Shown: positions 1 through 36,973 of the stretch, piece after piece
How positions within the stretch are numbered: the first letter of the stretch is position 1
How the letters are laid out: each line of letters opens with the position of its first letter
Source: Oscillospiraceae bacterium
GTDB taxonomy: Bacteria; Bacillota; Clostridia; Oscillospirales; Ruminococcaceae
Direction of reading: 5' to 3'
Assembly (NCBI GenBank): GCA_017828835.1
Contig: JAGAEK010000066.1
Location: 1-36,973, forward strand
DNA length: 36,973 nucleotides
The notes under the pieces: generated by a model
Database searches by the model: none
Told to the model about the DNA's origin: nothing
What the model saw: only the letters and a program-made list of their open reading frames with translations
Program-made: the position numbers and the translations under genes

Positions 1-1
1 C

Positions 2-388
2 TGGATCGGCGGTGAAAACGACGTTGAAGCTGCCGATGATGAACTTTGCGAACTTGGTTCATTGTACGGAAGAATGCTGAACGATTTCGAAAACGAACTT
101 TTTGACGCACCTGTCGTTTTTCATAAAATCGTTTGCAAAGACAGAATGTCCGATCTGGACAAAAGTGGAAAATTCCTTGAAAATATGAACTTTATAAACA
201 GTACCTTCGAGAAACTCGAAAAGAAATATAAAAACGTAACCGTTTTCGATCCGACAAAAGCTCCTTACTATAAAAAAGACGTCAGGGGCAACGGAATTTT
301 CGGCGACGACGTTGTCCATTTTACAAAAGAAATGAATTTTTGGAAAGCAGAACAAATAATCGAAGAATATCTCGGCAGAGGTAAATAA
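2..388 (+). CDS. C-terminal fragment of a hypothetical protein (possibly an SGNH/GDSL-type hydrolase); the 5' end lies outside the window
   Basis: The frame of the 62..388 ORF stays open back to base 2 (WIGGENDVEAADDELCELGSLYGRM...), so the gene starts upstream of the window. The C-terminal 'GDDVVHF' resembles the DxxH block of SGNH hydrolases. No other motif was recognised. Confidence 0.5.
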   Translation, partial: WIGGENDVEAADDELCELGSLYGRMLNDFENELFDAPVVFHKIVCKDRMSDLDKSGKFLENMNFINSTFEKLEKKYKNVTVFDPTKAPYYKKDVRGNGIFGDDVVHFTKEMNFWKAEQIIEEYLGRGK

Positions 389-408
389 GTCATAGGGAGC
401 GATTGAAC

Positions 409-1959
409 ATGTTTTCGACAGTACTGAGTCTGGGCGTTTTCGGAATGGATTCATACGAGATCAGGGTTGAGACCGATATTTCAACCGGTATGCCTACGTT
501 TGACATCGTCGGTTTGCCTGACACTGCCGTAAAAGAGTCGAAAGACAGAGTGCGTTCTGCAATAAAAAATAATGATTATACTTTCCCTGTCGGTAAAATC
601 GTTGTGAATCTCGCCCCCGCCGATACGAAAAAATCCGGTTCTGTTTACGACTTGCCGATACTCGTCGGAATACTTTCGGCTTCGGGACAGATCACGCCCC
701 CTGACCCGGACTGCGCTTTCATCGGCGAACTGTCGCTCGGAGGAGATATAAACCCCGTCAGCGGAACTCTGCCGATGGCAATAGAGGCTCAAAAAAGAGG
801 AATAAAACGGCTTTTCGTGCCGAAAGACAATTCTTACGAATGCTCGGTCGTTGACGGCATAGAGATCATTGCCGCCACAAGCGTTTCGGAAGTACTGGAT
901 ATTTTATCCGGTAAAAAGGAAGCCGTAAGAACGCTGTTCGAAGGCGGAGACGCTTTTGAAAAATACAGAAAAAACGTCGGTAAAGGCATCGGACTCGATT
1001 TTTCCGAGGTAAAAGGACAGCGCGCGGCGAAAAGAGCGCTTGAAGTTGCGGCTGCGGGAGGTCATAATCTTCTTATGATAGGCGCTCCCGGCTCGGGAAA
1101 AAGTATGCTCGCAAAAAGATTGCCGACGATACTTCCCGATATGTCAAGAGAAGAATGGATAGAATCGACAAAAATACATTCGGTAGCGGGATTGCTGACC
1201 AAGGACCACCCCATTATTACGGAAAGACCGTTCAGAAGCCCTCATCACACGGTGTCGGTAGTCGGGATCTCGGGCGGCGGCACCATGCCGAAACCAGGCG
1301 AGATATCGCTTGCGCATAACGGCGTTTTGTTCTTGGACGAGCTGCCGGAATTCGGCAGAAGCGCTCTTGAAGCACTTCGTCAGCCGCTTGAAGATAACTG
1401 CGTTACTATATCAAGGGCTTCGGGCAGAGTCTCGTATCCCTGCGACGTGATGTTCGTGGCGGCAATGAATCCTTGTCCCTGCGGATATTTCGGCCACCCG
1501 TCGAAAAAATGCAGTTGCAGTTCCGTATCGATCGAAAGATATCTGTCGCGTATCTCCGGACCGCTTCTCGACAGGATCGATATACACGTCGACGTCATGC
1601 CCGTTGAATACCGTCAGCTCACCGACGATAAAAAAGAAGAAACTTCCGCGGAAATAAAACAACGCGTAAACGCCGCAAGAGAAATACAGCGCAAAAGATA
1701 TGCCGGTTCGGGCATTTATTCCAACGCCAAAATCACTCCGGCGATGGAAAAGGAATTTTGCAGGACCGATAAAAAAGGAGATCTGCTGCTTGAAACGGCA
1801 TTTAACAAACTCGGATTTTCAGCCCGTGCTTACGATAAGATCATAAAAGTTTCAAGAACTATCGCGGATCTTGCCGGCAGCGAAGAGATACTTGCGGAAC
1901 ATATCGCCGAAGCGATACAGTACCGCTCACTCGACAGAAAATATTGGGCTAACAGATAA
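409..1959 (+). CDS. YifB/ComM-family Mg-chelatase-like AAA+ ATPase
   Basis: It has a Lon-protease-like N-terminal domain (VNLAPADTKKSGSVYDLPILVGIL), Walker A GAPGSGKS and Walker B VLFLDELPEF. A Cys-rich insert (NPCPCGYFGHPSKKCSC) and the C-terminal EAIQYRSLD are typical of this family. The ATG at 409 sits 9 nt after AGGGAG, whereas the TTG at 403 used by the ORF track is too close to the RBS. Confidence 0.9.
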   Translation: MFSTVLSLGVFGMDSYEIRVETDISTGMPTFDIVGLPDTAVKESKDRVRSAIKNNDYTFPVGKIVVNLAPADTKKSGSVYDLPILVGILSASGQITPPDPDCAFIGELSLGGDINPVSGTLPMAIEAQKRGIKRLFVPKDNSYECSVVDGIEIIAATSVSEVLDILSGKKEAVRTLFEGGDAFEKYRKNVGKGIGLDFSEVKGQRAAKRALEVAAAGGHNLLMIGAPGSGKSMLAKRLPTILPDMSREEWIESTKIHSVAGLLTKDHPIITERPFRSPHHTVSVVGISGGGTMPKPGEISLAHNGVLFLDELPEFGRSALEALRQPLEDNCVTISRASGRVSYPCDVMFVAAMNPCPCGYFGHPSKKCSCSSVSIERYLSRISGPLLDRIDIHVDVMPVEYRQLTDDKKEETSAEIKQRVNAAREIQRKRYAGSGIYSNAKITPAMEKEFCRTDKKGDLLLETAFNKLGFSARAYDKIIKVSRTIADLAGSEEILAEHIAEAIQYRSLDRKYWANR

Positions 1960-1963
1960 TTTC

Positions 1964-2022
1964 AAAAAGATAAAAACGCCGCCCGTTTGGAAAATCCAAA
2001 CGGGCGGCTGTTATTTTTATTT
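1964..2022. terminator. Bidirectional rho-independent terminator between convergent genes
   Basis: There is a perfect 14-bp stem, gccgcccgtttgga (1978-1991) paired with tccaaacgggcggc (1995-2008), and a 3-nt loop. An A-rich tract lies on the left and ttatttttatttt on the right. Confidence 0.75.
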
Positions 2023-3510
2023 TCAGCGATGATATAACTTTTTGGTCTTATATACCGGCTCGCAGGTAAGATTTACGCCGAGTTTGTGGAAAACGTTTTC
2101 ATCCACCCGGGAAAGTATCACGGTCGAATGCGCCTCGCAGCCCTTTAATTTCGGCAGCTGCTCGAGCGCTTTTGCCGCGATAGGATCCGATGCGGCGCAT
2201 ATTGCAAGCGCGATCAGCGTTTCATCTGTATGCAGGCATGGATTGTGGTTGCCCATATGAGATATTTTCAGACGCTGTATCGGTTCGATCACACTCGGAG
2301 AAATAAGCAGCTTACTATGCTCTATTCCCGCGAGATATTTGAGCGCATTCAGTAAAAGCGCGGAAGAAGCCCCGAGAAGCGGCGACGTTTTTCCGGTTAT
2401 GACCGTTCCGTCGTCAAGCTGCATGGCAACCGCCGGAGCCGAACCCGTAGCACGCGAACGTTCCAACGCGGCGTCCACGACAGGTCGGTCGGAAGACGAA
2501 ATATTCAGCTGGTTCATAAGAAGTTCAAGCTTGAATACCTCGGACTGAGACGACATCCCCTGGCGAAGAGAACAGCATGAAGAATAATAGCGCCGAATGA
2601 TCTCCTGTTTTGCGGCGGCACACACTACGGCGTCGTCCGTTATGCAGTAGCCGGACATATTGACTCCCATATCGGTAGGGCTGTTATAAGGCGACTTACC
2701 GCATATTCTGTCAAGCATAGTGTTCAGCACAGGGAATATCTCAATATCTCTGTTGTAGTTTACAGTGGTCTCTCCGTAAGCCTCAAGATGGAACGGGTCT
2801 ATCATATTTACGTCGTTGAGATCGGCCGTAGCCGCCTCGTAAGCGAGGTTTACGGGGTGTTTCAAAGGAAGATTCCAAATCGGGAACGTCTCAAATTTCG
2901 CATACCCCGCGGCGATCCCTTTTTTGTAATCATGATAAAGCTGCGATAAGCAAACCGCCATTTTCCCGCTTCCGGGTCCCGGCGCGGTAACGACGATAAG
3001 CGAACGCTCTGTTTCGATATAATCGTTTTTACCGAACCCCGCGTCGCTCACTATCAAAGGTACGTTTGCAGGATAATCTTTTATCGGATAATGACGGTAG
3101 ACTTTTATTCCCAAAGAGGAAAGCCTCTTCTGAAACGCCTCGGCGGCGGGTTGGGAATTATAATGAGTGATACAGACGCTTCCGACGAAAAGTCCGTACT
3201 CCCGAAAAGCATCGATCAAACGAAGCGCGTCAAGGTCATACGTGATTCCGAGATCTCCGCGGAGCTTGTTCTTTTCTATATCGTCAGCATTTATAACAAC
3301 AATGATCTCCGCTTTGTCGCGCAGATTCGCAAGCATCTTTATTTTGCTGTCGGGCTTGAATCCCGGCAGAACTCTTGCCGCATGGTAATCGTCAAAAAGT
3401 TTACCGCCGAACTCAAGATACAGCTTTCCGCCGAAACTTGAGATCCTTTCGAGTATTTTTTCAGACTGAAGCTTGAGATATTTGTCATTATCGAAACCTA
3501 TCTTGCCCAT
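2023..3510 (-). CDS. DUF1846 (UPF0371) family protein
   Basis: The N-terminus MGKIGFDNDKYLKLQSEKILERI...YLEFGGKLFDDYHAARVLPGF and the overall length (about 495 aa) match the conserved Firmicute DUF1846 family. I place the start at the ATG at 3510, preceded by GGAGGC. The longer track ORF reaching 3564 adds a hydrophobic extension with no RBS. Confidence 0.85.
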   Translation of the reverse strand: MGKIGFDNDKYLKLQSEKILERISSFGGKLYLEFGGKLFDDYHAARVLPGFKPDSKIKMLANLRDKAEIIVVINADDIEKNKLRGDLGITYDLDALRLIDAFREYGLFVGSVCITHYNSQPAAEAFQKRLSSLGIKVYRHYPIKDYPANVPLIVSDAGFGKNDYIETERSLIVVTAPGPGSGKMAVCLSQLYHDYKKGIAAGYAKFETFPIWNLPLKHPVNLAYEAATADLNDVNMIDPFHLEAYGETTVNYNRDIEIFPVLNTMLDRICGKSPYNSPTDMGVNMSGYCITDDAVVCAAAKQEIIRRYYSSCCSLRQGMSSQSEVFKLELLMNQLNISSSDRPVVDAALERSRATGSAPAVAMQLDDGTVITGKTSPLLGASSALLLNALKYLAGIEHSKLLISPSVIEPIQRLKISHMGNHNPCLHTDETLIALAICAASDPIAAKALEQLPKLKGCEAHSTVILSRVDENVFHKLGVNLTCEPVYKTKKLYHR

Positions 3511-3729
3511 AATGCCTCCAAAAACCATAAAAAAATAAAAGAACATCTTTGGAGATGCTCTCAAATAGCATTTTGAATAGGGAGCCCTTATAAGTATATC
3601 ACGAATAAAATATAAAAGGCAAGAGTGAAATTTTAAAAAAATAAAAGTTGTTAAAATTAAAACCCTCGCGCAGAGGGAGTTTTATTGGACAGGAGATGTT
3701 GTAATATAAAAATAAAGGAGGCGGCGTAA

Positions 3730-4107
3730 ATGGTAATAGGAATTATAGTGAGCATAATTTCCCTTGTAATCGGTTTTATATCTGCAAAAAACGGAAAGAA
3801 AGCCGGATGCGCTTGGATGACGGGAATCGTTGTCGGCGTCGGCGTGATTCTGTTCGGAGATAAAAATGCCGATAATTTTATAGGACTGATGTCCGCATTT
3901 CTGACAGTTGCTGCTGCTTGTGCGATATTTTTCATGCAAAAAGAAAGATTGAAACCCAAGATCGAGTATGAATATGAAGAAGAATGCGTAGTCGTCTCCT
4001 TTCCAAAAGTTTCGGAAGTATCAAACCGCGATGAGAACGCTCTACGGAACAGCCGTACACCGTACGCTCAAGGGACGGTAACATTTTTTGAAAGAACGAT
4101 TTCCTGA
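3730..4107 (+). CDS. Small membrane protein, hypothetical
   Basis: A strong RBS (AAAGGAGG) lies 8 nt upstream of the ATG. Three predicted hydrophobic helices are followed by an acidic cytoplasmic tail. No family was recognised. Confidence 0.6.
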   Translation: MVIGIIVSIISLVIGFISAKNGKKAGCAWMTGIVVGVGVILFGDKNADNFIGLMSAFLTVAAACAIFFMQKERLKPKIEYEYEEECVVVSFPKVSEVSNRDENALRNSRTPYAQGTVTFFERTIS

Positions 4108-4136
4108 AACAATTTCATAAAAAAGAAAAATAATAC

Positions 4137-4165
4137 TTGATTATTGATCCAAAAGCGTTTATAAT
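4137..4165 (+). promoter_or_regulatory. Sigma-A-type promoter for the tRNA-Leu gene
   Basis: TTGATT (4137-4142), a 17-nt spacer and TATAAT (4160-4165). The tRNA 5' end is 11 nt downstream of the -10 box. Confidence 0.5.
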
Positions 4166-4175
4166 AATCAAGTAC

Positions 4176-4263
4176 GCCGGTGTGATGGAATTGGCAGACG
4201 TGCTGGACTCAAAATCCAGTGGACTAATCATCCGTGCGGGTTCGACCCCCGCCACCGGCACCA
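4176..4263 (+). tRNA. tRNA-Leu (anticodon CAA), class II with long variable arm, CCA encoded
   Basis: The acceptor stem GCCGGTG pairs with CACCGGC. The anticodon stem CTGGA/TCCAG has loop CTCAAAA, giving anticodon CAA at 4210-4212. A long variable arm, a T arm (GCGGG-TTCGACC-CCCGC), discriminator A and a 3' CCA are all present. Confidence 0.95.
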
Positions 4264-4264
4264 T

Positions 4265-4304
4265 CCCGGAAGTCCTTGTAAATCAAGGCTTCCGGGCTTT
4301 TTTT
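4265..4304 (+). terminator. Rho-independent terminator after tRNA-Leu
   Basis: The hairpin cccggaag(t)ccttg ... caaggcttccggg is followed by ctttttttat. Confidence 0.75.
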
Positions 4305-4424
4305 ATGCCTGACTGCAAAACCGGAGATTTCACGTTTATCCGGTCGTTTCGGATTTTCGACCTCCACGACCTCGTATATTTACTTCGGAAATCAACCCTT
4401 GTTTGCTTGTGTGGACGCCACTTT

Positions 4425-5609
4425 TCAGCGTCCGTTCATTTTCTTACCGATCGCGCATGGCAGAGTAACGCGCCCGTTTGCATCCGGAAACGGTGTGAGA
4501 TCGTCGTCACGTACTGCATCGCGATCTTTTTTCTTTTTAAAATCAGGGATATAAAAGGTCTTTCCGTCCTCCATGCAGCTGCGCCAGCCGAGTATGGCAA
4601 CGGCAGACATTGCGACGCCGCGATAAACGTTGAAGAACGGCTCCGTTCCCTTCGTCAGATACTGTATGAAATTCCAAACCATCCAGAAATCTCCGCCGCC
4701 GTGTCCCGCTTTTTCCGCGAGCTCCGCATTTGCGGGCCATTCGGGGGTATAGGTCCTTTCCTGTTCTTCTCCCTCCGGAACCAGCCAAGGTTGATAGGTC
4801 AGGTTTATTTGGGCGCCGCCGAGCGACCGTCCGTTCTCGCAGCAGCCGTTCTCACCGACAAACCGGTATCCGCTGTGGGAAGCCATCGCTGTGCAGCCAG
4901 TACAACGGAAGAGCGCGCCGTCGTCGGTTATGACGTTCATCATTGCAAGCGCGTCGTAGTTATGGCGGAAATCGTCGTACTGTTCAAGCACGTCCGAATG
5001 GACGGCGAAAGCGTTGACCTTGACCGGCATCTCTCCCGTAACGTGCATAAGCGGACCGAGTGCATGCGTAACGTAGTAGGTCCGGGGCATCCACGAGCGC
5101 CAGTGGTATTTGCCGGGCGCAAGAGACATCAGTCCCTCCCGCGTTAAAGTGTGGTTATATTCGCCCTCTGCGTACAGTATCCGACCGAGTTTTCCTTCGC
5201 TTACGATACGTTTCATTTCAAACATCGCGGCTCTGAACGGATAATTCTCGGCGAGCATATACTTAACCCCGGTCCTTTCCGCGGTCTCCACGAGGCGGAC
5301 ACATCCGGCGAGCGTCGGAGATGATGTGCACTCAGAAAACACCGCAATTCCGCGTTCCATCGCCTGACACGCACAAACGTCATGTTCATGGAAATAATTG
5401 CAGAGAAGGACGGCGTCGAGCCCGCTGTCCAGCATTTCCTCATAATCCCGAAATTGCTTCGCTCCCGGGCAGCGTTCGCCCACGGATTTCAATTTTTCTT
5501 CGTCTTTTTCGCAAAGCGCGGTGATCTCCGCTTCCTCAAAGTCCTGCAAGATAGAAATAAAACTTGATCCTCTTCCAAGCCCGAAAATACCGAATCTGAG
5601 TTTTTTCAT
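4425..5609 (-). CDS. Gfo/Idh/MocA-family NAD(P)-dependent oxidoreductase
   Basis: The N-terminal Rossmann motif MKKLRFGIFGLGRGSSF, then ...LCEKDEEKL and DAVLLCNYFHEH, are typical of the family. GGAG lies upstream of the ATG. Confidence 0.9.
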   Translation of the reverse strand: MKKLRFGIFGLGRGSSFISILQDFEEAEITALCEKDEEKLKSVGERCPGAKQFRDYEEMLDSGLDAVLLCNYFHEHDVCACQAMERGIAVFSECTSSPTLAGCVRLVETAERTGVKYMLAENYPFRAAMFEMKRIVSEGKLGRILYAEGEYNHTLTREGLMSLAPGKYHWRSWMPRTYYVTHALGPLMHVTGEMPVKVNAFAVHSDVLEQYDDFRHNYDALAMMNVITDDGALFRCTGCTAMASHSGYRFVGENGCCENGRSLGGAQINLTYQPWLVPEGEEQERTYTPEWPANAELAEKAGHGGGDFWMVWNFIQYLTKGTEPFFNVYRGVAMSAVAILGWRSCMEDGKTFYIPDFKKKKDRDAVRDDDLTPFPDANGRVTLPCAIGKKMNGR

Positions 5610-5911
5610 ACGTATTATCTCCTTTGCGTAATAAAAAATTTCTTTCTGAATAAAGAAAAAGATATCCGAATTAGTGTACCCCCCGACAAATAACGGATTA
5701 CGGGATATTGCCGCCGTATGCGGCGCGTGATCCGGTCTCTTTCATTGAATTAATATAACATAGGAGACTATTTCTTACAATGTACTTAATCAACTAAATG
5801 TCCGTTCGGCTTTTAGATATTATATATAAATCAATTCATGTTTACGTTTTGATTTTGCCGGTCGTAGCGTCGGTCCATCAGCTTTTACCGACCGTGTGAT
5901 TTTTTTAACAC

Positions 5912-5940
5912 TTGCAAAACACGAATAAATGCGATAAAAT
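5912..5940 (+). promoter_or_regulatory. Candidate sigma-A promoter for the lipoprotein gene pair
   Basis: TTGCAA (5912-5917), a 17-nt spacer and TAAAAT (5935-5940), about 50 nt upstream of the ATG at 5990. Confidence 0.45.
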
Positions 5941-5989
5941 ATATTATGTCTTTAATTTAGTTGAAAAAATATATTTTGGGAGGTACATT

Positions 5990-6682
5990 ATGAAAAAATT
6001 ACTTACAGTAGTCCTTGCGCTTTTAATGATTGTCAGTTTAGTTGCCTGCGGCAAAACTAACAATAATAACAACAGCCAAGGCAGCAACAATTCTGCAAAC
6101 TCAACAGGCGATAACTCACAGTCCGGAAACAGTTCCGAAAACAGCCAGTCCGGGAATACAAATCCCGAGTCAGCCAAACTCACCGGCAAGCTCAATCTCA
6201 TCGAACTCGACGATCGGGATCCGTCCGTACTTCGCGGCGTGGTCATCAAAGGCAACTGTGCCGGCACCGGCGACGCCGACGGCTTCAACGAAAGAGAGTC
6301 CTCTCTGACCGACGTGCGCTGCATTTTCGAACTGAACGAATGGGTCTATTTCTACCCGGATACCGACGCAACCTACGGCATCAAGGTCTGGATCCTTAAA
6401 CACAGGGACGATCAGGAGTATTACAATACAGCTAAATTCTCCGAGCTCGATCCGAACTTTGCAAACTACTGCGATCTGCATTATCCCGAGGATGAAGAAA
6501 ATCCGGATGAGTGGTACTGGGGCAGCTTCTATCTGAATAAGGATGAATGCGAACCCGGCTATTACGATTTCGTTTTCACTTACGAAGGAAAAGCGATCGC
6601 CACTCTGCTGACCCGCTTCTATGGCGAAAATGAGCTCACCGTCAAATCCGACGCCGAGCTGGAAGCGCTGATGCACGAATGA
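5990..6682 (+). CDS. Hypothetical lipoprotein with an N/S/G/Q-rich linker
   Basis: The signal peptide MKKLLTVVLALLMIVSLVAC carries a lipobox (LVAC), followed by a low-complexity NNNNNSQGSNNSANSTGDNSQSGNSS linker. GGGAGG lies 7 nt before the ATG at 5990. The track ORF start at 5912 has no RBS. Confidence 0.8.
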   Translation: MKKLLTVVLALLMIVSLVACGKTNNNNNSQGSNNSANSTGDNSQSGNSSENSQSGNTNPESAKLTGKLNLIELDDRDPSVLRGVVIKGNCAGTGDADGFNERESSLTDVRCIFELNEWVYFYPDTDATYGIKVWILKHRDDQEYYNTAKFSELDPNFANYCDLHYPEDEENPDEWYWGSFYLNKDECEPGYYDFVFTYEGKAIATLLTRFYGENELTVKSDAELEALMHE

Positions 6683-7185
6683 TGAACGCCATGTTTGAAG
6701 AAAAGTTTATTAAACTTGTCGAGGAAAACGACGGCTTTGAGTTTTATCAGGCGTACCGCAACGACGTCGACCACGTGATCGGCGGCAAAGGCGATACCTA
6801 TTGGTACGTCATAATGAAAAAAGGCAAAGTCACTGAAGCCTATATAGGGAAAAACAAGGGCGGCGTCTGGGAAGACAAATATATAAAGGTCAGCGGTGCA
6901 AGCAAAAAGGAAAAGACTGTGCCTGCCGGCAACACGATCAAACTGATCTCCGAAAAGGCGTATCTGATGCAAAACGAGACTTGGGTCACGCGTCGCACTC
7001 CGAAACCTATCGAAGATGTGCACCCGCACTATCATTACGTTTACGGTTTCGGCGACAAAGGACTCGACGTATCTGTTCAGTACGGCGTGACCATCGCATA
7101 TTCCGATATCAAGGACGTAGATGCGGGTTTCCATTTGAGATACCTGTACACCGGCTCCGACGTAACGCTGCCGGACATCGATTAG
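6679..7185 (+). CDS. Hypothetical protein, translationally coupled to the upstream lipoprotein gene
   Basis: Its ATG overlaps the upstream stop codon (ATGA overlap at 6679-6682). The protein is 168 aa with no signal peptide and no recognisable motif. Confidence 0.7.
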   Translation: MMNAMFEEKFIKLVEENDGFEFYQAYRNDVDHVIGGKGDTYWYVIMKKGKVTEAYIGKNKGGVWEDKYIKVSGASKKEKTVPAGNTIKLISEKAYLMQNETWVTRRTPKPIEDVHPHYHYVYGFGDKGLDVSVQYGVTIAYSDIKDVDAGFHLRYLYTGSDVTLPDID

Positions 7186-7278
7186 AAATAACTTTCGCCT
7201 CCGGAACGAGCGGTATCACGATACTCCAGACTTGACGGAACGCGAAAAAATCTTTTGACCGTTTACAACCAAATGTAA

Positions 7279-7306
7279 AAGCACCCTCGCCGGGGTGCTT
7301 TTTTGT
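7279..7306 (+). terminator. Rho-independent terminator of the 5990..7185 gene pair
   Basis: The hairpin agcaccc-tcgcc-ggggtgct is followed by ttttttg. Confidence 0.7.
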
Positions 7307-7401
7307 TGTGCGAATATAATAAATTTATCAAATTTGGTTATTGCCTGTGAAAAGTAAGCTGAGAAAAATTTCATCGAAAATAAAAACGAATCAAAGAGAT
7401 A

Positions 7402-7449
7402 TAAATAAAATACGCCCGGATTCTTCGTTTCCGGGCGTATTATTTTTTT
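7402..7449. terminator. Bidirectional rho-independent terminator, serving the giant minus-strand gene
   Basis: The hairpin atacgcccgga-ttcttcgtt-tccgggcgtat (7410-7440) is flanked by aaataaaa on the left and tattttttt on the right. It lies about 100 nt downstream of the stop codon at 7541-7543. Confidence 0.7.
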
Positions 7450-7540
7450 GTCCGATCGCAGTCCCGTTACAGGACCGCGGTCAATCTGTCAGCAGAACAG
7501 GCCGCCGTTTCCGGCTGCTTGTTCTGCATCGGTCATGCAA

Positions 7541-10500
7541 TCAGGCAAAACGTCTCTTTCTCGCTACGACCAAGACAAATCCGGCGACAGCCGCGAGTAT
7601 AATCATTTTTGTCGGGAATATCGCTCTGTCAGATGTCGGAGGATTCTCGTGCGGCGGTTTCCATGTGTTCGTTACTTTTGTGCCGCTTATCGATGTCTTG
7701 TATCCGACTACCTCGTCTTCGGTTATCGTATATTCGATTTCAACACCGTCTTTGTACTTGTCGAGACCTTCAAATTTGAACGTCCATCCAGTCGCTGCCG
7801 TTACTACGACGTGATCGATCTCAACGCCGTCGGCATAGAGTCTGATAGTGATGCTTGCGGGTCTCTGGTTTTCCTTATCCGTCTCTCCGGCCCAGATCTT
7901 GACACCGTCAAGCTGTATCTTTTCGGGTTCGTGAGTATTGGTAAGAGTCGTGACCGTATCGTTTGCCACATTTCCGGTAAGAGTGTAAGTGTTGGGCAGA
8001 TCTACTTCTTCCCAAGTGTATACGATCTCAATTCCGCCGTCTTTGTACTTAGGCAGATTCTCGATCGTTGCAGTCCAGTCGTTATCTTCGTTGAGCACCG
8101 TAGGATCGCCGTATGCTTCGCCGTCAGCCTTAAGTTGTACGGTCAGGTAATCGGGTCTTGCTCCGTCATTGTCATCATCATCGTCCCAAACTTTGATAAC
8201 AGTCGCTTCGGTCTCCGCCGGCGTGTGCGGGTTGATGATAAGGAATCCTTCTTTAGGTGTTCCGTTAATCGTGATGCCATATCCTTCGGGGATATCTATC
8301 TCATCGATCGTGTAAACGATTTCCACTCCGGCCGCCTTCTCGGGCAGATCATTCCAGGTGTACTTCCACTCGTTTTCTTCATTCAGCTCTATCGGCTCTC
8401 CGTAAGGATCATCGTTTGCCAAAAGCTGTACGTGTATCGACTGCGGTCTGATGCCGTCACGGTTGTCATCATCACGCCACTGTTTTTCGACGCAGATCGA
8501 AATCTTGCCGGGTTCGTGAGTATTGGTAAGTGTCGTGATCGTTCCGTTTACCGTGTTGCCTGTAAGAGTATATGTGGCGGGCAGATCTAACTCTTCCCAG
8601 GTATATATGATCTCTGTGCCGCCGTCTTTGTACTTAGGCAGATTCTCGATCGTTGCGGACCAGTCGTTATCTTCGTTGAGCACCGTAGGATCTCCGTACG
8701 CCGCACCGTCAGCCTTAAGCTGTACGGTCAGGTAATCGGGTCTTGCTCCGTCACGGTCTTCATCGTCGTTCCAGACTTTGACGACAGTCGCTTCGGTCTT
8801 TTCGATGTTGGTCACGTTATAACCGTTTATCACGGTCAAGTATCCGGAGACTGCTTCCTCTGTGATGGTGTATTCGATCTCGACGTATGCATCGTCAACG
8901 ATCTTATATACAGGCAGATTCGAGAAGCTCCAGCTCCAGTTCGTTTCCGGTGTAGCAACATAGAATTTTTCAGTGTCAACGCCGTCTGCAAGCAGGTGTA
9001 TCACGATGCTTTCAGGTCTGTTTTCGCCTTCGCCGTCAAGCCAGGTCTTTTCGCCTTCAATATTGGTGACGAGGGTGTTGGTGATCGTGAAGCCATCCAT
9101 GCTGTTGCCGCTTAAGGTACTTACGTATCCGGGAACTGCGTTTTCCGTCACAGTGTATTCGATCTCTTTCGTCGTGCTGCCGGTGCGGTACTTGGGCAGA
9201 TGCTCAAATACATAGCTCCAGTTGCCCGTCTCAAGGTCTGCGGATACGGATACGGTCTCTTTGAGCACACCGTCAGCGTACAGGTTGAGAATGATGCTTC
9301 CGGGACGGGTATTATCGTGGTTGTTGTTATCCTGCCAGAGTTTCTGTACGGGAATGTCTATATAAGTGTGGATATAAGTGTTGGTTACGTTATAGCCTTC
9401 AATGGTGGTCTCGTAACCGTAAACGACTTCTTCCTCGATGGAATATGTGATCTCACTGCCTGTGCTGTCGTACTTCGGCAGATTTGTGAAACTCCAACTC
9501 CAGTATCCGTTATCATCCGGGTATACGGTGAGTTCTTGGATCTGGGCGGTACCTTCCATCAGATAGATCGTGATGTGATCCGGACGGACGACCTCTGCAA
9601 CGTCTTCGTCTCCGACCCATTCTTTGTGGCCTTCGACGTCGACGACTGCGGGAGTGTTGGTGAAGGTTATCGTCGCATCTTCGCCATCTTCAACGGTCTC
9701 GGTACCGGTGCTCAAAGCGAGCGTCGGGATCGTGTTGTTTCCGGAGGCGGAACCGACCGTCTTGTTGGAAACGAGCGTGAATGAAGGAATGTAGTCGTTG
9801 CCGGTCTCCGTAACGGTGTACGTAGCGTTTTCGGGCAGGTTCGTGAACGTCGCGGTCTGGCCGTTCGTGAGCGAGAACTCTTCGTACCAGTTGCCGCCGG
9901 CAAGCGCCGTGAACGAATATTCGGTCGTTCCTATCGTGTAAATGTAGGTGACGCCGGGCTTCAGACCGTTGAACGATACGGCGAAGTTGAACGTTGTCGT
10001 ATCGCCCGCGGAGGCGCCTTCGAGCACCTTAACTACTTTGAATCCGCCTACGGGAGGATTGAATTTCGTGTTGGTGATGACCGCGGATACGGGCGTCTCT
10101 GCCGGCTGTCCGGCCTGGCCGGTGTAACTTACGTTGAAGCCTTCGACGTAAGCCTCTTCGACCTTGTACCAGAGAGGCAGCGGATCGCCGTTGTCATCGA
10201 CCGTGGGAAGGCCGGTTATGCTGACGGTCTCGTCTTTGCCGATCATCGTCGATCCGACGCCGTCGGTGAAGTGGACGTCGCCGTAAAGTCCGTTGATCTC
10301 TGTCGCGACTGTCTCGAACGTGCTGTCGGTGTAAAGCGTGACAGTCACGGAGAACTTGCGGGCGAGATCTTCGTCGGTAAGGATCGCTTCGCCGTCGGTG
10401 GTGAGCACCTTGGTAACCTCGAGACCGACCGTTACGGGAACGTCCTTGTGGTTTTCAACGGTTACCGTTACGCTCGCACCGTTTTCTTCGAGCGTTCCGG

Positions 10501-13500
10501 ACCCATTGGTGATAGTGGCCTCGAAGTCCTGCGTATCGGGCTCGGTAACCTCGTAGATGATACCCGCGGGGAGATTCAAAAGTGTGACGACGCCGTTGTT
10601 TTTGAGCGTTACGTCAGCTTCGCCGCCGATGAGCGTTACGTCTCCGTAAAGCGCGTCGGGTACTGGGTTTTCTTCAAGATCCGTCACGACGATGTGGAGA
10701 ACGAATTCCGTCTCATCGTCTTCGACGCCGGTCACTATTTTATTGAGAGTGATACTTACGTAATCGGGAACTACTTTTGTATTTGTGATCTTTACACCGT
10801 ATTTGCCGGTCTCGTATTCGACCAGTTTGTCGGCGGGTTCGGTTGTGATCGTACCGCCGGCGGTGTAGTGTATCGTTATGGGGTTCTCTATCGTGCAGTC
10901 GGATTCATAACCCGGCAGCGCGCTCTCCCAGAGATAGTACGTTCCGTCTACGTCGTAAACGTCGAACGTGTAGCTCCAGGTGCCGTCTTCGCGCTGGACC
11001 CACTTGTTGGGCTCGCTGGTGTAGCTAATGCTCTGCTCGGTCGGGGTTTCGGATTTTGTGGTACCATTTTCGCCGCTGGTCGCAGGTTCGATCACGAAAT
11101 CCGGGCTCGGTGAAGCGTTTATGAGATCCGAAGGAACCGGATCGGCCGGGAACGTCGGGACTGTAGGCGCGTCCTTCTGTGTAAAGTTGCCGGGCAGCGT
11201 CGTGTTGGTCGTGAACGTGCAGTAGTTCTTGTTGTTTTCGGGATGTGCGGAATCGAATCCGTCGTTGTGAAGGAGCGTACAACCGTGGAACATAAAGTAG
11301 CAGGACAAAGAGCCGCCCGTCATGCCCGGTGTAAAGCCCTCCGTCGGCCACTCGGCGCTTGCGTAGATCGTCGCCAGTTTCTTGCAGTCGCCGAACATAT
11401 AATACGCATTTGCCTGGTGGTTGGCGTCCGGCGTGTAGAAACCGGAGATATCGATCTCTTCCAGTTTTTCACAGCCGAAGAACATCATATAGAACGAACC
11501 GCCGCCGTATATCGTATCAGGTCCGCCTAAAATGAAGCCCTCCATGTTGCATGTCGTCAGATTGGAGCAGTTCCTGAACATCTCGTATGTCACCATAGTG
11601 TTGGGAGCATACGAACCGGAGAAGTCTACGGTCTGGAGACTGGAGCAATTTGCGAACATCCACTCGAATCCGGCGGTCGAATCGCCCCATTCATCGATCA
11701 CTCCGGAGAGGTTTCTGCCCGAAAGGTCGAATGAAGTCAGACTTGTGCAGCCATAGCACATCATCCAGAACGATTTGACCTTTGACAGCATATTGGCGCC
11801 TTCGGGCATCAGAATTGTCGTCAAACCGGAGCAGCCATTGAAAGTGGTCATAAAGTTTACCATGTTAGGCATGTAACAGTAAGACATATCAATGGATGTA
11901 AGAGCCTTGTCACCGTTAAAAGTGTCCTGGAGTGAAGAACAGTTATCCAGGCGGGTGGGCATAACAATCGTTTCCAGCGCTTTCATCCCACGGAACGCAC
12001 CCATGAATTGGTTAGTTATGCTTCTCATATCGTCCGGAAGTATCAGCGTCTTCAGTGCATCACATCCGATGATCAGCTGGAATACGTCCGTAACGTTTCT
12101 GGCATCTGCACCGTTGAAGTCGATTGTCACAAGATTCTTGCTACCAGTGAACATATCATACATCGTCGTGACTTTTGCCAGGTTCTTCGGGAATTTGATG
12201 CTGGTAACCTGGCAGTTGGTCCCGCCGTTGTAGAACATGTACGCCATGCTGGTAACGTTACTGAAATCGAGCATGCTGAAGTCGAGATCGCATTCAAGTT
12301 TGCAGGTATGGAACATACTTGCAAGAGTCGTCACGCTGGAGGTGTTCCAGTGAGTCATGTCAATGGATCTCAGGCCGCTGCACTCGAACATCCGGCTCAT
12401 ATCGGTTACGCTTGAGGTGTCCCACGTTACGATATCGGGAAGCTGCTGAACGGATGAGTATCTGAACATCCTGTGCATGGTCGTGACTTTGCTCGTGTCG
12501 AAGTCCATGCGGATCTCCGAGCAGTGCGATTGTTCGAACATCTGGGACATATCGGTCGTACGCGAAGATTTGATACCGCGCAGATCGAGCGTTCCGATCA
12601 TATAGGTGAGGGCTGCGAACATTTTGCTCGCGTTTTCCGGCAGGTAGACGTTAGGAGCGTCGGACCACCAAACGGCTTTATAGACAGAAATGTAGGTCAA
12701 TCCGCTGCCGCTTCCGGTAGTCGTATCATCAACATGAACGAGTTTGATGAAGATCCTGTAGTTGGTGGTGTCGTCGTCGATCCTTCTCCACTGTTCGAGT
12801 TTGAGGATCGTTTCTTCATCAAATACGTACTGGCTTGTCGAGGTGACCGCCGCGGCGATATCCGCCCACGATTCCTCAACCGACTGGTTCATCTGTTCCG
12901 CAGTGGGGATGTCTCTGTTGTTGTACTTTTCAAAAGATCTGATGTCGATCCTGACTTTTTGCGGCGAGTCGTCTATCGTCCTTTGGATCCTGAAGTTCTC
13001 CTGGATCAGACCGTGTTTTCCTGTTGCAGACCCATTATCAGGAATAGTCATGCCGTTGACGTACGTGGTCCATGCGTCGTAGTCGATCGTCGCTTCGGGA
13101 ATGTTGGGATTCGGCTTCGTGGTGTCGAGGTGGAGCGTCGGTGTGACGTTCGGAGTCTCTCCCTCTGCAAGTCCGACCCATTCTTTTATTATAGTAATGG
13201 TTCCCTTTTCGGGTTCGTTGGGTATCGGGAAGTAGTTTATATCACCGGAAACGGTGGTACTTGTAAGATACTCGTCGATGTATTCCTGTATAGTCTTGCC
13301 GTCGATGGTGATGTTGCCGTCGTTATCGACGATGACTGTGTGGTTCTTGTTATCGGGAATGACTCCTTCGGGAGCTTCAAGCTCTCTTAAGACGTACGTT
13401 CCGGGTACAAGGAATCTGAAGGTGAGAAGACCGTCGGAGCCGGAAGTCTGCTCGTCGTAGTAGTTCTCGCCGGTCAGTTTGAATTTTGCGCCGGAGATGG

Positions 13501-16500
13501 AATCGCCGGTAACGCTGTTGTACTTCCAGAGCGGGAGCTCATAGTACGGGGTGTTGACTATTACGTAATCGCCGTTTTCAAGCGGGTATATCGTGTTGCC
13601 GTCTTCGTCGACGTAGCTGATCGTTATATCGCCGTTGGCGTCGCATATTACCGTGAATACGGTGTCAAGCGGGAAGTAGTTCGCGTTGGTCGAAGTCTCG
13701 ACCATCTCGTAGGTACCTCTTTCAAGGTTCCTTATGTGGACGACGCCGTCGCCGCCTGACGATACGGGCATGTTGATTTCCGTAGAATAGTACGACGTAC
13801 CGTAGATCAGGAACGAAACGTTGAGAAGAGGCGTCGTATAGCTCTGGCCGACCACTTTACCGACTTTATCGAAGTCGAGGTCGCCGTGTACGCGCTCTCT
13901 GTTGCTGAGTACCCACGTCGCCGTGCCTTCGTCGTAGCCTATGACGAGCGTGCCGTACGGTTCAAGCGTGTAGGCGTCGTCAACGAGCTCACCGAAGATG
14001 ACGTTGCCGTTCTGGTCTATCGTGACCGTTATAGGCGTGTGGTCTTCGACGTAGTCGTCAACACCGTCAAGCTCCTGCAGCGTGTAAACTCCGCGCGGGA
14101 TGCTGCCGAAGTTGATGATGCCGAGACTGTTCGTCGTGTACGTGTAGTCGATGTAGTCTCCGTAATGGGAATCGCCCCACAGACGGAATACGATGCCGGG
14201 GATCGGAACGATCTCGCCGGTGGTCTCGTATACGTCGTAGTCGATCTTCAGGATTTTGATCTCAGCCATCTGGCGGAATGATATCCTGGTGTAATCCTGA
14301 TGGTTCAGAGACGGATCGGCAAATTCGGAATCGTGTCCGAACTTGACGGAATTAAACAGGAATATATTATTATATGCGGTGGGATTGATCGCTTCGCTTT
14401 CGATAGCGTCCGGCGCCTTCATGTAGACTATCGCGGTGAGGGCGCTTGAAGGATCGAGCACAAAATTGTCTCCCGTTTTTGTTTTACGTATATCTATAGC
14501 AAAAGCGTGTGCGTTTACAAGATTGGGATCGTTGGGACCGGATGCCTTTATCCATGTCTCGGCATTAGCGGCGAAGTTGTAATCAGCCGTGACGCCGAGG
14601 TCCTTTATCTGGAGGTTCTCTTTCGTTGAGTAATACAGGACCGGGTCGATGCCGTTCGCTTCGAGCACGGTGAAATCGAAGCCCTGGAGTATGCCGTGCC
14701 AGTCGGACACCGTGTCGTCGACCAGTACGTAGTTTTCAAGGGAGTCGAAAAGGATCATGTCCTTGACCCAGGTCGCCGCATCCGTGGCAAAATGGATCTT
14801 ATAGGAATATTCGCCGCCGCTTATCGTCGTGGTGGCGTAAACGTAGTCCTCGTCCTTTTCGGCCATGACCTTCTTGTACAGACCGAGATTTCCGGCAGTG
14901 AGCGCGACTATGTTGTGGCTGCACTGGGTGTAGATGAATTTGTTGGCGTTGGTATCGGGATCAAGATCCGTCATAAGCAAACGGTCGGTTATGTGACCGG
15001 AACCGCTGGCGGGACCTCCGTTGTCGGGATAACCGTCGCCGATATCTTCGTTGCCCGTCTCATAAGCAACACTGTTGAGAACGTAGTTGCCGAACTCGGC
15101 TATCGAGTCCCAGGAATGGTTGGTAGCGTAGTTAAAGCTGTAAGAGGTCTTTGCAGGCTCATAGATACTGATAATGAGCAAAGTACGGCCGCTGCCGAGG
15201 TAGTTGGACTGAGTCTCTACCGAATACTGGTTCTGATTCAGTCTCTTGGAGTCGGAATATACTACAAGAGAAGATTTGTCAAACGTTCCGCCGTAAGGAA
15301 GCAGGTCGTAGAACATACCGCTCTGCTGTTCGACGTAGACGCGTTTGCCGCCCTCGCTGAGATAGCTCTCGTTCATCGAGATCGACCACGTCAAAACGCA
15401 GCGCTGATTCAGCGGATCGTTCTTGAAACGCACCGATTTCGTGATAGCGCTCTGTCTCGAGATGCCTATAACGTAATCGACGCCGGATTTAGAAGCAGTC
15501 TTAACAGGCGTTCCGGTATTGTCGGCACCCTTATAGACCGCGGTGCTCGCGGTGTTGACTACTGCAAATTCGTTTTGGTTTTCGGTATATGCTCTTTCTA
15601 CTACAGTATCAACTTTTTCGCAACGGAGCAGCGTCACGTACGGCTTAGCGCCGAGCGTGGTGCGGTAGTGCTTATTCGACGCGACAAGGCGGTAACCGGT
15701 GCAGGTGTGATCACCGAATATGATTGTCTTGCCGCTCGCGGTAACATTGTGGCTCGTTCCGGCTTCGGTGGGGGTAAACGCTGCCGTCGCCGTTGCAAGC
15801 GAACCGACCGCTACCCATTCGTCGGTACCGAACTGGGCATATATGGTTATGGCTTCATTGGGCTCGTAGGTCACGGCCTTTGTTTTGAAGCTCTGAGTTG
15901 TCTCATCAAAGTAAGCGTCGAGCATCGTGTACGATACTACAACCTTATCAAAACGGTATTCGCCGGCATTGAGCTTTACGCTGCTGGACTCGCCGATAAG
16001 TCTGACGCCGATCCTGTTGTCGGTGAGCTCTACCGTCGCCGGTACCAAAAAATAGTTGTTCGGGTCAGTGTTTGTAAGCCCTTCAGGTACCGTCAGCGCA
16101 TAAGTCGTCGCCGCAGACGAGGTGTACCATGCCAGATTAGTGATCTCGTTGACCGATCCGGTGTGGTAAGGATCCAGGTCGAAGCTGCGGATATCTTCTG
16201 AATCGTATACGCGTTTGTCGTTGTAATCGTAGCCGTATTTATCAAACGACATGCCTACGCCGCTGCCCGGATGGAATACGGGATGCTCATAAGCCCAGCG
16301 TTTCGTTGCGTCGGCGTTGGAATCGCGGTCGACTCCGTCCAGAGGATGAACGTTTCCGTACGCCTTGTTGGTGAAGGAGTACGTCGGCTGCTCATCGTAC
16401 GTAGCTTTCAGATGTCTCGTTATGACGTTGTCGTAACGGCCGTTCGGATAACTGGTGGTCTGGTTGTATACCTTACCGCAATTTGTGTCGGACGTGGGCC

Positions 16501-17482
16501 TGTATACGTTTTCGCCCTGCATCTTGATGGCGACGACTTCGCCGTCCGTCACGTTGAACGTGTCGGTCAGAGTGAAGTTATAGCGCTGCGTCGCGGTGAT
16601 ACAGCTGCGGACCTGCCAGAGCAGATAGTAATACTGGCCGTTATCGTCCGCGGGCTTGGTGCCCCAGGAACTCTGCCAGGCGGTATACTGCGTCTGAGGA
16701 GCGTATTTTTCCATGCGGGTGATCTTTGCCGTGGTGTCGATATACACGTGGTTGGGCTTGCTCTCCTCAGAGTGCTCTTCACCGTCGCGGTATATGACGA
16801 GCTTTGCTTTGAAATCCGCGCTGGGATGACGGTCCGCGGGCGTTGCACCGTTCGGATCGTAATCCTTGTAATCATAAGTACGCTTTGACGTGCTGTAACC
16901 AACGTCAAAGTAACCGTGCTGAGCTGCCGGGCAGGGCAGACGGTTGTATACAACGATCTCCTTTGAATTGTCGTCTAACGTATCGATCCTGTATACGAAT
17001 ACGTTATCGTCGGTCAGATTGGGATCGTCGGCATGAGGCAGAGAAATATCGAAGTAATCCGCAGGATCCCCGGCCTGATCCTTGAGGATAGTATAGGGGA
17101 TGTGGATCGATATCTGGTTCTTTTCGAAATAGTCGAACTCGCCGGAGATGGAATAGGTAACGGTGAACTTGAACAGATGGTCCGGGTTAGTTGTTTCCGG
17201 AGTCCATACGTAGTCGCCGTTATCCTGCTCTTCAGCGCCGAGGACGAGAGTCGAAAAGATACCCTCTATCTGCAGAGTACTGCCGTCTCCTCCTCCGCCT
17301 CCGGAGCTTCCTCTGTCGACGGGATCTTCATCACCGCCATCGGTCGTTCTCGGAAACACCGTGCCGTTTTCGGCAAAGACCGGGTTTTCAACCGTAGGAG
17401 CCGCAAGGACCTCTATCGCCGCAGACGATAAAGAACCGAACAGCATCACTACGGTAAGAACAATTGAGATTAGTTTTTTCAT
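7541..17482 (-). CDS. Giant (about 3,313 aa) multidomain cell-surface adhesin-like protein with SpaA-like, BspA/DUF285 LRR, pilin-like Ig and Cna-B repeat modules
   Basis: It is a single uninterrupted 9.9-kb ORF. I place the start at the ATG at 17482 (MKKLISIVLTVVMLFGSLSSAAIEVLA signal peptide), not the upstream M at 17521. The domain motifs are listed in the sub-features below. The C-terminus has a hydrophobic segment followed by RKRRFA. Confidence 0.92.
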   Translation of the reverse strand: MKKLISIVLTVVMLFGSLSSAAIEVLAAPTVENPVFAENGTVFPRTTDGGDEDPVDRGSSGGGGGDGSTLQIEGIFSTLVLGAEEQDNGDYVWTPETTNPDHLFKFTVTYSISGEFDYFEKNQISIHIPYTILKDQAGDPADYFDISLPHADDPNLTDDNVFVYRIDTLDDNSKEIVVYNRLPCPAAQHGYFDVGYSTSKRTYDYKDYDPNGATPADRHPSADFKAKLVIYRDGEEHSEESKPNHVYIDTTAKITRMEKYAPQTQYTAWQSSWGTKPADDNGQYYYLLWQVRSCITATQRYNFTLTDTFNVTDGEVVAIKMQGENVYRPTSDTNCGKVYNQTTSYPNGRYDNVITRHLKATYDEQPTYSFTNKAYGNVHPLDGVDRDSNADATKRWAYEHPVFHPGSGVGMSFDKYGYDYNDKRVYDSEDIRSFDLDPYHTGSVNEITNLAWYTSSAATTYALTVPEGLTNTDPNNYFLVPATVELTDNRIGVRLIGESSSVKLNAGEYRFDKVVVSYTMLDAYFDETTQSFKTKAVTYEPNEAITIYAQFGTDEWVAVGSLATATAAFTPTEAGTSHNVTASGKTIIFGDHTCTGYRLVASNKHYRTTLGAKPYVTLLRCEKVDTVVERAYTENQNEFAVVNTASTAVYKGADNTGTPVKTASKSGVDYVIGISRQSAITKSVRFKNDPLNQRCVLTWSISMNESYLSEGGKRVYVEQQSGMFYDLLPYGGTFDKSSLVVYSDSKRLNQNQYSVETQSNYLGSGRTLLIISIYEPAKTSYSFNYATNHSWDSIAEFGNYVLNSVAYETGNEDIGDGYPDNGGPASGSGHITDRLLMTDLDPDTNANKFIYTQCSHNIVALTAGNLGLYKKVMAEKDEDYVYATTTISGGEYSYKIHFATDAATWVKDMILFDSLENYVLVDDTVSDWHGILQGFDFTVLEANGIDPVLYYSTKENLQIKDLGVTADYNFAANAETWIKASGPNDPNLVNAHAFAIDIRKTKTGDNFVLDPSSALTAIVYMKAPDAIESEAINPTAYNNIFLFNSVKFGHDSEFADPSLNHQDYTRISFRQMAEIKILKIDYDVYETTGEIVPIPGIVFRLWGDSHYGDYIDYTYTTNSLGIINFGSIPRGVYTLQELDGVDDYVEDHTPITVTIDQNGNVIFGELVDDAYTLEPYGTLVIGYDEGTATWVLSNRERVHGDLDFDKVGKVVGQSYTTPLLNVSFLIYGTSYYSTEINMPVSSGGDGVVHIRNLERGTYEMVETSTNANYFPLDTVFTVICDANGDITISYVDEDGNTIYPLENGDYVIVNTPYYELPLWKYNSVTGDSISGAKFKLTGENYYDEQTSGSDGLLTFRFLVPGTYVLRELEAPEGVIPDNKNHTVIVDNDGNITIDGKTIQEYIDEYLTSTTVSGDINYFPIPNEPEKGTITIIKEWVGLAEGETPNVTPTLHLDTTKPNPNIPEATIDYDAWTTYVNGMTIPDNGSATGKHGLIQENFRIQRTIDDSPQKVRIDIRSFEKYNNRDIPTAEQMNQSVEESWADIAAAVTSTSQYVFDEETILKLEQWRRIDDDTTNYRIFIKLVHVDDTTTGSGSGLTYISVYKAVWWSDAPNVYLPENASKMFAALTYMIGTLDLRGIKSSRTTDMSQMFEQSHCSEIRMDFDTSKVTTMHRMFRYSSVQQLPDIVTWDTSSVTDMSRMFECSGLRSIDMTHWNTSSVTTLASMFHTCKLECDLDFSMLDFSNVTSMAYMFYNGGTNCQVTSIKFPKNLAKVTTMYDMFTGSKNLVTIDFNGADARNVTDVFQLIIGCDALKTLILPDDMRSITNQFMGAFRGMKALETIVMPTRLDNCSSLQDTFNGDKALTSIDMSYCYMPNMVNFMTTFNGCSGLTTILMPEGANMLSKVKSFWMMCYGCTSLTSFDLSGRNLSGVIDEWGDSTAGFEWMFANCSSLQTVDFSGSYAPNTMVTYEMFRNCSNLTTCNMEGFILGGPDTIYGGGSFYMMFFGCEKLEEIDISGFYTPDANHQANAYYMFGDCKKLATIYASAEWPTEGFTPGMTGGSLSCYFMFHGCTLLHNDGFDSAHPENNKNYCTFTTNTTLPGNFTQKDAPTVPTFPADPVPSDLINASPSPDFVIEPATSGENGTTKSETPTEQSISYTSEPNKWVQREDGTWSYTFDVYDVDGTYYLWESALPGYESDCTIENPITIHYTAGGTITTEPADKLVEYETGKYGVKITNTKVVPDYVSITLNKIVTGVEDDETEFVLHIVVTDLEENPVPDALYGDVTLIGGEADVTLKNNGVVTLLNLPAGIIYEVTEPDTQDFEATITNGSGTLEENGASVTVTVENHKDVPVTVGLEVTKVLTTDGEAILTDEDLARKFSVTVTLYTDSTFETVATEINGLYGDVHFTDGVGSTMIGKDETVSITGLPTVDDNGDPLPLWYKVEEAYVEGFNVSYTGQAGQPAETPVSAVITNTKFNPPVGGFKVVKVLEGASAGDTTTFNFAVSFNGLKPGVTYIYTIGTTEYSFTALAGGNWYEEFSLTNGQTATFTNLPENATYTVTETGNDYIPSFTLVSNKTVGSASGNNTIPTLALSTGTETVEDGEDATITFTNTPAVVDVEGHKEWVGDEDVAEVVRPDHITIYLMEGTAQIQELTVYPDDNGYWSWSFTNLPKYDSTGSEITYSIEEEVVYGYETTIEGYNVTNTYIHTYIDIPVQKLWQDNNNHDNTRPGSIILNLYADGVLKETVSVSADLETGNWSYVFEHLPKYRTGSTTKEIEYTVTENAVPGYVSTLSGNSMDGFTITNTLVTNIEGEKTWLDGEGENRPESIVIHLLADGVDTEKFYVATPETNWSWSFSNLPVYKIVDDAYVEIEYTITEEAVSGYLTVINGYNVTNIEKTEATVVKVWNDDEDRDGARPDYLTVQLKADGAAYGDPTVLNEDNDWSATIENLPKYKDGGTEIIYTWEELDLPATYTLTGNTVNGTITTLTNTHEPGKISICVEKQWRDDDNRDGIRPQSIHVQLLANDDPYGEPIELNEENEWKYTWNDLPEKAAGVEIVYTIDEIDIPEGYGITINGTPKEGFLIINPHTPAETEATVIKVWDDDDDNDGARPDYLTVQLKADGEAYGDPTVLNEDNDWTATIENLPKYKDGGIEIVYTWEEVDLPNTYTLTGNVANDTVTTLTNTHEPEKIQLDGVKIWAGETDKENQRPASITIRLYADGVEIDHVVVTAATGWTFKFEGLDKYKDGVEIEYTITEDEVVGYKTSISGTKVTNTWKPPHENPPTSDRAIFPTKMIILAAVAGFVLVVARKRRFA
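7544..7660 (-). other. C-terminal sorting-signal-like tail (NPPTS motif, hydrophobic helix, basic tail)
   Basis: The tail reads KPPHENPPTSDRAIFPTKMIILAAVAGFVLVVARKRRFA. It has the tripartite layout of a sortase signal but no LPXTG. NPPTS is encoded at 7631-7645. Confidence 0.5.
7661..9645 (-). repeat. Array of seven Cna-B-type (collagen-adhesin B-region) repeats, about 86-99 aa each (coding repeats)
   Basis: The pattern K.W.D..N.D..RP..I.V.L.ADG.......L.....W...F..LPKY..G..I.YT..E....GY.......TNT recurs seven times, from VDVEGHKEWVGDED... to ...VGYKTSISGTKVTNTW. Confidence 0.8.
7925..8799 (-). repeat. Recent intragenic duplication: two roughly 290-bp copies offset by exactly 585 bp
   Basis: Copy 1 spans 7925..8214 and copy 2 spans 8510..8799. 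Both begin gggttcgtgagtattggtaag and end agtcgcttcggtct. They share long identical runs such as ccgccgtctttgtacttaggcagattctcgatcgttgc and agtcgttatcttcgttgagcaccgtaggatc. The encoded repeats are ATV(I/V)KVW.DD.D.DGARPDYLTVQLKADG.AYGDPTVLNEDNDW.ATIENLPKYKDGG.EI.YTWEE.DLP.TYTLTGN. Confidence 0.85.
9646..10770 (-). other. Three pilin/isopeptide-type Ig-like domains (coding sub-region of the giant gene)
   Basis: There are three segments of 110-140 aa, each ending in ..(V/I/F)TNT or ..VENHK. Each has an internal L..LP.G..Y.VTE motif (LLNLPAGIIYEVTEPD, ITGLPTV...YKVEEAY, FTNLPENATYTVTETG), as seen in Gram-positive pilin backbone domains. Confidence 0.45.
11235..12645 (-). repeat. BspA-type leucine-rich repeat / DUF285 '26-residue surface-protein repeat' module (about 470 aa)
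   Basis: Units of the form (W/F)(D/N)TS.VT.M..MF recur (FDTSKVTTMHRMF, WDTSSVTDMSRMF, WNTSSVTTLASMF, FSNVTSMAYMF). These are followed by F.GC..L..I..P-type BspA LRRs (FNGCSGLTTILMPEG, CYGCTSLTSFDLSG, FANCSSLQTVDFSG, FRNCSNLTTCNMEG, FFGCEKLEEIDISG, FGDCKKLATIYAS). Confidence 0.75.
13300..14266 (-). repeat. Three SpaA/prealbumin-fold (SdrD-B-like) domains
   Basis: The signature G..F.L.........T...G.......L..G.Y.L.E...P..Y......H.V.(I/V)...G occurs three times: GIVFRLWGD...RGVYTLQELDGVDDYVEDHTPITVTIDQNGNV, VSFLIYGT...RGTYEMVETSTNANYFPLDTVFTVICDANGD and AKFKLTGE...PGTYVLRELEAPEGVIPDNKNHTVIVDNDGN. Confidence 0.6.
17399..17482 (-). other. Sec signal peptide of the giant surface protein
   Basis: MKKLISIVLTVVMLFGSLSSAAIEVLA|AP has a basic N-region, a hydrophobic core and an A-x-A-like cleavage site. 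Confidence 0.8.
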
Positions 17483-17873
17483 CCTTTGCACACCTTTCTT
17501 ACAATCTATATATCCCCACAAGAATATTATATGCGATCAAACAAAAATCAGGATTCAAAAAGCACAGATCTCATGGCCGAAGTAGACGAACTGCAAAGAC
17601 CCGCCTTTTAAATCCCGGTTGAAAATAATTGATATTCAAAAAGTATATTTTGTGCTTGCCGAAAGACGTTTCCGGAAAATAAATCGCGCACCGTAAAACC
17701 TCGGATAAGCGCTTATATGTCACTCCTTGCCGATCAAATCGGCGGAAGCCCCGGAACAACATAATGCGACTAAACCAGTTTATAATGTATCATAAGGTTT
17801 TTCCTTTGTCAATAGATAATTTTCAATTTGTACTACATAATTATGAACGATAGCTCAAGAATATGTACAAAAG

Positions 17874-17907
17874 CTAAACAAAAAGCCGAAATGCAAAGCA
17901 TTTCGGC
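17874..17907 (-). terminator. Rho-independent terminator on the minus strand, downstream of the 17949..18245 reading frame
   Basis: A perfect 10-bp stem gccgaaatgc / gcatttcggc (17885-17907) has a 3-nt loop. On the minus strand it is followed by ctttttgttt. Confidence 0.6.
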
Positions 17908-17948
17908 TCGCTGTCTAACGTTGATTTTATTATTAATATTATTTCAAA

Positions 17949-18245
17949 TCAGAAGAAAAGGGTATCCCCGTCACTGAATATTACCTTTATAGGCTTAGAA
18001 TCATCTAAAGAATTATCACCATATTGTTCTTTAGAATTATCAATATATCTATACAAAAAAGACCAAAGTTCATCACCGGAAATGATCGGCTCCATTCCTT
18101 CTCCGTATAGTTCATATGATATTCTGACCACTCCCGCTGCCGGCACTGCTGTTGTGCTGAAAATATATTCCGAATCACATTCTCCGCTGTTGCAAAACTC
18201 TCCGTTATACCGAAAACTCGGTACAAAAACAGGATAAACCGCATA
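17949..18245 (-). pseudogene. Orphan reading frame: a possible gene remnant, or a 48-aa small protein
   Basis: The frame is open for 98 codons (YAVYPVFVPSFRYNGEFCNSGECDSEYIFSTTAVPAAGVVRISYELYGEGMEPIISGDELW...DGDTLFF). Its first roughly 33 codons contain no ATG, GTG or TTG. The only SD-preceded start is the ATG at 18095 (GGAGAAGGAATG), which would give 48 aa. It has its own terminator downstream. Confidence 0.3.
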
Positions 18246-18318
18246 TTATCATAAAAGTACTTTCGATTTTCACGAAAATATGATAATATAAAAAAAGAGT
18301 TGGTAAAGGGGGATTTTA

Positions 18319-19113
18319 ATGAGCGATGAACTAAGGATTGCGGCAGGAATAATGATACCGTTTTTCGGAACTCTTTTAGGTGCCGCTGCGGTGTTTTTCA
18401 TAAAAAACAATAATATGGGCGATAAATTGAGAAAACTGCTACTCGGTTTTGCTTCGGGAGTCATGATCGCGGCATCCGTCTGGTCGCTGCTCATACCGTC
18501 TATAAGTATGTCGGCGGGATACGGTTCAAATGCTTGGATACCCGCAACGGCGGGATTTTTGCTCGGGATGGGATTTTTGCTTTTGCTCGATACGGTCACT
18601 CCGCATATCCATATAAACGATTCGGAACATCAGGAGGGCAAACCGTCCGGACTCGGAAAATCGATGATGCTGATCCTGGCGGTAACTTTGCATAATATTC
18701 CGGAAGGAATGGCCGTCGGCGTTGCGTTTGCCGGAGTTATAAGCGGTAAAGCCGATATAACGATGTCGGGAGCGATAGCGCTCGCAATAGGGATCGCGAT
18801 ACAGAATTTCCCCGAAGGCGCGATCATTTCGGCTCCGCTTTTGTCGAGCGGACTGTCAAAGAAAAAATCGTTTTTATACGGAGCGGCATCGGGTATAGTG
18901 GAACCGATAGGAGCGGTGTTGACACTGCTCATAACCTCGGCGGTAACTTCGGCTTTGCCTTATATCCTTTCTTTTGCCGCCGGCGCAATGATCTACGTCG
19001 TCGTGGAAGAACTGATACCCGAATCAAGATCCGAAAATCACAGCAACGCGGGAAATATCGGCGTCGCTTTCGGATTTGCGCTTATGATGGCGCTCGACGT
19101 GGCGCTTGGATAA
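18319..19113 (+). CDS. ZIP-family (ZupT-like) divalent metal transporter
   Basis: It is a multi-pass membrane protein carrying the ZIP signatures HNIPEGMAVGVAF and IQNFPEGAIISAPL. AAAGGGGG lies upstream of the ATG. Confidence 0.9.
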   Translation: MSDELRIAAGIMIPFFGTLLGAAAVFFIKNNNMGDKLRKLLLGFASGVMIAASVWSLLIPSISMSAGYGSNAWIPATAGFLLGMGFLLLLDTVTPHIHINDSEHQEGKPSGLGKSMMLILAVTLHNIPEGMAVGVAFAGVISGKADITMSGAIALAIGIAIQNFPEGAIISAPLLSSGLSKKKSFLYGAASGIVEPIGAVLTLLITSAVTSALPYILSFAAGAMIYVVVEELIPESRSENHSNAGNIGVAFGFALMMALDVALG

Positions 19114-19155
19114 TAAAATTCCGAGGATAGATTAAAAAGAAAAGGAGCAACAAAA

Positions 19156-19353
19156 ATGAAGATAACAGTCAACCCGGATAAAAATATTGCCGACGCCGTT
19201 AAAAAAGGCCTTGAGCTTACCGGCGGATACTGTCCGTGCAGAAGAGAAAAAAAAGAAGAATATAAGTGTATGTGCGAGGAGTTCAGAAATCAGATAAAAG
19301 ACCCAGATTTTGAAGGCTTTTGCCACTGTATGCTTTATTATAAATCCAAATAA
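19156..19353 (+). CDS. Ferredoxin-thioredoxin reductase catalytic-subunit-like protein (65 aa)
   Basis: All three Cys pairs of the FTR catalytic chain are present in order and spacing: CPC (GGYCPCRR), CMC and CHC (GFCHCMLY). AAAGGAG lies upstream of the ATG, and the gene sits directly upstream of thioredoxin. Confidence 0.75.
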   Translation: MKITVNPDKNIADAVKKGLELTGGYCPCRREKKEEYKCMCEEFRNQIKDPDFEGFCHCMLYYKSK

Positions 19354-19366
19354 GGAGATGTTAAAA

Positions 19367-19681
19367 ATGTCGGAATTGAAAATCACAAAGGATAATTTCA
19401 AAAAAGAAGTGCTCGAATCGAAGCTGCCGGTCCTGCTGGACTTTTGGGCGGTATGGTGCGGTCCCTGCAGAATGCTTGCACCCGTCGTTGAAGAGATCGC
19501 GAACGAGTTTGCCGGTCAAGTGAAAGTCGGTAAGGTCAACGTCGATGAAGAACCTGAACTTTCGGAAATGTTCAGCGTTATGAGTATACCTATGCTTGTC
19601 GTTATAAAAAACGGAAAAATAGTAAACACTTCGATAGGATATAAGCCGAAAGAAGACGTCGCGGCTCTTTTGGACCTGTAA
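19367..19681 (+). CDS. trxA: Thioredoxin
   Basis: The WCGPC active site lies in the canonical context (VLLDFWAVWCGPCRMLAPVVEEI...KVNVDE...IPMLVV.KNG), and the protein is 104 aa. The ATG at 19367 is 9 nt after AAGGAG. The track ORF start at 19310 overlaps the upstream gene. Confidence 0.92.
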   Translation: MSELKITKDNFKKEVLESKLPVLLDFWAVWCGPCRMLAPVVEEIANEFAGQVKVGKVNVDEEPELSEMFSVMSIPMLVVIKNGKIVNTSIGYKPKEDVAALLDL

Positions 19682-19732
19682 AATCCGTTTTGGGGAGTGT
19701 AATTTCCCGAATTTTCCGAAAGGAAGAGAGAG

Positions 19733-20290
19733 ATGGAATTTTTTGACGTAGTTGACGAAGAGGGAAATCCCACGGGAGACAAAACTGAGCGAAAAATCGC
19801 TCACTCCCTCGGAATTCGCCACCGAACGGTCCACGTCTGGATAGTAAGGGAAAAAGACGGAAAGATGCAGGCGCTTTTTCAAAAAAGGGCGGCTTGTAAA
19901 GATTCATTTCCCGGAAGGTACGACACCTCGTCCGCAGGCCATATCACCTCCGGAGACGAGCCGATCGATTCGGCAATAAGAGAGCTTGCCGAAGAACTTG
20001 GTATAAAAGCTGAGCGAAAAGACATGAAAGCTATCGGAAAATTCAGAATACAGTATGAAAAGGAGTTCCACGGCAAGCTTTTCCGGGATAACGAGATCGC
20101 GTTCGTCTTTTTATGCGACAAAGCCGTTGACGAAAAAGACGTCGTTCTTCAAAAAGACGAGGTAGAGGAAGTAAGGTGGTTTTGCATCGACGAGGCCTAC
20201 GAAAAAAGAATATCCGGCGACAAAACTTTTTGCACTCCTCTCGAAGGTCTTGAGATAATAAAAAAATATCTGTCCGAAAACCAAAAATAA
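19733..20290 (+). CDS. NUDIX-family hydrolase
   Basis: The Nudix box GHITSGD-EPIDSAI-RELAEELGI matches GX5(E/D)X7REUXEEXGU. Confidence 0.88.
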   Translation: MEFFDVVDEEGNPTGDKTERKIAHSLGIRHRTVHVWIVREKDGKMQALFQKRAACKDSFPGRYDTSSAGHITSGDEPIDSAIRELAEELGIKAERKDMKAIGKFRIQYEKEFHGKLFRDNEIAFVFLCDKAVDEKDVVLQKDEVEEVRWFCIDEAYEKRISGDKTFCTPLEGLEIIKKYLSENQK

Positions 20291-20295
20291 ACGTA

Positions 20296-20336
20296 TAAAA
20301 AAAAGACCGTACCCGTTAAAAGGTACGGTCTTTTCG
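20296..20336. terminator. Bidirectional rho-independent terminator between the NUDIX gene and clpB
   Basis: The stem agaccgtacc / ggtacggtct (20304-20331) is flanked by aaaaaaaa upstream and tttt downstream. Confidence 0.75.
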
Positions 20337-20343
20337 CGCGATA

Positions 20344-22917
20344 TTATTTTATAAAAAGTCCGTTTTCCGAGCGATCCACGGTTATAGTGTCGCCGGGAGA
20401 AAGAGTTCCGGAAAGTATCGCCCGGGAAATAAGAGTTTCAACGTTCGACTGCAAAAACCGTTTGAGCGGACGCGCGCCGAAAGATATGTCAAATGCGTTG
20501 TCGATAATATATTCTTTGGCTTGCGGCGTGAGCTGCAAAGAAAGCTGTTTATCGGACAGCCGCTTCGATATCGACGCCAGCTGAAGATCGAGTATGCTTT
20601 CGATATTCTCTTTCGTGAGCGGCTTATAAAGTACGATCTCGTCAAGACGGTTCAAAAATTCGGGGCGGAAAGAACGTCTCAAAAGTGCGTTCACTCCGTC
20701 TTTTGCCTGATCGGAGATACTGCCGTCCGGGAGTATGCCGTCAAGAATAATATCCGAGCCGAGATTCGAGGTCAGGATCAGGATAGTGTTCTTGAAATCC
20801 ACCGTTCTGCCTTGACCGTCGGTGATCCTGCCGTCGTCGAGCACCTGGAGAAGCACGTTGAAAATATCCGGGTGGGCTTTTTCGATCTCGTCAAACAACA
20901 CGACAGAATAGGGTTTGCGGCGGACCGCTTCGGTGAGCTGTCCTCCCTCGTCGTAGCCGACGTATCCGGGAGGCGCTCCGATAAGGCGGGACACCGAGTA
21001 TTTTTCCATATATTCCGACATATCTATACGTATTATGGATTTTTCATTGTCAAACAACGCTTCCGCAACGGCTTTTGCAAGTTCCGTCTTTCCGACGCCG
21101 GTCGGACCGAGAAACAAAAACGATCCGATCGGGCGGTTCGGATCCTGTATGCCCGCACGGGAACGAAGGATCGCGTCGGAAACGCGCTTTACGGCGTCGT
21201 CCTGACCGATGACCCGCTTATGCAGGATCTGTTCAAGAGACAACAGCTTCTCACGTTCGCTTTCCATAAGCTTTGACACCGGTATGCCGGTCCACCTTGA
21301 AACGACTTTCGAGATCTCGTCTTCCGTGACGCAATTACGCAGCAGCGGATTTTCGTCGTTTTTGCTGTCTTTTTCGAGTTCCTCGAGCTTTTTTTGAAGT
21401 TTCGGAAGCTCGCCGTACCTCAATTCAGCGGCTTTTGCAAGGTCGTAGTCGTTCTGCGCTTTTTCGATCATCGCACCGGTCTGTTCTATTTCCTCTCTGA
21501 GCTTTTGGATCGTTCCGATACTTTGTTTTTCTTTTTCCCATTTTGCCTTCATCGAAGCAAAGCTCTCTCTTGCTTCGGATAACTCGCTCTGCAATTCTTT
21601 GAGCCGCGCTTCGGAAATTTTATCGTTTTCACGTTTCAATGCGGCCTCTTCTATTTCAAGCTGCATTATACGGCGTGATTTTTCGTCCATTTCGGTAGGC
21701 ATCGAGTTCATTTCCGTTTTTATAAGCGAACACGCTTCATCAACAAGGTCTATCGCTTTGTCGGGAAGGAAACGGTCCGAGATATATCTTTCAGAAAGCG
21801 TTGCCGCGGCGATCAAAGCGGCATCGTGTATTTTCACGCCGTGGAACACCTCGTATCTTTCGCGGATACCGCGCAAAATCGAAATCGTATCCTCGACGGA
21901 AGGCTCGGGAACCGGTACCGGCTGGAACCGGCGTTCGAGTGCGGCGTCTTTTTCGATGTATTTACTGTATTCGTTCAAGGTAGTCGCGCCGATACAGTGA
22001 AGTTCTCCGCGTGCAAGCATCGGTTTGAGAAGGTTTCCCGCGTCCATCGCACCGTCCGTTTTGCCCGCTCCGACTATAGTATGAAGCTCGTCTATGAAAA
22101 GAATTATATTGCCGTTCGAGTTTTTGACGTCCTCCAGAACGGCTTTAAGACGTTCTTCAAATTCTCCGCGGTATTTCGCTCCGGCGACGAGAGCGCCCAT
22201 ATCCAAAGAAAAAATGGTTTTGTTCTTGAGGTTTTCGGGTACGTCGCCTTTTACGATCCTTATAGCGAGACCTTCCGTGATAGCGGTCTTTCCGACGCCG
22301 GGCTCACCTATAAGGCAGGGGTTGTTTTTGGTTTTTCGGGAGAGTATGCGTATAACGCTTCTGATTTCGTTTTCTCTGCCGATAACGGGGTCGAGTTTTT
22401 GTTTTCTCGCGAGTTCAACCAAGTCCTGACCGTATTTTTTCAAAGCGTTGTAGCTGTCTTCTGGCGCGTCGCTGTTTACCGTTCTCGAACCTCTGATGTT
22501 TTTCAGCGCACACAAGACGGCGGTCTCGTTCACCCCGCACTCTTTGAATATCTTCGCTACCGTCGGATCGGCTTTTTTGATAAGCCCGAGAATGAGATGC
22601 TCGACCGAAACAAACGAGTCGTGCATTTGGTCCGCTTCGGCTTCCGCTCTGTCGAAAACCGCGGCAAGCTCACGTGAAACATAGGGCGATCCGCCGGAAA
22701 CCTTCGGCAGAGAATTCAATTTTTCTTCGGTTTTCCTTATTATTGACGAATAATCCGAAGACGCCGAAAAGATTTCGGGTGCAAGTCCGTCTTTTTGAGT
22801 TAACAGCGCATAAAGCAGGTGTATCTGTTCGATACACTGATTTCCGTATTCGTTTGCGATCTCCTGGCAGGAATTTACCGCTTCCGCGCTTTTTTTGGTA
22901 TATTTATCGAAGTTCAT
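20344..22917 (-). CDS. clpB: ATP-dependent chaperone/disaggregase ClpB
   Basis: The 857-aa protein has a Clp N-domain and two AAA+ modules (GEPGVGKTAI, GPTGVGKTELAK). A long coiled-coil middle domain separates them, and the signature LDPVIGRENEIRSVIRILSR is present. Confidence 0.95.
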   Translation of the reverse strand: MNFDKYTKKSAEAVNSCQEIANEYGNQCIEQIHLLYALLTQKDGLAPEIFSASSDYSSIIRKTEEKLNSLPKVSGGSPYVSRELAAVFDRAEAEADQMHDSFVSVEHLILGLIKKADPTVAKIFKECGVNETAVLCALKNIRGSRTVNSDAPEDSYNALKKYGQDLVELARKQKLDPVIGRENEIRSVIRILSRKTKNNPCLIGEPGVGKTAITEGLAIRIVKGDVPENLKNKTIFSLDMGALVAGAKYRGEFEERLKAVLEDVKNSNGNIILFIDELHTIVGAGKTDGAMDAGNLLKPMLARGELHCIGATTLNEYSKYIEKDAALERRFQPVPVPEPSVEDTISILRGIRERYEVFHGVKIHDAALIAAATLSERYISDRFLPDKAIDLVDEACSLIKTEMNSMPTEMDEKSRRIMQLEIEEAALKRENDKISEARLKELQSELSEARESFASMKAKWEKEKQSIGTIQKLREEIEQTGAMIEKAQNDYDLAKAAELRYGELPKLQKKLEELEKDSKNDENPLLRNCVTEDEISKVVSRWTGIPVSKLMESEREKLLSLEQILHKRVIGQDDAVKRVSDAILRSRAGIQDPNRPIGSFLFLGPTGVGKTELAKAVAEALFDNEKSIIRIDMSEYMEKYSVSRLIGAPPGYVGYDEGGQLTEAVRRKPYSVVLFDEIEKAHPDIFNVLLQVLDDGRITDGQGRTVDFKNTILILTSNLGSDIILDGILPDGSISDQAKDGVNALLRRSFRPEFLNRLDEIVLYKPLTKENIESILDLQLASISKRLSDKQLSLQLTPQAKEYIIDNAFDISFGARPLKRFLQSNVETLISRAILSGTLSPGDTITVDRSENGLFIK

Positions 22918-23006
22918 ATCAGAACCTCCTTTTTACGTTTTTGTAAAGTAAGTATAGGCGATAAATATGAATTTTTGTAATGCATTTTATTTCCTTTTTG
23001 TTAATA

Positions 23007-23033
23007 TTAGCACTCTTTATATTAGATTGCTAA
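23007..23033. promoter_or_regulatory. CIRCE (HrcA operator) inverted repeat upstream of clpB
   Basis: The sequence is TTAGCACTC-tttatatta-GATTGCTAA. Against the consensus TTAGCACTC-N9-GAGTGCTAA it has one mismatch. It lies 90-116 nt upstream of the clpB ATG. Confidence 0.7.
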
Positions 23034-23043
23034 TATTCCCAAA

Positions 23044-23072
23044 TTGACAGCGCCGCATTAAGAAGGTATAAT
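23044..23072 (+). promoter_or_regulatory. Consensus sigma-A promoter for the VanW-family gene
   Basis: TTGACA (23044-23049), exactly 17 nt, then TATAAT (23067-23072). It is followed by AAAGGAGGG and the GTG start at 23104. Confidence 0.65.
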
Positions 23073-23103
23073 TTTCTCAGATCAAAAGGAGGGCGATTTT
23101 TCA

Positions 23104-23937
23104 GTGACAAAAGAGAAAAAGAAAAGAAAACTGTTTTGTCAGATCTCTCCGCTGACTTATGAAATTTCGAAAAAAAGATGCTGTGTAAACAGAGATATCA
23201 GCGACTTTTTCAGCCGCAGCAGATTTGCGAAAACAAAATCGGAAGAACCGCTTCCGGTATCTGTCATAAAACATAAATCCCTGATCCGCCGCAAGCTCGG
23301 GAACGTAAGGATGGATCTGCAGGAAAATAAAGCCGTCAATCTGTCGATCGCGGCGCCTAAAGTGAACGGTATACTTATAAAACCGGGCGAAACTTTTTCT
23401 TTTTGGAGGCTCGTCGGGGACGCTACCGCCGAAAAAGGGTATCTTAACGGAGTCGTGATCTCCTCCGGCAAAGTACTTGAAGGCATCGGAGGCGGTATGT
23501 GTCAATTCACGAACTTGATACACTGGATGATCCTGCATACCCCGATGAAGATAACCGAACACCATCACCATGATTCTATGGATCTTTTTCCGGATTTTAA
23601 CCGACAGATCCCGTTCGGTACGGGAACGTCGATAATGTATAATTATCTGGATTACCGTTTTTGCAACACCACCGACAACACCTATCAGCTTCTTTGTTAT
23701 ACGACGGACACTTACCTTTGCGGCGAGCTTCGCGCGGTAAAGCCGCAGGATTACGTTTACCATATTTTTACCGAAGGCGAGAGATTTGAAGAGGAAGACG
23801 GCGTCGTTTACCGTTTGGGCAGGGTCTACAGAAAAACGGTTGACAGAGTTACCGGAAACACCGTCGAACAAACGCTTGTCCGGGACAACCGCGCCAAGGT
23901 CATGTACGATTTGAAATATACAACGCTGAATAAATAA
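23104..23937 (+). CDS. VanW-family protein
   Basis: It carries the VanW core motifs PGETFSFW....G......GY and GIGGGMCQFTNLIHW. The start is GTG, downstream of GGAGG. Confidence 0.85.
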   Translation: MTKEKKKRKLFCQISPLTYEISKKRCCVNRDISDFFSRSRFAKTKSEEPLPVSVIKHKSLIRRKLGNVRMDLQENKAVNLSIAAPKVNGILIKPGETFSFWRLVGDATAEKGYLNGVVISSGKVLEGIGGGMCQFTNLIHWMILHTPMKITEHHHHDSMDLFPDFNRQIPFGTGTSIMYNYLDYRFCNTTDNTYQLLCYTTDTYLCGELRAVKPQDYVYHIFTEGERFEEEDGVVYRLGRVYRKTVDRVTGNTVEQTLVRDNRAKVMYDLKYTTLNK

Positions 23938-23947
23938 CGAGTATAAT

Positions 23948-23985
23948 AAAAACGCTCACAGTCTTAAACTGTAAGCGTTTTTAAA
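23948..23985. terminator. Bidirectional rho-independent terminator between the VanW-family and AraC-family genes
   Basis: The stem aaacgctcacag / ctgtaagcgttt (one mismatch) is flanked by A-rich and T-rich tracts. Confidence 0.65.
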
Positions 23986-23992
23986 TTTCTTA

Positions 23993-24820
23993 TTATTTTG
24001 AATTTTTCGGAAGAACGGAATTTTTGTAAGCGGACGGAGTGATACCCTCGAGCTTTTTGAAAAGTTTTGAAAAATAATAAACGTCGTTTATTCCGACCGA
24101 ATACGCTGCCGATTTCAGCGGCTCTCCGTTTGCGATAAGCGTTTTCGCTTTCTCAATCCTCTGTTTGAGGATATACTTTTCCGGGGATATGCCGAATTTG
24201 TCTTTGAACAATCTGTAGACGCGGCTTCTGTCGACACCGAGATACTCAGAAATCTCAGACACCGATATCCCTTCAGCGCAGTGAAAATCGATAAACGCAA
24301 CGGCACCGTCTATTTGACGGTTGAATTTTTTGCCGCCGCCGTTTCCGGCGGACTCTTCGATCGCGCTGAAACACTCCATAACGCATCCCTCGAAATACGC
24401 CGCCGTGGGATTTTCTTTTTTGTCAACACAGCGCTCGAGTATTTCTTTTATCTTGTTTTCAAATATATTGTTATTTACGGTCACTTTCAGGTCGTCTTTA
24501 TCTATGCCGGCTTTTTCGAGGTGCTTTTCGACGAAATCCCCCGTGAAACATATCCAGCAAAAAGTCCAGGGGTCGTCCGGATCGGAATAGTAAAGTGCGG
24601 CGTCTCTCGGAAGGATAATAAACGCGTCGTTTGCCGAAAGAGAATACTTTTTCCCTCTGACCTCGTAATATCCCCTCCCGTTCAAAACCTTGTGTATTAT
24701 ATACGGGTACCTTGCGTAAGGCCCGCAAGAAAAGTTTTTATCACAGTTCAAATACCCGCAGCCGCAAAACCGCCAGTTCGAGTCCTCGTCGAAATGACTT
24801 GCCCAATATTCTTTCCTCAT
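23993..24820 (-). CDS. AraC-family transcriptional regulator (cupin-like sensor domain plus HTH)
   Basis: The C-terminal double HTH (ISVSEISEYLGVDRSRVYRLFKDKFGISPEKYILKQRIEKAKTLI....L..AAYSVGINDVYYFSKLFKK..GITPSAY) is typical of AraC/XylS. The N-terminus resembles an AraC-type ligand-binding cupin. I prefer the ATG at 24820 (TTGAGGT 6 nt upstream) over the ATG at 24838. Confidence 0.88.
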   Translation of the reverse strand: MRKEYWASHFDEDSNWRFCGCGYLNCDKNFSCGPYARYPYIIHKVLNGRGYYEVRGKKYSLSANDAFIILPRDAALYYSDPDDPWTFCWICFTGDFVEKHLEKAGIDKDDLKVTVNNNIFENKIKEILERCVDKKENPTAAYFEGCVMECFSAIEESAGNGGGKKFNRQIDGAVAFIDFHCAEGISVSEISEYLGVDRSRVYRLFKDKFGISPEKYILKQRIEKAKTLIANGEPLKSAAYSVGINDVYYFSKLFKKLEGITPSAYKNSVLPKNSK

Positions 24821-24909
24821 AATGAACCTCAACTCCATTCCCTGCTGTCAATATAACAAATATCATGGTAAAAGTCAACAATAATACAAAACAAATCATC
24901 AATTCGCCA

Positions 24910-24938
24910 TTGAGAGATGCCGATAAAATCAGTATTAT
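24910..24938 (+). promoter_or_regulatory. Candidate sigma-A promoter of the glycyl-radical-enzyme operon
   Basis: TTGAGA (24910-24915), a 17-nt spacer and TATTAT (24933-24938), in the 145-bp divergent region shared with the AraC gene. Confidence 0.4.
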
Positions 24939-24965
24939 TGTAATAGAAGAAGATTATTATACGGG

Positions 24966-26951
24966 GTGATAACGACGTTAAACAATATATCGCAACAATT
25001 TTACAATGTCGGAGAAATCTTTGCGGGAGCGATGTTCGAAAATGAAGACCTCCCGATCTTCGACCGTATGTCTCACGCTTATGCGGAATACTGGAGCCGC
25101 AAGGTGCTTCCCGCTTACAACGGCGGGAAATTATACCCCTGCGGTCCGCTGGGAGAACCCGATTACGCAGTAACTCCGAGCGCGTCATACGTATATACCG
25201 TTGACAAAGAACGCCTGGACAAAAAAGATCCTGCGCTTTTCGGGTATCTTATAGACGAGTTCGCCGGTTCGTCCTGCGGATATACGATCCACTCAGTCGC
25301 CGGGTTCGGTTTCACTCATTCGCTGCCCCACTACGGAAGGATCGCAAAAGAGGGCTTTGATTCTTATTATGAAAGGATACAAAGAAAAAACGGCGAACTG
25401 AAAAACGGACTTTCGGAATTATTAGACGGAATCAGGAAATTCCGCGGACGCTGTATCGATAAGCTGATAAAAGAAAACGCGGATGAAGAGCTTATAGCGG
25501 CTCTTAAAAAGGTTCCGTTCAGACCGGCGGAAAACATATACGAAGCAATAGTATGCATGAATTTCATTTATTACCTTGATTGCTGCGACAACGTCGGACG
25601 TCTGGATACGGACCTGCTTCCTTTCTGGAAAGGCGAGGATATCGTCGGGCTTTTGGAGGAATTTTTCAAAAACGTCGATGAAACCGAAGGTTATTCGTCG
25701 TCGATCGGTCCGGACTACAATCCTCTGACGCTGCAATGTCTTAAAGCGATAAAAGGCAAAAGGCGTCCGCAGATAGAATTGAGGATCCGTCCAGATATGC
25801 CGAAAGAACTTTGGGACGCGGCGATAGCGTCTCTTGCCGAGGGTTGCTCCAACCCGTCTTTGTATAACGATCCGTTATACGAGCAATCGTTCAAAAAAAG
25901 ATTTCCCGATCTGCCCCATGAGGATTTTCTGCGGTTTTGCGGCGTCGGATGTACCGAAAGTACGCTTGCGGGCCTTACGAACGCAGGTTCTCTTGACGCC
26001 GGTATACACACTCCTGAGATTTTTTCGGTATATATGCGGGAAAATCTCGGAAAATGCAGCTCGTTCGAGGAATTTTACAACGGCTTCATCGCAAAATACA
26101 AATCCGAGCTTGAGGACGTTGTTGACCGTCTGCGCGAATATCACACCCTCAGAGCAAAATGCAGGCCGCACCCGATGAGAACGCTCGTTGTCGACGACTG
26201 TATCGATAAAGACAAGGATTTCAACAACGGCGGCGCGAGATACTCCTGGAGCGTTATAAACTTTGCGGGACTCGTGAACGTTTTTGAAGATATGCTCGCG
26301 GTCAAAGAGCTTATATTTGACAAAAAACTGTTTTCGGCGGAAAGATTCATCAAAGGTCTCGACGACGAGGACCCCGAAATATTCAACGCTTGCAAACGCT
26401 GCAAGCATTACGGAGTCGACGACGACGAAGCGGATTCGCTCGCCGCAAGGATACTCGGAGATCTTTTGGATGAACTTGACAAACACAGGACCTGCTTCGG
26501 CGGACAATTCCTGCCCGCGTCGATCCAATTCAACACCTGCGTCTGGGCGGGTAGAACCGTTCTTGCGACGCCGGACGGAAGAAAACGCGGTACCTCTCTT
26601 GCGGATTCTCTCTCTGCAATACACGGAAACGACACCGACGGTATAACCGCGATGCTCAACAGCGTTGCAAAACTGCCGCTTTGGAGAATGACCGGGACGC
26701 CCGTGCTGAACGTAAGACTTGAAAAGACGTTCATGAAAAACAACCTTCCTGCGATAGTGAGCGGATTTTTCGCAAACGGCGGTATGCAGATGCAGATAAC
26801 CTGCCTCAACCGCGAAGATATGCTCGACGCGCAGGAGCATCCCGAAAACCACGGCAATCTCGTGGTAAAGGTCGGCGGATATTCGGATTATTTCGTGCGT
26901 CTGCCGAGAGACCTTCAAAATCAAATCATTTCAAGGACTGAATTTGTATGA
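24966..26951 (+). CDS. Glycyl-radical enzyme (PFL-like superfamily), unusually short, substrate unknown
   Basis: The C-terminal glycyl-radical fingerprint VVKVGGYSDYFVRLPRDLQNQIISRTEF matches (R)V.G(Y)x6Lx4Qx2Ix2R. The radical Gly codon is at 26877-26879. The catalytic Cys loop FCGVGCTES has Cys at 25950-25952 and Glu at 25956-25958. The motifs ATPDGRKRGTSLADS and NNGGARYSW are GRE-typical. The start is uncertain: GTG at 24966 has no SD, and ATG at 25032 lies only 2 nt after GGGAG. An in-frame stop upstream caps the length at 661 aa. Confidence 0.9.
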   Translation: MITTLNNISQQFYNVGEIFAGAMFENEDLPIFDRMSHAYAEYWSRKVLPAYNGGKLYPCGPLGEPDYAVTPSASYVYTVDKERLDKKDPALFGYLIDEFAGSSCGYTIHSVAGFGFTHSLPHYGRIAKEGFDSYYERIQRKNGELKNGLSELLDGIRKFRGRCIDKLIKENADEELIAALKKVPFRPAENIYEAIVCMNFIYYLDCCDNVGRLDTDLLPFWKGEDIVGLLEEFFKNVDETEGYSSSIGPDYNPLTLQCLKAIKGKRRPQIELRIRPDMPKELWDAAIASLAEGCSNPSLYNDPLYEQSFKKRFPDLPHEDFLRFCGVGCTESTLAGLTNAGSLDAGIHTPEIFSVYMRENLGKCSSFEEFYNGFIAKYKSELEDVVDRLREYHTLRAKCRPHPMRTLVVDDCIDKDKDFNNGGARYSWSVINFAGLVNVFEDMLAVKELIFDKKLFSAERFIKGLDDEDPEIFNACKRCKHYGVDDDEADSLAARILGDLLDELDKHRTCFGGQFLPASIQFNTCVWAGRTVLATPDGRKRGTSLADSLSAIHGNDTDGITAMLNSVAKLPLWRMTGTPVLNVRLEKTFMKNNLPAIVSGFFANGGMQMQITCLNREDMLDAQEHPENHGNLVVKVGGYSDYFVRLPRDLQNQIISRTEFV

Positions 26952-27835
26952 TGATTTTCGATATAAAACGCGCGTCGGCATCCGACGGACCGGGACTGAG
27001 ATCTGTCGTCTTCTTCAAAGGGTGTCCGCTGCGCTGCGCCTGGTGCCACAATCCGGAATCGTATTCCGCATCGCCTCAGCTGTCTTACGCAGAAGAAAAG
27101 TGCGTTTCCTGCGGAAAATGTTCTCAAATTTGCGAACACGGCTGCCACGAGATCAAAAACGGAGCACATATTTATTCGTCCGAAAAATGTGTTCTTTGCG
27201 GAAAATGCGCAGAAGAGTGCCCGACGAAAGCGCTGAAACTCTACGGAGAAGAAATTTCGGTCGATCGGGTGTTTTCAAAACTTCTGCGGGACAAAGCGTA
27301 TTACGTTTTCGGCGGAGGCGTTACCTTTTCGGGCGGAGAGCCGATGTCGCAGTTTGAAGAAGCTCTCGAGCTGGCGAAAAAGCTTTATGAAGCCGGCGTT
27401 TCGGTATGTATGGAGAGCTGCGGCTACGGAAATACGGAGGATTTTCTTGAGATCGCAAAATATATCGACTTCTTTCTGTTCGACGTCAAATGCGTGAAAG
27501 AGCTCCATAAACGCTGCACCGGAGTTGAAAACGACCTGATAATCAAAAATCTCCACGCATTGAGCGATGCCGGAGCGAAAATAATATTGCGCTGCCCGAT
27601 AATCCCCGGCGTCAACGATAATAAGGAACACCTCGAATATCTCGCGTCGCTTTCAAAATTGAGCGGAGTCAAAGAAATAAACCTTGAGCCGTATCATCCG
27701 ATCGGAATATCAAAGAGAAAAATACTCGGTATGCCGGTCGAATACGGCAACCCCGAGTTTGCAGACAAAACCGAGATCGAAAACCTAAAGAAACAATTAT
27801 CCGTACTTACGGATAAAGATATAAAAATTATTTAA
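26948..27835 (+). CDS. Glycyl-radical-enzyme activating protein (radical SAM, with two auxiliary ferredoxin-like clusters)
   Basis: The N-terminus DGPGLRSVVFFKGCPLRCAWCHNPE carries the CX3CX2C radical-SAM motif. It is followed by CVSCGKCSQICEHGC and CVLCGKCAEECP (two 4Fe-4S ferredoxin motifs) and the SAM-binding GGVTFSGGEP. The start overlaps the GRE stop (ATGA). Confidence 0.93.
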   Translation: MMIFDIKRASASDGPGLRSVVFFKGCPLRCAWCHNPESYSASPQLSYAEEKCVSCGKCSQICEHGCHEIKNGAHIYSSEKCVLCGKCAEECPTKALKLYGEEISVDRVFSKLLRDKAYYVFGGGVTFSGGEPMSQFEEALELAKKLYEAGVSVCMESCGYGNTEDFLEIAKYIDFFLFDVKCVKELHKRCTGVENDLIIKNLHALSDAGAKIILRCPIIPGVNDNKEHLEYLASLSKLSGVKEINLEPYHPIGISKRKILGMPVEYGNPEFADKTEIENLKKQLSVLTDKDIKII

Positions 27836-27854
27836 TAAAAAGGAGATGTTTGGT

Positions 27855-29189
27855 ATGTTAAAAAAGGTATTCGCAGCAGCGCTTGCGGTACTGATGGTGA
27901 TCCTCTGCTTTGCCGCTTGCGGCAAGGGCGGCGAATCGTCGAACCCTCAGGAATCGTCAAAACAGGAAAGCAACTATCCTTCGGGATTCGCTTTTGACGA
28001 AACAAGTTTTAAAGGCAAAAAACTTCAGTGGTGGAATCACTGGGACACCGTTGACACAAAGGGTCATATCGCCGAGTTTGAAAACGCAACCGGTACAAAG
28101 ATCGAATACAGCACTCTTTCCGGCGGCGGCGGAACGGAATACGCCGCACAGCTCAGCTCTGCAATAACCGCAGGAACGGGACCCGATATCGCCGTCGTTT
28201 ACGACTGGGCCGTCCCCAGCTGGACTAAAAAAGGATTGCTTGTACCTCTCGACGAAGTCATGAACCTTTCCGACGAAATATATAAAGATAAAATAAGCGA
28301 TGCAATGCTCAATTTCTTCGCATATAACGGCAAATCTTACGTGATTGCGACAAACGAGGTTTCTTGTTATTATCTTATCTACCGCAAAGATCTGATCGAA
28401 GAGGCAGGCCTTGACGATCCTTATGAGTTATGGAAAAATAAAGAATGGAACTATACGAAGTTCAATGAATATCTTGCCGCTCTGACTTATGACAGCGACG
28501 ACGACGGCGTTATCGATATGTTCGGTCTCACCGGATATACCGACGAGGGATGGCTCGGAACGGTCGAAAACGGCAACTACGTCAGATGGACCGAGGATGG
28601 TACCCCGAAATTTGCTCTCACCGATCCAGATCTTATCGCGGCGCTGACCGAAGCTCACGTCGTCGGAACAAACGGCTGGATAAGAAACGATGTTTTGCCG
28701 CTCGACGAGTTCCTCAGCGGAAAATTCGCGTTTTTGTTCAGCGCTCAGTGGGATTGGGAGAAAGCGATCGATACTTTCGGAATCGAAAAAATCGGATTTG
28801 TCCAGATGCCTTATGCGGAAGGGGTCAATGAATCAAAGGTAGTTTTGAACAGGACCAACGCATCGGGGTATGCGTTTACCCAAAATATCGACGAACCGGG
28901 ACTTGCCGAACATTATATAAAATACGCGATGTTCTGGGACAGAGCGGACCGCAACCTCGACGCTAAGCCGGAAAACTCGCCTACATTCGGCGGAAGCCGT
29001 GAGTTTTATGAATTCCACAGGCAGATGCAAAAACTCACGTTCGCTCCAAACGCCGGATCTTTCGGAGTTTTGTATAACGTAATAGCGTCTAAGATACTTT
29101 GGAACTATACCGACACTGTAGCAAATCTTGTTCAGAGCGCTCAGCCGGCAGCGCAAGCTTTGATCGACGAGGTGTTCTACGAAGACTGA
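27855..29189 (+). CDS. Extracellular solute-binding lipoprotein (carbohydrate-type ABC substrate-binding protein family)
   Basis: The signal peptide MLKKVFAAALAVLMVILCFAAC carries a lipobox and is followed by an S/E/Q-rich linker. The size (about 445 aa) and motifs (GPDIAVVYDWAVPSWTKKGLLVPLDE, YNGKSYVIA) are typical of family-1 sugar-binding proteins. The ATG at 27855 is 9 nt after GGAG. Confidence 0.88.
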   Translation: MLKKVFAAALAVLMVILCFAACGKGGESSNPQESSKQESNYPSGFAFDETSFKGKKLQWWNHWDTVDTKGHIAEFENATGTKIEYSTLSGGGGTEYAAQLSSAITAGTGPDIAVVYDWAVPSWTKKGLLVPLDEVMNLSDEIYKDKISDAMLNFFAYNGKSYVIATNEVSCYYLIYRKDLIEEAGLDDPYELWKNKEWNYTKFNEYLAALTYDSDDDGVIDMFGLTGYTDEGWLGTVENGNYVRWTEDGTPKFALTDPDLIAALTEAHVVGTNGWIRNDVLPLDEFLSGKFAFLFSAQWDWEKAIDTFGIEKIGFVQMPYAEGVNESKVVLNRTNASGYAFTQNIDEPGLAEHYIKYAMFWDRADRNLDAKPENSPTFGGSREFYEFHRQMQKLTFAPNAGSFGVLYNVIASKILWNYTDTVANLVQSAQPAAQALIDEVFYED

Positions 29190-29214
29190 TTTTCCCGGAG
29201 GGAGAAGATCTTTT

Positions 29215-31746
29215 ATGAAAATTTTCAAAAAGGTGATCGCGGTAGTTTCGGCGGCGGCAATATTGGCGGCGTTTTCTGCCTGCAATACTTCAAATCCGTC
29301 TGAAAGTGAACCGCCTTCATCGGTATCGTCTAAATCTGGAGGGTTCGGTTCGACGAGCAAACCCAGCAGACCGGAATCCAGCGCGATCGAACTCACGGTA
29401 TCCGATATTTTCAAAAACGAAGTAATCGCTTACGAACAGAAGATCGGTGAGGCAAAAACCGGCGTTATGGATTTTTCCTGGCTCAACGACGTTCCCGCCG
29501 GTACTCACGGATTCGTTACGGTGAAAGACGGCGACTTCTGTTTTGAAGACGGTACCTCGGTAAAATTCTGGGGAGTAAATTTGGGATTCGGCGCGGCGGC
29601 TCCCGAAAAGGAGACCGCCGAGGCAATATCCGAAGAGCTTTACCGTTTGGGCGTGAATATGGTAAGACTCCACGCGCTCGACGCGGGTCTCGTTGATTAT
29701 TCCGAAAACACGACCCAGCTGTTTGATGAGAAATTTTTCGACCGGATGGACTATTTCATCTGGCTGCTGAAACAGCGCGGTATATATATACACCTCGATC
29801 TTATGTGCGGTAAAGGCTATCTTCCCGGCGACGGATTCACCGCAGAGGAAATGGATTATTTCATAAAATCCGCCGGCGGCGCGAACGATAAGACCGGACT
29901 TGTCAAAGAAACAAGACTTTTCAACGACAGATGTATCGAGCTTGACAAAAAATATATCGAAGGGATCCTGACTCATTTCAATCCGTATACCGAAATGAGA
30001 TATTGCGACGATCCTGTCTTCGCCGTGGTCCAATACGTGAACGAGACGAGCATCTTTTGGACTCAGCAGATGATATCGACTCCGTTCGAGGGAGAACTGA
30101 ACGAAAAGTATAACGAATGGTTATGCGAAAAATACGGCGACCGTGCAGCTCTTGAGCTTGCATGGACGGACGAAAAAGGTGTTTGTATTCTTAACGCCGA
30201 CGAAGACCCCGAAGCCGGAACGGTAGTCGGAGAAGGATTGGGGTGCTGGGGCGAAAGACTTGTCGGATGGAACAGCAAGCTGTCGACCCGTCTTGCGGAT
30301 TATAAAGAGTTTTTATACGATACCGAAGCAAAAACCTTTACCGAAATGTATGAATTTATGAGAGCTCTCGGGCTGAAATGTCCGATCAACCTCTCGAACT
30401 ATCCTCTCGGTCCCGCGGACAGAAAGGTCAACTCTCTCGGAGACGTTACTGAGAAAAACGCCTATTGGGGCGATAATGACGTCAGTATGACCGAGGCGGA
30501 ACCTTCTTCCGAATATCCGAGAAACACCCTGGTCGATCTTTCCTGCGGTTGTGTGGCGGATAAACCGTTCGTCATCACCGAATGGAACTGTTTGTCGACG
30601 GTGGAATTCAAAGCCGACGGGTTGTTCCAAACGGCGGCGTACGCGGCGCTCCAGGATTGGGACGGATTTTTGCTCTTCACCTGGACCTTCCAGTCCGGAG
30701 CAACGTATTTTTATTCCGACGCAATGACGGATCTTTACAGCGCAAACATGGATCCGTCGACGATCGGTCAATTCGGAATGTGCGCGGCGCTTTTCAGGTT
30801 GGGACTTGTGAGCGAGGCAAAAAATTCGGTCGAATGCGTATATACCGAAACCGACGTATTCACACAACCGTCAAATTATATGGCTTATCAGTATTCCGTT
30901 CCGTTCATATCAAAGTTTTCATATAGGTTCATAGATGAAAAATACGACGGAAACGCCGATTTTGTAATAACTTCGGGAAATTCGGCTTCCGGAGATTATT
31001 CGTCGGCTAAAAAGCTGCTGCTCCATTCAATGAATCCTTATTCGGATATTTCAAAGCAAAACAACGCGAGAGAAACTTGGCTTAAGAAATATATCGAAAA
31101 TAACGCCGAAATCAAAAAACTCGGCGGCGCGGAATTTGCGGTAGGAGAAAACCGCGTCGTATGTGTCGCACCTGAAGGCGCTTACTATTTCGGAGGCTCG
31201 TCCGTTACTTCCGTGGTCGACGCGTCAATGAAACAGCTCGGCATCATCGGTAACGACGAAGGCTTTGTCGACGGAAAAATAATTTCCGATACAAAAGAGA
31301 TCGTTTTCGATTATAAAAATAACGGATTTTTTATAAATACCGACAAAATCGATGTTTTTGCCGGCGTTACGAACGGCTCGGCGGCGTCCGGAAGCTTTTC
31401 TTTGAAAACAACGAACGATAAAGCGGCGATCGCCGTGATCGCGCTTGACGGAGATAAGATCGAGACATCAAATTCGGTCTTTGTCTATGCGATGGGAAGA
31501 TGCGCAAATAACGCCCGCAATATCATCGGCGGAGACGGTTCGCTGCAAGGCGTCGGACGCGCTCCGATATTATATGAGGATATCCGCGGAACGCTCACGG
31601 TAAGCTCCGAAAAATCTTCCGCTGTCGCTTACGCTTTGTCCTCTTCCGGAAAACGAGTCAATGAAATTCCGGTAGCGGAAATTTCAGGCGGATTTACTTT
31701 GACTCTCGCGGGAAGCTGTTTTTATGAAATAGTTTTCGCGGACTGA
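29215..31746 (+). CDS. Large lipoprotein with a clan GH-A (GH5-like) glycoside-hydrolase-type TIM-barrel region; specificity unknown
   Basis: The signal peptide plus lipobox (AILAAFSAC) is followed by a Ser/Pro-rich linker. The stretch HGFVTVKDGDFCFEDGTSVKFWGVNLGF...LGVNMVRLHALD resembles the start of GH5/GH2-type barrels. The candidate acid/base is VNE (Glu at 30043-30045) and the candidate nucleophile is ITEWN (Glu at 30580-30582). I could not assign the C-terminal roughly 380 aa. Confidence 0.6.
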   Translation: MKIFKKVIAVVSAAAILAAFSACNTSNPSESEPPSSVSSKSGGFGSTSKPSRPESSAIELTVSDIFKNEVIAYEQKIGEAKTGVMDFSWLNDVPAGTHGFVTVKDGDFCFEDGTSVKFWGVNLGFGAAAPEKETAEAISEELYRLGVNMVRLHALDAGLVDYSENTTQLFDEKFFDRMDYFIWLLKQRGIYIHLDLMCGKGYLPGDGFTAEEMDYFIKSAGGANDKTGLVKETRLFNDRCIELDKKYIEGILTHFNPYTEMRYCDDPVFAVVQYVNETSIFWTQQMISTPFEGELNEKYNEWLCEKYGDRAALELAWTDEKGVCILNADEDPEAGTVVGEGLGCWGERLVGWNSKLSTRLADYKEFLYDTEAKTFTEMYEFMRALGLKCPINLSNYPLGPADRKVNSLGDVTEKNAYWGDNDVSMTEAEPSSEYPRNTLVDLSCGCVADKPFVITEWNCLSTVEFKADGLFQTAAYAALQDWDGFLLFTWTFQSGATYFYSDAMTDLYSANMDPSTIGQFGMCAALFRLGLVSEAKNSVECVYTETDVFTQPSNYMAYQYSVPFISKFSYRFIDEKYDGNADFVITSGNSASGDYSSAKKLLLHSMNPYSDISKQNNARETWLKKYIENNAEIKKLGGAEFAVGENRVVCVAPEGAYYFGGSSVTSVVDASMKQLGIIGNDEGFVDGKIISDTKEIVFDYKNNGFFINTDKIDVFAGVTNGSAASGSFSLKTTNDKAAIAVIALDGDKIETSNSVFVYAMGRCANNARNIIGGDGSLQGVGRAPILYEDIRGTLTVSSEKSSAVAYALSSSGKRVNEIPVAEISGGFTLTLAGSCFYEIVFAD

Positions 31747-31765
31747 TATTATAATCTTTTTAATA

Positions 31766-31810
31766 AAACTACGCTGCCGTAAAAATTACGGCAGCGTAGT
31801 TTTGTTTTTG
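31766..31810. terminator. Bidirectional rho-independent terminator between the GRE operon and the feo operon
   Basis: A 16-bp perfect stem aaactacgctgccgta / tacggcagcgtagttt is followed by tgtttttg on the plus strand and by ttttattaaaaag on the minus strand. Confidence 0.75.
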
Positions 31811-31823
31811 AAACGTCGAACGC

Positions 31824-32003
31824 TTATTTCTGTTCCGGCTTGTTTTTTCGGCATGATCCGTTCATCGGACATCCTCCGCATCCGCAGGAACATTCATTGT
31901 TTTTCTTCTTTTTTATAAGATTGACGATTATTGCGGCCACAATGACCGCGAGTATCACGCAAATTATTATCGTTGCGAGATTGGTTTTGATCCATTCTAT
32001 CAT
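31824..32003 (-). CDS. FeoB-associated Cys-rich small membrane protein (59 aa; not in the supplied ORF track)
   Basis: My hand translation gives MIEWIKTNLATIIICVILAVIVAAIIVNLIKKKKNNECSCGCGGCPMNGSCRKNKPEQK. It has one TM helix, a Lys run and a CxCGCGGC cluster, as in the FeoB-associated family. AAGGGGA lies upstream of the ATG, and the gene starts 28 nt downstream of the feoB stop. Confidence 0.8.
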   Translation of the reverse strand: MIEWIKTNLATIIICVILAVIVAAIIVNLIKKKKNNECSCGCGGCPMNGSCRKNKPEQK

Positions 32004-32031
32004 ACACCTATCCCCTTCCCGTTATAATTAT

Positions 32032-34428
32032 TTATGCCGCGGAATTCGGTTTCAGCGAAGCTCCGTTTTTATTTTTGCGTACGACCATATATACCATGAA
32101 AATGAAAATTATTACAGCAAAAGCCAGAGATATCGGATTTGCCGCCCCTTTGAACATCATTCCGAACTGGTATACTATCAGTGACACGGCATAGGCAAAG
32201 GCGCACTGATAACCGATCGCAAACCAAGTCCATTTTGCGCTGTTCATTTCTCTGCTGATGGCGCTGATCGCACCGACGCACGGAGCGCAAAGCAGATTGA
32301 AGATCAAAAACGAGTAAGCTGACAGCGCCGTCATACCTTCAAAATCGAGCACACCGAAAACTCCGACGATCTCTTCTTTTGCAAGTATCCCCATAAGCGT
32401 TGCGATAGACGCTTTCGCACTTCCGAATCCGAGCGGGTTGAATAACACCTTCAACGCTCCGCCGATCACTCCGAGAATACTCGATTCAAGCGGTATATCA
32501 AGCGCAAACACAAGCTTTCCTTCGACGACACCGACAGAAGAACCGATCCAAACGAAGATCGACGCAAGAAGTATGATCGTTCCTGCTTTTTTGATAAACG
32601 CCCATCCTCTTTCCCACATACTGCGTAAAATATTTATCGGCGTCGGCATGTGGTATGCGGGGAGTTCCATGACGAACGGCGAAGGTTCTCCGGAAAACAT
32701 CTTCGTCTTTTTAAGAATGAATCCCGACGTTACGATCGCAAAAATACCTATCAGGTAAGCGCTCGGCGCTACCCACCACGCGCCTCCGAAAATCGCGGAA
32801 GATATCATTGCGATCACAGGCAGCTTTGCACCGCACGGAATAAAAGTAGTTGTTATGATCGTCATACGTCTGTCATTTTGATTTTCAATGGTCCTCGACG
32901 ACATTATTCCGGTAGCACCGCATCCCGTTCCGACAAGTATGGGGATGAACGATTTTCCGGAGAGCCCGAATTTGCGGAAAATTTTGTCCATAACGAACGC
33001 GATACGTGACATATATCCGCAGCCCTCGAGAAACGCGAGGAAGATGAAAAGCGCAAACATCTGCGGCAGGAAGCTGAGTACCGAGCCGACTCCCGCCACG
33101 ATACCGTCAAGAATAAGCCCGTTGAGCCAAAGCGGCGTATTCAAACGCTCAAGCGAATCACCTATAACTTTCGGGAGTCCCGGGATCCAGACCCCGAAAT
33201 CCGATTCGTCGGGTATTATCTTATACCAATCTTCGAGTATACCCGAGATATCGGCACCCTTTTCGGCAAACGCATCGCCGTAAACGTCGACGGCTTTGAT
33301 AAACGAAGAATAATCCTTCGCATCCATCGCTTTTATCGCAAGCTCAGCGCCGATAGCATCGTTTTGCTTTGCGGTTTCGAGTTTTTCGCGCATTTCTTCC
33401 GTCCAAAGATATTGTTCGGCAGATTCGGTAACTGCGGCGCTGTAAGACGACGCTCCTATTCCGAATAAATGCCAGCCGTCCCCGAAAAGGCCGTTTTTTG
33501 CCCAGGTGTCCGACCAGCTACCGACAAGAGCGATGGAAATGTAATACGTCAAAAACATGATCACGGCAAAAATCGGCAGTGCCGCCCACTTGTTTGTGAA
33601 AATCCGGTCGATTTTATCCGATGCTGTCAGCCGCCCGGAATGTTTCTTTTTATAAACTCCGTTAAGGATGTTGGATATGTAATTATATCTTTCGTTTGTG
33701 ATGATACTTTCTGCGTCGTCATCCATGATTGCTTCCGTCGTACGGATATCTTCTTCGATATGGTTCAAAGTACTTTCGCTGAGATCAAGCAAATTCAGTA
33801 CGTTTTTATCTCTTTCGAATATTTTTATAGCGTACCAGCGCTGTTTTTCCGGCGCCATACTGTGAACGGCTGCCTCTTCGATATGAGCTATCGCGTGTTC
33901 GACCTCTCCTGAAAATATATGCAGAGGAACGGAATATTTTTTTGCCGCGGCTTCGATCGCGGCGTCCGCCGCTTCAATTATACCTTCATTTTTCAACGCC
34001 GAAATCTCAACGATCTTACATCCGAGTTTTTTTGAAAGTTCTTCAATATTTATTTTGTCGCCGTTTTTTCTGACGATATCCATCATATTTATCGCAACGA
34101 CGACCGGCGCACCGGTTTCCATAAGCTGAGTGGTGAGATAAAGATTCCGTTCTATATTCGTTCCGTCGACGATATTGAGTATCGCGTCGGGATGTTCTTT
34201 GATCAGATAATCGCGGGCAACGACCTCGTCGGTAGTATAAGGCGAAAGCGAATATATGCCCGGAAGATCCGTAAACGTTACGCCGTCCCGGTTCTTCATC
34301 TTGCCTTCTTTTTTCTCCACCGTGACGCCGGGCCAGTTTCCTACGTATTGATTCGAACCGGTCAAGGCGTTGAAAAGCGTTGTTTTTCCGCAATTCGGAT
34401 TGCCCGCAAGGGCTATTCTTATATCCAT
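32032..34428 (-). CDS. feoB: Ferrous iron transporter FeoB
   Basis: The N-terminal G-domain IALAGNPNCGKTTLFNALTG...VGNWPGVTVEKKEG...DLPGIYSL is followed by a polytopic permease domain. GGAGGC lies upstream of the ATG. Confidence 0.95.
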   Translation of the reverse strand: MDIRIALAGNPNCGKTTLFNALTGSNQYVGNWPGVTVEKKEGKMKNRDGVTFTDLPGIYSLSPYTTDEVVARDYLIKEHPDAILNIVDGTNIERNLYLTTQLMETGAPVVVAINMMDIVRKNGDKINIEELSKKLGCKIVEISALKNEGIIEAADAAIEAAAKKYSVPLHIFSGEVEHAIAHIEEAAVHSMAPEKQRWYAIKIFERDKNVLNLLDLSESTLNHIEEDIRTTEAIMDDDAESIITNERYNYISNILNGVYKKKHSGRLTASDKIDRIFTNKWAALPIFAVIMFLTYYISIALVGSWSDTWAKNGLFGDGWHLFGIGASSYSAAVTESAEQYLWTEEMREKLETAKQNDAIGAELAIKAMDAKDYSSFIKAVDVYGDAFAEKGADISGILEDWYKIIPDESDFGVWIPGLPKVIGDSLERLNTPLWLNGLILDGIVAGVGSVLSFLPQMFALFIFLAFLEGCGYMSRIAFVMDKIFRKFGLSGKSFIPILVGTGCGATGIMSSRTIENQNDRRMTIITTTFIPCGAKLPVIAMISSAIFGGAWWVAPSAYLIGIFAIVTSGFILKKTKMFSGEPSPFVMELPAYHMPTPINILRSMWERGWAFIKKAGTIILLASIFVWIGSSVGVVEGKLVFALDIPLESSILGVIGGALKVLFNPLGFGSAKASIATLMGILAKEEIVGVFGVLDFEGMTALSAYSFLIFNLLCAPCVGAISAISREMNSAKWTWFAIGYQCAFAYAVSLIVYQFGMMFKGAANPISLAFAVIIFIFMVYMVVRKNKNGASLKPNSAA

Positions 34429-34511
34429 GGATCTGCCTCCGTGAAAAACTTAAAATCGCAGATCGGCAAGAGCCGACCCATTTTCGAAAAATCAGTCGAG
34501 TAATCTTAAAA

Positions 34512-34733
34512 TCACTCGACTTCTATCATATCCGCGTCTGCTTTGCGAAGAGAAAGTTCGTATCCGCGTACCGTTATTTCTATAGGATCTCCGAGAGGAG
34601 CCGCTTTGCGGAGATATATTTCAACGCCTTTTGTTATACCCATATCCATTATGCGGCGTCTTATCGCACCTTCTCCGTGCAGCTTTACGACTTTCACTGT
34701 TTCGCCGATCTTAACATCTTTCAAGGTTTTCAT
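34512..34733 (-). CDS. feoA: FeoA-family ferrous iron transport protein
   Basis: The 73-aa SH3-like FeoA (MKTLKDVKIGETVKVVKLHGEGAIRRRIMDMGITKGVEI.....APLGDPIEI.VRGYELSLRK.DA..IEV) starts at the ATG at 34733, 8 nt after GGGAG. The longer track ORF reaching 34844 runs through the promoter. Confidence 0.9.
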   Translation of the reverse strand: MKTLKDVKIGETVKVVKLHGEGAIRRRIMDMGITKGVEIYLRKAAPLGDPIEITVRGYELSLRKADADMIEVE

Positions 34734-34814
34734 TGTCGTTCTCCCTTGTAACCTCGTTTTTCCTGCGTTTTTTACCGCCGATACGTTCGGATTTTGAAAT
34801 TCCCATACTACTAT

Positions 34815-34844
34815 AAATAATATATTATTTTTATAATTTGTCAA
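34815..34844 (-). promoter_or_regulatory. feoA promoter with an overlapping perfect AT-rich palindrome (candidate Fur-family operator)
   Basis: On the minus strand: TTGACA (34844-34839), a 16-nt spacer and TATTAT (34822-34817). The 16-bp perfect palindrome AAATAATATATTATTT (34815-34830) covers the -10 box and resembles the core of the Fur 7-1-7 motif (TGATAATnATTATCA). Confidence 0.45.
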
Positions 34845-34885
34845 TGGATTTGAAAGATTTATTAATATATAAAACCGCTTGTAAA

Positions 34886-34922
34886 GTTAAAAAATCAAAG
34901 CCGACGCTACCGTCGGCTTTGA
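34886..34922 (-). terminator. Rho-independent terminator of the CotF-like gene
   Basis: A 12-bp perfect stem tcaaagccgacg / cgtcggctttga (34895-34922) has a 4-nt loop. On the minus strand it is followed by ttttttaac. Confidence 0.7.
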
Positions 34923-34936
34923 CCTGTTTTTTCGCC

Positions 34937-35389
34937 TTACGAATACATTCCGTTTACGTTCATATAATCGTAAATAAGCTTTCCGTGCTGTTGTTCTTCT
35001 TTCTGGATATGATTCAGAAAGTTTCTCAAATTCTGATCCTTGAATTCAAAAACGCAGGTATCATATAGATTAGACGCGTATTTTTCGGAAGCGAGAGCAT
35101 CGGAACAGAGAAAACAATCCTCGGATTTCTCCGGTGTGTTCACATTAGTGTATTTTGCGTTGAACGTTTGAGCGGATTGGGAAGAACTTGAGGTTTGAGG
35201 AACGGTACCTGAAGAGATCTGATCAAGAGACTCAAGGTGTCCCTGCTCGGTCTGGGCGAGCTGAGAAAAAAGGTTTTTAAGCTGGACGTCTTTGGCGCAG
35301 GAGGAATGTTTCAGATATTTTTCCGTACATAATTTCTCCTGATTTTTAAGTTCGTTGAGTAATTCGGTTTCTTTTTGAGTAAACTGCAT
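34937..35389 (-). CDS. Spore coat protein, CotF-family-like (two Coat_F-type helical repeats)
   Basis: There are two halves with the Coat_F pattern: ...ELLNELKNQEKLCTEKYLKHS...LKNLFSQLAQTEQGHLESL and ...LCSDALASEKYASNLYDTCVFEFKDQNLRNFLNHIQKEEQQHGKLIYDYMNVNGMY. A Ser/Thr/Gln-rich linker separates them. Confidence 0.7.
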   Translation of the reverse strand: MQFTQKETELLNELKNQEKLCTEKYLKHSSCAKDVQLKNLFSQLAQTEQGHLESLDQISSGTVPQTSSSSQSAQTFNAKYTNVNTPEKSEDCFLCSDALASEKYASNLYDTCVFEFKDQNLRNFLNHIQKEEQQHGKLIYDYMNVNGMYS

Positions 35390-35491
35390 AATACCACGCC
35401 TTTCATAGTTATTTTCGTAACCTTATTGTTGACGCGGTTTCCGGTAAATATACAACCTTCTCCTTAAATAAAATTTTTCGGTATTATAATA

Positions 35492-36973
35492 TTAAAACTC
35501 GATTATCACGAATCCCGCCGCCGGAACGACGGCGCGATAACTGCGCTCGCCGAGCTTTTCAAGAGAAGCCGCCCCCATCGCCTCTTTGACGATATGCGGC
35601 GTTACGTTTTCTCTGAAACTGACCGTGACCGTCTTGTCAGCCTCATGGTGTATAACGTTGCCTTGTTGAAGACTGCGCTCATTGCCCTCGTTGTTAAATA
35701 TCGAAAGGTAGCGCCTGCCGCGCTCGTCTTTCGAAACCAGCCAGCACAGACCGTCGGAAAAACATGGCATAAGCTCCTTTGCCGCGGCGTTTATCTCTCT
35801 TTCCAACCTGCCGAAATCTCCGCTCTCCAAAATCCTCATACCGCTTCCCGCTTTCAAACGGGCAAACCCGCCGTCCGGAGAGGCGTCTATGAGACAGCCG
35901 TAACGCGACAAAACCGTATCGGATGCATCGGCATATACTATATCAAAAATATCGCCAAATCGGGAATTCGTGATCACGTGTCCTTCGTTCCCGATAGGTT
36001 CTGTCTGTAAATATATCAGTTTCAGCACGTCTTCGACGTGGCCGTAATAGTTCTTATCCTCTTCTCCGAGCGGACAGCACATATAAGTGCCGCGGTGTTT
36101 TCCGAATTCGTATCCGTCGAACATACCCGGCAACTCCATACAAGCGTATCTGACCGGCAATACTATCGCGAACGGTGTGATCGGTTCAATTTCTCTGAAT
36201 TCCGCCGCAGTATTGATAAAATCCTTTTTAATTCTTCCGTAATCCGAAAGAGTGAACTCTTTCATATCGGTGTAGCTGCAGTTTAGCCCCCATTCTTCCG
36301 AAAAATACTGCGCGCCCGACATAAGAGCGTAATAATATATCCTGTTTTGCAGTATACGCGATGATCCGCCGTTTTCACCGTCGCGAGTAAAGTCGTCGGG
36401 ATGCAGCTCTTGCGTCAAATACCATTCGTTTGATCGATCCGAGTTAAAACACGGCATCGAATAATAGGACCCGCCGTTTTCACGAACTTCGCGCCAGCAC
36501 TCATAGTAGACTCCCCAGGTCTTACCGCTCGCTCTCGCCGCGCCGCGTGCCATTGCCGTCTGCTGACGCATGAGCGGTATCTGACAACCCACCTCCGGCA
36601 TAAAACTGCGCATTCCCAGCTCGTCCTGCAATCTTGTCGCCATATAATAACTGTCGCAGGGCAATATCTTTCCGCCTGTCTCCGCCATTCTGCGGCCGAA
36701 CATATCTTTTATTTCATCAAGAAAAGCCTCCGGAGTGTCGGCATAGCGCAGGCCGGCATAGAATTCAGGTCCGTCCTGCGATAGGACCGACAGCAGCTTA
36801 CCGTCCGGCATCCTCGCGTAGCTGCTCTTTGTTCGCTCTTTCAGAAATTCAGTATCGTAGGGACCCTCCGCACCGTCCGTAAGTCTTATGATATTCCTCC
36901 AGTCGTTACGGCGGTTGGATGCGCTTTCGTGCAGCTGAAATCCGAGAAACCAATCCCCAAGCAGTTCCGAATA
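35492..36973 (-). CDS. Hypothetical protein, N-terminus outside the window
   Basis: The frame of the 35492..36811 ORF stays open to the window end (YSELLGDWFLGFQLHESASNRRNDWRNIIRLTDGAEGPYDTEFLKERTKSSYARMPDGKL...). No signal peptide or diagnostic motif was recognised in the visible 493 aa. Confidence 0.7.
   Translation of the reverse strand, partial: YSELLGDWFLGFQLHESASNRRNDWRNIIRLTDGAEGPYDTEFLKERTKSSYARMPDGKLLSVLSQDGPEFYAGLRYADTPEAFLDEIKDMFGRRMAETGGKILPCDSYYMATRLQDELGMRSFMPEVGCQIPLMRQQTAMARGAARASGKTWGVYYECWREVRENGGSYYSMPCFNSDRSNEWYLTQELHPDDFTRDGENGGSSRILQNRIYYYALMSGAQYFSEEWGLNCSYTDMKEFTLSDYGRIKKDFINTAAEFREIEPITPFAIVLPVRYACMELPGMFDGYEFGKHRGTYMCCPLGEEDKNYYGHVEDVLKLIYLQTEPIGNEGHVITNSRFGDIFDIVYADASDTVLSRYGCLIDASPDGGFARLKAGSGMRILESGDFGRLEREINAAAKELMPCFSDGLCWLVSKDERGRRYLSIFNNEGNERSLQQGNVIHHEADKTVTVSFRENVTPHIVKEAMGAASLEKLGERSYRAVVPAAGFVIIEF

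Follow-up and report, generated by a model that had tools for sequence, protein, structure and literature searches.

Background

Glycyl radical enzymes (GREs) that act as 1,2-eliminases, including the B12-independent glycerol and 1,2-propanediol dehydratases, HypD, CutC, IslA and HpsG, combine a barrel, a Gly loop, the motif C-x-E and an activase with a ferredoxin insert. GRE eliminases drive the production of trimethylamine, hydrogen sulfide and propionaldehyde by gut microbes, and are relevant to the host for this reason. Among characterised GREs, only the isomerases YbiW and PflD of 'anhydroglycolysis' act on sugar derivatives; they keep the C-x-E motif and convert phosphorylated anhydro-hexitols to 1-deoxyfructose-6-phosphate, itself cleaved by downstream aldolases. 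This motif, located on the Cys loop, defines both GRE eliminases and GRE isomerases (PMC13450708), and a 2026 review of GREs states that whole clades remain unassigned. All of the eliminase elements listed above are also found or predicted in the window, i.e., the whole stretch of 36,973 nucleotides (37 kb) from an Oscillospiraceae bacterium that was analysed here, where they stand in a row with genes for two lipoproteins.

Organisation of the locus

The locus comprises the following features:

23993-24838, minus strand: AraC regulator, divergent from the GRE gene (Pfam AraC_binding, HTH_18 and HTH_AraC)
24839-24965, no strand assigned: divergent control region of 127 nt with back-to-back promoter-like sites
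24966-26951, plus strand: GRE, 661 aa (Pfam and NCBIfam matches)
26948-27835, plus strand: GRE activase, radical SAM (TIGR02494; Radical_SAM, Fer4_12 and Fer4 domains)
27855-29189, plus strand: substrate-binding lipoprotein (SBP), sugar-type family 1 (SBP_bac_1, SBP_bac_8 and lipobox)
29215-31746, plus strand: GHL, an 843-aa clan GH-A-like lipoprotein (fold and invariant N-E/E residues)
31762-31806, plus strand: intrinsic terminator (21-bp perfect stem and T tract)

An earlier note on this DNA had described four packed plus-strand genes spaced by -4, 19 and 25 nt, with a divergent AraC gene and a terminator; coordinates and folding agree with this. The activase gene overlaps the GRE stop codon by 4 nt, while gaps of 19 nt and 25 nt separate the activase from SBP and SBP from GHL respectively. 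The GRE start codon is GTG at 24966, with an alternative ATG at 25032. AGGAG lies 9 nt 5' of the SBP ATG at 27855; the ORF start at 27846 was disfavoured because it is too near to this ribosome-binding site.

In the divergent region, the plus-strand promoter-like site (24910-24938, TTGAGA/TATTAT) stands beside a TG-extended site on the minus strand (24878-24850, TTGACT/TATATT). A consensus scan of the plus strand from 25007 to 28345 produced no promoter-like site, although a weak promoter within the activase gene could escape such a scan. The terminator hairpin (-31.4 kcal/mol, z = -8.5) is common to the operon and the convergent feo genes. The two internal spacers folded no better than shuffled sequence, in line with the earlier claim that there is no internal terminator; one candidate from a pattern scan (29190-29206) was rejected, since it folds like shuffled sequence and overlaps the ribosome-binding site. 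Rfam searches that included the divergent region identified no riboswitch or leader RNA. The gene spacing, the absence of internal signals and the one strong terminator make a single transcription unit from GRE to GHL plausible, as had been supposed.

The SBP is an orphan. Permease and ABC ATPase genes were absent from six-frame translations of the window, and none was found within 10 kb on either side of the locus in near-identical contigs. Similarly, there was no microcompartment shell or aldehyde dehydrogenase gene among the annotated genes within 10 kb in those contigs, nor among the top 25 neighbour families listed for 80 GRE loci, and the locus itself contains no kinase, aldolase or dehydrogenase to complete a pathway. 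The absence of transporter, microcompartment and dehydrogenase genes from the locus had been remarked upon in the earlier note. Beyond the window itself, the five-gene layout was encountered only in contigs with 97% identity to it, which represent one species, and was stable across three metagenome assemblies.

A compact glycyl radical enzyme

The GRE has PFL-like and Gly_radical domains (PF01228, E = 1e-19). Its Cys loop reads G-V-G-C329-T-E331 and its Gly loop VKVG-G638-YSDYF. Residues G328, C329, T330, E331 and G638 were invariant in the family alignment, and G-C-T-E was present in 73 of 75 short GREs; the family-wide consensus for the Gly loop was R[IVT]GG[YF][STA], the window GRE having VKVGGYS and the superfamily motif being RVxG[YF]. 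In the alignment with PflD, Cys329 and Glu331 fall on its C-x-E. The AF2 model (pLDDT 91.7) is a predicted 10-stranded beta/alpha barrel, inside which the Cys and Gly loops would meet, and it matched GRE crystal structures with TM 0.83-0.89; Foldseek gave TM 0.88 to propanediol/glycerol dehydratases (9rcp, 1r8w) at approximately 20% identity. The C-T-E motif, in combination with fold similarity at this level of identity, predicts that the enzyme is an eliminase or an isomerase. Its substrate is possibly a sugar-derived small molecule. The idea of a non-glycine radical enzyme (AARE) was rejected, the radical position being Gly in every family member.

Homologues were almost all between 650 and 665 aa in length, against 776-850 aa for solved GREs; short length is a trait of the family. 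The N-terminal 250 residues were not recognised by PFL-like models. Named equivalogs (HypD, CutC, HpsG, HpfG, PFL, HPAD, IAD and YjjI) scored 26-219 bits against NCBIfam cutoffs of 498-1150, and the best of these, at 219 bits, compares with a cutoff of 678. A literature search found no paper on the compact clade or on a link between GREs and DUF4838, and the clade is not covered by the 2026 review. The clade that contains the GRE is large, compact and unstudied, and the enzyme is not a described one, in keeping with the earlier note, which did not recognise the layout as a described system. Members of the clade are widespread among uncultured Clostridia of the gut and rumen.

Two lipoproteins

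The SBP matched SBP_bac_1 and SBP_bac_8 above Pfam cutoffs, and a lipobox (...LCFAAC/GKG) was read from its translation. Only 13 homologues were found and these were usually without adjacent permeases, being orphan in L174, L175 and L176; SBP also occurs alone elsewhere, with no GRE. Any uptake through SBP would need permeases encoded elsewhere. When SBPs of further loci were added to the profile, it matched 4r9f (E = 1e-25), deposited as MBP1, a manno-oligosaccharide-binding protein. The window SBP alone gave weak, generic matches, and no ligand was assigned from this or other solved structures.

GHL also has a lipobox in its translation (...AAFSAC/NTS), and a regular-expression check for this feature covered GHL and its homologues. 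The AF2 model (pLDDT 88.1) has a disordered linker at residues 20-59, together with a predicted (beta/alpha)8 fold and C-terminal beta domains. N276-E277 and E456 were invariant in 32 homologues, and would correspond to the acid/base Glu that clan GH-A enzymes carry after strand 4 (N-E) and to their nucleophile Glu after strand 7. Foldseek matched the model to GH42, GH35 and GH5 at 10-15% identity (TM 0.42-0.46). The Pfam GH5 model scored 19.4 bits against a cutoff of 23.5 and GH42 was also sub-threshold, while the GHL profile produced weak matches to GH5 mannanases in the PDB, with E-values of 4.5e-7 at best across some 100 residues; this match was considered too short and too weak to name a substrate. 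The invariant residues and structural matches point to a putative retaining clan GH-A-type glycosidase at the cell surface, paired with SBP, and the type agrees with that proposed before. The analysis identifies both a GH-A-like family outside the GH5, GH42 and GH35 model matches and an SBP subfamily that is habitually orphan.

Conservation of the AraC-GRE-activase module

The activase scored 303.5 bits for TIGR02494 (cutoff 174) and contains a ferredoxin-like insert. Its homologues were located directly 3' of the GRE in 23 other loci when ORFs were clustered, and in 26 of 80 when tblastn was used. The AraC regulator combines a cupin domain for sensing with an HTH domain. AraC-family genes that clustered with it were present in 41 other GRE loci, where most lay on the opposite strand and the median distance upstream was about 110 nt. 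Across the 80 species-level GRE loci, AraC was present in about half and the activase in approximately 30%, and these were the sole recurrent neighbours. The closest GRE relatives (53-60% identity) were all AraC-GRE pairs, most also with the activase; elsewhere AraC-GRE-activase was followed by unrelated genes. One locus (L079) contained two AraC-GRE pairs with a mutual identity of only 42%. Many uncultured Clostridia thus share AraC-GRE-activase as a conserved module.

Other neighbours of the GRE were heterogeneous: one tally gave 69 Pfam families for 59 neighbours and another gave 87 for 65, almost all of them singletons. A 709-aa gene that follows the activase in L002 was considered as a GH-A enzyme on account of the motif 'YMNEP', but rejected, since hhalign against the GHL profile returned a probability of 0.2 and there was no Pfam or PDB match.

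Co-occurrence of the modules across genomes

The earlier note had proposed, as a check upon itself, that homologues of the GRE be examined for co-occurrence with SBP and GH genes. The outcome was negative in both directions: homologues of SBP or GHL were present at 0 of 80 species-level GRE loci, and the GRE or activase at 0 of 83 GHL loci. SBP (69% identity) and GHL (61%) form a pair with no GRE in L087, where promoter-like sites lie both in the 182 nt upstream of the pair and in the SBP-GHL spacer of about 240 nt. GHL stands alone in L088 and occupies the same position, next to a gene of the biotin-ligase family (BPL_LplA_LipB), and a GHL at 42% identity belongs to an operon with two permeases and two SBPs in L089. 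Most GRE homologues are merely 41-58% identical to the window GRE, and GREs are usually isofunctional only above this level (PMC11528403); the co-occurrence test has little power, therefore, because such homologues may use other substrates.

These distributions could mean that the adjacency is fortuitous, rearrangement having joined unrelated units, such that SBP-GHL would serve ordinary glycan foraging and the GRE would act on some metabolite other than a carbohydrate. Such an origin fits the independent assortment of all three modules in related genomes and the highly heterogeneous neighbourhoods of the GRE. Yet the layout is stable in three metagenome assemblies, and its spacers of 19 nt and 25 nt replace those of 182 nt and about 240 nt in the free-standing pair; with spacers this short a promoter of its own would not fit, and expression of the pair would be coupled to that of the GRE. 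Sugar-related neighbours, moreover, recur in other lineages. Mere coincidence was judged rather unlikely.

The recurrence of sugar genes is a softer signal: in a minority of genomes, the GRE lies beside sugar transporters or glycosidases that are non-homologous to those in the window. In L170 (GRE 55% identical), AraC-GRE-activase precedes an orphan lipoprotein that resembles an SBP (hhalign probability 97%), with GH92 nearby. L015 has the order GH3, two permeases, GRE, activase and SBP. In L013, L014, L021 and L044 the GRE accompanies an EamA/GlcU-like permease and DUF4838; in GH163 and GH185 the latter is the catalytic domain (PMC10570127). The GRE is followed by GH2 in L017, by a GH-like protein in L067, and by EamA and then GH123 in L020. 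A proximity test showed that EamA genes were close to the GRE (7/7 loci within 3 kb, p = 0.0015), while SBP, permease, SDR, Gfo and URO-D-like genes were not significantly near.

Such pairings bear on a second explanation, that the locus encodes a dedicated pathway. GHL would free a sugar or oligosaccharide, SBP would capture it, remotely encoded permeases would import it and the GRE would carry out a radical elimination or ring-opening, with the whole induced through AraC. Cupin-domain AraC regulators commonly sense sugars, and the window regulator is of this type. Tight co-directional packing before one terminator, the precedent of YbiW and PflD acting on anhydro-hexitol phosphates, the analogous loci just described and the proximity of EamA all argue for such a pathway. 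It must contend with the lack of co-occurrence of homologues at the 80 GRE and 83 GHL loci, with the existence of both SBP and GHL elsewhere without a GRE, and with the many GRE loci that adjoin PLP-dependent Cys/Met-metabolism enzymes, CorA, Tex or sporulation genes. The SBP and permease genes show no significant closeness to the GRE, gut Clostridia are rich in glycosidases, so that a high background rate is expected and enrichment is claimed from the proximity test alone, and the kinase, aldolase and dehydrogenase are lacking at the locus. A dedicated pathway was considered unlikely on balance.

A proposed fusion of two conserved units

The explanation preferred here, which is fairly probable, is that two separately conserved units, AraC-GRE-activase and SBP-GHL, have fused at this locus in one lineage. 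A small molecule is probably what the AraC regulator senses before it turns on the divergent promoter. The activase, by family membership, would use S-adenosylmethionine to place a radical on Gly638. Judging from the motif, Cys329 would become a thiyl radical and take hydrogen from a hydroxylated substrate, while Glu331 of the C-x-E would deprotonate the hydroxyl, and an adjacent C-O, C-N or C-S bond would break. In the window species, SBP and GHL would have become docked 19 nt downstream of the activase, with loss of their own promoter-bearing spacers, and are now most likely transcribed from the AraC-controlled promoter. Since other lineages also place the GRE by sugar genes, this docking may be selected rather than neutral.

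The earlier note had read the locus as a glycan-to-radical pathway. Because the locus is a mosaic, that reading is supported in part: sugar genes do occur near some GREs, although these are non-homologous to the window genes, and homologues of SBP and GHL themselves do not co-occur with the GRE. It is possible that the glycosidase product feeds the GRE in a new pathway of this kind, but the window operon should not be read as a conserved pathway. A wider proposal sees compact C-T-E GREs as a new functional class acting on sugars that are set free from host or plant glycans, for which lineages would have independently recruited a transporter and a glycosidase (SBP with a GH-A-like protein; EamA with GH163/GH185-like DUF4838; ABC with GH3; GH2 or GH123). 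This is doubtful at present; if true, anaerobic carbohydrate catabolism would have a second radical route besides anhydroglycolysis.

Comparison with known systems

[quoted passage not shown] Its motif is C-T-E where theirs is usually C-V-E, and it is paired with AraC, without microcompartment or aldehyde dehydrogenase genes. Among solved structures, PflD (8id0) was the best sequence match (232 bits, over the C-terminal 400 residues). YbiW and PflD are approximately 770-810 aa in length compared with 661 aa here, the present locus lacks an aldolase and a phosphorylating transport gene, and its GRE is no more similar to them than to HypD or glycerol dehydratase.

In comparison with a family 1 (CUT1-type) importer, the window has the SBP but not the two adjacent permeases. 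The family 1 sugar ABC locus in L089 (P0134 operon) resembles the window in combining an SBP from the same superfamily (34%) with a GHL homologue (42%), but contains two permeases and a cytoplasmic GHL, whereas both proteins are lipoproteins in the window. Multidomain glycosidases of clan GH-A (GH42, GH35 and GH5) have the barrel, N-E acid/base pair, Glu nucleophile and C-terminal beta-sandwich that are predicted for GHL, although GHL is only 10-15% identical to them (TM 0.42-0.46). Alongside these systems, the compact clade is delimited by a length of about 660 aa, a G-C-T-E Cys loop and its usual coupling to AraC; the EamA/DUF4838 pairing, the sugar ABC loci and the SBP-GHL fusion provide contexts from which its substrates may be chosen.

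Gene layout of the operon

The gene order proposed in an earlier note was borne out when the ORF map was drawn and the junctions were read directly:

23993-24838, minus strand: divergent AraC-family regulator gene (AraC; ORF map and Pfam/NCBIfam)
24966-26951, plus strand: glycyl radical enzyme (GRE; ORF map and Pfam/NCBIfam)
26948-27835, plus strand: radical SAM activating enzyme (activase; Pfam/NCBIfam), overlapping the GRE gene by 4 nt
27855-29189, plus strand: sugar-type substrate-binding lipoprotein (SBP; Pfam/NCBIfam), 19 nt after the activase gene, with a suitably spaced AGGAG
29215-31746, plus strand: 843-aa clan GH-A-like lipoprotein (GHL), 25 nt after the SBP gene

The divergent region between AraC and GRE was 127 nt long and contained promoter-like sites back-to-back, while the strong terminator was a hairpin at 31762-31806 (-31.4 kcal/mol, z = -8.5). 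Neither of the internal spacers folded better than shuffled sequence, and a search for a riboswitch found none. All frames of the 37-kb window lacked permease and ABC ATPase genes, as did the 10 kb on each side in near-identical contigs.

Elsewhere in the window, a gene at 7541-17521 (minus strand) encoded a surface protein of 3326 aa, probably a giant adhesin; it combined a signal peptide with numerous Ig-like repeat modules, a leucine-rich-repeat-like centre and a C-terminal membrane anchor. Neither Pfam nor NCBIfam recognised the ORF at 35492-36811 (minus strand), which has 439 aa in the window and 578 aa in L082, a near-identical contig.

Genes found beside the GRE

With one genome surveyed per species, a short GRE (40-58% identity) turned up in 80 loci. 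Nearly all came from uncultured members of Clostridia, Oscillospiraceae and Christensenellales; Treponema, Lentisphaerae and Kiritimatiellia contributed a few. Only two neighbours recurred after ORF clustering: an AraC-family gene, found in 41 other loci, mostly divergent and about 110 nt upstream, and the activase, immediately downstream in 23 others. Pfam placed 59 downstream neighbours in 69 families and 65 upstream neighbours in 87, nearly all seen once, and plainly unrelated genes adjoined the GRE in other loci. The earlier note had proposed testing whether GRE homologues co-occur with SBP and GHL, and the test failed from both directions: the window SBP and GHL, as tblastn queries, matched none of the 80 GRE loci (E <= 1e-3), and neither GRE nor activase was present in any of 83 GHL loci.

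Table. Gene order at the closest relatives of the window GRE, which follow the same pattern (locus or protein; GRE identity; arrangement)
L081, L082; 97%; window layout repeated (same species, hence not independent)
P0002 (L173); 60%; AraC-GRE-activase, then contig end
P0003; 59%; AraC-GRE, contig ending about 200 nt on, three assemblies retrieved
P0006 (L086); 58%; without AraC, activase, SBP or GHL
L002; 58%; AraC-GRE-activase, then unrelated 709-aa protein
P0008 (L170); 55%; AraC-GRE-activase, then 470-aa lipoprotein
P0007 (L171, L172); 53%; AraC-GRE-activase, then Tex

The P0003 assemblies (L083, L084 and L085; 11 contigs carry this GRE) ended in AT-rich non-coding sequence without an activase, which hints at a repeat or strain-variable region 3' of the GRE. 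The 709-aa protein of L002 (12925-15054), cytoplasmic and directly 3' of the activase, had no Pfam, PDB or GHL-profile match. At L007, the short GRE (10010-11989) was broken into ORFs of 325 and 330 aa, which reflects either pseudogene formation by frameshift or faulty assembly. Several genomes contained multiple GREs per neighbourhood (L079, L042, L002 and L086): two tandem AraC-GRE pairs with a mutual identity of only 42% (L079, 9087-15041), a second GRE only 28% identical (L042, 6285-11989), and GREs of conventional type, 727-799 aa long, accompanied by genes for an SDR or an aldo-keto reductase (L002, 16156-19328; L086, 6967-9150).

Where SBP and GHL occur in other genomes

The window SBP belonged to a family of only 13 members, and its homologues were orphans in all three further contexts examined (L174, L175 and L176), the last having two tandem copies beside an AraC gene. 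A habitually orphan subfamily suggests shared permeases or a non-transport role.

For the GHL, Pfam and NCBIfam returned only a sub-threshold GH5 match, and 72 homologues gave faint Pfam matches to GH5 or GH42. Since N276-E277 and E456 were invariant in the alignment, and the AF2 model (pLDDT 88.1) best matched GH42, GH35 and GH5 enzymes (10-15% identity), the GHL is predicted to be a clan GH-A-type enzyme from an unassigned family. Close homologues (about 790 aa) were mostly without a signal peptide; the window protein was among the few lipoproteins.

Locus L087 contained SBP (69% identical) and GHL (61%) without a GRE, adjoining a biotin-ligase-family (BPL_LplA_LipB) gene, with promoter-like sites 5' of SBP and within the SBP-GHL spacer of about 240 nt. 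The same biotin-ligase-family gene lay alongside a solitary GHL (55%) in L088. The GHL of L089 (42%) shared an operon with a pair of permeases and a pair of SBPs whose identity to the window SBP was 34%. More distant GHL members adjoined GH1, GH3, GH78, MFS_2 and AraC genes. The long L089 operon (1065-18379), in which the GHL homologue is cytoplasmic, also included DUF5696, two further GH-like proteins, a ceramidase-like protein, a DegT aminotransferase and a TIM barrel protein resembling xylose isomerase; as a locus for using glycans or amino sugars it is unusual.

Carbohydrate-type partners in other lineages

Table. Operon-like GRE partners of carbohydrate type in other lineages
L015: GH3, FAD oxidoreductase, two permeases, GRE, activase, SBP
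L013 (1745-15716): three DUF4838/GH67N-type genes, then GRE; EamA gene nearby
L014 (9995-15041), L021: GRE, EamA, DUF4838
L044 (604-13562): EamA upstream; three tandem DUF4838 copies
L017: GRE, then GH2
L067: GRE, then GHL6/GH42M-like protein
L020: GRE, EamA, then convergent GH123
L034: GRE, xylose-isomerase-like TIM barrel protein, SBP, two permeases
L039: GH38 and DUF4838

L013, L014, L021 and L044 shared a trio made up of the short GRE, a DMT permease of EamA/GlcU-like type and DUF4838 proteins located in the cytoplasm; the CAZy families GH163 and GH185 have DUF4838 as their catalytic domain (PMC10570127). Gene-to-GRE distances were compared with those of all other ORFs in the loci, using a 3-kb limit. 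EamA fell within 3 kb in all 7 loci (p = 0.0015) and DUF4838 in 5 of 6 (p = 0.04, uncorrected); in this test, proximity was not significant for SBP, permease, SDR, Gfo and URO-D-like genes. In L170 (7072-12350), the 470-aa lipoprotein 3' of the activase was SBP-like (hhalign probability 97%, E = 5e-11), with only about 21% identity to the window SBP. It was an orphan without a Pfam match; in its vicinity lay GH92, in convergent orientation, and a 533-aa gene with a weak likeness to GH5/GH30.

These sugar-type partners, with the proximity of EamA and DUF4838, still favour a carbohydrate link. A dedicated glycan-to-radical pathway, as the earlier note proposed, is rather unlikely.

Origin of the arrangement

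SBP with GHL, GHL alone, SBP alone and the GRE module occurred apart, and therefore the three units (AraC-GRE-activase, SBP and GHL) assort independently; the window arrangement is one species-specific combination. Such assortment could be taken to mean that the adjacency is purely fortuitous. The failure of homologues to co-occur means that the operon is not conserved, but does not make a link in the window species meaningless. As a rule, GREs with no more than 40-50% identity do not share one function (PMC11528403), and the L079 pairs differ to a like degree, so the homologue negative has little power. Pure chance is somewhat doubtful. The most likely reading, and a reasonably probable one, is a mosaic operon with a possible functional link between its units. 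The conserved AraC-GRE-activase module would have been the recipient, onto which a mobile SBP and GH-A-like pair may have docked, shedding its own promoter spacers.

The compact radical enzyme

The compact GRE clade is a more interesting object than the window operon. The window GRE has 661 aa, and since its homologues are nearly all 650-665 aa, short length is a family trait; solved GREs have 776-850 aa. When 1.8 billion cluster representatives were searched exhaustively, several clusters defined at 50% identity had lengths of about 660-670 aa; relatives of 675-750 aa formed a continuum and were alignable over their full length. PFL-like models matched residues 252-659 only, and no NCBIfam equivalog came near its cutoff. 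G328-C329-T330-E331 and Gly638 were invariant among 22 aligned members; among ORFs from the 80 loci, G-C-T-E occurred in 73 of 75 short GREs and the canonical Gly loop in all.

A 2026 GRE review, which makes no mention of the compact clade, describes the C-x-E loop as a hallmark of 1,2-eliminases and of a new isomerase class, YbiW and PflD, whose substrates are anhydro-sugar phosphates; the loop Glu forms a hydrogen bond with a substrate hydroxyl and takes up its proton (PMC13450708). Judged by its sequence, the window GRE is most likely an uncharacterised C-x-E-type eliminase or isomerase, encoded in a conserved AraC-GRE-activase module. Its AF2 model was confident (pLDDT 91.7) and superposed on propanediol and glycerol dehydratases, PflD, HypD and CutC with a TM of about 0.88, at approximately 20% identity.

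Follow-up and report, generated by a model that had tools for sequence, protein, structure and literature searches.

A compact glycyl radical enzyme gene and its predicted activase beside a divergent AraC-type regulator in an Oscillospiraceae genome

The window analysed here is a stretch of 36,973 nucleotides from an Oscillospiraceae bacterium (assembly GCA_017828835.1, contig JAGAEK010000066.1). It contains the gene of a compact glycyl radical enzyme (GRE), which is followed by the gene of a radical SAM activating enzyme and by two lipoprotein genes and is preceded by a divergently transcribed AraC-family regulator (Table 1). An earlier reading of the sequence alone had placed 145 bp between the regulator and the GRE, a distance that holds if the regulator starts as a 275-residue protein, as it does at the locus of a closely related twin gene; with the 281-residue start, the gap is 127 bp.

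The start codon of the activase overlaps the stop codon of the GRE by four nucleotides (ATGA). The CX3CX2C motif of the activase reads CPLRCAWC (27023..27046), and two Cx2Cx2Cx3C ferredoxin-like motifs lie within 27101..27220, with at least eight auxiliary cysteines in all. The overlap, the cysteine motifs and a TIGR02494 score well above the cutoff bear out the proposal of a dedicated activase with two auxiliary clusters and an overlapping start, and the protein is predicted to be the cognate three-cluster activase, translationally coupled to the GRE. No small-subunit gene lies between or beside the two genes.

Table 1. Features of the locus, with positions in the window
Feature	Coordinates	Strand	Remarks
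Divergent AraC-family regulator, cupin ligand-binding domain + HTH_18	23993..24838	-	Pfam AraC_binding, HTH_18, HTH_AraC
Divergent control region, 127 bp	24839..24965		Between AraC and GRE starts
Putative sigma-70-like site, TTGACT-17-TATATT with TG	24878..24850	-	Consensus match only
Putative sigma-70-like site, TTGAGA-17-TATTAT	24910..24938	+	Consensus match only
Compact GRE gene	24966..26951	+	661 aa, 74.6 kDa
His118, family-invariant	25317..25319	+	Aligns with YbiW His165 (hhalign, profile-profile)
Cys329-Thr330-Glu331, predicted thiyl radical site and CXE glutamate	25950..25958	+	Invariant in 75 sequences; aligns with YbiW Cys441/Glu443
Glycyl radical fingerprint KVGGYSDYFVRLPRDLQNQIISR, Lys635 for the usual Arg	26868..26936	+	Sequence match to published fingerprint
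Gly638, predicted radical site	26877..26879	+	Invariant in 75 sequences
Radical SAM GRE-activating enzyme, 295 aa	26948..27835	+	TIGR02494 303.5 bits (cutoff 174.35)
Solute-binding lipoprotein (SBP_bac_1/8)	27846..29189	+	10 bp after activase; lineage-specific operon partner
843-aa lipoprotein, weak GH5 (clan GH-A) match	29215..31746	+	Pfam Cellulase E 7.9e-4, below cutoff; lipoprotein signal

When 24900..26951 is translated, the GRE frame has a stop codon at 24924..24926, 13 codons 5′ of the GTG at 24966, and no ATG, GTG or TTG occurs in that frame between them; the open reading frame therefore cannot exceed 661 codons for amino acids, the ceiling that had been claimed for it. The GTG, which has a weak ribosome-binding site, is taken as the start because a start at the next ATG (25032) would leave out Glu17, which is invariant in the family. 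In the twin, whose protein is 97% identical, the start is an ATG at codon 4, where the window reads ACG. The twin gene, assembled from two independent samples, is 93.4% identical to the GRE gene at the DNA level and differs from it by 100 synonymous and 21 non-synonymous codon changes, and on this comparison the GRE gene is intact and under purifying selection.

The mass of the GRE is under the range of typical GREs, 80-100 kDa (PMC13450708), and the protein falls short of every characterised relative in size by about 15-20%. The matching PFL-like chains of the PDB have full size, most of them being 759-897 aa long, apart from GrcA (127 aa) and two formate acetyltransferase chains (687 and 739 aa) that match residues 477-572 only. 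Among 566 homologues, the best 120 are 616-702 aa long (median 657.5), cover 93-100% of the query and, apart from the twin, are 44-60% identical to it. Homologues of about 657 aa rather than about 800 aa indicate that this copy is not truncated, and together with the absence of a characterised match (the best PDB profile match, 231 bits, spans residues 249-657 only) they establish the compact uncharacterised family that the sequence-only reading had suspected. The family passes gradually into a broad array of uncharacterised relatives of 700-750 aa, so that the enzyme is unusually short only in comparison with characterised GREs. No description of a GRE of about 660 aa turned up in a literature search. 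In a species-representative genome collection, 467 stretches matched, and the best 80 loci are all from metagenome-assembled genomes, most of them of Clostridia of ruminant, poultry and human guts and of digesters.

An AF2 model of the GRE (pLDDT 93.9, pTM 0.92) predicts the ten-stranded β/α barrel with Cys and Gly finger loops at its centre. When the model was searched with Foldseek, the best match was glycerol dehydratase (GD) 1r8w (E 9e-38, TM 0.88 on the query), followed by propanediol dehydratase (PD), PflD, HpzG, CutC, HypD and YbiW, and the TM values on the query for 50 GRE chains were 0.81-0.88. Relative to YbiW, about 150 residues are absent: the region ahead of the barrel lacks 50, the first half-barrel 67 and the second 34, and the internal shortening amounts to about 100 residues distributed over a dozen loop deletions. 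The reduction in size is thus made up of many small deletions, about one third of it N-terminal, and not of a single N-terminal cut; the proposed N-terminal minimisation describes only that third, and the proposed compactness stands. Members of this conserved family, about 655-665 aa in length, have lost residues from surface loops and from the region ahead of the barrel, but none from the Cys loop, the Gly loop or the glycyl radical domain.

The two Pfam domains that had been anticipated, PFL-like (PF02901, 151.1 bits, cutoff 24.3) and Gly_radical (PF01228, 71.3 bits, cutoff 22.2), were both found above cutoff, and a weak match to the YjjI-like family (33 bits) covers residues 187-313. The Cys loop is FCGVGCTESTLAG, containing G-V-G-C-T-E-S with Cys329 and Glu331, and the C-terminal motif is VVKVGGYSDYFVRLPRDLQNQIISR, both as described previously. 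The G-x-G-C-T-E motif and Gly638 are invariant in 75 family sequences, and Cys329 also aligns with GD Cys433. The published GRE fingerprint is RVxG[FWY]x6-8[FL]x4Qx2[IV]x2R (PMC13450708); the GRE reads V-G-G638-Y, with the aromatic residue after the radical Gly, followed by x6-L-x4-Q-x2-I-x2-R, and it matches every fixed position except the first, where Lys635 (codon AAG, 26868..26870) replaces Arg. The catalytic core is intact, and the radical Gly and Cys do not vary across the family. As Gly638 is present and invariant, the GRE does not belong to the aminoacyl radical enzymes (AAREs), in which Ala, Ser or Thr replaces the radical Gly (PMC13450708).

The Lys that had been noticed in the glycyl motif is also found in the twin gene in both of its independent assemblies, which rules out a sequencing error. 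Among the best 120 of the 566 homologues, the GRE and its twin are the only two with Lys at the first fingerprint position, 117 have Arg, and one could not be scored. Arg is accordingly the family norm, and Lys635 is a peculiarity of the GRE's own lineage, maintained under purifying selection, and no signature of the family. Being a conservative and selected substitution, it is not treated as excluding the protein from the GREs.

The CXE motif has been defined for GRE 1,2-eliminases and isomerases, in all of which the glutamate binds a substrate hydroxyl (PMC13450708), and it is invariant here as C329-T-E331. The adjacent Cys-Cys pair of formate-lyases (PFL, TdcE) is absent, G-C-T-E having a single Cys. 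The sequence-only reading had distinguished the loop correctly from that of PFL but had confined it to the eliminase/dehydratase clade, and it occurs in GRE isomerases and in the decarboxylase HPAD (Cys503/Glu505) as well. CXE is therefore necessary but not sufficient for elimination, and narrows the chemistry without fixing it. The proton-relay His of C-O-cleaving GREs is His164 in GD and His160 in HypD (PMC13450708; PMC7077986), and HypD variants H160Q and E436Q are inactive (PMC7077986); the equivalence of His118 to these two residues is one of residue numbering only. The strand segment that bears GD His281/Ser282 and HypD Asp278 reads L-D-G/C-C-D-N-V-G-R in the GRE, after a six-residue deletion, and sequence-profile mapping places Asp205, Cys207 and Asp208 ambiguously against those residues. 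Since this segment is replaced, the pocket of the GRE cannot be mapped onto any known pocket.

To survey the neighbourhood of the family, ORFs were called in 78 non-redundant loci and clustered, and the neighbours within three genes on either side, as well as tightly linked same-strand partners, were scanned against Pfam. The only recurrent partners are an AraC gene (34 of the 78 loci; adjacent and divergent in 28) and an adjacent activase (only 22), and a divergent AraC-type regulator is the most frequent neighbour of the GRE. The gene of the sugar-type solute-binding protein has the same arrangement at the twin loci, is not conserved across the family, and has no permease gene adjacent to it. 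The 843-aa lipoprotein, encoded after a 25-bp gap, is likewise a lineage-specific operon partner, and no relative of it was found in the PDB. At other loci, the tightly linked same-strand partners include GH28, GH2, GH67 and DUF4838 proteins, xylose-isomerase-like TIM barrels, sugar-binding solute-binding proteins and permeases, and EamA and sugar-transport genes recur more widely. Each carbohydrate-related family is found, by raw count, in at most 3-6 of the 78 loci, and genes of this kind abound in these Clostridia in any case, which leaves the link to sugars weak. Across the 78 loci, a pathway is not marked by any conserved downstream enzyme (aldolase, aldehyde/alcohol dehydrogenase or kinase), and the carbohydrate genes are too scattered for one to be named from the neighbourhood. 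BMC domains are absent from the ORFs of the window that were scanned, and no BMC family is on the recurrent-neighbour list of the 78 loci.

By analogy with characterised GREs, the GRE and its activase may constitute a working two-gene system, in which an AraC-controlled, C-O-cleaving eliminase or isomerase would use Cys329, Glu331 and His118 on a substrate that is probably sugar-derived, an annotation that we consider marginally probable. Under anoxia, the activase would cleave S-adenosylmethionine and take the Cα hydrogen of Gly638, and the glycyl radical would generate a thiyl radical on Cys329. The thiyl radical would then abstract hydrogen from a carbon that bears, or adjoins, a hydroxyl group, Glu331 paired with His118 would carry out the proton transfers that expel the vicinal oxygen leaving group, and the product radical would regain hydrogen from Cys329. 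Overall, these steps would amount to a dehydration or to an isomerisation with ring opening, as in GD and PD, HypD and YbiW/PflD. More tentatively, the substrate may be a small molecule to which the AraC regulator responds, probably one that comes from dietary or plant glycans and differs from the substrates of characterised GREs.

The alternative that fares best, itself improbable, is that the enzyme catalyses another type of GRE reaction, for example the decarboxylation of an arylacetate-like or other acid, in which Glu331 would take the part of Glu505 in HPAD. The CXE loop of HPAD, a family pocket unlike every known one and the lack of conserved eliminase-type downstream enzymes would all suit a decarboxylase. 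The family profile, however, scores only 142-153 bits against decarboxylases and BSS (7e7l 153, HPAD 146, BSS 142), clearly under the 200-231 bits of the eliminases and isomerases, and the missing small-subunit gene and the alignment of His118 with YbiW His165, the putative counterpart of the dehydratase His, also argue against it.

Next, and of low probability, is that the GRE is a compact isofunctional version of a known dehydratase or isomerase, either glycerol/1,2-propanediol dehydratase or the anhydro-sugar-phosphate isomerase of YbiW/PflD type. GD, PD and PflD are indeed the top matches in sequence and structure, and they have the Cys and Glu positions, and probably that of the His, in common with the GRE, but identity is only about 20% and the profile is nearly equidistant from PflD (8id0, 231 bits), HypD (230 bits), GD, PD and YbiW, all at about 200-231 bits. 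TIGR01774 (PFL2/glycerol dehydratase subfamily) matches residues 252-659 with 219.4 bits, short of its cutoff of 678.2, and the equivalog models are reported as 5-10 fold below theirs: HypD (NF043068) 173 against 1100, PRK09983 167 against 1109, HpfG 150 against 1000, HpsG 135 against 1000, IAD 134 against 1100, CutC 128 against 1050 and HPAD 105 against 1150. These cutoffs, with the PDB profile scores, rule out membership of a characterised GRE family. Replacement of the GD His281/Ser282 segment points the same way, as does the recurrent-neighbour list of the 78 loci, which includes no shell protein, aldehyde/alcohol dehydrogenase, PTS or aldolase.

A pyruvate or 2-ketoacid formate-lyase is very improbable: the JGI and NCBI names of some homologues ("formate C-acetyltransferase") and the name of the PFL-like Pfam domain suggest it, but the lone Cys is followed by Thr-Glu, TIGR01255 scores 75 bits against a cutoff of 994, and PFL is the most distant PDB match of the profile (105 bits, C-terminal 180 residues only). 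A 5′-truncated or decaying pseudogene, to which the short length compared with characterised GREs, the R→K change as a mark of decay and the GTG start with its weak ribosome-binding site might be ascribed, is already effectively refuted by the family-wide length, the synonymous-to-non-synonymous ratio, the recurrence of the Lys in two independent assemblies of the twin, the intact catalytic residues, a model that is confident from residue 4 on, and deletions that are spread out, unlike a truncation.

Beyond the C-O-cleaving annotation that we prefer, the family might transform a substrate that no characterised GRE uses, most plausibly a free glycan-derived sugar or derivative sensed by the AraC regulator, with a minimised scaffold in which the trimmed pre-barrel helices perhaps alter or abolish the canonical dimer; we place the chance of this a little below even. 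If the substrate does prove to be new, uncultured gut Clostridia would have yielded a further GRE function, and engineers would gain as a chassis the smallest PFL-like GRE with a full catalytic apparatus. Anaerobic reactions catalysed by GREs are relevant to host-microbe chemistry, and whole GRE clades are still without experimental validation according to a 2026 review (PMC13450708). The present family, conserved and widespread, is a good target for discovery and not a new kind of system, and its divergent AraC regulator offers a ready means of searching for the substrate. The compact scaffold should also help to explain what the dimer helices at the N-terminus do and to design radical biocatalysts of smaller size.

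Among known systems, YjjI of Escherichia coli resembles the GRE in being a PFL-like GRE family under canonical size (the models PF11230 and TIGR04040 have 485 and 497 positions), but it is a separate family: apart from the weak local Pfam match, TIGR04040 gives 26.2 bits against a cutoff of 498.3, which rules out membership, and the activase scores 155 bits against a cutoff of 250 on the YjjW model. The trans-4-hydroxy-L-proline dehydratase HypD (6VXC) has the Glu, and probably the His, in common with the GRE, and its activase is the best equivalog match of the GRE's activase (292 bits, cutoff 425), although the GRE itself falls far short of the HypD model. Asp278 is essential in HypD (PMC7077986); a weak, non-significant local alignment sets the invariant Asp208 of the GRE opposite it, a pairing that hhalign does not confirm.

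YbiW and PflD (8ID7, 8ID0, 8YJO) are isomerases that open the rings of 1,5-anhydroglucitol-6-phosphate and 1,5-anhydromannitol-6-phosphate. They resemble the GRE in the profile match to PflD, the highest of all, in the alignment of its three predicted catalytic residues with Cys441, Glu443 and His165 of YbiW, in a Cys loop of the form GC-[TI]-E-T and in a sugar-related setting. They differ in that identity is 24% in the profile alignment and the GRE is 149 residues shorter than YbiW; in E. coli, ybiW adjoins fsaA (aldolase) and ybiV (sugar phosphatase), whereas no aldolase, sugar-phosphatase or PTS family figures in the list of recurrent neighbours from the 78 loci.

GD of Clostridium butyricum (1R8W/1R9D) and 1,2-propanediol dehydratase (5I2G, 9RCO) are the best structural match and the best single-sequence PDB match (2.6e-45), the sequence aligning over residues 249-661 only. 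The GRE is 125-180 residues shorter than these enzymes, and the segment with His281/Ser282 of GD is deleted or replaced in it. Diol pathways are expected to include a microcompartment shell and aldehyde/alcohol dehydrogenases as partners, families absent from the recurrent neighbours listed. The likeness extends to the CXE Cys loop, the TPDGR and DDCI motifs, the glycyl radical domain and an activase of the three-cluster type. Against this background, the catalytic logic of the compact GRE is standard and nothing is overturned, and the family shows which of the canonical GRE residues, about 150 in number, can be dispensed with while the catalytic loops stay intact.

The window encodes a glycyl radical enzyme (GRE) that represents a genuine, conserved and compact branch of its superfamily and follows the standard catalytic logic. 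Its reading frame is closed upstream by a stop at 24924..24926, and no ATG, GTG or TTG occurs in frame between this stop and the GTG at 24966; therefore the product cannot exceed 661 aa, the ceiling set by the initial sequence-only reading. The GTG is assigned as the start because the next ATG, at 25032, falls past the family-invariant Glu17. The closest relative (the twin, locus L001, 97% protein identity) starts at an ATG where codon 4 of the window gene is ACG; the window copy must therefore begin three codons upstream, and the start codon has shifted between close relatives (window 24966..24977, L001 10001..). The mass of 74.6 kDa compares with 80-100 kDa for typical GREs (PMC13450708); no PFL-like GRE of this size is listed in that superfamily review, and no published description of such a family of ~661 aa was found in the literature.

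Features of the window, ordered by position
Feature	Coordinates	Strand	Remarks
DUF1846 protein	2023..3564	-	
Large surface protein	7541..17521	-	3326 aa
ClpB	20344..22917	-	equivalog passed at 1314 bits
AraC-family gene	23993..24838	-	divergent from GRE
GRE	24966..26951	+	661 aa
Radical SAM activase	26948..27835	+	
Solute-binding lipoprotein, sugar-type	27846..29189	+	directly behind activase
Lipoprotein	29215..31746	+	843 aa; GH5 match sub-threshold
FeoB	32032..34428	-	
CotF-like spore coat protein	34937..35389	-	

A search of 5.8 billion proteins gave 566 matches, the best 120 of which are 616-702 aa long (median 657.5), cover 93-100% of the query and, the twin excepted, are 44-60% identical to the window GRE. 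Seventy columns of a 75-sequence alignment are invariant, including G326, C329, T330, E331, H118, TPDGR, DDCI and G638. The twin is 93.4% identical in DNA; 100 codons differ synonymously and 21 non-synonymously, which indicates strong purifying selection. Family-wide length, query coverage, invariant columns and selection rule out a truncated copy and support the compact family first proposed.

The expected Pfam domains, PFL-like and Gly_radical, both score above curated thresholds. The Cys loop reads F-C-G-V-G-C329-T-E331-S; it had been called eliminase-type, and the Cys-x-Glu (CXE) is indeed present, but it is not exclusive to eliminases, as the decarboxylase HPAD also has it. The C-terminus, V-V-K635-V-G-G638-Y-S-D-Y-F-V-R-L-P-R-D-L-Q-N-Q-I-I-S-R, matches the published fingerprint RVxG[FWY]x6-8[FL]x4Qx2[IV]x2R (PMC13450708) at every fixed position except the first, where Lys replaces Arg (VVKV rather than RV, as initially read). 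Among the best 120 of the 566 homologues this position is Arg in 117, Lys in two and unscorable in one. A sequence error is ruled out because Lys635 is also present in the twin, for which two independent samples gave identical assemblies; the residue is a lineage peculiarity, not a family signature.

The activase begins within the GRE stop codon (ATGA), contains CPLRCAWC and two Cx2Cx2Cx3C motifs, and passes the GRE-activase model TIGR02494 (303.5 bits, cutoff 174). It is a cognate activase translationally coupled to the GRE, in agreement with its first description as dedicated, with two auxiliary clusters and an overlapping start. The gap between the AraC gene and the GRE is 127 bp, or the 145 bp originally stated if the shorter AraC start called in the twin locus is used; it holds one putative sigma-70-like site per strand, both consensus matches only.

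Open reading frames were called and clustered in 78 non-redundant loci, with Pfam scans of three genes on either side. An AraC-family gene occurs in 34 loci (adjoining the GRE in 28, mostly upstream on the opposite strand) and an activase in 22 (adjoining in 19); clustering of the 78 loci found no other recurrent neighbour. The Pfam families are scattered: ABC exporter components (7), EamA/sugar-transport proteins (6), sugar solute-binding proteins, MFS_2 and GH28 (3 each), and GH43, GH127, GH32, GH67, DUF4838, BNR_2 and PF12831 FAD oxidoreductases (2 each); a short-chain dehydrogenase cluster occurs in five loci. Tightly linked same-strand partners are xylose-isomerase-like TIM barrels, solute-binding proteins and GH28 (3 each), and GH2, GH67, DUF4838 and GDSL esterases (2 each). 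None of these lists from the 78 loci includes microcompartment shell, aldehyde/alcohol dehydrogenase, aldolase or PTS families. Behind the GRE-activase pair, in the window as in its twins, come the solute-binding lipoprotein (10-bp gap) and the 843-aa lipoprotein (25-bp gap). No ABC permease or ATPase gene lies beside them, which makes them an orphan binding protein and a candidate surface glycosidase. The carbohydrate flavour of the neighbourhoods is consistent but weak. Elsewhere in the window, the 3326-aa product resembles a giant surface adhesin of Gram-positive bacteria: it carries seven Cna_B repeats, SpaA domains, DUF285, DUF7601, DUF5979 and leucine-rich repeats of the BspA type. The DUF1846, FeoB, CotF-like and ClpB genes are the housekeeping background of a spore-forming Firmicute, with no link to the GRE in other loci.

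A confident AlphaFold2 model built with the family alignment (pLDDT 93.9, pTM 0.92) matched nothing but GREs in a Foldseek search of the PDB. The best match was B12-independent glycerol dehydratase (GD; E 9e-38, ~20% identity, TM 0.88 on query and 0.75 on target), followed by propanediol dehydratase (PD), PflD, HpzG, CutC, HypD and YbiW, all of 764-837 residues; thus nearly all of the short protein has a counterpart, and a quarter of the canonical enzyme is left unmatched. In a global profile-profile alignment with canonical eliminases headed by E. coli YbiW (810 aa), Cys329 and Glu331 align with Cys441 and Glu443, reproducing the published catalytic numbering. Relative to YbiW, 50 residues are missing from the pre-barrel region (residues 1-113), 67 from the first half-barrel (114-322; blocks of 13, 10, 6, 10, 16, 10 and 2), one from the Cys loop (323-350), 34 from the second half-barrel (351-600; 17, 5, 1, 6 and 5) and one from the glycyl radical domain (601-661). 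By this alignment the enzyme is trimmed all over its periphery, so the sequence-only description "N-terminally minimised" is one third right. The helices before the barrel are the conserved GRE dimer interface (PMC13450708).

With the family profile as query, HMMER gave 7787 matches among 1.84 billion cluster representatives, 2039 of them below 1e-30. The relatives form a continuum, from a core of 655-680 aa (above 700 bits) to many of 680-750 aa (450-700 bits) that keep G-G-C-T-E-[TL], and on to further groups with G-C-[NS]-Q or T-C-[VT]-E loops; the window GRE therefore belongs to a large radiation that is uncharacterised throughout, and sits at its short end. Many 700-750-aa relatives among scan matches P0196-P0260 have G-C-N-Q or G-C-S-Q, Gln replacing the CXE glutamate, and others T-C-[VT]-E; such relatives look like additional GRE clades, likewise uncharacterised, whose acid/base equipment is altered. 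A species-representative genome collection contains 467 stretches coding for a relative, the best 80 of which all come from metagenome-assembled genomes. Ruminant, chicken and human guts and digesters are the source of most, which belong to Oscillospiraceae, Christensenellales or unclassified Clostridia; a few are Treponema, Lentisphaerae and Kiritimatiellia. Members with 42-49% identity in non-Firmicute bins (loci L025 and L035, Treponema; L057, Lentisphaerae; L060, Kiritimatiellia; L074, Nitrospirales) suggest horizontal transfer or binning errors. In two groups of loci (L043, L052, L061; L008, L058), some genomes have two short-family paralogues in tandem or divergent, each with its own AraC gene, and others pair a short GRE with one of ~790-800 aa (L008 adds a second activase), which suggests paralogue expansion.

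Membership of a characterised family is ruled out by the wide margins, in bits against cutoff, at which NCBIfam models failed: HypD 173/1100, CutC 128/1050, HpfG 150/1000, HpsG 135/1000, IAD 134/1100, HPAD 105/1150, PFL 75/994, the PFL2/glycerol-dehydratase subfamily 219/678 and YjjI 26/498. Against PDB sequences, the family profile scored ~200-231 bits with PflD, HypD, GD, PD and YbiW, 142-153 with decarboxylases and BSS, and 105 with PFL, placing eliminases and isomerases nearest, at roughly equal distance to each. The matches with PflD, HypD, GD, PD and YbiW always span residues 249-657 only; no characterised GRE matched the window protein over the full length. Homologues are named "hypothetical protein", "pyruvate formate lyase family protein" or "formate C-acetyltransferase" in databases.

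Nothing that glycyl radical catalysis requires is missing, and every part is conserved and under selection. By analogy, the activase would place a radical on Gly638, giving a thiyl radical on Cys329 that would take hydrogen from a carbon bearing or next to a hydroxyl; Glu331 would hydrogen-bond and deprotonate that hydroxyl, as the CXE glutamate does in all eliminases and isomerases (PMC13450708). The family-invariant His118, aligned with YbiW His165, is taken by residue numbering only to be the equivalent of GD His164, proposed to protonate the leaving hydroxyl (PMC13450708), and of HypD His160, whose H160Q variant is inactive (PMC7077986). His118 would complete a proton relay expelling the oxygen leaving group, and the product radical would regain hydrogen from Cys329, for a net dehydration or ring-opening isomerisation. 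In CutC, the position of His118 is presumably held by Asp216, by residue numbering; if so, pairing His with Glu would favour C-O cleavage rather than choline-type C-N chemistry.

Many GRE clades are known that have not been characterised. What this one combines is the smallest complete PFL-like catalytic scaffold encountered in this analysis, a wide spread in uncultured gut Clostridia, and a paired AraC regulator through which the question of its substrate can be tested directly. The pocket is its own, because the strand segment with GD His281/Ser282 and HypD Asp278 differs (L-D205-[G/C]-C207-D208-N-V-G-R, after a six-residue deletion) and the position of GD Tyr640 is Ile520 in a pairwise alignment. 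These differences from the known pockets argue for a substrate not assigned to any GRE so far.
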